A stretch of DNA of 32,034 nucleotides from Candidatus Pacearchaeota archaeon (GTDB taxonomy: Archaea; Nanobdellota; Nanobdellia; Pacearchaeales; GW2011-AR1). How positions within the stretch are numbered: the stretch's first letter is position 1; every line of letters begins with the position of its first letter. Under the pieces are notes generated by a model. The model saw nothing but the letters and a program-made list of their open reading frames with translations. It ran no database searches and had not been told where the DNA came from. Shown piece after piece: positions 1-32,034 of the stretch. The translations under genes were made by a program, and so were the position numbers. The stretch spans positions 1 to 32,034 of the forward strand of contig JBJKQQ010000001.1 of the NCBI GenBank assembly GCA_046705325.1, given 5' to 3'.

Positions 1-173
1 TTTTTGTTTTGTTCGCGCGCTCTTGCGATTAACCCGTAGTGAGACCAGAAATAATTTCTCATTTCTTTCAAGCCCGCGGATTCCGGAATCATTATCTCTG
101 CTTCTTCCATCACGTGTATCAGAGATGTTTCGAGTTCGCTTTTTGGCCTTGCGATTAGACTCAAGATTTTCAT
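1..173 (-). CDS. hypothetical protein, N-terminal part only (runs off the window edge)
   Basis: ATG at 173..171 on the minus strand, open to position 1 (MKILSLIARPKSELETSLIHVMEEAEIM...). Below the ORF-track length cutoff. No recognisable motif. Confidence 0.3.
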   Translation of the reverse strand, partial: MKILSLIARPKSELETSLIHVMEEAEIMIPESAGLKEMRNYFWSHYGLIARAREQNK

Positions 174-245
174 ATTGCAAAAATAAATCCGCGATTTAAA
201 AATTTATATGAGGCAAATAGTTATAAACGGTGTTTCTTAATTATC

Positions 246-905
246 TTGATGGACGGAAAAGCGGCCGATAATGTAAAGAAATTCTTCAAGAAATTTTGGT
301 TCCTGCTCTGGAAAGACAATAGTTTCAAGGGTTGGATTTTTTCGCTGGTTTTCATTTTCGTCGCTATAAAGTTCATTTTTTTCCCGCTTTTGAGTCTGGT
401 TTCCGGAAGCTCGCTGCCTCTGGCAATAGTTGAGTCATGCAGCATGTACCATCAGGGAGACGTTTTTTCTAATTTCAATTCGTGGTGGCAGGGGCATGAA
501 AATTATTATGTGCGATGGAATGTGACTAAACAGGAGTTTGAAGGTTTCAGGTTCGAGAACGGATTTGACAAAGGGGACATCATGCTCGTTGTCGGGACAA
601 AGCCGCAAAACGTCCATATCGGAGATATAATAGTATTCAATTCGGAAGGGCAATCCACGCCGGTGATTCACAGGGTGATGAACATTACTATCGAAAACGG
701 GACTTATTATTTTTCTACAAAAGGGGACAATAATCCTGTGCAACTCCATTATGGAAACAACGTGCATAACATTGATGAGACCCACATAAATCAGAACCAG
801 CTTGTTGGCAAGGCAGTTTTCAAGCTCGCGCCGTTTATCGGTTGGGCGAAGCTGATTTTCTTTGATGCGCGAAGCGACGATCCTGGATTATGCAAGAGTA
901 CATAA
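246..905 (+). CDS. signal peptidase I, archaeal/ER Sec11 type (S26B)
   Basis: N-terminal TM segment followed by the catalytic Ser box VESCSMYH. Also GDIIVF, VIHRV and the TKGDNN box typical of archaeal type I signal peptidases. The track start is TTG at 246; the ATG at 249 is the more likely start. Confidence 0.8.
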   Translation: MMDGKAADNVKKFFKKFWFLLWKDNSFKGWIFSLVFIFVAIKFIFFPLLSLVSGSSLPLAIVESCSMYHQGDVFSNFNSWWQGHENYYVRWNVTKQEFEGFRFENGFDKGDIMLVVGTKPQNVHIGDIIVFNSEGQSTPVIHRVMNITIENGTYYFSTKGDNNPVQLHYGNNVHNIDETHINQNQLVGKAVFKLAPFIGWAKLIFFDARSDDPGLCKST

Positions 906-942
906 TCATAAGTAATATAAACCGGATTGATTTGTTTTCGAT

Positions 943-2451
943 ATGGGGGGTGGAGAGAAAGATTCTGCAGGTTCAACAAAACAAATTCCTGTAAAAAAAA
1001 CTGAACAGATTTATAAAGGTTCTTCAAAAAAATTCGATTTGATTGTCATAGGTGGCGGGACTGCGGGAACTGAAATCGCGTTTGAAGCCACAAAGGCAGG
1101 AGTCAAGACTGCATTGGTTGAGCCGAACTTTCTTGGAGGGGTTTGTTTGAATACGGGATGCATTCCTACGAAAACTTTGCTGCGTTCTGCGGAACTTTAT
1201 TCAGAGATTCAAAATTCTTCAGAGTTTGGAATTAATGTTTCATCCGCTTCGGTTGATTTCGCGAAGGTCATGCAGCGCGCCAAAGGGATTGTTGATGCTT
1301 CGAGAAAAGGCGTCGAACTTGGGCTTAACAATAAGAATCTTACGATTTTCAAAGATCATGCTTCTTTTGTGGGGAAGAAGAAAATAAAAGTGGGGGCGGA
1401 GGTAATCGAAGGCAGCAAGATAATAATTGCAACAGGTTCGAAACCTCACGTTCCTCCTATTCCTGGATTAAATGAAGTCGATTATTTTGTCAGCGGAACG
1501 CAAAATAATTCGCCCGAGGACATTTTGAACATTCAGCAATTGCCGCAGACAATTGTGATAATCGGCGGCGGCTACATTGGCTTTGAATTTGCGACTTTCT
1601 TTTACGAGCTTGGAAGCAAGGTGATAATCCTGGAGGGAACCGACAGCGTTTTGAGGATGCTGGACAAAGATGTTTTGGATATTTTGCTGAAGCGTTACGA
1701 TCCTGAAAGATTTTCTGTACTGACTGGCGTGAAGATTTCAAAAGTTTCCGCTGAAGGAGGAAACAAGATAATTGCATTTACAGACAATCAGGGGGAACAA
1801 GGCTCTGTTTCGGGCGATGCTTTGCTTGTCGCTACCGGCAGGATTCCCAGCAGCTTTGAATTGCATCCTTCCGCGAGCGGCATTAGAATAGGGAAACGCG
1901 GAGAAATAATTGTCGACGATTTTCTGGAAACTTCATGCAAGGGGATTTATGCCGTCGGTGATGTTACAGGAAAAGTAATGTTTGCGCACACTGCGAAGCG
2001 CGAAGGTATGATAGCCATGAAGAATGCTGTAAGCGGTTCTAAAAGCAGAAAGAAGTTCAATACAAACGCGGTTCCGTGGGCGGTTTTTGTCAATCCGCCG
2101 ATTGCAGGTGTGGGGCAAACCGGTAAAGATGCAAAAGGAGCAGGAGTTTTGAAAAGTTATTTTGCGAGGGCCGCGAGGTCGGGAATAATCGGAGACACGA
2201 AAGGAATTCTGAAAGTTTGGTTTGACAAAAAGTCGAAGAAAATTCTCGGCGCGGAAATGATCGGCCTGAATTCTGATGATTTAATTTCAGAGTTTTCAGC
2301 TTTGATAAATTGCGGCGGAACTGTCGAAAATCTTCGGGAGATAATTCACATTCATCCGACTTTAAGCGAAGTTGTTGATAGCTTGAAGGAAGAAAAGGCG
2401 GTGGTTAAGAAGCCTGAAAACAAAAAGATAGGGAAAGTGGGGAAGAAATAG
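943..2451 (+). CDS. lpdA: dihydrolipoyl (lipoamide) dehydrogenase, E3 component
   Basis: FAD fold GGGTAGTEIA, redox-active disulfide GGVCLNTGCIPTK, second Rossmann motif IIGGGYIGFEF, and the C-terminal interface motif HIHPTLSE. Ends in TAG. Confidence 0.9.
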   Translation: MGGGEKDSAGSTKQIPVKKTEQIYKGSSKKFDLIVIGGGTAGTEIAFEATKAGVKTALVEPNFLGGVCLNTGCIPTKTLLRSAELYSEIQNSSEFGINVSSASVDFAKVMQRAKGIVDASRKGVELGLNNKNLTIFKDHASFVGKKKIKVGAEVIEGSKIIIATGSKPHVPPIPGLNEVDYFVSGTQNNSPEDILNIQQLPQTIVIIGGGYIGFEFATFFYELGSKVIILEGTDSVLRMLDKDVLDILLKRYDPERFSVLTGVKISKVSAEGGNKIIAFTDNQGEQGSVSGDALLVATGRIPSSFELHPSASGIRIGKRGEIIVDDFLETSCKGIYAVGDVTGKVMFAHTAKREGMIAMKNAVSGSKSRKKFNTNAVPWAVFVNPPIAGVGQTGKDAKGAGVLKSYFARAARSGIIGDTKGILKVWFDKKSKKILGAEMIGLNSDDLISEFSALINCGGTVENLREIIHIHPTLSEVVDSLKEEKAVVKKPENKKIGKVGKK

Positions 2452-2465
2452 TTTTAATCATTAAA

Positions 2466-3005
2466 ATGGTAAAAGAAATGTCATCGGTTAACAAACAAAA
2501 ATATCGATTTCTGCCTTATGATCCTAAGTATCCTTCTGTGTTCTTGAAAGAGAAGAACAAGATAAAAAATTCTTTAGGGGAGAATATCAAGATTGAGCAT
2601 GTCGGCAGCACGTCTGTTCCAGGTCTTGGGGGCAAGGGCATAATTGACATTGCGATTAAGACTCCGAAGAGCAAAATTAACAAATTCTTGAAAAGGCTGG
2701 GAGAGCTAGGTTATGAACAGACTCCAAAACATCCTGCAGATGACAGAAGAGTGTTCTTGCAAAAAATAATTAAGTCTGAGAAAGAAGAAAAGAGAACGCA
2801 TATTCATCTTGCGCTTACAGATGAATTCTGGAATTCTTTTATTGCAGTTAGGGATTATCTAAGGGACCATGACATAGAACGCAAAAAGTATGCTAAGCTA
2901 AAAAAAGAAGCCGTGAGGCATGCAAAAGGGGAAGGAAATAAGTATTATTCATATAAGGAAGAATTTTTGAGAAAACTTACTAAGGAAGCATTGGGGAAGA
3001 AATAA
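2466..3005 (+). CDS. GrpB-family (UPF0157) nucleotidyltransferase-fold protein
   Basis: IEHVGSTSVPGLGGKGIIDI motif and about 180 aa length, both characteristic of GrpB. Confidence 0.7.
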   Translation: MVKEMSSVNKQKYRFLPYDPKYPSVFLKEKNKIKNSLGENIKIEHVGSTSVPGLGGKGIIDIAIKTPKSKINKFLKRLGELGYEQTPKHPADDRRVFLQKIIKSEKEEKRTHIHLALTDEFWNSFIAVRDYLRDHDIERKKYAKLKKEAVRHAKGEGNKYYSYKEEFLRKLTKEALGKK

Positions 3006-3013
3006 TCACCTTT

Positions 3014-3956
3014 TTAATTACTTATTACTTTTTCAATCTCTCTCTTAATCTCTTCAGAACAGTTGGGCCAATAAATTAAGTCCTTCAAGCTATGTTCCAT
3101 GGAATATAAATCCAATCGGGTGTTTATACTTTTGAATCTGAAAAGTTCTGGGTAAAATTCCTTGAACCATTTTAATAAATTAGCGTAGTCTCTTTTTCTT
3201 GCAAATTTCTCTGATTCTTTTGACATGTATTTCTTAGGGTATTCTACCATTCTCTTTATTATATCCAGAGTAAAATCTATCGAAGCTAACTCTGTTCTTT
3301 CAAAGTCAAGAATCCCTACGATTTTGTCATCTTTTACGAGTATGTTATCAAAATGAGCATCCCAATAAACAAGCGCGATTCTTTGTTCATCAAGAGTTTT
3401 ATTGTTTTTCTTCACGAATTCTTTTATTTTCTCTATGAACTCTTCGGAAGCGAGTTTCTCTCTTTTTATCTTACTTAATGAATTGTTGATGCTTTTGATT
3501 ATTTTATCATGCCAGCTGATTGATGTTTTAATGTTGAATTCTCTTGTAAATCCTTTGTAAGTAGTGCTATTAATCTTCTTTAGCATCTCGCATAGCTGCT
3601 GGATTATTTTTTTTTCTTTGGGGATTAGTTAACAAATGCCATCTAGAATAAAGATTGTTTCCTTGTATTTTTGGATAAATCATAAAAATCTTCGGATAAA
3701 TCTTTTTTGTATTATCAAAAATTCTTATCTTTGGAACCGGGAGTTTGTCTTTGAACAGCTTGTAAAAATACGCTTCTCTCTCAAAATTCTTTTCATTATC
3801 CCTATCTTGACAAACTTTTAGGATGAATCTATTATTAATCAGATAGATTTTGTTTGTAAATCCAATTTCAATTTTTTTTATTTCTTTGACCTTCCCCAGT
3901 TTGTGTTCTTGAAGGATCTGATTTATAGTATCTGCGCCTATCTCATTTCTGTTCAT
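3014..3956 (-). pseudogene. aminoglycoside/choline-kinase-type phosphotransferase (APH family), split by a frameshift in an A9 tract
   Basis: The N-terminal ORF 3570..3956 has the nucleotide-binding lobe (IEIGFTNKIYLINNRFILKV). The C-terminal ORF 3014..3586 has the catalytic loop WDAHFDNILV and the ILDFE metal-binding motif. Removing one A from the minus-strand A9 run (plus-strand T9 at 3607-3615) reads ...QRKKIIQQLCEMLKKINSTTY and fuses both parts into a protein of about 311 aa. Confidence 0.75.
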
Positions 3957-4009
3957 ATCATCGGAAGCAGAAAGAAGAATATAAATTTATCCCGATTCCC
4001 TTATAAATT

Positions 4010-5389
4010 TCATTTCATCATAAGCCTTCGTTTGTATCCGACGACTTTGTCAAGGGCTTCTATTGCAAGATGGGGAAAAGAGAAAACAGGAACCTTTTTT
4101 TCTATCAGCATTTCCGAAAGTTTTTCCGTGAATTCAGAACCTGTTGAAACAACTACTTTTGGTTTCTTCGTGGACTTTTTCGCTTTTTCTATTATGCCAA
4201 CTACGTCTTCGCTAAGCAAGGGGGTTTGGTAAAGCGCGATTAACAGAATTAGGTCTACATTTTTGTCTTTGGAAACCTGCTTTAATGCTGTTTCATATCT
4301 TTTAGATGTTGCATCGCCCGAAATGTCCAGAGGGTTTCGGATGTTAACATAAGAAGGCATGACTTTTCTAAGCGCTTTGGAAGTTGAATCTGAAAGTTCG
4401 GCCATCTGAAGGTTTCTTGCTTCGGAAACTTTGTCTGTCGAGACTATTCCATAGCCGCCGCCGTTTGTTACAATCTGGACGCGGTTGCCTTTTGCGGTTA
4501 TTGGATTTTCAAGGATGCTGGCGATGTTGAACATCTCTTCGAGGTTGTCTGCGCGGATTAAATTCGCCTGATTGAAAATTCCAAAGTAAGTCTCTTTCTT
4601 TCCCGCGAGAGTTCCGGTGTGCGAGAGTGTTGCCTGATCTCCGGCTTTCGTAAGTCCGCCTTTAACAACTATTATAGGTTTGTTTTTTGAAATTCTTTTT
4701 GCGGTCTTGTAGAATTTTTCCCCGTCTTTGACGCCCTCGATGTACATGCAGATTACTTTCGTGTCTTTGTCTTTTGCAAGATATTCCAGATAATCAGATT
4801 CATCAAGCTGCGTTGCATTTCCATAGCTGATGAATTTCGCGAATTTGTAATCTTTTTCGGCGGCGATGTCGATGATTGCGAGGCCGATGGCCCCTGACTG
4901 GCAGACGAAGCTGATGCCGCCGGCTTTTGGCCTGCGCATTTTTGTTTTGGGTATAAACAGCGCATCCATGCTGGTATGCGCATCGAAAATTCCAAGGCAG
5001 TTCACACCGATCGCTTTCATTCCGTTTGCGTTGAGATAATCTTTTAATCTGGTTTCAGTTTCCTTGTCGCCGGTTTCTGAAAATCCTGAAGATACTATGA
5101 TGATGTTCTTGACGTTTTTTTCTTTGCACTGCTCGACTGCCGCAGAAACAAGGTTTGCAGGAATCGCGATAATTGCCAAATCTATTTTTTCTTTTGCATC
5201 TGTGATTTTAGAGTATGCGCGCTTTCCGAGAACTTCCTGTGCGTTTGGATTTATTGGAATGATTTTTCTTCCCAGTCTTTCTCCGGATTCAATCAGGTTT
5301 TTCAGGAGGACATTGCCGACTTTTTCGGGATTTCGCGAAGCTCCGATTACAGCTACCGTTTTCGGGTTGAAGAATTTTTCAAGTTCCAT
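4010..5389 (-). CDS. acdA: ADP-forming acetyl-CoA synthetase (acetate--CoA ligase), alpha subunit
   Basis: CoA-binding start AVIGASRNPEKVGN, a succinyl-CoA-ligase-like flavodoxin domain, and the phosphohistidine loop LSHTGTLAG. Length of 459 aa is typical. Its start lies 1 nt after the E2 stop. Confidence 0.85.
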   Translation of the reverse strand: MELEKFFNPKTVAVIGASRNPEKVGNVLLKNLIESGERLGRKIIPINPNAQEVLGKRAYSKITDAKEKIDLAIIAIPANLVSAAVEQCKEKNVKNIIIVSSGFSETGDKETETRLKDYLNANGMKAIGVNCLGIFDAHTSMDALFIPKTKMRRPKAGGISFVCQSGAIGLAIIDIAAEKDYKFAKFISYGNATQLDESDYLEYLAKDKDTKVICMYIEGVKDGEKFYKTAKRISKNKPIIVVKGGLTKAGDQATLSHTGTLAGKKETYFGIFNQANLIRADNLEEMFNIASILENPITAKGNRVQIVTNGGGYGIVSTDKVSEARNLQMAELSDSTSKALRKVMPSYVNIRNPLDISGDATSKRYETALKQVSKDKNVDLILLIALYQTPLLSEDVVGIIEKAKKSTKKPKVVVSTGSEFTEKLSEMLIEKKVPVFSFPHLAIEALDKVVGYKRRLMMK

Positions 5390-5390
5390 T

Positions 5391-6842
5391 TTAAAGTTCT
5401 ATGAAGAGATGATTCGGGTCTTCGAGGTATTCTTTCAGCGATTCGAGAAATCTCGCCGCCTGCGCGCCGTCCACAACCCGATGATCGAACGTAAGAGAAA
5501 TCGGAAGTTGTTTTACTTTCTTCGAGGGATTGTCCTGATTTAAGGTTTCGAAAACTCTGCCGACGCCGAGAATTGCGCTTTCGCCGGGATTGATAAGGGG
5601 AGTCGCGTAAGTTCCGCCGATCGAACCGTAGTTAGTCACAGTAAATGTTCCGCCTTTCATTTCCTCCAACGCAAGTTTTCTGTCGCGGGCTTTTTGCGCC
5701 AGCTCGCGGATTTCTTTTGAAATGTCAACTATTGATTTGTCGTCGGCATTTTTCACGACAGGAACCATGAGGCCGACAGGAGTTTCAACTGCGATTGCGA
5801 TATTGTAGTACTTCTTTACAAGAATCTCTCCTGAGTCGGTGTTGAGAGTTGCGTTGAAATACGGATGTTCTTTTAGGACCGCGATTGCGGCTTTGACGAT
5901 GAACGCCAGCAAAGTCAGATGGGTGTCTTTGAGTTTTTTGTTTTGCTTGTCTTTCAATGCCCAAAGTCTTGTGATGTTTGCGTCTTCCATTGCGGTAACC
6001 TGTGGAATCTGATGCGAGAGCGTCATGTTGTCGGAGATGACTTTTCTGATGCCTTTCAATGGAATTCTTTCTACCGTACCATGCTGATTTGAAGTTTTGG
6101 TTACCGGAATGTTTTGTTGTGCGATCGGAGAGGAGATGCTAAGATCTGATTTCAGGATTCTGCCATTTGGTCCGGAGCCTTTGATCTTTGCGAGATTGAT
6201 GTTGTGTTCTTTTGCAAGTTGCCTTACAGCCGGCGTGGTTTGGATTTTTTTGCTTTGGATCTCGCCGCTCATTGCTGCTGCCTGTGACTTGTATTCAACC
6301 GTTTCTTCTGGAGGATTTGGATTTTGAATTTCGCTTTTTTGAGGAGCAGTTTCTTCAGGCGCTTCTTCAAGCTGACCTACTACCGCCAGTCCGCGTTTTG
6401 GCGCACTGGAAGGTTTTGGAGCTGCCGTGGCTTTTGCGGTTTTAGGATTTGTTTTTGTTGCGGGAGAAGATTTTGGAGGTGTTGGCATTGCGTGAGCAGG
6501 AGTTTTTGATTTAACCGGAATAGCAATTTTTGTTGGAGGAGTTTGTGGGGTTGCTGTAGGTGAAGGTTTTGTTGCAGGTGCTGTTGTTTTAGCGGGAGCA
6601 GAACTTCCGGAACCGTTGATTGTGCAAAGGACGCCGCCAACTTTTATTGTCTGGCCTGCTTTTGCTGCGATGCTTGTGATTTTTCCCGCTTCCGGAGATG
6701 GAAGGTCTACAACAGATTTGTCAGTTTCAACCTGGACCAGATTTTGGTTTTCCTTGACGGTGTCGCCTTCTTTGACGAGCCACTTCACTACTTCGCCTTC
6801 CTGAATCCCTTCGCCGACGTCCGGAAACTTGAAATCACCCAT
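5391..6842 (-). CDS. pdhC: dihydrolipoamide acyltransferase, E2 component of a 2-oxoacid dehydrogenase complex
   Basis: Lipoyl domain VETDKSVVDLPSP, a long Pro/Ala/Thr/Lys linker, the E3/E1-binding domain TPAVRQLAKEHNINLAKIKGSGPNGRILKSDL, and the catalytic motif DHRVVDG. Substrate (pyruvate, branched-chain or acetoin) cannot be decided by eye. Confidence 0.9.
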   Translation of the reverse strand: MGDFKFPDVGEGIQEGEVVKWLVKEGDTVKENQNLVQVETDKSVVDLPSPEAGKITSIAAKAGQTIKVGGVLCTINGSGSSAPAKTTAPATKPSPTATPQTPPTKIAIPVKSKTPAHAMPTPPKSSPATKTNPKTAKATAAPKPSSAPKRGLAVVGQLEEAPEETAPQKSEIQNPNPPEETVEYKSQAAAMSGEIQSKKIQTTPAVRQLAKEHNINLAKIKGSGPNGRILKSDLSISSPIAQQNIPVTKTSNQHGTVERIPLKGIRKVISDNMTLSHQIPQVTAMEDANITRLWALKDKQNKKLKDTHLTLLAFIVKAAIAVLKEHPYFNATLNTDSGEILVKKYYNIAIAVETPVGLMVPVVKNADDKSIVDISKEIRELAQKARDRKLALEEMKGGTFTVTNYGSIGGTYATPLINPGESAILGVGRVFETLNQDNPSKKVKQLPISLTFDHRVVDGAQAARFLESLKEYLEDPNHLFIEL

Positions 6843-6843
6843 T

Positions 6844-7818
6844 TTAAGATTTTATAGCCAACACTTTATTTATACCTTTCTTTATCTTTTCTTTGTTGAT
6901 AAGGAAGAGTTTTTCATAGGAAGCCAGAGGCATGATCGTGTCGTAGCCGGTTACTCGCTCGACCGGAGCTTCAAGACTGTAAAGCGCTTGTTCGTTTATC
7001 CTCGCGATTATCTCTGCTGCGAAACCCATATTTTTTGGAGCTTCATGAACGATCATTGCTCTGCCTGTTTTCTTAACAGAATTTATTATTGTTTCAGTGT
7101 CCAATGGAGAAAGCGTTCGGAGGTCGATGATTTCTGCGTCTGCATTAAGTTCCTGGACCGCTTCAGTCGCTTCGCGAACCCACGAGCCATAAGTTATCAA
7201 TGTCATTTTGTTCCCTTCTTTTACGACGTGCGCTTTTCCGAGAGGAATAGTATATGGTTTCAGCGGAACGTCTTGTTTTATTGCGCGGTAAACTCTCTTT
7301 GGTTCGAAGAAAACTACAGGATCAGGGTCTGCAATTGCCGACAGGAGAAGGCCTTTTGCTTCGTAAGGTGTTGATGGCATCACGACTTTTATTCCCGGGA
7401 TGTGGATGAACATCGTTTCAGGGGATTCCGAATGGTGTTCCAGTGCGCGGATGCCGCCGCCGATTGGCACACGGAGAACAAGCGGGCAATGATATAATCC
7501 TCTTGACCTGTTTCTTATCCTCGCTGCATGATTGTAAAGTTGGTCTATTGTAGAAAGTGAAAATCCGTCGAACTGAATTTCTGGAATTGGTTTCAGGCCC
7601 ATGACCGCCATGCCAATTGAAGTTCCCATAATTCCTGCCTCCGCAATCGGCGAATCCATTACGCGGTCGTTGCCATACTTCTTCGCTAAGCCATCTGTAA
7701 CGCGGAACACACCGCCATCTTCTCCAATATCTTCGCCAAGCAGGACAACTTCCTTCTCCGCTTTAAGTGCATTGTCAAGTGCGCTGTTGATCGCGCTCAC
7801 CATGTTCATTTCAGGCAT
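6844..7818 (-). CDS. pdhB: 2-oxoacid dehydrogenase E1 component, beta subunit
   Basis: Transketolase-like pyrimidine-binding and C-terminal domains (LLGEDIGEDGGVFRVT, DSPIAEAGIMG, PEIQF). Length of 324 aa is typical. Confidence 0.9.
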   Translation of the reverse strand: MPEMNMVSAINSALDNALKAEKEVVLLGEDIGEDGGVFRVTDGLAKKYGNDRVMDSPIAEAGIMGTSIGMAVMGLKPIPEIQFDGFSLSTIDQLYNHAARIRNRSRGLYHCPLVLRVPIGGGIRALEHHSESPETMFIHIPGIKVVMPSTPYEAKGLLLSAIADPDPVVFFEPKRVYRAIKQDVPLKPYTIPLGKAHVVKEGNKMTLITYGSWVREATEAVQELNADAEIIDLRTLSPLDTETIINSVKKTGRAMIVHEAPKNMGFAAEIIARINEQALYSLEAPVERVTGYDTIMPLASYEKLFLINKEKIKKGINKVLAIKS

Positions 7819-8665
7819 TTTGCGGTACCTCTACTGGATTTTCTCCCTTGTATGTTCCAAGTCCAGAACCTCTGGGAAGCCAACACAATCCCCTTACAGT
7901 ATAGCTGTCTTCGTGATGATTTAAGGGAATCAGTGGATGACCTGATAACTTTTGAGCTCTTTTCGTTTCTTCAGGCGTAAGGTCTTCCCATATCACGTCA
8001 TATCCTTTTGCAAATGAATTTGCAATAGCTTTTATTACCTCCTCTCTTGGAATTTCTTTATGCAGATCTATTGAGGTCATAATCTCTCGAAGATCATTCA
8101 CAGAGCACTCGTCATAAAGTGAAGGGTTCATTAATGATAGCGTCAATTTGATATCGGGCATTTTGTAAATAATTATTCCTTGTTGCATCACAACCTCGTC
8201 GGTGATTCGTTGCGCGTTTCCGTTTAATTTTTTCCCTCCAACATATAAATCGTTTTTGTTCCTTAATTCTGTAGGCAACCCCAATCCAGAAAATGCATCC
8301 GCCATCTTTCGGCAGTATAAATCATATATTCCATGAGGATCTCTAGAGTCTATGTCAAATTTCTCTTTAATATGCGACGGCGGAACAAAAAGGCTGTAAG
8401 AAAAATCGTTTTTGGGATGATGAACTACCGCTCTTCCTCCCGTTGCCATTCGGATAATTTCATAACCATTCTTCTTGCATGCTTCAAGATTTAAGTCTCC
8501 TAATTTTTGGTTTCGTGATATTGTTACTGAAGGTGTCCATGAATGAAATATAACTGTAGGCGGAGATTTCCCTGAAGCTACGGATTCATAGATTGCTCTA
8601 TCGACCCCATCTATCATTTGAGGGCTTCTTGTTTTTATGTCAATAACTCTAAATTCCAAATTCAT
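7811..8665 (-). CDS. lplA: lipoate-protein ligase A family protein (BPL/LplA/LipB domain)
   Basis: ATGGRAVVHH and GGKKLNGNAQR motifs, containing the lipoyl-AMP lysine box. Overlaps the E1alpha stop by 4 nt and the E1beta start by 8 nt. Confidence 0.8.
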   Translation of the reverse strand: MNLEFRVIDIKTRSPQMIDGVDRAIYESVASGKSPPTVIFHSWTPSVTISRNQKLGDLNLEACKKNGYEIIRMATGGRAVVHHPKNDFSYSLFVPPSHIKEKFDIDSRDPHGIYDLYCRKMADAFSGLGLPTELRNKNDLYVGGKKLNGNAQRITDEVVMQQGIIIYKMPDIKLTLSLMNPSLYDECSVNDLREIMTSIDLHKEIPREEVIKAIANSFAKGYDVIWEDLTPEETKRAQKLSGHPLIPLNHHEDSYTVRGLCWLPRGSGLGTYKGENPVEVPQNA

Positions 8666-9774
8666 TTCGCCTCCACCGGTTTAGTTTGCGGAGCAGCTTG
8701 TTGAGCAGTTAGCTGCGAATTGTCCGCTTTTAGTTCTTCCAATTCTGATTGAAGTTCTTCCGGAAGAGTTGCGTAAAGATATTTTATTATGTCTTCAGGA
8801 GGATAAGGCTGAATCGCTTCGAATTTCTTTACCGCGTCTGAAACGGATTTTTTCGCCTGCGCCTGAAGTTTTGCGTCTTCGGATTTTGTGAGGATTTTTT
8901 CTTTTAGCATATAAGTTCTCAATCGCGAAATCGGTTCTGCTTTTTCATGTTTTTTTACTTCTGCCGCCGAACGATATTTCGAAGCGTCATCTGAAGTCGT
9001 GTGGTCATTTAACCTGTAAGTTAGGCATTCTATCAAAGTTGGCTTGCCTTCGTAAGCGTCTTTCAGCGCTTGCTTTGTCGCGGCGTAAACTGCGAAGATA
9101 TCGTTGCCGTCAACTCTTATGCCTTTTATTCCGTAAGCGATTGCTTTTTGCGCTATTGTTTGTGCTGCTGTTTGTTGTTCAACGGGAAGGGAAATTGCCC
9201 ACTGGTTGTTTTGGCAGAGGAAAACTGTATGCGCTTTGAAATCTCCTGCGAAGTTCAGCGCTTCGTGGAAATCGCCTTTAGAAGTTGAGCCGTCTCCGAA
9301 GTAGCCGATCGCGGCGCGCCTTTCCTTTCTGTAAGCGAATGCCATGCCTGCGCCTGCGGCGTGGGGAATTTGAGAAGCGACCGGAATTGCTGGCGTGAAA
9401 ACATTTACATTTTTAGAACAAGCGCCGCGCTCGTCGCCTTTGTGATAAAGAAGCAAGCCTTCAACGGTTCCGCCGCGCGTTAAAACTACAGCGTGCTCGC
9501 GGAAAGAAGGGAAAGCAATGTCTGATTTTGACATCGCGAATGCAGAGCCGACCTGCGCGGCCTCCTGTCCTAGAAGAGAAGCGTAAGTGTAAATCCTGCC
9601 CTGCCTTTGCATTGCGATAGCCTGGGCATCAAATGTTCTGGAAAGAACCATGAGGTAATACATCTTCTTTAGATTTTCGTTTGAAATCTTCGGCATTTCT
9701 TTCTTGTCGACAATCTTCCCGTTTTCATCAAGAATTTGCAGAAAAGGCACCTCAAATTTTTCTATGACTTTCAT
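8662..9774 (-). CDS. pdhA: 2-oxoacid dehydrogenase E1 component, alpha subunit (ThDP-binding)
   Basis: ThDP motif GYFGDGSTSKGDFHEALNFA ... NN. An SD-like GAGG lies 5 nt upstream of the ATG. First gene of the minus-strand operon. Confidence 0.9.
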   Translation of the reverse strand: MKVIEKFEVPFLQILDENGKIVDKKEMPKISNENLKKMYYLMVLSRTFDAQAIAMQRQGRIYTYASLLGQEAAQVGSAFAMSKSDIAFPSFREHAVVLTRGGTVEGLLLYHKGDERGACSKNVNVFTPAIPVASQIPHAAGAGMAFAYRKERRAAIGYFGDGSTSKGDFHEALNFAGDFKAHTVFLCQNNQWAISLPVEQQTAAQTIAQKAIAYGIKGIRVDGNDIFAVYAATKQALKDAYEGKPTLIECLTYRLNDHTTSDDASKYRSAAEVKKHEKAEPISRLRTYMLKEKILTKSEDAKLQAQAKKSVSDAVKKFEAIQPYPPEDIIKYLYATLPEELQSELEELKADNSQLTAQQAAPQTKPVEAK

Positions 9775-9808
9775 TTTCCTCTTTCTTCCTCGAGAAAAGG
9801 CGTTGTTG

Positions 9809-9816
9809 TTTATAAA
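9809..9816. promoter_or_regulatory. palindromic TATA box TTTATAAA, candidate bidirectional promoter
   Basis: Sits 35 nt upstream of the pdhA ATG on the minus strand. Also sits about 35 nt upstream of the GC-rich element starting near 9846 on the plus strand. Confidence 0.35.
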
Positions 9817-9845
9817 TTTTGGGGATTGGAAGTTTGAATGTTTCT

Positions 9846-9976
9846 TTTCTCTAGCAGAAATCCGCCGCGATATTCGCGACCCCGCTCGGATTTGTCTTTC
9901 ATTTGCCTCATGAAATCGCTCACCCCTACCACCGCCCCAAATTGATAACGGAATCCATGGTGTGCCTTAGTTTTTT
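9846..9976 (+). repeat. C-rich structured intergenic element, copy A (candidate sRNA)
   Basis: Hairpin AAATCCG(9858-9864)/CGGATTT(9887-9893) enclosing CGCGA-tat-TCGCG. Contains the C-rich box CACCCCTACCACCGCCCC and a TTGATAACGGAATCCATGG tail, and ends at a T6 run. Homologous blocks occur at 11850-11995 and 15121-15215. Confidence 0.5.
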
Positions 9977-10123
9977 CAAAAGTTAATGCTGGAAAAATCT
10001 TTGAAGGAATTGTTCGACGCTTATTGTAGGATTATCTTTGGAAGAGAAATTTAATTTTTTGAATTCCTTAAATCACAAAACATCAAAGCATAATTTTTTA
10101 AGCCAGAGTTCATTTTATTATCC

Positions 10124-10756
10124 ATGGGAAGCGAAAAGAGGGTTTTGAACGCGGCTGATTCCGAGAATCTTGTTTCAAAATTTGTTGGCGTTCCGAAGTC
10201 GCAAACAGTTAAGAGTTTTGAGGAGATAAAGATCAAAGCTCCATTGGTTTTGAAAATTCTTTCGCCAAACGCGGTTCACAAAACAGAAGTCAATGGCGTG
10301 AAGGTCGTGATGTATCAGGATTCTGTCAAGCCGGCTTTCGATGCTTTAATGCAAGAAGTTCAGAAGCATAAACTTCAGTTAGACGGGATTTTTGTTCAGG
10401 AATTTGTTCATGGGATCGAGACTATCGCGGGGCTGAAAAAAGATCCTGTTTTCGGACACATGATCCTTTTCGGGCTTGGGGGAATTTTTACTGAAGTCAT
10501 TGCAGACACGAGCACGAGAAAATGCCCTATCTCATTGAATGATGCCGAGGAGATGATAATGGAATTGAAATCTTCGAAGATTTTTTTTGATGGCTTTCGG
10601 GGGATGAAAGTGGATTTGAACGATCTGAAGAATTCGCTGGTTAGAATTTCGAAGATTCCCCAGAGCCATAAAGATATCGAGGAACTTGACATCAATCCAT
10701 TCACTTTGACAGGCAAGGGAAGTTTCGCGGTTGATGTTCGGGCGGTGTTGAGTTAA
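10124..10756 (+). CDS. acdB: ADP-forming acetyl-CoA synthetase, beta subunit (ATP-grasp)
   Basis: ATP-grasp-type sequence (VLKILSPNAVHKTEVNGVKV ... GLGGIFTEV ... LDINPF). Length of 210 aa. Divergent from the operon that ends in acdA. Confidence 0.75.
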   Translation: MGSEKRVLNAADSENLVSKFVGVPKSQTVKSFEEIKIKAPLVLKILSPNAVHKTEVNGVKVVMYQDSVKPAFDALMQEVQKHKLQLDGIFVQEFVHGIETIAGLKKDPVFGHMILFGLGGIFTEVIADTSTRKCPISLNDAEEMIMELKSSKIFFDGFRGMKVDLNDLKNSLVRISKIPQSHKDIEELDINPFTLTGKGSFAVDVRAVLS

Positions 10757-10786
10757 GATTTTATACTCCATTAATATTGTTGATTT

Positions 10787-11227
10787 ATGGATGATATTTT
10801 GGTTTATACTTTCAGGACTTTCCCGGAGATTGAAAACTTGAAGAGATTATTCGGAAAGATTTCTGTTCTCGGCAAGATTAAAGAAGATATAAGGGATTTT
10901 TGCGACTTAATATTGAAGACTCGCCCCAAATTTGTCTTGGGCATTGCTAAATCTATAAATGGAAGATCTTGTTTTGAACCTTATGCAGTGAACCGATTCA
11001 ATAAATCCAAGAAAATCGCTGAAGGCGCCGAACAGTTGTCTCTTTTTGTTCCTGATTTACGAGAGACTGAATTTTGTGTTTCTAAAAATTTATCGACTTC
11101 GTTTTGCAATTATTCAATGTATAAAATCCAAGACTTTATGAACAGCAACAATCTGAAGACCCATTTCTCTTTTGCGCATATAAATCCGAAAGATATTGAA
11201 AGTTTATCAAAAATTTTGATTCATTAA
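10787..11227 (+). CDS. short pyroglutamyl-peptidase I (C15)-like protein
   Basis: Weak by-eye similarity to Pcp blocks: ILVYTFRTF, RPKFVLGIAKSINGRSCFEPYAVNRF (Glu), STSFCNYSMY (Cys) and FSFAHIN (His). Only 146 aa. Confidence 0.4.
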   Translation: MDDILVYTFRTFPEIENLKRLFGKISVLGKIKEDIRDFCDLILKTRPKFVLGIAKSINGRSCFEPYAVNRFNKSKKIAEGAEQLSLFVPDLRETEFCVSKNLSTSFCNYSMYKIQDFMNSNNLKTHFSFAHINPKDIESLSKILIH

Positions 11228-11229
11228 AT

Positions 11230-11769
11230 TTATTCAAGAATTGGGCATTTCTTTACAAACTTGAACCTGGACCACCATTTTCCTAAGCCAAAGTAATTTC
11301 CTGCTTTTGTCAATGCTGAAGCGATCAAAGCATATGCAAAGAACCAGTGGTAATCCATGAAAGGGTTGTCTGCCGGCAACAGAAGCGCTGCCCACATAAG
11401 GAAAAGCATTACTGTTCCGACGATTGCGCTTAACTTTAGGCCGATTCCGAGGATCATCGTAAGGCCGACGAATAAAAGTCCGAGCATGAAAATCCATGCG
11501 ACAAAATTGCTTGAAGCCATTGCGTGGAAAATTCCTGCGAACGGGCCTTGCACCGCGTGCGCCAAAAATCCTGCTGTGGGCGACCCGCCATAAATCCAGG
11601 CGTTTGCTTTAGCTGTATTGAATCCCAGTCCGAACAGCTTGTCAAAGAATCCCCACAAGAATATAAATCCGATAGAAACTCTTAGAACTGTCCAAAAGTA
11701 TTTCCACCTCGGAGAATTTTCCTTTTGAGAAGTCTTCCTTTTTGTCGCTCTCTTTTTTCTTGCAGGCAT
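11230..11769 (-). CDS. DoxX/DoxD-like membrane protein
   Basis: Basic N-terminus then four hydrophobic helices, with RVSIGFIFLWGFFDKL and a DoxX-like pattern (TAGFL ... LGLLFVGLTMILG). Confidence 0.6.
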   Translation of the reverse strand: MPARKKRATKRKTSQKENSPRWKYFWTVLRVSIGFIFLWGFFDKLFGLGFNTAKANAWIYGGSPTAGFLAHAVQGPFAGIFHAMASSNFVAWIFMLGLLFVGLTMILGIGLKLSAIVGTVMLFLMWAALLLPADNPFMDYHWFFAYALIASALTKAGNYFGLGKWWSRFKFVKKCPILE

Positions 11770-11849
11770 TTTACCAAATTAAAAGTTTTGAGGTTTATTT
11801 AAATGTTTAGGGATTTCTTATTACAAGGTAGTTCTTTTCTTGTTTTCAA

Positions 11850-11995
11850 AAATCGTCGTGTGATTTTCATTCCCGCCCAACTCGCGACCCCGCACGCGAA
11901 TTTATTTTCAATTTTGCCGCTACCACGAAATCGCTCGCCCCCCCAATTCCAAAACGATTTTTTTAGAAAACTGATAATAGAATCCGTGGGAGATA
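11850..11995 (+). repeat. C-rich structured intergenic element, copy B (candidate sRNA)
   Basis: Hairpins AAAATC/GATTTT and TCGCG-accccgca-CGCGA. Helix AAATCG(11928-11933)/CGATTT(11955-11960) encloses a C-rich loop CTCGCCCCCCCAATTCC and is followed by T7. The tail CTGATAATAGAATCCGTGG is homologous to copy A. A TATA-like TTTATTTAAA lies at 11794-11803. Confidence 0.5.
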
Positions 11996-12036
11996 TGAGG
12001 ATTTACCAGTGTTCTTAAAAAGGGGCGATATCGCAA

Positions 12037-13065
12037 TCATAAGCTCATCATCTGTTTTCTTTGAACATAGTTTTTCATGATCCTCGGGATTCGGCCGGTG
12101 AGGACGAAATTGCCTTTGCTGAAAATTCCTTTCCGCGGGCCGAGGCTGATGAGCATGCCTTCGCTTTTGAATTTGTATTCTTTCAGCGGTTTTTGCTTTT
12201 CAAGCCTGCGAAGATTTTCTATGATTGTTTCTGCGTGTTCAACCGCGCTTTGCGCGGTTTTTTCTTCCTTGATTGCCGTGACGTCGCCGGCGACAAAGAT
12301 ATTATTATGGTTTTGCATCTGGAGGAAGTTGTTCACAAGAAGGTGTCCGCGCTTGTCGAGAACTTTCGGAAAACTTGATTTCATGAATTCCGAATTTGGA
12401 ACAATGCCGACGCAAAGAAATGCCATGTCCGGCTGGATTTTTGTTCCTTTGTTCGTTTCGTAAATTCCTTTCCTTTCGCCTTTGACAAGTTCATTGAAGA
12501 TTATTTTCACGCCTCGTTTTTCGAAGAAGCGCTGCGCGTAACGGCTGACTTTTTGCGGCTGCCTTTCCAGCAATCTGTCCATGGCGTGAATTATTGTCAG
12601 TTCTTTTTCAGGATATTTTACTGCGATTTCCCCTGCGAGTTCGACGCCGCTGAAGCCGCCACCTATGATAAGGATTTTTTTTGCAGAGCAAAGAGAATTG
12701 CAGTGTTCCCTTAATTCGTCCGCACGTTTTGTCAAAACGGCGTCGTGGCCTTCGAAAGGGAAACTATAACTGGATCCCGAAGCTATGACAAGGTAATCAA
12801 AAGGAATTTTTTTGTTGTTAACGGAAACTTTTTTGTCGGAGATTTTTTTGACTTTTCCAACGACGACCTGCGCTTTTTTCAGATAGCTTGTATGCAAAAC
12901 GCGAATGTCTTTCATGCACTCTGGATCGACAATTGCTTCCAAAATGCTGGGCGTGTATTCAAAATAATCTTTGTTGTCTATGAGCGTGACGTCGAATTCG
13001 TTTTCGAGGGTTTTCGCGATCTTGCTGCCGGCGAAGCCGCCGCCGATTATCACCAGCTTTTTCAT
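12037..13065 (-). CDS. type II NADH dehydrogenase-like FAD-dependent pyridine nucleotide-disulfide oxidoreductase
   Basis: N-terminal KKLVIIGGGFAGSKIA, second dinucleotide fold ILIIGGGFSGVELAGE, and a late FVAGDV motif. Length of 342 aa. Confidence 0.7.
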   Translation of the reverse strand: MKKLVIIGGGFAGSKIAKTLENEFDVTLIDNKDYFEYTPSILEAIVDPECMKDIRVLHTSYLKKAQVVVGKVKKISDKKVSVNNKKIPFDYLVIASGSSYSFPFEGHDAVLTKRADELREHCNSLCSAKKILIIGGGFSGVELAGEIAVKYPEKELTIIHAMDRLLERQPQKVSRYAQRFFEKRGVKIIFNELVKGERKGIYETNKGTKIQPDMAFLCVGIVPNSEFMKSSFPKVLDKRGHLLVNNFLQMQNHNNIFVAGDVTAIKEEKTAQSAVEHAETIIENLRRLEKQKPLKEYKFKSEGMLISLGPRKGIFSKGNFVLTGRIPRIMKNYVQRKQMMSL

Positions 13066-13124
13066 CCTCGATAAAAAACAGAAACCTATATAAAATTTAC
13101 GGGCAACTTACTTATATTGTTAGG

Positions 13125-14543
13125 ATGGCAGGAGAAAACAAAAGAGGGTTTTTTAGAAGCGCGAGAAAATTCCTTCACGACAACATCTACATAAACAAAG
13201 TTCCGTCTTACGGAAATACTATTTTCTATTCTTTCGGTTTTATCCTTATGACTTGTTTTTTGCTTTTGGCTGTCACAGGCGTGTTGATGGTTTTTTTCAG
13301 CAAGCCATGGTGGCTGACGAGCTTGTTCGGAATTTATGTTCGAAGCGTCCACATGTGGGCTGCGCAGGCGTTCATGCTGTTTTTGGTTTTGCATTTGTTC
13401 GTGACTTTTTCTACTTCTGCATTCAGAAAGAAGAAACTGCCATGGGTTATCGGAAGCATCATGCTTTTCCTAATTGCAATCCAAACAGAATTGGGCTATA
13501 CTTTGAGGGGCGATTTCTCGTCGCAATGGCGCGCTTTGCAGGGCGCGGATTTCTGGAACGGGATTCACTTAGGATCTTTTTTCAACATGCTTGATTACAA
13601 ACAGGTCTTTGGGGTTCATATTTTATTGATTCCCCTTTTGCTTTTGCTGCTTGTAGGATTGCATTATGGGATAGTCCGGCATCGGGGAATTTCAAAACCT
13701 TACAGAAAAGATATAAAATTCAAGATGGTGGAAGCTAACCATAAAACTCTTTACCTTCGGGCTTCGATTGTTGTCGCGGCGATCCTTGTTCTCGCATTTT
13801 TCATCCAGTCGCCTTTCCTTCCTGCGGTTACGGCGCAGCAGGTTTCACAACAGCAGCCTTCGGTTTTTGCTCAGACGCTGATAGCGGAATTCAATCATAC
13901 TTCGGACACCGCAACTTATCTGGATTCGATAGACCCTTACCGTTTCGACACGCGCGAAGTTTATGTCGTTCAGCCTTATGCAAGTTATCTTTCGGTTAAT
14001 CCGGGGAAAAATGAATTGACCGCGCTTGATTCGGAATCCTCCGCAGTTCAGATGAAAACTCTCAATGAGGCGGATAATTATTTTGCGAATAACGGTTCGC
14101 CGGATGTTTCGAATTCGAACCCTTTGGTTTCTGTTGCAAGTTCGCTCACAATAATGGCGCAGAGCGGGCTTTACGATTCGCAGCTGAAAAACGATTTGCA
14201 GGGGGACAATCCCACTTATATCTATAGATTTTTGTCGGACACAGGTTATCTGGATGAAAAAGCAGGGAATCTTGGCTTGAGCCTTGAAAATTACGGGATG
14301 ATAAAAGATGAGAAAGGCGCGGGAATCCTGCCGCCGAATTCGTGGTGGATGGCGCCTTACAATCTTCTTGACAATACTCTCCTGAAAAACGATCCAAATG
14401 CTGACAGTGATGGAGGCATGATTTTGGGATTAGTCATTCTGCTGCTCGCAACGCTGCCGTGGTTGCCTTATGTTAATAGAATTCCCGACAAACTTCGGTT
14501 TTACAAGATTTTCTGGAGAATGAAAGACAGAAAAAGAGCCTGA
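13125..14543 (+). CDS. di-haem cytochrome b (b6-type His spacing) with a long insertion and C-terminal TM
   Basis: Helix B carries RSVH(76)MWAAQAFMLFLVLH(90), with the two His 14 residues apart. Helix D carries GVH(165)ILLIPLLLLLLVGLH(180)YGIVRHRG, with the two His 15 residues apart as in b6 and Firmicute cytochrome b. A degenerate PEWY-like PPNSWWMAPYNLL lies before the last TM. Confidence 0.75.
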   Translation: MAGENKRGFFRSARKFLHDNIYINKVPSYGNTIFYSFGFILMTCFLLLAVTGVLMVFFSKPWWLTSLFGIYVRSVHMWAAQAFMLFLVLHLFVTFSTSAFRKKKLPWVIGSIMLFLIAIQTELGYTLRGDFSSQWRALQGADFWNGIHLGSFFNMLDYKQVFGVHILLIPLLLLLLVGLHYGIVRHRGISKPYRKDIKFKMVEANHKTLYLRASIVVAAILVLAFFIQSPFLPAVTAQQVSQQQPSVFAQTLIAEFNHTSDTATYLDSIDPYRFDTREVYVVQPYASYLSVNPGKNELTALDSESSAVQMKTLNEADNYFANNGSPDVSNSNPLVSVASSLTIMAQSGLYDSQLKNDLQGDNPTYIYRFLSDTGYLDEKAGNLGLSLENYGMIKDEKGAGILPPNSWWMAPYNLLDNTLLKNDPNADSDGGMILGLVILLLATLPWLPYVNRIPDKLRFYKIFWRMKDRKRA

Positions 14544-14612
14544 AATTGAATTAGTCCCTCTGGGGTTAACCAAAGTTTTTTAAACGGCTATTCGTAGTAG
14601 TAAGAATTCAAA

Positions 14613-14924
14613 ATGGAATTTTGCCCTAAGTGCGGAGCGATGCTTGTTCAGAAGAAGAAAAATCTTGGATGCCCAAGGTGCGGATATTCGAGCAAGACGA
14701 AAGCCGAGAAGATGACGATTTCTGAAACCATGAAAAAGCACGAAGCTGTTGGCGTGGTTGCGGACAAGGGCGAGCAGATGCTTCCGGTGGTTTCTGCAAC
14801 CTGCAAGAAGTGCGGAAATGACAAGGCATATTTTTGGACGATCCAGACGCGGTCGGGCGATGAAGCGGAAACGAAGTTCTTCAAATGCACGAAGTGCAAT
14901 GCGACGTGGAGAGAATATAGATAA
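14613..14924 (+). CDS. tfs: transcription factor S (TFS / RNA polymerase subunit M family)
   Basis: N-terminal Zn ribbon CPKCG...CPRCG. C-terminal TFIIS ribbon CKKCGNDKAYFWTIQTRSGDEAETKFFKCTKCNATWREY with the acidic DE hairpin. Confidence 0.9.
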   Translation: MEFCPKCGAMLVQKKKNLGCPRCGYSSKTKAEKMTISETMKKHEAVGVVADKGEQMLPVVSATCKKCGNDKAYFWTIQTRSGDEAETKFFKCTKCNATWREYR

Positions 14925-15120
14925 CAAATCAAAATGGCAGACAATTTAGTTGAAAAAACAAAATCCGAACTACTCGTAGAAGCTACTCTTGAGGCTCAGC
15001 AAAATATGTATCAATTTAATTTGCATCGCAGTATTGTCGAGCGGGAGATTCGCGGAGCCTATGATAAAGTCTATGGAGCCTCTAAAACAGATTAATCTCC
15101 TCGGTTAAATTTATAACTTC

Positions 15121-15215
15121 TTAGCCTTCGTCTCAAAAATCGCTTTTGCGATACTCTTGCCCTCCCGCCCACCCTAATTCCAAAAGCGATTTTTTTATAT
15201 TGATAATATATCTTG
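15121..15215 (+). repeat. C-rich structured intergenic element, copy C (possibly also the tfs terminator)
   Basis: Helix AAAATCGC(15136-15143)/GCGATTTT(15186-15193) encloses the C-box GCCCTCCCGCCCACCC (15159-15174) and is followed by T7. The segment AATTCCAAAAGCGATTTTTTTATATTGATAAT is homologous to copy B. Confidence 0.45.
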
Positions 15216-15335
15216 AGGTTTTTCGAAGAAAAGATTGAGATCACTTCTTTTTCAGAGCAATATTAAATTGAACTTCATAAACTCTTTTTAGAAATAATTC
15301 ATTAAATTTATAATTCCTTTTTTGATTGTTATTTC

Positions 15336-15926
15336 ATGGTGATGTTTTCTGACTTCTTGAGTTTGCTGGCTTTTGTGCAGGCGCAGGGTTATTGGATCAT
15401 TTTCGTCTTGATTCTCGCGTTGGGGCCTGTCGCGGTGTCGGCTGCCGCTTTTGCGTCTTCGTTCGGAATTTTTAACATTTTCATTGTCTTCATTCTTGCA
15501 TTCGTTGGAACTTCGCTAGGAGATTTTTTTTGGTATTCTATCGGCGAGTTTGGAAGGGTCTCGTTTATCGACAGGTATTTCAAAAGGCTGATGAAGAATA
15601 AAACTCTTGTGAAAATTGAGAAATTGCTTGAGAAAAATTCCTTCAAGGCGATTCTTTTGATAAAACTGGTTCCTCCTTTGCCTGTGCCCGGCTTGATTTT
15701 TGCAGGGATGGACAAGTTGAGGTTGAGGAAGTTTCTTTTTGCTTCGCTGGCGATAAACTTTATTTCAAGCATAGTGTTTGTTTTACTTGGATATTATTTC
15801 GGGGTTGTAATCGGCAAGCTGCTTTTCAGCCCGTTGGAAATTTCGCTTGGGTTTCTTACAATTTTTTCTTTGATGTTTGTTTATCGCAGAAGATATTCCT
15901 TTAGGTTTTATCGAAAGAAGAATTAG
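15336..15926 (+). CDS. DedA / SNARE-associated (VTT domain) membrane protein
   Basis: Multi-TM protein with a DedA-like core (GTSLGDFFWYSIGEFG ... LIKLVPPLPVPG). Ends in TAG. Confidence 0.55.
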   Translation: MVMFSDFLSLLAFVQAQGYWIIFVLILALGPVAVSAAAFASSFGIFNIFIVFILAFVGTSLGDFFWYSIGEFGRVSFIDRYFKRLMKNKTLVKIEKLLEKNSFKAILLIKLVPPLPVPGLIFAGMDKLRLRKFLFASLAINFISSIVFVLLGYYFGVVIGKLLFSPLEISLGFLTIFSLMFVYRRRYSFRFYRKKN

Positions 15927-15970
15927 TCCTGAATACAAATTTTTAAAAAAGAAGTTTTCCCTTTTCTTGA

Positions 15971-16207
15971 ATGGATGAGAATGAAAGCAGGAGATTTTTG
16001 TGCGAGGTTCACATAGATGATTTTCTTTGCGCAAGGGCTAAAACAGGTTATGAAAATAAGAAAGATACTTTTTATCACGGAAAGGTTATTCAAATAAATC
16101 CCGGCAATGTGATTATACGCGCTCATGGAAGCGGGTTATCGAGGCAGGTGGTTAATCTTCTTGAAGTAAATGAATATGCGCTCAAGGCACACAAGTATTC
16201 TTTTTAA
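15971..16207 (+). CDS. hypothetical protein
   Basis: 78-aa ORF with no recognisable motif. Convergent with the next gene. Confidence 0.35.
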   Translation: MDENESRRFLCEVHIDDFLCARAKTGYENKKDTFYHGKVIQINPGNVIIRAHGSGLSRQVVNLLEVNEYALKAHKYSF

Positions 16208-16208
16208 T

Positions 16209-16448
16209 TCAATTAGCTTTTTTCTCGAGCCTTTCGGTGTAGCCGCACTTGCCGCATCGCAACATGACGAGTTCGTTTTCGTCGGAGTATTGCGCGCCGA
16301 GGTTTATAATTTCAGCTTTGCCGTAGCCGCACTTTTTGCATTTGTGCTTGTAGGTCGCGAAAACGTCGCCGCCTTTGGCAATTCCTTTTCCCCTCGCCGC
16401 TTCGTGGATGATTTTCTCGTCTTCGATCAACTTCTTTTTTGCTGGCAT
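16209..16448 (-). CDS. stand-alone TFIIS-type C4 zinc-ribbon protein (TFS C-domain paralog)
   Basis: CKKCGYGKAEIINLGAQYSDENELVMLRCGKCGYTE has the same 24-residue spacing between its CxxC pairs as the TFS C-ribbon at 14613..14924, and retains an SDE loop. The N-terminus is a short basic tail instead of the first ribbon. Confidence 0.55.
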   Translation of the reverse strand: MPAKKKLIEDEKIIHEAARGKGIAKGGDVFATYKHKCKKCGYGKAEIINLGAQYSDENELVMLRCGKCGYTERLEKKAN

Positions 16449-16474
16449 TTTTGTTAATTTCCTAAATCATAAGG

Positions 16475-16482
16475 TATTTAAA
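16475..16482 (+). promoter_or_regulatory. TATA box TATTTAAA upstream of the tRNA-like repeat array
   Basis: Lies 32 nt upstream of the first GGCTCCATAGC copy (16507). A/T-rich boxes also lie 37-39 nt upstream of copies 2 and 3 (16564-16571 and 16670-16677). Confidence 0.4.
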
Positions 16483-16506
16483 GAATTTTCCCAAGTTTTT
16501 AGATAT

Positions 16507-16585
16507 GGCTCCATAGCTTAGTGGGTTTCTTTTTAGAAAAAAGAAACTACAGTGTTAGAAAAGCTAAAATACCTTCGCTATGGAG
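16507..16585 (+). other. tRNA-5'-end repeat unit 1 (truncated tRNA-like stem-loop)
   Basis: GGCTCCATAGCTTAGTGGG matches the tRNA-Lys 5' end, then diverges. Contains a perfect 10-bp hairpin at 16525-16547. GCTATGGAG (16577-16585) is the exact reverse complement of CTCCATAGC (16509-16517). No anticodon arm or T arm. Confidence 0.5.
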
Positions 16586-16602
16586 AATCAATCAAAATAA
16601 AC

Positions 16603-16688
16603 GGCTCCATAGCTCAGCGAGACAACCTACGGTTTTCTTCGCGTAACTTTCCCTTAAATTTTTAAACTGTAATTTATTCGCTACGGAG
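16603..16688 (+). other. tRNA-5'-end repeat unit 2 (truncated tRNA-like stem-loop)
   Basis: GGCTCCATAGCTCAG is identical to the tRNA-Lys 5' end, then diverges. GCTACGGAG (16680-16688) complements CTCCATAGC (16605-16613) with one A.C mismatch. Confidence 0.5.
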
Positions 16689-16706
16689 TGTTAATTTAAC
16701 AAAGAT

Positions 16707-16792
16707 GGCTCCATAGCTCAGCCTGGTCAGAGCACTGGACTCTTAAATCAGGAGTTATCCAGGTGTCGGGGGTTCAAATCCCTCTGGGGCCA
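16707..16792 (+). tRNA. tRNA-Lys(CUU) with an 11-nt intron at the canonical 37/38 position
   Basis: Acceptor stem GGCTCCA/TGGGGCC, D arm GCTC-AGCCTGGTCA-GAGC, anticodon stem CTGGA/TCCAG. The 18 nt between the anticodon stem strands resolve to loop CTCTTAA plus the insert AATCAGGAGTT, whose GGAG pairs with loop CUCU. T arm GGGGG-TTCAAAT-CCCTC, discriminator A, no encoded CCA. Confidence 0.85.
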
Positions 16793-16807
16793 TTTAACTT
16801 AATATTT

Positions 16808-16940
16808 GCGCCCGCACACTAAGGTAAATTCACTTCGTGAATTTTGGCATCGACGCTCGCGGATTATTTTAACTTCGAAATCGCCTTCGGCAGATTTCTC
16901 CGTTTTCTAAAATTAACGGCATAAACTCCCGGATAGGCGC
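16808..16940 (+). ncRNA. GC-rich structured element D (candidate ncRNA or repeat, related to 30675-30848)
   Basis: Ends pair as GCGCC(16808-16812)/GGCGC(16936-16940). Hairpin AAATTCAC-ttc-GTGAATTT lies at 16826-16844. Hairpin GAAATCGCC-ttc-GGC(A)GATTTC lies at 16877-16898. CCGTT...AACGG forms another stem. Shares CACTTCGT and AAATCGCCTTCGGC with the element at 30.7 kb. Confidence 0.45.
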
Positions 16941-17040
16941 AACTTTTGTTAATAAAAATTAATCTCCCTCTTCTTCATTTCCTTTTTCAGAATTCTTATT
17001 CTTCAAAGCAAACTCAGCCATCGAAAAGTCGTTATTGTTT

Positions 17041-17367
17041 TTAGTTTTTGCCGCTTTCCGATAACTTCGCCCAATATTCTGCCCTTTCGATGTTTGCGTG
17101 GAAATGAGATTTTCCTTCTTTCCGAAGTTTCCAGTAGATTAGGTTTCCATTAACTGTATCTATCCTGCGCGCGACTTTTGGCAAAGCCCGCTTGGATGCC
17201 GCCCGCGCCTGCGGAGTTTTTCCGTTGATTAATCTATCTTCTTCCTCTTTTTTCCATTTCAAAACTTCCTGCATTTCTTCTTCAGTCTCTTTTAGCCGTT
17301 CTTCAATTTCTTTCTCAGTCAGCGGAGGGAATTTTATTCCCCTTTTGTATTTGTATTGCGTTGCCAT
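17041..17367 (-). CDS. hypothetical protein (charged, Lys/Glu-rich)
   Basis: ORF-track frame. The ATG at 17367 (MATQYKYKRGIKF...) is preferred over the upstream GTG at 17415. No recognisable domain. Confidence 0.4.
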   Translation of the reverse strand: MATQYKYKRGIKFPPLTEKEIEERLKETEEEMQEVLKWKKEEEDRLINGKTPQARAASKRALPKVARRIDTVNGNLIYWKLRKEGKSHFHANIERAEYWAKLSESGKN

Positions 17368-17451
17368 TTGTTTTCGAAAAAAGAAAAGCGGACTTTTAAG
17401 TCTGCCGAAATTCACAATAATTCATTTAAACAATGTTTTATTTAGCTTTTC

Positions 17452-17691
17452 ATGGATAATGAAGAGCGGGCGAAATATTTTGTTTATGGCGGGATGGCTG
17501 CAGGGGCTGTCGCGGATTTAGTTTATTACGCGCTTTCTCATGAGAAAGGATTTTTCTCTGATTGGGGAAAAGAATTTGCCGCGGTCGTTTACGGCGGTTT
17601 GGCGGGAGCTGTTCTTGGAGATTTTGCAGAAAAGGCGTATTGCGTTTCCAAACGCATTGGAAAATTCTTGTCGGGCAAACTCGATAGTTAG
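17452..17691 (+). CDS. small glycine-zipper protein, hypothetical
   Basis: Internal duplication: VYGGMAAGAVADLVYY and VYGGLAGAVLGDF. 79 aa. Confidence 0.4.
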   Translation: MDNEERAKYFVYGGMAAGAVADLVYYALSHEKGFFSDWGKEFAAVVYGGLAGAVLGDFAEKAYCVSKRIGKFLSGKLDS

Positions 17692-17712
17692 GGATGAATG
17701 TTCAAGAATGTC

Positions 17713-17919
17713 TTAGCGGTGCTTGAAGAATTCTATCTGGCGAAATCTTCTTAGAACTTTTCTGTAAGGTCCGGGCTCGACGAGGACTTTTGTTTTCGCT
17801 TCGTTCAGCAATCGGAAGGTATAGTCTCGGACAGAGCCTTCAATCTTGTCTTTGCCTGGATACTTCTTCCATCTGCTTCGTCCTTTGTCGTCGGATTTTG
17901 GTTTGTATTGGAGGACCAT
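17713..17919 (-). CDS. hypothetical basic protein
   Basis: 68-aa Lys/Arg-rich ORF. No motif recognised. Confidence 0.35.
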   Translation of the reverse strand: MVLQYKPKSDDKGRSRWKKYPGKDKIEGSVRDYTFRLLNEAKTKVLVEPGPYRKVLRRFRQIEFFKHR

Positions 17920-17993
17920 TAAAAGGAAGAGATTTTATGATTTATATTTTTTTGGATATAAATTAATTTAAATGCTTTTCAATTCTTTGGTTA

Positions 17994-18407
17994 ATGGAAT
18001 TGGGTGGTGTTGTTTATCCCGATATAACCTCCTTGGGCAATGGGCACAAGGAGTTCAGAATTTCTTATCGAATAAGTTATGAAGAGCGGGGAAAGCTGGA
18101 GAGCGCCAGGAGGGACATCTCTGATTCAAGGGAGTTCGAACATTTGGCAGATTCGGTCTTTCATGATTTGGGATTGGATGGAGATTTCCCCAAAGTTTTT
18201 TATCACTTTTTCGGGGGCAGCTGCCTTTTGAAATCTTGCACTGTGCTGGACGGTTCGCGCGGCGTGTTTCTCAAACGCTCCGGTGAAGATGGATTCTATT
18301 ACGAGTCCAGAGGAATAGAAGGCCTCTCGGAAATTCCGGTTTGGTCTACATTGCTATTGAAAGGATTGAAATTATCAGATAGTCTTGCGGAACAAAAGAG
18401 CAGTTAG
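17994..18407 (+). CDS. hypothetical protein
   Basis: 137-aa ORF starting at an ATG. No motif recognised. Its 3' end overlaps the convergent phosphoesterase by 4 nt. Confidence 0.4.
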   Translation: MELGGVVYPDITSLGNGHKEFRISYRISYEERGKLESARRDISDSREFEHLADSVFHDLGLDGDFPKVFYHFFGGSCLLKSCTVLDGSRGVFLKRSGEDGFYYESRGIEGLSEIPVWSTLLLKGLKLSDSLAEQKSS

Positions 18408-19183
18408 TCTAATTCTCTGACTTTGCCGAAGTCATAGACTTTGTCTTTGCCGACGACGAAAACTTCGGAGTTCAGGATTTCCGTTTTGGGAACTATCGAG
18501 AAATACTTGCTGTAATCTTCTTCGTAGTCGTTGACGCTTGCGCCTTCGATGATGTTGAAAAAGCTTGGAAGCACGATGAGTTTTTTTCTGTAGAGTTTTC
18601 CGACGAGAAAGCACTTGAATTTTTCGCGTTTCACGCCTTTCTTTTCCGAAAGAACAACCGAAGGATGCAGATGGCCGAGCACGATTGTCCGGACTTTTTC
18701 TGAATAAATCTGCGGAAACTCGATGTGGCCGTGGACGAAGCAAATTCCAGAGTTAATGTAATAATTTTTCATTCGCTTGCCGGAGTAGTCCAACTTGTCA
18801 TGGTTGCCTTTGATTAAAATTATATCCGATTCTTTGAATTGTTTTTTCAGAAAATCGTAAATCTCGTCGAAGTATTTCATCTCTTTGTACTGGAATCCGA
18901 AGTAATGTTTTATGTCGCCGAGGAAGATTATTTTTTTGAGTTTGTAACCGAGGGATCTTATCTTCGAGAAAATTTCTTTCAGGTTTTCTATAGTTTCTTT
19001 GGTTTGGCTTTCCGGCAATCCAACTGCGGTCCGGCGGAGCATGTGCTCGAAGCCTAAGTGGAGATCGCCGATTGCAAGGATTTCCTGCTTTGGAAAGAAC
19101 ACAGCTTTGTCTATGAAGATGTATTCAGGAGTCTTTTCCGAAGGAATCTTCTTTTCAGATTTTTTTGGAGTCGGTTTTTTCAT
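18404..19183 (-). CDS. calcineurin-like metallophosphoesterase, MJ0037 / PdeM-like family
   Basis: Ordered phosphoesterase motifs: AIGDLHLG, FLGDIKH, GNHD, VHGH and GHLHP. Length of 259 aa. Confidence 0.8.
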   Translation of the reverse strand: MKKPTPKKSEKKIPSEKTPEYIFIDKAVFFPKQEILAIGDLHLGFEHMLRRTAVGLPESQTKETIENLKEIFSKIRSLGYKLKKIIFLGDIKHYFGFQYKEMKYFDEIYDFLKKQFKESDIILIKGNHDKLDYSGKRMKNYYINSGICFVHGHIEFPQIYSEKVRTIVLGHLHPSVVLSEKKGVKREKFKCFLVGKLYRKKLIVLPSFFNIIEGASVNDYEEDYSKYFSIVPKTEILNSEVFVVGKDKVYDFGKVRELD

Positions 19184-19205
19184 ATTGGAAACTAGGGATT
19201 TAATT

Positions 19206-19934
19206 TTATAAATTATTGTGACTGTATTCTCTTAGTTGCCAGATAACTTTGGAATATTCTGAGATAATGTTCTTGTAGTTTAGATAATTCTCTATTTGAT
19301 TGTCTATATCTGTCGAATAATTTTGGGCAATAAAATTTCTCGCTCTTGGTCCGATCTTGAATTTTAACTTTTCTGATTGCAACATCAATCGGCACATCAT
19401 GATTGCAGGATCCTGTTCTGCCAGAATTTCAATTTCCTGATTTTTTATTCCTTCCACCGCCCCGCAACTATAAAGAATGTTATTTCTAAATCCATAGGCG
19501 ATTGCGCTTGTGGTGAAGTCGCAGCCATTTAATATGGAGTTCAAATTCGGAAACAAGCTTTCATTTTTTGCTGATTTCCTTGCATTTAGTATCGCATTAG
19601 AAAATTTGACTAAATCAATTTCTATGTCTTTTTCAGGTTTCCATTTTGGAGATCCGAATCGAGACATTTCCAGATCTTTCCTATTTGGAAAACGATCAAA
19701 GTCTATTTCTCTGATTGAGTCATCTATCAAAAGGTCATAATCTCGCGCTTGATGGTTTGTTCCATAGATTGCTTTTACAAGGACATCTCTAACTGCCCCA
19801 CCCTAGAGATATAAATCATAATCTTCAAAAATCTCTCTGACAGCCTTGGTTACGTATTTTCCTCTTTTGTTTTCTGTTAAATCTTCCAGAATAAGATCTG
19901 TTAATCTTTGCGATTTGTATCTCTTTACTTCCAT
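19206..19934 (-). pseudogene. class-II (PolyA_pol/CCA-adding head) nucleotidyltransferase interrupted by an in-frame TAG
   Basis: Reading from ATG 19934 gives MEVKRYKSQRLTDLILEDLTENKRGKYVTKAVREIFEDYDLYL*GGAVRDVLVK...DYDLLIDD...GCDFTTSAIAY. The TAG at 19805..19803 sits exactly where family members have the residue before GGxVRD. The DxD and RDFTxNA-like motifs follow in the same frame, which is the ORF-track 19206..19730 frame. Confidence 0.7.
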
Positions 19935-20016
19935 AATATATTAAGGGAGTTCATTTTAAAATCTTTCTGATGTTTGCGGGCGGCAACTTTATATAAAGTA
20001 AACTATTGTTCAGTTT

Positions 20017-20523
20017 ATGAAAAAGATTTTTAACACGCGACGAAAAAGCGTTAAGGTTGAGCACTATGCGTTCAGGGTTTCGATCATTTTGAAAGGAATT
20101 GAAAGTTTGCTGGAGTTGATTTCGGGGGCTTTGCTGTTGTTTGTCAACGCGTCTGCAATTCAGAATTTCATCTACAACCTTTTCGCAAAGGAGTTGGTTG
20201 AAGACCCTCACAGTTTTATCGCCACGACGGTAGTGCATTGGGCGAGCCAGTTCTCGTCGGGGGTTGAATGGTTTTTAGCATTGTACTTTTTGTCGCATGG
20301 AATAATAAAATCCGGGTTGCTCGTCGGGCTTTGGTATGAAAAGATAAAACTATACCCTATAGCTATAGGGATTTTCGTGCTATTCATAGTGTATCAGATT
20401 TACAAGTATATCATAAGCCCTTCAGGGTGGCTGATCTACCTGACTGTTTTGGATTTGATTTTCATCTGGCTGGCGATACTTGAATGGAAACATCTGAAAG
20501 AAAAACCGATTAAATCGTCGTAA
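20017..20523 (+). CDS. DUF2127-like membrane protein
   Basis: Four-TM protein with the N-terminal pattern HYAFRVSIILKGIESLLELISGALLLF. Confidence 0.5.
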   Translation: MKKIFNTRRKSVKVEHYAFRVSIILKGIESLLELISGALLLFVNASAIQNFIYNLFAKELVEDPHSFIATTVVHWASQFSSGVEWFLALYFLSHGIIKSGLLVGLWYEKIKLYPIAIGIFVLFIVYQIYKYIISPSGWLIYLTVLDLIFIWLAILEWKHLKEKPIKSS

Positions 20524-20540
20524 TTAAAGATAAAGATAAA

Positions 20541-20595
20541 TTGTCCCTTCGGGATTGCTGTTCCCCTCCCCGCCCAGCCCATAAGGGGAAGGCGT
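20541..20595 (+). repeat. tetraloop-hairpin plus C-box element F3
   Basis: TGTCCC-TTCG-GGAT hairpin followed by the C-box CCCCTCCCCGCCCAGCCC, which nearly matches the C-box at 15159-15174, then GGGGAAGG and a T5 run. Begins 18 nt after the DUF2127 gene's stop codon. Confidence 0.45.
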
Positions 20596-21365
20596 TAATT
20601 ATTTTTGATTAATATTTTACTTATTTCTTCTTTTACGGATTCGTCCAAATTTGGAATTTCGTTTTTGAGAACTCTTATTCCTTGTTGCCCGATGAGTAAG
20701 GCGTCATTTATTTCTTTCGGTTTGGGATCATATCCGCTATGTTTTATTTTATTATCCACATCACAAATATCTTTGCTGATTTGTTTTAGGATGCTTTCTT
20801 TCCCATTAAATACCTTTTTTTCTAAACATATTCTTATGACTTTTCCCAATTTTGCCCCATCCATATCTAACGCTATTCCTAGTTCATCTTTTAATAATAT
20901 CTCAAATACTGTGTGCAAATTGCTGAAGAGACCCTCTTTGTTGTTACTTTTGGCAGACTCGTTTGCTCTTTTCATTTTTTCTTCTATTCCTAAAAAAAGA
21001 TTTCCTTCTTCAATTTCTTCTTCTCCAGAGAATTCTATTTTAAATAGGTCTATGGCATGATCAAAGAACCTATTTATGTCGTCCTTAAACGGTTTGCCAT
21101 AGCCACTCGTTAGGTCTCTATATTCTAATGCCAAAGTCTGTTGATATGGTTTCAATAACTCGAAACATAAGTTATAAGTTATCCCTAACTGCGATTTTAC
21201 TCTAATTGCCCCAGAATAAGTTTTATTATTCCCCAATCCATAAGGAGATACTTCTTCATTCATATATTTATCTAGTAATGATAAGTGTCTAATTAAAAAG
21301 TTTAATGTGGATTTACTTTTTATAGGGCAAATAGTTGATAGTTCTTCAAACTCTTTTAACACCAT
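20595..21365 (-). CDS. hypothetical protein downstream of lhr
   Basis: 256-aa AT-rich ORF, 46 nt downstream of the lhr stop on the same strand. No catalytic motif recognised. Confidence 0.5.
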   Translation of the reverse strand: MVLKEFEELSTICPIKSKSTLNFLIRHLSLLDKYMNEEVSPYGLGNNKTYSGAIRVKSQLGITYNLCFELLKPYQQTLALEYRDLTSGYGKPFKDDINRFFDHAIDLFKIEFSGEEEIEEGNLFLGIEEKMKRANESAKSNNKEGLFSNLHTVFEILLKDELGIALDMDGAKLGKVIRICLEKKVFNGKESILKQISKDICDVDNKIKHSGYDPKPKEINDALLIGQQGIRVLKNEIPNLDESVKEEISKILIKNN

Positions 21366-21411
21366 AGTATAAAATCTTCTTTATTCTTTTTAAGAATTAT
21401 TATATTTGGAA

Positions 21412-24009
21412 TTAATACTCCAAACCCATCTTTTTCTGGATTATCTTGAGATGTTCTTTGTGCATACGCTTCAGGAAATCCTGTTTGTCTTCGATTCTCA
21501 TTAAATCTGTTTGGCCCTGAAGAATTAAGTTTGTTGCGAAAGGGCTCGGGATGATCGTGTCGCGGAATTCGACGCGGAGCTTTTTGTCTTTTATCCATCC
21601 TATGACCTGCTTCGCGTTTTGGATATCCATTAGGTCTTCCAAAACCTCCCGGCGGGCTTCACGGAGGATTGGGAATTCATTCGTGATCTTCTTGACTGCG
21701 TGGAGAAGGAAATGAGATTTCATCTGCTGCTTGCCGACGGTTTTGCTGTTTCCTTTGTAATTTCGCAGAATCATCAGAGCCCGGCCGGCGCAGTGCCTGA
21801 ATCTTCTTGCGAGAACGTCAGTTTTTTCAATCGCTTCCTGTAAGATCTCATCCATGTTTTTCACGTTTATGAAATTCATTGCTTTATCGATGTTGAGGCT
21901 TTCTCCAGCAAGATAGAAACCATTGTCGTTTATTCCGATTTCGATATCTCTTCCGCCTGCGCGGCCTACAAGGAATCCCAGAGCGCGGGAAAGGGCATCA
22001 TTGACACGGCGGCCGTACATGCTGTGGAAAATCAGATATTTTTTCTCGCCCTTGTAGCGTTCTACTATCATCGTCTTTTCATTTGGGATCGCGAGGAACT
22101 TGAATTGTTCATAGAAATAATCCGTGATTTTCTTTGCGGTTTCTTTGTTGACATAAAGATAATCTTTTACAAAATCCTGAATCTCGGATTTTGATTTGCC
22201 TGCCGCGAATTTCTCGGTCATGAAAAGCCTAAATTTGTTTATTTCAAGACCCGAATCAAAGCTAAGGGGAAGCATCTCGGAGAACCATGAAGGAATCGTC
22301 GGATTGAGGTGTTCGGCAGAGTTGACATAAAGATTCATTCCTCTTGAATATGCAAACTGGTATTTTCTTCCGCCGAGAACGAAAACATCGCCTTTCTTCA
22401 TTCGCTCCATGAAACCTTCGTCGATGAAACCGATTTGCTCCTGCGATTTTGTGTGTTTGACAGTAATGAAAGATTCTTCCGGTATGGTTCCGATGTTTGT
22501 CATGTACATGACACGAGCCATCTTTCCACGTTTTCCAATCTGCTTTGTTTCAGGATCGTACCAGATTTTCCCGTAGACGTGATTTTTTTCCAAATCATAT
22601 TCGCCTGCAAGATAACTTATGACGTCGAGGTAATCTTTTTTTGTTAAATCTGAATAACAGTAACTTTTCTTTATCGTGTCAAAAAGTTCGTCGATGTTCC
22701 AGATTTTGTAGATCGCCATGCCGTAAATCTGCTGCGCCAAAACGTCAAGGCAGTTTCTCGGAAATTTGATCTTGTTGATTTTCTTTTCTATCATCTCTTT
22801 TTGGATGACAGAGCATTCAACCAGATCGTCTCTGTCGGTGACTATGAATCGGCCTTTTGCGACTTCGTTCAGCTTGTGGCCTGCTCTTCCTAAACGCTGG
22901 AGGGCTCTTGCAGAAGACTTGGGAGAACCTATCATTATGACTAAGTCGATTGAACCAATATCTATTCCAAGTTCAAGGCTTGTTGAACAGACAACTACTT
23001 TTAGTTCTCCGTTTCTTAATCTTTCCTCTACATCGAATCTATGCATTTTGGAAAGCGAAGAGTGGTGCGCTGCGATGTTGTCGTCGCCGTATTCGGTCGG
23101 GAATTTTTCTTTGAGCTTGCTGACAATCCTTTCCGTTGCGGAACGCGTGTTTGTGAAGATGAGGGTTGTTTTGTTTTTGCCGATTAAATCTGCAAGAAGA
23201 GTGTAAAGGTTCGGCATCATGTTTTTGTCGCCGATTAAATCGTCTGTCGGTGTGAGAACCTCGACATCGACTTTTTTTGCGAGCGGGACGCGGGCAATTA
23301 AAACCTCGCGGTCTTTGGCTTCGCCGACAAGATATTTTCCGACTTCTTCCATCGGTTCTATTGTAGCTGACAGGCCTATTTTTGTCGGCCAGATTTGACT
23401 GATTTCATTCAATCGCTCCATTGTCAAACTCAAGTAAGTTCCGCGCTTGTTGTCCAGCGCGTGGATTTCATCTATGATGAAGAATTCTGCAGCTTTCCTG
23501 TTTTCAACGAACTTTGGGCTCGTTAACGTTATTGCCAAAGATTCAGGAGTTGTTACAAATATGTGGGGGACTTTTCTTGCCATTTTTGCCCGTTCGGATT
23601 GAGTCGTGTCGCCTGTTCTTAGGCCGACTCTTATATCCATGAGTTTGATGCCTTTGGCTTCCGCGATTGCTTTGATTTGTTCAAGAGGTTCTACAAGATT
23701 TTTGTGGATGTCGTTGCTAAGAGCTTTTAGCGGCGAAGTGTAAATCGCGTAAATCCTGTCTTCAAGAGTTCCGTTTTCCGCCTGGATGACAAGATAATTC
23801 AGGATTGACAAAAAAGCTGTAAGAGTTTTGGTGCTTCCGGTTGGCGCCGAGATTAAAATGTCTCTCCTGTTCCAAATGTTCAAAACACCATACTCCTGAG
23901 TAGGCGAGAAATCCTTGAACCTTGAGAAGAACCATTCTTTGACAAGAGGATGAAGAATGTCTCGTGTTTCTTTGTTGCTGTTTCTTTCGGCTTGGAGAAC
24001 TGTTGTCAT
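21412..24009 (-). CDS. lhr: Lhr-core type DEAD/DEAH-box superfamily 2 helicase
   Basis: Motif I SAPTGSTKT, motif II DEIH, motif III SAT, HHSSLS, motif VI QRLGRAGH, and a long Lhr-type C-terminal (DEAD-associated) region. Length of 865 aa. Confidence 0.9.
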   Translation of the reverse strand: MTTVLQAERNSNKETRDILHPLVKEWFFSRFKDFSPTQEYGVLNIWNRRDILISAPTGSTKTLTAFLSILNYLVIQAENGTLEDRIYAIYTSPLKALSNDIHKNLVEPLEQIKAIAEAKGIKLMDIRVGLRTGDTTQSERAKMARKVPHIFVTTPESLAITLTSPKFVENRKAAEFFIIDEIHALDNKRGTYLSLTMERLNEISQIWPTKIGLSATIEPMEEVGKYLVGEAKDREVLIARVPLAKKVDVEVLTPTDDLIGDKNMMPNLYTLLADLIGKNKTTLIFTNTRSATERIVSKLKEKFPTEYGDDNIAAHHSSLSKMHRFDVEERLRNGELKVVVCSTSLELGIDIGSIDLVIMIGSPKSSARALQRLGRAGHKLNEVAKGRFIVTDRDDLVECSVIQKEMIEKKINKIKFPRNCLDVLAQQIYGMAIYKIWNIDELFDTIKKSYCYSDLTKKDYLDVISYLAGEYDLEKNHVYGKIWYDPETKQIGKRGKMARVMYMTNIGTIPEESFITVKHTKSQEQIGFIDEGFMERMKKGDVFVLGGRKYQFAYSRGMNLYVNSAEHLNPTIPSWFSEMLPLSFDSGLEINKFRLFMTEKFAAGKSKSEIQDFVKDYLYVNKETAKKITDYFYEQFKFLAIPNEKTMIVERYKGEKKYLIFHSMYGRRVNDALSRALGFLVGRAGGRDIEIGINDNGFYLAGESLNIDKAMNFINVKNMDEILQEAIEKTDVLARRFRHCAGRALMILRNYKGNSKTVGKQQMKSHFLLHAVKKITNEFPILREARREVLEDLMDIQNAKQVIGWIKDKKLRVEFRDTIIPSPFATNLILQGQTDLMRIEDKQDFLKRMHKEHLKIIQKKMGLEY

Positions 24010-24087
24010 TTTTTAGCTGATTGAAATTAGTTTAAGAATGTATCTATTGCAATATATATTTTGAATCACAGGAGAGATAATTGTTCA

Positions 24088-24124
24088 CTCCGCTCTTTCG
24101 AGCGGAGGGTGTCCCGAAGGAATT
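24088..24124 (-). repeat. tetraloop-hairpin element F1
   Basis: An 8-bp stem CTCCGCTC/GAGCGGAG whose loop reads GAAA on the minus strand. Followed by the 16-mer GTGTCCCGAAGGAATT (24109-24124), which reads UCC-UUCG-GGA on the minus strand. The 16-mer is identical at 25370-25385. Confidence 0.5.
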
Positions 24125-24171
24125 GTTATCTTATCAAGGGCGAGGGATTTAAGTAATTTTTGGCTGGAGAT

Positions 24172-24432
24172 TTAATCGTAAACTTTGTCTCGCTTATCTA
24201 TTTTTATGATGACAATTCTGTTTGTTTCATAATTGACACGATAAAGCGCGCGATGTTTTCCGATTCTTATCCTGAATGTTGGAAGCTCGCAGCCGACAAT
24301 TCTTTTTGTGTCGTGCGGGATTGGATCTGAAGAAAGCATGTCAACCTTGTTCACTATTCTTTTGGCTACAAATTTGTCTTGTTTTTTGAGGAAACTTTTT
24401 GGCTGCTTTTCGTAATCTATATGAAAATTCAT
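24172..24432 (-). CDS. relE: RelE/ParE-family type II toxin
   Basis: 86 aa with the typical C-terminal pattern FRIRIGKHRALYRVNYETNRIVIIKIDKRDKVY. Overlaps the upstream small ORF by 4 nt. Confidence 0.8.
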   Translation of the reverse strand: MNFHIDYEKQPKSFLKKQDKFVAKRIVNKVDMLSSDPIPHDTKRIVGCELPTFRIRIGKHRALYRVNYETNRIVIIKIDKRDKVYD

Positions 24433-24620
24433 ATTCCTAACTCTTTTCTTAAATCCTTAGAAGAAATCAGCTTCCCCGCTTTTTCATTCTCCACGCTTTC
24501 GTCGAGCATCTTTCTTTCTTCTTCAGTCAAAATTATGTCTGGGTCTATCATGTTCGCCTGGATGTTTTTCAGGATTTTCTCCATTCGGTCTAATCTGTCG
24601 ATTATGTTTTGCTGTTCCAT
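24429..24620 (-). CDS. cognate antitoxin (RelB-like small acidic protein)
   Basis: 63-aa acidic ORF translationally coupled to relE, ending ...GKLISSKDLRKELGI. Confidence 0.65.
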   Translation of the reverse strand: MEQQNIIDRLDRMEKILKNIQANMIDPDIILTEEERKMLDESVENEKAGKLISSKDLRKELGI

Positions 24621-24725
24621 GGAATGTTAAGGATGAGATTGTATATAAGGTTTTTGGGAAGCGGCATTCAATCTTCTTTTTGGAATTATATAAAAATTTA
24701 AGTAACCTTTTTGTCTTAAGCGGAT

Positions 24726-25043
24726 ATGTTTCGGGTCTTTACGACGGATGAGTTTGACAATCGATTTGATAATCTTGATGAATCTGAGAAGAAAGCTGTC
24801 AGGAAAATCTTAGGCAAGTTGAGAGAGCAAGGAGGAATCGTCGGCAAGCCGTTAAGAGTTCCTTATTTTAGGGAGAAAAAATTTGAGGGGAAGAGATTGT
24901 ATTTCTTGGTTTACGATGATTTTATGGTTCTTTTAGCTGTTGCGATAAGCGATAAAAAAGCCCAGCAGGAAACAATAAATAAAATTCTCTCAAGGATAAA
25001 CGATTACAAAGAAATTGTTCTCGAACGTCTTTCCGGAGCTTAA
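24726..25043 (+). CDS. RelE/ParE-like toxin-fold protein, no co-directional antitoxin
   Basis: 105 aa with a RelE-like layout: FDNRFDNLDESEKKAVRKILGKL...GKPL...KRLYFLVYDDFMVLLAVAISDKK. Confidence 0.55.
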   Translation: MFRVFTTDEFDNRFDNLDESEKKAVRKILGKLREQGGIVGKPLRVPYFREKKFEGKRLYFLVYDDFMVLLAVAISDKKAQQETINKILSRINDYKEIVLERLSGA

Positions 25044-25249
25044 CCTTTCCATTCTTTTATTCTTCCATGCTTGATGTCTTCAAGACTTCTCTCTACTTGT
25101 CTGACCAGATCTATATCTATTTTTTTTATTGCAATGCCCTCTTCAATTTTACCGATTACCATTACAGAGTCTTTGTCAAGTTGCAGTTCGTTTCGAATTT
25201 TCCGGGGAATTACTATCTGGCCTTTAGAACTCATCTTTATTATTTCCAT
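25040..25249 (-). CDS. AbrB/MazE/SpoVT-family antitoxin-like DNA-binding protein
   Basis: SSKGQIVIPRKIRNELQL swapped-hairpin motif. 69 aa. Its 3' end overlaps the convergent RelE-like gene by 4 nt. Confidence 0.75.
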   Translation of the reverse strand: MEIIKMSSKGQIVIPRKIRNELQLDKDSVMVIGKIEEGIAIKKIDIDLVRQVERSLEDIKHGRIKEWKG

Positions 25250-25337
25250 GTATTAATGTAAGAACTTCTTACTTTTAAATTTTTGTGTTTGCGGGAATAA
25301 AAAATAATATTTCAGAATTGATCCTGTCTTAATGTTC

Positions 25338-25385
25338 CTTAACCCGCGCTCCGGAGAGCAGAGTTAAGCGTGTCCCGAAGGAATT
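25338..25385 (-). repeat. tetraloop-hairpin element F2
   Basis: Stem CTTAAC(25338-25343)/GTTAAG(25363-25368) encloses GCTC-CGGA-GAGC, whose loop reads UCCG on the minus strand. Followed by the same 16-mer GTGTCCCGAAGGAATT (25370-25385) as in F1. Confidence 0.5.
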
Positions 25386-25487
25386 TGTAATATTGAGAAT
25401 GAACAATAGTTTAAATAGGTTTTGGGTTTATTACTTTGGTGCGTTAAAGATTGGCACAAAATAATTAGATAAATTTTAAAAGATAAA

Positions 25488-25681
25488 CCCCTTGTAATTA
25501 TTGCTCTTAAAAAGAGCGGAGGTAAAGATGCCTTTTTTTCAGGTAAGCGCGTGAGTCCGTTTTGACAATAAAACCAAAGAGCTTAACCCCCACCATTCGG
25601 GAGAGATAAATATCGGGTTAGCGAACATACCAAGGTTCACCCGACGCGCAGAATCTCTTTGCTCATAATTATTATGGGGGG
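25488..25681 (+). ncRNA. candidate structured RNA of about 195 nt, class unknown
   Basis: Nested helices in an ORF-free region. P1 pairs 25488-25502 with 25667-25681 (CCCCUUGUAAUUAUU/AAUUAUUAUGGGGGG, one mismatch, three G.U pairs that exist only on the plus strand). P2 pairs 25514-25522 with 25656-25664. P3 is GCGCGU(25547-25552)/ACGCGC(25644-25649). Three internal hairpins are present, including GUUUU/AAAAC and CGGGU/ACCCG. Confidence 0.45.
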
Positions 25682-25717
25682 CATTAATTTTTTAAACTTT
25701 AGATTACTTATAAGTCT

Positions 25718-25876
25718 ATGAAATGGAAATTGAAATCTGGAAAAATAAAAGAGTATAAGAAGATGACTAAGGGAGAAAAAGAAGAGGTAGATAAAGGGAT
25801 TTTGAAAGGGGCTTTAATTGGAAGCATAGGGTTTGTTGTGGGAGAAATGTTGGGCAGTCGAGGGAGAAAAAAATAA
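25718..25876 (+). CDS. small Lys-rich protein with one glycine-zipper hydrophobic segment (52 aa)
   Basis: ATG 25718 to TAA 25874-25876: MKWKLKSGKIKEYKKMTKGEKEEVDKGILKGALIGSIGFVVGEMLGSRGRKK. Below the ORF-track cutoff. Confidence 0.3.
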   Translation: MKWKLKSGKIKEYKKMTKGEKEEVDKGILKGALIGSIGFVVGEMLGSRGRKK

Positions 25877-25968
25877 TTTTGGATTAAAAATCCAAATAAT
25901 CCATTTTTACGTGACTATGACAAACAAGAACGATAAAGTTATAAATAAGATTTATTATTCTTACTAAG

Positions 25969-26562
25969 ATGGAAATAGAACAATTAATACCAGAAATTCA
26001 AAGAATAGGTTGGGGTAATATTAAGCAGAATAAATATTTTGGTTATAGTATGGTTGATGCTCCGAAATTTGATTTAGTTGCAGAAAGAAAATTTACTTTA
26101 ACCAAATGGTTTCTTCTTATTAAAAAGATTAAAGTTTTTGATAGGAATGCTTACAATGAATATCAAATTGTTTTTAATATAATAAGTAAGAATGTAAAAA
26201 GTTGGATTTGGGGCAAATGTTTTTTACTATGTATAATTTGTGATGAAATTTCATCTGAATTAAAAAGAGATATGGAATCAGATAGTTTTGGATTATTTGG
26301 TGTTTTAAGGATGCAGGGAGGAGGTGGTTTAGCGTTAATTGTTGATGCTAAAACTAAAAGATGTTACGGCAAAATTCCAGCATTACCTTACGATGTTCAT
26401 AAATATTCGGGGGAATTTAAAGAAATGATTGAAGATTTTTTAGTCAATATAACCACAAAAGAGAAGAATAGGTCTAACATCAAAAAGGGTTATTGTAATG
26501 ATTGTGGTAAAAAAATTTCTAAAAATGCTCAATTTTGTTCAAGTTGCGGAGCTAAACAATAA
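25969..26562 (+). CDS. hypothetical protein with C-terminal zinc ribbon
   Basis: 197 aa ending in CNDCGKKISKNAQFCSSCGAKQ. The N-terminal domain is unrecognised. Very AT-rich. Confidence 0.5.
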   Translation: MEIEQLIPEIQRIGWGNIKQNKYFGYSMVDAPKFDLVAERKFTLTKWFLLIKKIKVFDRNAYNEYQIVFNIISKNVKSWIWGKCFLLCIICDEISSELKRDMESDSFGLFGVLRMQGGGGLALIVDAKTKRCYGKIPALPYDVHKYSGEFKEMIEDFLVNITTKEKNRSNIKKGYCNDCGKKISKNAQFCSSCGAKQ

Positions 26563-26568
26563 AGATGA

Positions 26569-26910
26569 TTGGTTCAAAATATTCTTAGGATGTTAGAAAA
26601 TTATATCCCTCAAATCGCCTTTGCTATTACTTCCATTATTGTGGTTTTCGTTAGTGATTATTTTTTTACAGGTACTAAGAATGGCGTGAAAACATTTTTA
26701 TCTGGAGTACATTTTTCAGCAAAAAAAGAAGGATTTATCGTCTTTTTAGTTAGCGTAGTGATTATAATTCCTCTTGTAACCATCTTTTTACAAAAAGGTT
26801 TAGAGTCTCTTTTGACGTCGCAAAAGGATAATCTCTTTTGGATACTTCTCCTTTTTCTAGCGATTTTTTTTATTTATTTTAACAAGAAATATTATCATCA
26901 TTGGCTTTAG
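26569..26910 (+). CDS. small 3-TM membrane protein
   Basis: The track start is TTG at 26569; the first ATG is at 26590. Three hydrophobic helices. Begins 7 nt after the preceding stop codon. Confidence 0.45.
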   Translation: MVQNILRMLENYIPQIAFAITSIIVVFVSDYFFTGTKNGVKTFLSGVHFSAKKEGFIVFLVSVVIIIPLVTIFLQKGLESLLTSQKDNLFWILLLFLAIFFIYFNKKYYHHWL

Positions 26911-26913
26911 TCT

Positions 26914-28251
26914 TTAATGTGCTGCAATAATCATAAGTAAAATAAATAACAAGAATAGTCCTCCCCCGATAGATAATCCCAAGGCAATTTTATCTTCGTA
27001 TAATTTCTTAAAAAAGCCCATGTGATTCCATAACTCATTGTACTCGTTCAGATTTTCTTTTTTGGCAAAGTACTTGTTTTGTATCCATAATTTTAGCGGC
27101 TTTGCATGTATCTCACAGATTGGAGTTTCTTTATCCAAGTAATCAATTTTTACATGATTATGACAAACAATTCTTCCGCAATCTGGACAGATGCTCATGT
27201 CTTCATAGTTATCTTCTTCTTTTTCGCATATTTTGCATTTTCTTAAAGTATCTTCTATATAAAATTGGTTGTTTCCTTTGATGTAGAATTCTTGTTTATA
27301 TTTTTGTTTTTGGATATTAATCTCATTTATCCAGATAGGCAAATAAATTGGTATGAACTGTTTGATATCTATATCTCTCTTTTTTGGAATGCAAGTCTTC
27401 GAATAGCCCACATTGTTATTACCAGTATAGTTAACATTATGAGTATGTTCTTTTATAATCTCATTTATAGCATGTTCTTCGATATCATTTTCTGTAAATT
27501 CAAATTGGATTTTATCTTTTTCATCTTGCTTTTCAATTTCTTCTGGATCTATTTTACCGGAGAAGAAAAATTCAGTTGCATCTTTATCTAAATCTTCGCC
27601 GGTTATTCCATCCATTGCTAAACCCCCAGAATTAGAATAAGTATCTATACATCCTACTGAAGTGTGGGTATCAAAATTAACATTATATTTAATGAAACAT
27701 GCAGGACTTAGCTCTAATTCTGATTTGATTATGGGGCTCTGTTCTTTGCTCCAATAAATCTTGGAGTAACCTCTTTTCGCTAAATCTTCTGCGCTTTCCT
27801 TGTCGATATTCCTAAAAGATTCATTTGTTATAATCTGGACTTTTCCATTAAGGATTACAACATTTAACTCATTGCAGAGTTTTTTCAATTTTGCCCCATC
27901 AATGAGTTCAATCTTTTGCTTAATCTCTTTATTGTAGTCTATCGCTTCTCTTGAAAAGTTTCCTGAAGTTACAACAATTCCCATAACTTCTTTACTCTGA
28001 TGTAGGTCTCCTTCGTGGCTCATGGCTCCTTGAAGTTTTTGAATAACTGGACGACCGACGAAATTTTGGTGCTTGCATTCAACTAGAATGATTTCTCCTT
28101 TCTGATTTTTCATAATTATATCTTTTCCGACATCTCTTGATTTTGAAGTGACTTTGATATCTTTATATCCTTTCTTCTTCATAATTTTAGCTACAAGTTC
28201 TTCAAATTGGTATCCGTCTAGACCATCTATCATGAGGGGTTTATCTTCCAT
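26914..28251 (-). CDS. Mrr-type restriction endonuclease domain fused to an unknown middle domain, a Cys-rich zinc ribbon and a C-terminal TM anchor
   Basis: N-terminus GYQFEELVAKIMKKKGY...SRDVGKDII...ILVECKH...VVTSGNFSREAIDY...LIDGAKL matches the Mrr_cat PD-(D/E)xK layout (D, ExK). Followed by CKICEKE...CPDCGRIVCHNH...CEIH, and ends in IALGLSIGGGLFLLFILLMIIAAH. Confidence 0.75.
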   Translation of the reverse strand: MEDKPLMIDGLDGYQFEELVAKIMKKKGYKDIKVTSKSRDVGKDIIMKNQKGEIILVECKHQNFVGRPVIQKLQGAMSHEGDLHQSKEVMGIVVTSGNFSREAIDYNKEIKQKIELIDGAKLKKLCNELNVVILNGKVQIITNESFRNIDKESAEDLAKRGYSKIYWSKEQSPIIKSELELSPACFIKYNVNFDTHTSVGCIDTYSNSGGLAMDGITGEDLDKDATEFFFSGKIDPEEIEKQDEKDKIQFEFTENDIEEHAINEIIKEHTHNVNYTGNNNVGYSKTCIPKKRDIDIKQFIPIYLPIWINEINIQKQKYKQEFYIKGNNQFYIEDTLRKCKICEKEEDNYEDMSICPDCGRIVCHNHVKIDYLDKETPICEIHAKPLKLWIQNKYFAKKENLNEYNELWNHMGFFKKLYEDKIALGLSIGGGLFLLFILLMIIAAH

Positions 28252-28383
28252 CTTTCTAAATTATCTATATTAACGAACTATAAAAAGATTCTTGCAAATT
28301 AGATTTTCTTAGAATTCTATTTTCTTTCAAAACAAAGAATTATTCTCTCTTGACTTGGGTTGTGAGGTTTGTGAGATTGAGAA

Positions 28384-28803
28384 TTAATCTTGTGATTCTT
28401 TCTTTTTCTCTAAGATTAATGATACAAATACAGTTACTGAAGATAGAAAGTATCCCAAAGTGTTTATTATATATGATCTTCTATCAGTTTTGTTTGTTGA
28501 AATATCAAAAGAATTTATTTCTGAGACTATTGATGGATTCACGCAAAGATGAGATTCCTTATTTAATTCATTTAAAGTGAGATTCAAATTGGATTGATTT
28601 GAAGAAAGAATCATTGCGCTTCCTCCGGGACCGCTAATCGCCCCAACACAATCGATAACTTTGAGATCTCCATACCCCACATTAAGAGTTGGAACATAAA
28701 TAGATTGGAAAGCTAATGCTAAATTCATGACTGTTAAAATTAAAAAAACAATTCCTAACACAAGAAGAGTAGTATTGAGAGCAAATTTAATTTTTTTGGC
28801 CAT
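28384..28803 (-). CDS. membrane or surface protein with N- and C-terminal TM segments
   Basis: Starts MAKKIKFALNTTLLVLGIVFLILTVMNLALAF, then has an Asn/Ser-rich middle and a C-terminal hydrophobic helix. Confidence 0.45.
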   Translation of the reverse strand: MAKKIKFALNTTLLVLGIVFLILTVMNLALAFQSIYVPTLNVGYGDLKVIDCVGAISGPGGSAMILSSNQSNLNLTLNELNKESHLCVNPSIVSEINSFDISTNKTDRRSYIINTLGYFLSSVTVFVSLILEKKKESQD

Positions 28804-28941
28804 ATAAATAAATCGGATGAGCTATCTTAAATTTATCTTTTTTCTAAAAGCCATCTCCAGTTAATCCCGATCTTTTTTCGGATTAGGATATTTGCAATTA
28901 ATTACGTTTTGCTTTTCAGCTGCGAGTTACAAGGGGCGAGA

Positions 28942-29208
28942 TTATTTGACAAGGGTCTGGATTTCTTCTATATGGTCTGCTACGTCTTTACCTTTTTTCG
29001 TAAGCTTTATCAGCTTAACCCGCCCCTTTTTTTCGAAAACAACCAGGCCGAGATCTTCCAAAGTCTGGAGAATCTTCACCGCGTGGCTGTACGTGCAATC
29101 AACTTCTTTTGCCAGAACACTGCCATATCTCATCCTTGTATTCTTCTTTAGGTAGACCAGCATCAACGCCGGCTTTCTCCTGAAAAAGATGTCAAAGTTG
29201 TCTTTCAT
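28942..29208 (-). CDS. winged-helix transcriptional regulator (ArsR/TrmB-like)
   Basis: 88 aa with YGSVLAKEVDCTYSHAVKILQTLEDLGLVVFEKKGRVKLIKLTKKG, giving an HTH plus wing. Confidence 0.7.
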   Translation of the reverse strand: MKDNFDIFFRRKPALMLVYLKKNTRMRYGSVLAKEVDCTYSHAVKILQTLEDLGLVVFEKKGRVKLIKLTKKGKDVADHIEEIQTLVK

Positions 29209-29323
29209 TTTGAGATGTATGGTTTAATGTATATATCCAGACAGTAGCGTGCTTTTAAATGTTTTGTAGAAGGTATTTTGGAAAGGTTATGTTGGAATTT
29301 CACCATCGGAAAATGGGAAAATT

Positions 29324-30151
29324 TTACAAATTATCAAGCGGACTTGTTATGTTTTTTAACTGATTATTTGCAACGTGAGTGTAAATCTCCGTGGTCTTGG
29401 ATGAGGCGTGGCCGAGCAGCTTTTGGATGTATCTCAAGTCTGTTCCATTTTCCAGAAGATGCGTCGCAAAACTATGGCGAAGCATGTGCGGATGGATTTT
29501 CATGCCAATTTTGCCTCCAAGTCTTTCAAGAATTTTTTGGACCGACTTTTTGGTGTATTTCCCGTTTCGGCCTTCGAAAACGTAATCTGTTGAGAAATTA
29601 AAATTACTGTAATACTTTAACAGATCCTCTTTAAGATTTGGCGACAGTAAAGTTATCCTGTCTTTAGCGCCTTTGCCCTGCCTGACAAAAATCAGGTTGT
29701 TGTCAAAATCGATGTCTCTCCTTTTAAGATTCAAGAGTTCGGAAAGTCGCAAACCTGAAGAGTAAAGAAATTCTATTATCAATTTGTGCTTTAGATTGGC
29801 GCAGGAATCAATTATGAGTTTTATCTTTTCTTTTGAAATCACTTGCGGAAGCTTCTTCTCTTTTTTCATTAGTGGAATTTCGTCCGCAGAGAATGGTCTT
29901 TTCAAGACTTCTGAAAAGAAAAACTTGAGCGACATTTGCCTTAACCTCAAAGTGTTTCTTGCTTTTTCTTGCGACAGCAAATAGGACTTAACCGCTTCGT
30001 TGTCCAGGTTTAATCTACTTTTGTCGATAAATTCAAGAAATTTCTCCACATTGTAAGAATAAGATTTTATCGTCTGCGGGCTGAAACCCTTTAATTTACA
30101 CCTTTCAACAAGCTTGTCAAGAAAGCTTTGCTTAGAAATCAGATAACTCAT
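29324..30151 (-). CDS. xerA: tyrosine recombinase, XerA/XerCD family
   Basis: N-terminal SAM-like domain. Catalytic residues in GLRLSEL (R), GKGAKDR (K), HMLRHSFATHLL (H-x-x-R), LLGHAS (H) and TEIYTHV (Y). Length of 275 aa. Confidence 0.9.
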   Translation of the reverse strand: MSYLISKQSFLDKLVERCKLKGFSPQTIKSYSYNVEKFLEFIDKSRLNLDNEAVKSYLLSQEKARNTLRLRQMSLKFFFSEVLKRPFSADEIPLMKKEKKLPQVISKEKIKLIIDSCANLKHKLIIEFLYSSGLRLSELLNLKRRDIDFDNNLIFVRQGKGAKDRITLLSPNLKEDLLKYYSNFNFSTDYVFEGRNGKYTKKSVQKILERLGGKIGMKIHPHMLRHSFATHLLENGTDLRYIQKLLGHASSKTTEIYTHVANNQLKNITSPLDNL

Positions 30152-30433
30152 ATTGCGACAAACTCTTCAGGTTACTTAACTCTTCGTTGAAATCTTGAGG
30201 GAATAACACTATTACATCCACTCTGGCGACAATTTTGTAGATGTAATAGATGGTTACCTCGATATGGATTTCGCTCTTCCGAGTTGCTTAACAATTCGCA
30301 ATCAATTAAACTCGTTAGACTTAATTCCTTCAGTGCGAAATAACCCCAACGCACAACACGGAATTAAATCTAATTTTTCATTTTAATTAAATCATGGAGG
30401 AAATGAATTTAAGAAGAAATACAATTTTTGTTA

Positions 30434-30586
30434 TCATCCTATTTGGAATTGTGGGGATTGCTTTTTGTATTTGTTTGTTATTATTAGAATTAAGATACCT
30501 ATAATGATTATTAGTAATACAATCCCCCCAATAATTATTATGCTAACAAAATTTGAAATCGCCTGTCCAAAAATATTCATATTCAT
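30434..30586 (-). CDS. small single-TM protein (50 aa)
   Basis: Internal ATG of track ORF 30434..30694 (MNMNIFGQAISNFVSIIIIGGIVLLIIIIGILILIITNKYKK...). The upstream part of the track ORF runs into a hairpin and a GC-rich RNA-like element. Confidence 0.35.
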   Translation of the reverse strand: MNMNIFGQAISNFVSIIIIGGIVLLIIIIGILILIITNKYKKQSPQFQIG

Positions 30587-30674
30587 TTCCTCGCAGAAAT
30601 GAGAGGAGCCGATGAGTTTTAAACTTGTCGGCTCTTTATAATTAAAATGAAAAACTACACTCTGTTTATGATTG

Positions 30675-30848
30675 CGAACGAAATCCATACCCACGAGGAC
30701 GCTGCGGCGTCAGCTCGTGCCTCACTTCGTTCGGAAGGTAAACAACGGCTTAACGGAAAATTCCTCTGCCTATCGGCAGTCGGCTTGTTGCCGTCGGAAT
30801 TTTCCCAAATCGCCTTCGGCGACTTCGTTAAATTCCGATGTTAAGTCG
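30675..30848 (+). ncRNA. GC-rich multi-helix element E (candidate ncRNA or repeat, related to 16808-16940)
   Basis: Nested perfect helices: CGAACGAA(30675-30682)/TTCGTTCG(30726-30733), then CACGAG/CTCGTG, then GACGC-ugcg-GCGTC. Further helices are CTTAAC(30749-30754)/GTTAAG(30840-30845) and GAAAATTCC(30756-30764)/GGAATTTTC(30796-30804), the latter enclosing CTGCC/GGCAG and CGGC/GCCG hairpins. A TCGCC-uuc-GGCGA hairpin is also present. Confidence 0.5.
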
Positions 30849-31053
30849 AATTTTTTCTTCTGCTAAAAATTTAAATCTCTAACTGATAAATCCCACCCAA
30901 AGAAGCGCGCAATTTTTCTATCGAAAAATTAGATAGCTAAAAATCAAAGATTTTTAGAAGAAAAACTTCTTTTATCCGACCAAAGAAAACCAGACTACGA
31001 AATTAAAATTTCGCATAACCAAGGATAAAAGGCTTCGCCCAAATTTTTCTTAT

Positions 31054-31761
31054 TTATTTCAAGTTTCTTAAAAATTCTTTTTCAAGAGTATCAAATTTTA
31101 TTCCCAAAATTTCTTCAAAATCTTTTATAACTTCGTTTATTGGATTTTTCCATTTTATTTTCTTGTATAATTCGATAAATCTTTCGAACGAGAATTTTTC
31201 AATTAAGTAACTCACCAAATATCCACTTTGACGATACGAATAATCCCAATTTAATTCTCTAAATTTAGAATCATCACATAATTCTCTCAATGAGAAATTT
31301 CTTTTTCTTAATATTCCCAAAATTTTATCTGGAACTTTTTCTTTCCAATCTCCATAATAAACTGCTAATCCTTCACAAAGAGCATAATTGGGTTTACCAA
31401 GAAAATTAAAAACCCAGACATGAGTAATTTCATGAAAATGATTTATGTTATTTGACCAAATTCTCCATTTTTCTGATTCAGCTCTGCAAGTTCCTTCCTT
31501 CATTTTTGTAAATTTAGAAAGCTCTTTTTTATCTTCCACAATAAAATAATCAAGTTTTCTGTTGGATTTTATCCTAAATTTTTTCTTCAATAGATTTACA
31601 AATTTATCTGCTTCTTTGATGTCTTTCTTTAAAATCTTCTTGTTAATCAATCTGCAATAAAAATTGAAATTTTGGGATTCTTCAAAAACCCATTCTTTTC
31701 CAAATTTTTTTATCTTCATACTCTTCTTAGGAAATTGTGTTTTATATATTTTCTTTTCCAA
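31054..31761 (-). CDS. peptidase-MA-like zinc metalloprotease (HExxH...E)
   Basis: HEITHVWVFNFLGKPNYALCEGLAVYYG matches the gluzincin / Peptidase_MA_2 pattern. Length of 235 aa. Confidence 0.55.
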   Translation of the reverse strand: MEKKIYKTQFPKKSMKIKKFGKEWVFEESQNFNFYCRLINKKILKKDIKEADKFVNLLKKKFRIKSNRKLDYFIVEDKKELSKFTKMKEGTCRAESEKWRIWSNNINHFHEITHVWVFNFLGKPNYALCEGLAVYYGDWKEKVPDKILGILRKRNFSLRELCDDSKFRELNWDYSYRQSGYLVSYLIEKFSFERFIELYKKIKWKNPINEVIKDFEEILGIKFDTLEKEFLRNLK

Positions 31762-31798
31762 ACAACAAAACTTAAAACTCCTCTTTCTCTCTAATCAT

Positions 31799-32034
31799 AT
31801 GACAAAAGAAAGAGTTATGATTTTTATTGATGGAAGCAATCTATATTATAGTCTGAAAAAACTAGAAATCAATAAGATTAATTTTGAAAAACTTTTAGAA
31901 ATTCTAAAAACCGATAAACTTCTTGTTTCAACATTTTATTACAATGCTCCATTAAACATAAAAGTGAATCAAAAGACTTACTGGGAGCAACAAAAGTTTT
32001 TTGATGAATTACGAAAAATTCCCGACTTTAATGT
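31799..32034 (+). CDS. NYN-domain (LabA/DUF88-like) protein, N-terminal part (runs off the window)
   Basis: ATG at 31799: MTKERVMIFIDGSNLYYSLKK... The IDGSNLYY motif is typical of LabA-like NYN RNase domains. Open to the window end. Confidence 0.7.
   Translation, partial: MTKERVMIFIDGSNLYYSLKKLEINKINFEKLLEILKTDKLLVSTFYYNAPLNIKVNQKTYWEQQKFFDELRKIPDFN

Follow-up and report, generated by a model that had tools for sequence, protein, structure and literature searches.

The window, by which we mean the whole stretch of 32,034 nt that was analysed, contains a functional tRNA-Lys(CUU) gene at 16707–16792, on the forward strand like the parts of this locus described below. ARAGORN and Rfam (RF00005, 58.4 bits) both identify this one tRNA; CCA is not encoded. 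An 11-nt intron, AATCAGGAGTT, occupies 16746–16756 at the canonical position 37/38, and a scan for bulge-helix-bulge (BHB) motifs places it in an hBH motif (h = 5, H = 4), with exon 1 ending at 16745 and exon 2 starting at 16757. The gene was compared with about 24 related Woesearchaeota/Nanoarchaeota loci (given L numbers here), among which the intron varies: L020 has the same one, L003, L004 and L008 have none, and in others it is 13–60 nt long. The tRNA was the sole family found with Rfam; the best other match, to RsaF (24 bits, where the gathering score is 60), is treated as chance.

The 15-mer at the start of the tRNA, GGCTCCATAGCTYAG, is present at 16507, 16603 and 16707 (spacings of 96 and 104 nt) and nowhere else in the window, whereas three matches were obtained in 0 of 100 shuffles, and the tRNA body continues from the third copy only. 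Both orphan 15-nt copies lie between the tRNA gene's own promoter and the intact gene. A 12-mer, TTCGCTAYGGAG, is found at 16574 and again at 16677, once after each orphan copy. These repeats had been described in a first-pass annotation of the DNA, and they are confirmed. An independent assembly, L001 (Logan SRR31309758), has an identical layout, agreeing at 1102 of 1103 positions over 15684–16786 of the window, a span that covers copy 1, copy 2 and the tRNA minus its final 6 nt; an assembly artefact as the source of the repeats is thereby excluded. No further copies of the units were found elsewhere in the window. The tRNA 5' end also has a 10-nt inverted match at 15071–15080, which is at chance level (E about 2). 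No ORF of 50 aa or more lies inside the units, the mechanical ORF at 16170–16457 overlapping the flanking Zn-ribbon gene only. The arrangement does not resemble a CRISPR array, since the repeats are 15 nt long rather than 23–50 nt and the intervening 81–89 nt share a 12–15-nt motif instead of being unrelated spacers of 25–50 nt, and no cas gene was present among the 20 ORFs scanned, which came from the 3' side and the flanks, outside the 5' half of the window.

Alignment divides the region upstream of the gene into two units. Unit 1 (16507–16602, 96 nt) consists of copy 1 (16507–16521), located by repeat search, and an 81-nt insert. Copy 1 corresponds to tRNA positions 1–15 with a single C13>T change; as its distance from the promoter equals that of the tRNA start in relatives, we take it to be the displaced original 5' end of the gene, with the native promoter still attached. 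Two elements in the insert appear in an inverted-repeat search. The first is the perfect 10-bp A/T-rich hairpin noticed earlier, GTTTCTTTTT AGA AAAAAGAAAC (16525–16547; arms 16525–16534 and 16538–16547), with a T5 run in its 5' arm. The second is a 12-nt sequence, TTCGCTATGGAG, at 16574–16585, here termed closer 1, which contains GCTATGGAG, the perfect reverse complement of CTCCATAGC (copy positions 3–11), and can pair with any of the three copies. Unit 1 is orthologous to the sole unit of L003/L009/L010 (alignment score 90 against a null of 18), with 62 matches, 8 mismatches and 14 gap columns against the L003 unit. Closer 1 and 6 flanking nt (together the 18 nt TTCGCTATGGAGAATCAA) are identical in L003, and the L003 hairpin is a perfect 8 bp, each arm being 2 nt shorter than in the window. 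Unit 2 (16603–16706, 104 nt) joins copy 2 (16603–16617, tRNA positions 1–15, also from the repeat search) to an insert of 89 nt. This diverged paralogue of unit 1 is absent from all other loci compared, and it has AAAT..TTAAA..TTATTCGCTAYGGAG..AA..AACA in common with the L003 unit (p = 0.001). Its closer 2, TTCGCTACGGAG (16677–16688), presents GCTACGGAG to the copies; this has one A.C mismatch to the window's own copies, as first annotated, but is fully complementary to the tRNA in its G7 form, which most relatives carry. The 12-mer is common to this one unit family.

Comparison with relatives identifies the native tRNA-Lys promoter at 16475–16495, made up of the TATA box TATTTAAA (16475–16482) and a conserved downstream box, GAATTTTCCCAAG. 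The TATA box starts 32 nt upstream of copy 1, where the first-pass annotation had placed it, and ends 24 nt before that copy. This promoter is the one conserved for tRNA-Lys in the clade: gATATTTAAAGAATTTTCyCAA stands 22–26 nt upstream of an intact tRNA-Lys in the unit-less loci L008, L012–L016, L022, L025, L026, L030 and L067, and the promoter box is about 34 nt upstream in L017–L019 and L024. About 14 tRNA genes in the clade, belonging to several isotypes, have a TATA box that ends 22–26 nt before the mature 5' end, and copy 1 keeps this spacing in the window, L003, L020 and L023 (30 nt in L004). A/T-rich boxes had also been proposed in front of copies 2 and 3; they do exist but do not keep the clade's usual 24-nt spacing. 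Box CTAAAATA (16564–16571) has counterparts in L003 (CTTAAAT) and L023 (CTAAAAGG, 24 nt before the tRNA), the units of which share the segment TGCTTAAATGCGTTAyTCGCTA, and it may be a putative internal promoter. Two more boxes were read from the sequence, TAATTTAT (16670–16677), ending 29 nt before the tRNA and so differing from the usual 22–26 nt, and TTTTTAAA upstream of it (16659–16666); either could serve as a putative internal promoter.

In most relatives, a single tRNA-Lys follows one conserved promoter at a distance of 24 nt and units are absent, and in at least 14 lineages this empty site, with the promoter directly before an intact tRNA, is preserved. Since the clade promoter precedes copy 1 here, the units are insertions between a displaced 5' end and the gene body. 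Insertions of this kind are present in 7 lineages and belong to at least 4 sequence classes, between which no similarity is detectable: unit 1 alone in L003/L009/L010 and units 1 and 2 in the window, a different insert of 45–46 nt in L004–L007/L021 and L020, and inserts of 62 nt in L023, 94 nt in L032 and 51 nt in L034. In every case, the orphan copy begins precisely at tRNA +1 and runs to position 13–15. A mirror arrangement exists on the 3' side in L015/L026, L023 and L034, where the tRNA is followed by a 33–43-nt insert and then by a copy of its last 11 nt, ending at the discriminator; these 3' inserts are conserved between lineages in which the neighbouring protein is only about 50% identical to that of the window. 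The orphan copies differ from the tRNA of their own lineage at 3 of 112 positions and track its lineage-specific changes at positions 3, 5 and 7. Such conservation is far above the prediction for neutral decay, and it requires gene conversion, a very recent origin or selection.

We tentatively suggest, while rating it at somewhat short of an even chance, that the units are scars of recurrent small insertion or duplication at the tRNA D-loop that now lie in the pre-tRNA leader. Among the options that the first-pass annotation had listed, remnants of a recombination site (or of a duplication) are the best supported, by their presence or absence in close relatives, their position between promoter and gene and their recurrent boundaries; taken as a whole, that earlier interpretation is partly supported. 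The ancestral state, shown by the unit-less relatives, is a conserved promoter that sets the start of transcription at or beside tRNA position 1. The single tRNA-Lys(CUU) gene would then have undergone two events at its 5' end, each cutting the D-loop after position 13–15, leaving the old first 14–15 nt with the native promoter and placing 45–96 nt of other DNA and a new copy of positions 1–15 before the gene body, a pattern that would fit site-specific insertion with a 14–15-bp att/target duplication. Unit 2 would stem from the second event or from unequal crossing-over between the 15-nt repeats. Nearly all of the inserted DNA would since have been lost, and the remnant between native promoter and tRNA would either be transcribed as a leader of ~200 nt that needs removal or be bypassed by transcription that begins at the A/T-rich boxes within the units. 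A segment common to the unit family includes the 12-mer, whose complementarity to the copy can lock each orphan copy into a hairpin. The near-identity of the orphan copies to the tRNA of each lineage is left unexplained by scars.

In archaea, att or target duplication at tRNA ends by integrating elements is known (PMC5861418, PMC9897764), and partial copies of tRNA genes are a known product of such integration, as for PYG1 in Pyrococcus with its 44-bp flanking repeats (PMC9897764). The virus SNJ2 has a 14-bp att core at the 3'-distal end of tRNA-Met, which the 3' mirror structures of L015/L026, L023 and L034 resemble (PMC5861418). The window has in common with such att remnants a direct repeat that is bounded by the terminus of a tRNA, a core of about 14 bp, one partial and one complete copy, an empty site in relatives, presence or absence among those relatives, and inversions at the locus. 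It differs in that the 5' end rather than the 3' part of the gene is duplicated, which separates the native promoter from the gene, in the 45–96 nt between copies compared to 9–23 kb, and in having two units in tandem with no integrase or element genes near the repeats and no matching attP in the exact-pattern scans described below. Between copies and tRNA, there are no integrase or mobile-element genes in about 24 lineages, nor is there an insert of more than 96 nt at any of the about 24 related loci. The recombinase in the window is XerA alone, a housekeeping tyrosine recombinase encoded 12.5 kb away (29324–30151). Exact-pattern scans of JGI metagenome contigs and IMG/VR for an attP-like junction (closer-spacer-copy) yielded no match beyond the chromosomal locus and chance occurrences: the L003 species and one chance match in the JGI contigs, and either nothing or 22 chance matches in high-GC phage contigs in five of the IMG/VR scans.

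Decayed partial tandem duplication of the tRNA gene itself, without any foreign DNA, would yield a similar layout, and we consider this unlikely yet worth serious thought. The 5' segment would run from position 1 to about the T-loop and the 3' segment from the T-loop as far as position 73; deletion and drift would have removed the interiors of the outer pseudo-copies, and the closer would be a remnant of the variable loop and T-stem or of the 3' acceptor region, already partly complementary to the 5' strand. Every insert is indeed tRNA-sized or smaller. Weak local alignments to the tRNA body or intron were obtained for three inserts (p = 0.02–0.04, unadjusted for about 20 tests): the L003 unit is collinear with the window tRNA over its anticodon loop, 11-nt intron and T-arm (p = 0.04), the L023 unit aligns with the 52-nt intron of the L023 tRNA (p = 0.03), and in L032 GCTTGGTA...ACTCT..AATAAA matches the stretch from the D-loop to the start of the intron (p = 0.04). 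This collinear similarity, weak as it is, favours plain tandem duplication. In the 3' units, a T-loop-like TTTCGA/TTTCAA stands just before the 11-nt copy, and in L029 the tRNA start is directly preceded by a perfect complement of the 5' acceptor strand plus A, as if an upstream copy had its 3' end there. Against this, window unit 1, although orthologous to the L003 unit, gives p = 0.99 when aligned to the tRNA, and a tRNA-Lys profile of the clade (nhmmer) detects nothing in the unit interiors at E ≤ 1000 while its controls score 30–82 bits. Moreover, a near-perfect 14-mer gives way sharply to unrecognisable sequence in every class, and neutral decay would be expected to erode the 14-mer as well. 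Tandem arrays and pseudogenes of tRNAs have in common with the window a truncated, mostly decayed tRNA-derived sequence beside its parent; in the window, by contrast, there is no profile-level similarity to a tRNA outside the 14–15-mer, and the 14-mer is near-identical to the parent. A duplicated promoter region as the source of the units was also considered and rejected, the alignment of unit interiors with the promoter region being not significant.

The first-pass annotation had argued that retention of both complementary ends reflects selection on their pairing. A selected cis-acting leader, in which the hairpin of copy and closer controls the folding or 5' processing of pre-tRNA-Lys, either by keeping a decoy acceptor strand off the 3' acceptor strand or as a switch in competition with the cloverleaf, is in our judgement improbable. 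The duplex energy of copy with unit interior beats that of shuffled interiors in unit 1 (p = 0.002, dG -16.4) and unit 2 (p = 0.017), two values that do not represent independent events because the units are paralogues, whereas the complementarity is not significant in the L004, L023, L032 and L034 units by the same test. Copy and closer pair in register in 77% of cells, compared to 27–45% when slid. The pairing of the unit-1 hairpin stays perfect across a 2+2-nt indel, the closer and its 6 flanking nt are unchanged between the window and L003, and the orphan copies hardly vary and change together with the tRNA. The pair at position 7 is A-U in unit 1 and G-C in L023, and on the 3' side the unit sequence that pairs with the copy shifts from CCGA:UCGG to UCGA:UCGA. 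Yet covariation across unit types amounts to one pair changed on both sides, which 292 of 500 shuffles equal. Competition for the acceptor stem appears thermodynamically real, since in the predicted fold of the transcript from promoter to 3' end, the stem forms on copy 1 (P = 0.97) and copy 1 is thus predicted to compete with the true 5' strand; the outcome was no different with closers scrambled in silico, however, copy 1 taking the stem either way, and protection of cloverleaf folding by the closers was rejected for this reason. Selection on the pairing of copy and closer is therefore weakly supported: the identity of the closer in L003 speaks for it, while the covariation is no better than in shuffles and most relatives, at least 14 lineages among them, manage without any unit. 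The same lack of units in most relatives, which the first-pass annotation had itself named as a refuting outcome, counts against the functional element that had been proposed. The units may still give rise to a leader or decoy RNA, with the conservation of the orphan copies beyond neutral decay and the predicted competition with the true 5' strand on the side of this option.

A broader proposal is that the orphan ends form a system maintained across the clade, either as RNA decoys or folding guards for the acceptor strand and 5' end, or as decoy attachment sites that spare the single-copy gene from integrating elements. It would explain the identity of copies and tRNA amid drift, the deeply conserved 3' unit and the persistence of complementary partners; we nevertheless give it only a small probability, a little below that of the selected leader.

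It is very improbable that copy 1 is the real mature 5' end, with the insert and inner copy removed or tolerated as an insertion in the D-loop. Transcription of Nanoarchaeum tRNAs is near-leaderless, and the TATA spacing of 22–26 nt at about 14 clade tRNA genes points the same way here; copy 1 keeps this spacing in the window, L003, L020 and L023 (with 30 nt in L004), its sole changes (C13>U in the window, C6>U in L034) still permit G.U pairing with the partners of the real strand, and it pairs with the 3' acceptor strand in the predicted fold. The inner copy is perfectly conserved too, however, and is contiguous with the gene, and the promoter is 10 nt further off in L017–L019 and L024, so the clade probably has a 5'-processing activity. 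No BHB motif, canonical or relaxed, would allow in-register excision of a unit in any of 5 lineages: the flanking helices at the in-register junctions are 0–1 bp and a central helix arises only via AGCU or GGCU palindromes, whereas the canonical 37/38 introns were recovered by scanning for the motif. Units as introns or as pieces of a split tRNA are rejected on the same grounds.

Split, tri-split and permuted tRNA genes occur in Nanoarchaeum, Caldivirga and Thermofilum, and the window shares with them a DPANN archaeal host, from a group where split tRNAs are known, and a 5' fragment that follows a promoter-like A/T-rich box and precedes complementary sequence. The suggestion of the first-pass annotation that the units are 5' pieces of split or tri-split tRNAs, to be joined in trans to distant 3' halves, is effectively refuted, because the tRNA-Lys(CUU) gene that directly follows is complete and has that very 5' end, the fragment is only 15 nt long, its complement pairs with the fragment itself and not with the leader of a partner (the window contains nothing complementary to the unit interiors), the BHB motif is absent, both the Rfam tRNA model and the clade profile miss the interiors, and most relatives have no units.

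A further parallel in layout is bacterial. The distal repeats of E. coli tyrT are 178-bp units that end in the last 19 nt of tRNA-Tyr, are co-transcribed with the tRNA (rtT RNA, Rfam RF00391) and probably arose by unequal recombination. As in the window, tandem units stand beside a tRNA gene and each has a terminal fragment of that tRNA; unlike in the window, they lie on the 3' side and are longer, and 16400–17050 has no match to RF00391 at E ≤ 10.

A partial tRNA copy is usually taken for the footprint that a large integrated element leaves in the 3' part of the gene. This locus differs in having a footprint at the 5' end that is tiny and tandem and parts an essential single-copy tRNA from its native promoter, and that recurs, 3' mirrors included, at one tRNA-Lys(CUU) gene across Woesearchaeota/Nanoarchaeota. 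If selection does keep the copies, they would bear on how archaea with leaderless tRNAs survive the disruption of such a gene and on the origin of fragmented tRNA genes. If, as we tentatively prefer, they are scars only, they would mark a recombination hotspot and constitute an annotation trap for DPANN tRNA genes. In L004 and L020, the whole module of promoter, copy, insert and tRNA is inverted relative to the neighbouring Zn-ribbon gene, and the L002 tRNA is likewise inverted with respect to that gene, on a contig that ends within the tRNA.

A single tRNA, tRNA-Lys(CUU), is detected at the locus by both ARAGORN and Rfam (16707–16792), and the bulge–helix–bulge (BHB) scan places its 11-nt intron (16746–16756) at the canonical 37/38 position in an hBH motif. 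As the first-pass annotation had it, the third copy of the 15-mer GGCTCCATAGCTYAG alone continues into a complete intron-containing gene; the 15-mer stands in tandem at 16507, 16603 and 16707, the window has no further site even with up to two mismatches, and none of 100 shuffles held three matches. The 12-mer reported to follow each orphan copy, which we term the closer, was located as TTCGCTAYGGAG at 16574 (unit 1, 16507–16602) and 16677 (unit 2, 16603–16706). Its perfect complementarity to the copy in unit 1 is real: GCTATGGAG is the exact reverse complement of CTCCATAGC, which all three copies contain. An inverted-repeat search recovers the perfect 10-bp A/T hairpin just after copy 1 (16525–16547), and folding agrees that each unit can close into a stem-loop (unit 1: −24.1 kcal/mol, z −3.6; unit 2: −20.2 kcal/mol, z −2.3). 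The suggested alternative, in which a closer pairs with the 5′ strand of the next downstream copy, is predicted for both closers to be as open as closure of their own unit, with a loop of 17–19 nt. An independent Logan assembly (L001), which spans copies 1 and 2 and the tRNA minus its last 6 nt, matches at 1102 of 1103 positions, which rules out an assembly artefact as the source of the repeat layout. The sole difference, at 16555 inside unit 1, is T in the window and G in L001, the G being the state of the related locus L003.

The promoter locates the original 5′ end of the gene. Unit-less related loci (L008, L012–L016, L022, L025, L026, L030 and L067/68) have a single tRNA-Lys(CUU) with no extra 5′ copies, and their conserved promoter gATATTTAAAGAATTTTCyCAA ends 22–26 nt before tRNA position 1. 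The window has the same promoter before copy 1, likewise at a spacing of 24 nt, so the units were inserted between the gene body and its original 5′ end. A TATA box (TTTAAA or TTTATA) ends 22–26 nt before the mature 5′ end in about 14 tRNA genes of several isotypes (from L016, L022, L025, L027–L029, L031, L033, L036, L041 and the window); this spacing suggests near-leaderless tRNA transcription in the clade, a likeness to that reported in Nanoarchaeum equitans. Four further loci free of extra copies (L017–L019 and L024) have the promoter ending about 34 nt before the tRNA, and this 10-nt longer spacing indicates that some 5′ processing exists.

Orphan copies followed by inserts recur in other lineages. 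Three loci with 84% protein identity to the window (L003, L009 and L010) have unit 1 only; L004–L007, L021 and L020 have a different insert of 45–46 nt; that of L023 (62 nt) has TGCTAAAAGGCGGTTACTCGCTA in its 3′ part in common with unit 1 (p<0.001); and the distant L032 and L034 have inserts of 94 and 51 nt. These 5′ inserts fall into four or more classes, between which no similarity is detectable, and in every such lineage the orphan copy runs from tRNA +1 to position 13–15. Unit 2 is a diverged paralogue of unit 1, with TTATTCGCTAYGGAG and flanking blocks aligning (p=0.001). The arrangement is mirrored at the 3′ end in L015/L026, L023 and L034, where the tRNA is followed by 33–43 nt and then by an exact or near-exact copy of its last 11 nt that ends at the discriminator (trailer plus copy: L015 3260–3310 (−), L023 2040–2094 (−), L034 9663–9706 (+)). 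Despite the distant lineages, the trailers of L015, L023 and L034 are homologous, with the core GGAAyCGArCGAGAAATTTC (p<0.0003), and in every one of them a segment pairs with the 3′ copy (CCGA:UCGG in L023, UCGA:UCGA in L034); the trailer could be a conserved minihelix-like element.

The surroundings of the gene also vary. The conserved order in relatives is VTT-domain protein, Zn-ribbon protein, tRNA-Lys, metallophosphoesterase, DUF2127 and Lhr helicase; in the window, the protein adjoining the tRNA is a 79-residue Zn-ribbon (TFS/RpoM-like) protein, whose homologues are labelled Nanoarchaeota or Woesearchaeota. Relative to the Zn-ribbon gene, the whole promoter–copy–insert–tRNA module is inverted in L004 and L020. 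So is the tRNA gene in L027, L028, L032, L034 and the closest relative, L002 (91%), whose contig breaks off within the tRNA; L065 and L066 have a tRNA that no longer adjoins the Zn-ribbon gene. The tRNA-Lys locus is a rearrangement hotspot. Its 37/38 intron also differs by lineage, being absent or 11, 13, 43, 52 or 57–60 nt long (L012, L017, L023, L028, L029 and L031–L034), with the 52-nt form common to L012, L017 and L023.

We conclude that the units are probably evolutionary leftovers, neither tRNA pieces nor a conserved RNA gene. More tentatively, we suggest that they are scars of recurrent small insertion or duplication events at the tRNA D-loop, produced by a site-specific, att-type process, with a second event or unequal crossing-over giving rise to unit 2. 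Several observations argue for such a process: the boundaries are fixed at the gene terminus, the insert classes are unrelated, the 3′ end has mirror structures, inversions occur, and relatives have empty sites. The earlier proposal of recombination-site remnants survives in this form. In archaea, att-type processes leave partial tRNA copies (PMC9897764), and SNJ2 uses a 14-bp core at a tRNA end for integration (PMC5861418). We hold the mechanism at somewhat less than even confidence. The analysis turned up neither an element nor an integrase or attP, and all the inserts are tiny. The attP-like closer–spacer–copy junction occurs in JGI metagenome contigs at the chromosomal locus only, IMG/VR scans for a mobile-element source gave chance hits or nothing, and the units contain no ORF of 50 or more residues. 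The sole recombinase of the window (29324–30151, 12.5 kb from the locus) is an archaeal XerA (236.9 against an NCBIfam cut-off of 220). Partial tRNA copies beside tRNA genes are already known; the tandem, 5′-end, sub-100-nt form that severs the gene from its promoter appears to be undescribed in the literature searched. This form recurs across a DPANN clade, with the copies kept identical to the tRNA.

The main rival, plain tandem duplication with decay, is in our judgement rather unlikely. Weak collinear local alignments of inserts to the tRNA (L003, p=0.04; L023, p=0.03; L032, p=0.04) keep a tRNA-derived origin of the interiors alive; a clade tRNA-Lys profile, which scores a full tRNA at 82 bits and a half tRNA at 30 bits, finds no tRNA similarity beyond the 15-mer in any interior. 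Only 3 of 112 orphan-copy positions depart from the lineage's own tRNA (binomial P=0.003 under 10% site divergence, with sites and lineages treated as independent), and the copies track lineage-specific states at positions 3 (L032), 5 (L034) and 7 (A7 group). L004 and L020 have a homologous insert, yet both copies are G7 in L004 and A7 in L020. This near-absence of decay calls for selection, for gene conversion over a 14-nt island, or for an origin that is very recent or repeated.

A selected leader or decoy function seems improbable. Complementarity between copy and interior is greater than in shuffles for unit 1 (window, p=0.002; L003, p=0.008) and unit 2 (p=0.017); for the units of L004, L023, L032 and L034 it is not significant. 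The closer and its six following bases are identical in the window and L003, and the unit-1 hairpin, 10 bp in the window and 8 bp in L003 (739–757 (−)), stays perfect through an indel of two bases per arm, which could reflect selection or palindrome-driven mutation. When six units are aligned by hand, 77% of copy–closer cells are paired in register versus 27–45% when slid. Two-sided change is confined to position 7 (A-U versus G-C) and is matched by 292 of 500 shuffles, and the majority of relatives have no units; by the refutation test set out in the first-pass annotation, a conserved functional element is not supported. In ViennaRNA predictions for a transcript that extends from copy 1 through to the tRNA 3′ end, it is copy 1 that enters the acceptor stem (P=0.97 for the window and for L003, 0.30–0.75 elsewhere), and scrambling the closers makes no difference. 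On this modelling, such a transcript would misfold unless rare or handled co-transcriptionally.

The remaining readings can be discarded. The units are neither introns nor the split-tRNA pieces that had been proposed: the BHB scan recovers every canonical intron and no motif joining an upstream copy to the gene, the central 4-bp helix at in-register junctions is possible only through the palindromes AGCU (positions 9–12) or GGCU (1–4), and the flanking helices are 0–1 bp in all five lineages. Nor are they a recognisable RNA family, the tRNA being the only Rfam match above threshold, or copies of the promoter region, to which similarity is not significant.

Several other features were seen. The XerA gene belongs to a cluster (24172–30151), flanked by no tRNA-derived repeats, that also includes a ParE-like toxin, a MazE-like antitoxin, an Mrr-type restriction endonuclease fusion and a wHTH protein and may represent a small defence or accessory island. 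A G+C-rich stretch of about 140 nt with GCGCC...GGCGC ends (16806–16945) separates the tRNA from the following gene; it is absent from L003, with no Rfam match and a fold no better than shuffles (z −1.2); it has the 14-mer AAATCGCCTTCGGC in common with another G+C-rich patch (30807–30820). A 10-nt inverted match to the tRNA 5′ end (CTATGGAGCC, 15071–15080), at chance level when taken alone (E about 2), lies within a 53-residue ORF in a stretch of about 400 nt absent from L008. Finally, CACAGAGCCA abuts the tRNA start in L029 (9829–9838 (−)) and, with GGCTCTGT on the other side of a single A, makes a perfect 8-nt palindrome; it resembles a spacer-less closer or the 3′ end of a tRNA copy lying upstream.

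Follow-up and report, generated by a model that had tools for sequence, protein, structure and literature searches.

The window under study is a stretch of 32,034 nucleotides from a Candidatus Pacearchaeota archaeon (assembly GCA_046705325.1, contig JBJKQQ010000001.1, positions 1 to 32,034, forward strand), and its most AT-rich part is a block of four genes at positions 25969–28803. GC content in this block is 0.305, compared with a mean of 0.395 (standard deviation of 0.038) for equal-sized windows, of which just 1.4% reach so low a value; the AT-richness that the initial annotation had picked out by eye is beyond chance. GC3 is likewise very low in all four genes (0.18 to 0.29, versus 0.43 to 0.55 in core genes), and the block is compositionally foreign.

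Two of the genes lie on the forward strand: one (25969–26562; GC3 of 0.18) encodes a 197-aa protein ending in a zinc ribbon (PF13240, E = 4.7e-7), and the other (26569–26910), following after a gap of 6 nt, encodes a 113-aa protein with about three hydrophobic, putatively transmembrane (TM) segments. Converging on this pair from the reverse strand, with a gap of 3 nt, is the gene for a 445-aa protein (26914–28251) predicted to be a tail-anchored Mrr-family nuclease; 132 nt upstream of it, and also on the reverse strand, is the gene for a 139-aa protein with two hydrophobic segments (28384–28803). Open reading frames, the PF13240 match, and hydrophobicity all agree with the layout first described for this locus, namely, a zinc-ribbon gene and a three-TM gene facing the nuclease gene and a two-TM protein upstream of it, and the block does indeed contain no methylase, ATPase, or specificity subunit.

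On one side, the block is flanked by genes for ParE and an antitoxin and for a RelE-like toxin and a MazE/AbrB-type antitoxin; on the other, it is flanked by genes for a winged-helix (wHTH) protein and a tyrosine recombinase (29324–30151, reverse strand). The flanks from which an accessory or defense-island setting had been proposed are thus present, but the recombinase is XerA-like: it scores 236.9 bits against the NCBIfam equivalog NF040815 (recomb_XerA_Arch; cut-off of 220), and its GC3 (0.45) resembles that of core genes, so it is probably a housekeeping XerA lying outside the acquired block and not the integrase of a mobile element. A recombinase adjoining a homolog of the nuclease gene in another genome (locus L001) is also a XerA equivalog (242.5 bits).

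Downstream of the intact nuclease gene, with the two forward-strand genes in between, lies what is left of another allele from this family, a decayed 3′ fragment (25727–25928, reverse strand) recognized from a repeat and its in-frame reading. The repeat is 38 nt long (25890–25927 versus 27133–27170, 89% identity, with zero such repeats expected by chance) and reads in frame as LVCHSHVKMDYLD, matching residues 361 to 373 of the 445-aa protein. The alleles at loci L001 and L101 resemble this relic more closely (92 to 94%) than the resident gene does, and a second, collinear match (25727–25758) corresponds to the end of the gene at locus L102. Its location points to a joint arrival of the nuclease gene and its converging pair as one block; the incoming gene probably displaced an older allele, of which 25727–25928 is the remnant.

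The 445-aa protein, for which an AlphaFold2 model has a mean pLDDT of 89, begins with an Mrr-type PD-(D/E)xK nuclease domain (residues 9 to 126; 27874..28227, reverse strand) that matches Mrr_cat (PF04471) at 90.3 bits (cut-off of 21, E = 1.2e-25). The DII and ECK motifs noted at the outset are both there: the catalytic residues are D44, E58, and K60, plus D40 and Q71/K72, with the sequence GKDII at D40/D44 and the ECK motif spanning residues 58 to 60. All six residues are invariant in 40 of 40 aligned homologs, and the DxGxD and ECK motifs occur in each of 86 full-length members. Structure comparison by Foldseek recovers the nuclease domains of MspJI (4f0q, E = 1.9e-5), AF1548 (1y88), and NucS/EndoMS (2vld and 5gke). 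Although its catalytic residues are intact, the domain also barely passes the threshold (27 bits) of a Pfam family of "inactive REase" proteins, scoring 27.8 bits. By its conserved residues and predicted fold, the N-terminal domain is a genuine, catalytically intact Mrr-type nuclease, and both nuclease activity and a membrane location are what the anatomy of the whole protein would predict.

The next part of the protein is a beta-rich middle domain (residues ~140 to 335; 27247..27834, reverse strand), delimited by motifs and by the model. Its family-wide motifs are TSVG (residues 197 to 200) and, starting at Y275, Y-x-G-x-N-N-V-x-Y-x-K-x-C-x-P...D-I, and these are kept across members from DPANN archaea, methanogens, and haloarchaea. 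Residues 130 to 445 match nothing in Pfam, NCBIfam, or PHROGs, and the PADLOC matches are to the nuclease domain alone; a truncated model (residues 136 to 402, pLDDT of 90.9) finds no convincing fold in the PDB (best Foldseek E of 0.15). PADLOC and Foldseek, which had been suggested as checks, recognize the nuclease domain and leave the middle domain unmatched. The roughly 200-aa region was rightly called unrecognized, and the architecture as a whole is described in none of the libraries searched. Among the things missing from residues 130 to 445 is any modification-reading or DNA-binding domain, such as an Mrr_N winged helix or an SRA domain (searched in Pfam, NCBIfam, and PADLOC, and by fold in the PDB). 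A profile search with the middle domain returns 345 clusters at 50% identity; elsewhere, the middle domain and the zinc finger that follows it are fused to a Ser/Thr kinase, DnaJ, RNase T, or TPR repeats, and these alternative fusions often carry C-terminal TM segments. Such effector swapping is common in conflict systems; the kinase, DnaJ, and TPR fusions are also compatible with a function in regulation or proteostasis at the membrane.

The Cys/His-rich ribbon reported earlier proves to be an eight-ligand zinc finger (residues 336 to 385; 27097..27246, reverse strand) with ligands C339, C342, C355, C358, C363, H366, C379, and H/C382, arranged in the clusters CKIC (339 to 342), CPDC (355 to 358), CHNH (363 to 366), and CEIH (379 to 382). 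Conservation of these ligands and local Foldseek matches to FYVE domains (3t7l, 2yw8, and 1y02; probability of 0.91 to 0.97) indicate that the finger is probably binuclear, cross-braced, and FYVE-like; weak sequence matches are to FYVE, DUF2180, and Prok-RING. With its eight Cys/His ligands and its place near a membrane anchor, it resembles FYVE/RING-like fingers, but true membership of FYVE (PF01363) can be rejected: the score is 16.0 bits (cut-off of 27.8), and the basic, lipid-binding (R/K)(R/K)HHCR motif is absent, the segment reading GRIVCHNH instead. A short helical linker connects the finger to the C-terminal membrane anchor, whose presence is borne out by a hydrophobic TM helix in the model (residues ~421 to 444; 26920..26991, reverse strand), after which a single residue remains. 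This tail anchor, in the form of a hydrophobic 19-mer within the last 45 residues, is found in 85 of the 86 full-length members, including those of haloarchaea, and the N-terminal sequence of the 445-aa protein contains no hydrophobic segment.

Homologs of the 445-aa protein form about 85 full-length clusters at 25 to 76% identity; relatives number 318 among 185,579 genome species representatives, and metagenome contigs supply 417. The family is almost wholly archaeal, its carriers being DPANN archaea, methanogens, and many haloarchaea, and in public records its members are called simply "restriction endonuclease." Seventy-six archaeal plasmid records contain it (74 nearly at full length), among them a pT26-2-like plasmid of Methanocaldococcus fervens in which the gene directly follows MCM after a gap of 11 nt. 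Several haloarchaeal genomes have two copies, and a complete Woesearchaeota chromosome has one that reads as split. Collections of viral contigs hold no full-length member, a result that is neutral with regard to virus-virus exclusion. Judged from this distribution, the family is uncharacterized, horizontally mobile, and conserved at full length.

Across about 170 loci with a homolog of the 445-aa protein, including 24 distinct non-haloarchaeal contexts, no neighbor is shared. A substantial minority of contexts contain defense or mobile-element genes: GmrSD-HEPN, a PD-(D/E)xK nuclease, a Schlafen-type helicase, MazG, RadC, and ParE at one locus (L099); MamI-type restriction-modification genes and ParE at another (L001); a DndB-like protein at a third (L023); and a VirB4/TraG-like ATPase at a fourth (L105). 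Toxin-antitoxin genes adjoin the family gene in the window and at loci L001, L012, and L099. Many DPANN copies, on the other hand, sit amid housekeeping genes (EF-1alpha, ribosomal proteins L1 and S3Ae, DnaG, ribonucleotide reductase, GAPDH, GatB, NDK, GINS, and gyrase), and the defense-island signal is therefore only partial. Haloarchaeal copies have a recurrent backbone, with a divergently oriented DUF6166 gene (27 loci, median of 123 nt upstream), DUF7567, DUF7568, a Mom-like protein, and DUF6610, which is DpdA4 of the 7-deazaguanine DNA transglycosylase family (PMC10516641).

It had been suggested that the four genes at 25969–28803 make up one multicomponent defense or abortive-infection module, the small proteins being partners or sensors of the nuclease. 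Several features of the locus speak for this: the tight packing, the low GC3 common to all four genes, the relic whose position suggests joint arrival of the nuclease gene and the converging pair, and the presence of some small TM protein beside the family gene at four other loci (L008, L011, L018, and L020). Most loci, however, have no such adjacent membrane protein, and tblastn finds no homolog of the 197-, 113-, or 139-aa protein beside a family member in about 170 to 178 loci. The 139-aa protein is an orphan, with no homolog except itself among 5.8 billion protein clusters. The 197-aa protein has only 11 homolog clusters, most of them without the zinc ribbon and none with an Mrr-like gene nearby; the closest of these relatives is followed by a TM protein that lacks detectable similarity to the 113-aa protein. 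For its part, the 113-aa protein matches no family in Pfam, NCBIfam, PADLOC, or PHROGs, and PADLOC recognizes none of the three neighbors. By these searches, only the 445-aa gene is conserved, and the three others are not conserved partners of it. Since the genes of the block do not co-occur in other genomes, the idea of a four-gene module fails; we consider it already largely refuted and highly improbable. What stands of the initial annotation's overall reading is the Mrr fusion itself, which is genuine and has several relatives amid defense and mobile-element genes. More generally, genes may be neighbors by accident even in a compact cluster of foreign composition.

The reading that we favor, at a rough probability of 45%, has the 445-aa protein working by itself as a mobile nuclease, tethered to the membrane, for defense or exclusion against foreign DNA. 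Its domain anatomy, the conservation of its catalytic residues and anchor, its horizontal mobility, its presence on plasmids, and its lack of conserved partners were all computed directly; its target and its defensive role we infer from the sequence. In such a tail-anchored protein, the whole soluble part would face the cytoplasm, and the anchor would confine the nuclease to the inner membrane face, off the chromosome. The middle domain and zinc finger would recognize either DNA or an entry-associated protein, or act as an adaptor to it, and the nuclease would cut foreign DNA (viral or plasmid) where it enters or close by. Besides the anatomy, the solitary occurrence, and the mobility, the exchange of effector heads and the defense or mobile-element neighbors in a substantial minority of contexts favor this reading; the housekeeping surroundings of many DPANN copies and the missing modification-reading or DNA-binding domain weigh against it. 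The identical anatomy would suit an abortive-infection or toxin mode, in which a nuclease held inactive at the membrane is freed or activated upon infection or membrane damage and degrades the cell's own DNA. The adjoining toxin-antitoxin genes lend this some color, as does the bacterial system SNIPE, whose nuclease is toxic to the host without its anchor, anchoring serving to sequester it from host DNA (PMC13190303); confinement to the membrane can thus hide a nuclease's capacity to harm its own cell. However, neither a protease site nor a sensor NTPase nor an antitoxin-like partner accompanies the gene in a conserved manner, and the sequence carries nothing that separates this mode from direct defense; we hold it to be quite unlikely.

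A physiological role, be it in nucleotide salvage or uptake by host-dependent DPANN archaea or in DNA repair or segregation, would account for the replication, repair, and nucleotide-metabolism genes around many DPANN copies: NDK and GINS; NUDIX, nucleoside phosphorylase, DnaG, and ribonucleotide reductase neighbors; gyrase A and a UvrD-nuclease; and an Lhr helicase within 3 kb, both in the window and at locus L011. The 55 to 76% identity shared across DPANN lineages might be added to these, but similarity of this degree between phyla that diverged so deeply is easier to explain by recent transfer than by vertical inheritance. Against a housekeeping function are also its rare and patchy occurrence (DPANN genomes supply only about 12 of the best 80 of the 318 matches in species representatives), its foreign composition in the window, its plasmid carriage in haloarchaea and M. 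fervens and multiple copies per genome, and the copy that reads as split; in addition, a nuclease domain in the cytoplasm, as predicted here, could not act on external DNA. These points make a housekeeping nuclease distinctly improbable. Plasmid carriage, the position directly after MCM in M. fervens, and the recurrent haloarchaeal backbone (with its Mom-like protein and DpdA4) would instead suit a nuclease that serves the mobile element, either through a part in membrane-located replication, processing, or partition or by degrading DNA of the host or of competitors wherever the element's own modifications are missing. Yet the gene is solitary in DPANN chromosomes, with no element replication or partition genes around it, has metabolic neighbors on pHM300 of Haloferax mediterranei, and is missing at full length from viral collections, and service to an element is, in our estimate, unlikely.

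Archaeal antiviral and anti-plasmid defense is much less charted than that of bacteria, and "restriction endonuclease" is the only label on a great many genes of DPANN and haloarchaeal genomes. The present family is widespread, has hundreds of members, among them HFX_RS16245 on pHM300 of the model haloarchaeon Haloferax mediterranei and a copy in Halobacterium salinarum, and is strongly conserved at full length, with two-thirds of the protein having no known fold or function. Were it a membrane-tethered defense nuclease, spatial discrimination of self from nonself, which SNIPE has recently been shown to perform in bacteria, would extend to archaea through a protein unrelated to SNIPE, and a new sensor/adaptor domain, reused with other effectors, would be defined. 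Were it instead a mobile-element or housekeeping nuclease, it would still be a conserved membrane-associated DNA enzyme that is genetically tractable in H. mediterranei or H. salinarum.

Among known systems, the type IV enzymes (E. coli Mrr, MspJI, and AspBHI) share with the 445-aa protein the PF04471 catalytic domain and its D...(D/E)xK residues, as well as the form of a single polypeptide with no cognate methyltransferase, and the nuclease domains of MspJI and AspBHI match its model in Foldseek. The domain order is reversed, however, the nuclease being N-terminal in the 445-aa protein, which has a beta-rich domain and a two-zinc finger in place of an Mrr_N winged helix or SRA domain. It also has a conserved C-terminal membrane anchor, which classical type IV enzymes are not known to have. 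Assignment as a type IV modification-dependent enzyme is not supported, the recognized modification-reading or DNA-binding domain that it calls for not being found in residues 130 to 445. The best PADLOC matches, PDC-S02 (E = 2.8e-18) and Zorya ZorD (E = 1e-12), cover the nuclease domain (residues 8 to 142) and involve only the C-terminal end of those models, leaving the other 300 residues unmatched; with the nuclease domain alone aligning and no ZorA, ZorB, ZorC, or SNF2 helicase in the window, identity with either system was rejected.

The closest parallel in design, and a precedent for the proposed mechanism, is SNIPE (PD-lambda-1), a single membrane-anchored nuclease of bacteria that cleaves phage DNA during injection; it runs from an N-terminal TM helix through DUF4041 to a C-terminal GIY-YIG nuclease, and its homologs diversify in their noncatalytic parts (PMC13190303). 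SNIPE is a one-gene system combining a single membrane anchor, an uncharacterized middle domain, and a cytoplasmic nuclease, and a similar combination is predicted for the 445-aa protein. The archaeal protein has neither DUF4041 nor GIY-YIG in Pfam searches and no PD-lambda-1 match in PADLOC. We tentatively raise the possibility, itself doubtful, that the family is an archaeal counterpart to the SNIPE strategy: a tail-anchored Mrr nuclease that would discriminate by location at the site of DNA entry and not by sequence or modification, with the beta-rich domain and FYVE-like finger as a new membrane-proximal sensor/adaptor reused with Mrr nuclease, Ser/Thr kinase, DnaJ, and RNase T heads across archaea, including Asgard. 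As far as domain content can tell, the two are architecturally analogous, not homologous, and any shared mechanism would be by analogy only: the order in the 445-aa protein (Mrr nuclease, new domain, zinc finger, and C-terminal TM helix) is the mirror image of that in SNIPE.

The AT-rich block at 25969 to 28803 holds four genes, at the positions given in the initial annotation, with which our ORF calls agree. On the + strand are genes for a 197-aa protein (25969 to 26562) with a C-terminal zinc ribbon (Pfam PF13240, E = 4.7e-7) and a 113-aa membrane protein (26569 to 26910); on the − strand are those for a 445-aa protein (26914 to 28251) with an Mrr_cat domain at aa 9 to 126 (Pfam, E = 1.2e-25) and a 139-aa protein (28384 to 28803). 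The 113-aa and 445-aa genes are convergent, with a gap of 3 nt. The AT-richness noticed by eye is borne out: the GC content of the block is 0.305, versus a mean of 0.395 (standard deviation, 0.038) for equal-sized windows, of which 1.4% are equally low, and GC3 is 0.18 to 0.29 in the four genes versus 0.43 to 0.55 in core genes. The block is therefore compositionally foreign, and the foreign stretch extends from about 25.7 to 28.85 kb. A 235-aa ORF at the window edge (31054 to 31761, − strand; GC, 0.256), which has no match in NCBIfam, is also compositionally foreign.

The block had been described as lying in an accessory or defense-island setting, and the flanking genes are in place: ParE-type and RelE-like toxin-antitoxin pairs on one flank, and a winged-helix (wHTH) protein and a tyrosine recombinase on the other. 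The recombinase (29324 to 30151) is nevertheless XerA-like (236.9 bits to the NCBIfam archaeal XerA equivalog; cut-off, 220), and its GC3, like that of the wHTH gene, resembles the host's. The sole tRNA gene of the window (16706 to 16793) is far from the block, and a repeat search of the window found no att-like repeat bracketing it. On these grounds, an integrase-bounded island was rejected, and the setting is less island-like than first appeared. Rfam yielded no structured RNA in 24000 to 32034 at E ≤ 0.01.

The initial annotation had read the four adjoining genes as one uncharacterised defense module. Contexts of homologues of the 445-aa protein (the family) were taken from assemblies, from one genome per species, and from metagenome contigs, giving about 170 loci, among which there are 24 distinct non-haloarchaeal contexts. 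By tblastn, the 197-aa, 113-aa, and 139-aa proteins occur beside no family member at any of the roughly 170 loci, and the four genes are never found together, an outcome that the annotation itself had named as refuting its proposal. The homologue search for the 139-aa protein was empty. The 197-aa protein has 11 relatives, mostly lacking the zinc ribbon, and none has an Mrr-like gene in its context; the gene after the closest of them (76% identity) encodes a membrane protein without detectable similarity to the 113-aa protein. A small membrane protein adjoining the nuclease gene is absent from most loci. In view of non-co-occurrence, the orphan 139-aa protein, and the contexts of the 197-aa relatives, we rejected the four-gene module and assign it only a very small residual probability.

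What stands is the 445-aa fusion protein, which is real, conserved, and undescribed, and plausibly defensive. Its full-length homologues form about 85 clusters at 25 to 76% identity. Among 40 aligned homologues, D40, G42, D44, E58, C59, K60, G66-R67-P68, and Q71-K72 of the nuclease are invariant, as are the zinc ligands C339, C342, C355, C358, C363, H366, C379, and H/C382; the ligands fall in Cys/His clusters at 339 to 342, 355 to 358, 363 to 366, and 379 to 382, and their number, eight, points to a binuclear finger of the cross-brace type. In the middle domain, the motifs TSVG (197 to 200) and Y275-x-G-x-N-N-V-x-Y-x-K-x-C-x-P...D-I are conserved in 84 sequences, haloarchaeal and methanogen members included. 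The nuclease motifs are present in all 86 full-length members and the C-terminal hydrophobic helix in 85 of them. Since no hydrophobic segment is present at the N-terminus and the transmembrane helix is followed by a single residue, the protein is predicted to be tail-anchored, with all other parts cytoplasmic. Pfam, alignment, and structural model agree with the Mrr domain, Cys/His clusters, and C-terminal anchor originally claimed, and Pfam with the zinc ribbon of the 197-aa protein.

An AlphaFold2 model of the 445-aa protein (pLDDT, 89), searched with Foldseek against the PDB and BFVD, matched through its N-terminal domain only (MspJI, AF1548, and NucS/EndoMS). In a separate model of aa 136 to 402 (pLDDT, 90.9), the zinc finger gave local FYVE-like PDB matches, and the beta-rich middle domain had no significant PDB match; for the 445-aa protein, the structural comparison proposed as a check bore out the Mrr-type fold and left the middle domain without a significant counterpart in the PDB. 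A sequence-profile search of the PDB returned FYVE and AF1548 matches, both weak, and aa 130 to 445 matched nothing in Pfam, NCBIfam, PADLOC, or PHROGs. All three tests of membership in the Mrr nuclease family were positive; lacking any known modification reader, the protein could not be assigned to the classical type IV enzymes. The nuclease domain also matches Pfam NA-iREase1 (27.8 bits; cut-off, 27), but its invariant catalytic residues make an inactive domain unlikely. PADLOC matches are confined to the nuclease domain, and known defense systems were rejected accordingly. Literature searches covering Mrr in DPANN archaea, tail-anchored archaeal restriction enzymes, and haloarchaeal DUF neighbors yielded no account of the architecture, and the view that it is no described system holds for the libraries and literature searched.

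The middle domain is a module that recurs with different partners. With a profile built on aa 136 to 402, we recovered 345 clusters at 50% identity, most with an N-terminal Mrr domain. In others, the middle domain and zinc finger are fused to a Ser/Thr kinase (P0242) or to DnaJ (P0127), both ending in transmembrane segments, or occur with a C-terminal RNase T exonuclease (P0244, Sigynarchaeota) or TPR repeats (P0228, Heimdallarchaeota); one Nitrospirota bacterium has the Mrr form ending in transmembrane segments (P0206). At one locus (L015), an RNase T-type exonuclease gene (4212 to 4991) lies 3 nt upstream of an Mrr fusion (4995 to 6329). This pairing, which P0244 has within a single fused protein, is a possible functional link, seen at that one locus only.

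Relatives number 318 among 185,579 species representatives, and more than 417 metagenomic contigs also carry the family, with Halobacteria as the main holders and further members in DPANN archaea (Woese-, Pace-, Nano-, and Micrarchaeota), Methanomicrobiales, Methanosarcina, and Nanosalinarum. Among the matches listed for species representatives, many are plasmid-borne, and several genomes have two copies. Plasmid records with a family member number 76, all archaeal (74 nearly full length), among them Haloferax mediterranei pHM300 (HFX_RS16245; WP_004056203.1) and 13 plasmids from Halobacterium. On a pT26-2-like plasmid of Methanocaldococcus fervens (CP001697; locus L008, 7731 to 11374), the family gene begins 11 nt after an MCM helicase gene, a gap from which the two are probably co-transcribed. 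Haloarchaeal loci (L024 to L091; e.g., L061, L072, and L082) share a recurrent plasmid or mobile-element backbone around the family gene, with a DUF6166 gene in divergent orientation (27 loci; median distance, 123 nt upstream), DUF7567, DUF7568, a Mom-like protein, and DUF6610, the last being DpdA4, a 7-deazaguanine DNA transglycosylase family (PMC10516641). The C-terminal tails of haloarchaeal copies are nearly identical between genera, which suggests recent spread. A viral origin was rejected, as IMG/VR and GenBank phages contain no full-length family member.

DPANN copies occupy scattered contexts. Some lie among housekeeping genes (SRP54/GINS/NDK/S3Ae; GatB; EF-1alpha; L1; DnaG; ribonucleotide reductase; GAPDH; gyrase) and others among defense or mobile-element genes. 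One is amid MamI-type restriction-modification genes and ParE, another has a VirB4/TraG-like ATPase among its neighbors, and a 71%-identical homologue is surrounded by a dense defense island (L099, 1 to 9293) with a nucleotidyltransferase, a PD-(D/E)xK nuclease, a GmrSD_N-HEPN-DUF5655 fusion, a MazG-like protein, a Schlafen-type helicase, RadC, and ParE. Generic helicase models dominate a PADLOC scan of 143 neighbors from the 24 non-haloarchaeal loci. On a complete Woesearchaeota chromosome (OZ242164.1; L023, 4971 to 6322), the family gene adjoins one for a DndB-like protein and reads as two overlapping ORFs (263 and 199 aa), owing either to a frameshift that made it a pseudogene or to faulty assembly. 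The window and locus L011 each have an Lhr-type helicase (21412 to 24009 and 1007 to 3595, respectively; 71% identity between the two) no more than 3 kb from the nuclease gene, on opposite sides of it, which suggests related genomes with local rearrangement at an accessory spot. The closest long-contig relative of the window, L001, likewise has a XerA-equivalog recombinase near its nuclease gene (5096 to 5899; 42% identity to that at 29324 to 30151).

The window itself retains a trace of gene turnover. A 38-nt repeat (25890 to 25927 and 27133 to 27170; none expected by chance), read in frame on the − strand at 25890 to 25927, gives LVCHSHVKMDYLD, the conserved zinc-finger motif at aa 361 to 373. 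This copy is nearer to the L001 and L101 alleles (92 to 94%) than to the resident gene (89%), and a second collinear match, at 25727 to 25758, is to the 3′ terminus of the L102 gene; a profile search found no more homology. The repeat and collinear match mark a relic (25727 to 25928, − strand) of a second nuclease allele, now a decayed 3′ fragment, whose greater similarity to other alleles points to replacement of one allele by another here. The relic lies downstream of the intact nuclease gene and is separated from it by the two + strand genes; most simply, these three genes arrived together and replaced most of an older copy, which shows physical linkage in a donor, not functional linkage. 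A 52-aa ORF overlapping the relic on the opposite strand (25718 to 25876, +) matches no family, ends at a hairpin, TTTGGATTAAAAATCCAAA, and is probably not a real gene. Separately, a 19-nt direct repeat, AGGGTGTCCCGAAGGAATT (24106 to 24124 and 25367 to 25385; 18 of 19 positions identical; none expected by chance), flanks both toxin-antitoxin pairs, each copy in relatively GC-rich noncoding DNA and the first preceded by a hairpin, CTCCGCTC-TTTC-GAGCGGAG. It has no Rfam match and may be a cassette-insertion scar or a small repeated element.

Our leading interpretation, at a probability of about 45%, is that the protein is a membrane-tethered endonuclease that acts alone, spreads horizontally, and serves defense or exclusion. 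Its anchor would keep the nuclease at a distance from the nucleoid, recognition would fall to the middle domain and zinc finger, and the nuclease would cleave incoming foreign DNA. A function in a mobile element's own maintenance or competition is unlikely. Slightly less probable again is a housekeeping role in DNA or nucleotide metabolism, and we rate an abortive-infection mode equal to that.

What is new in the family is its putative recognition and anchoring architecture, joined to an Mrr-type nuclease of a kind already known. The family is noteworthy for its breadth, its conserved domain without an assigned fold, and its tractable haloarchaeal hosts. The nearest precedent for the proposed mechanism comes from bacteria: SNIPE, a combination of a transmembrane helix, DUF4041, and a GIY-YIG nuclease (PMC13190303). 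The likeness is in architecture only: the two share no homologous domain, and PADLOC gives no PD-lambda-1 match for the 445-aa protein. In SNIPE, anchoring averts autoimmunity, and phage DNA is cleaved during injection (PMC13190303); by analogy, the family may be a further example of this newly discovered defense principle.
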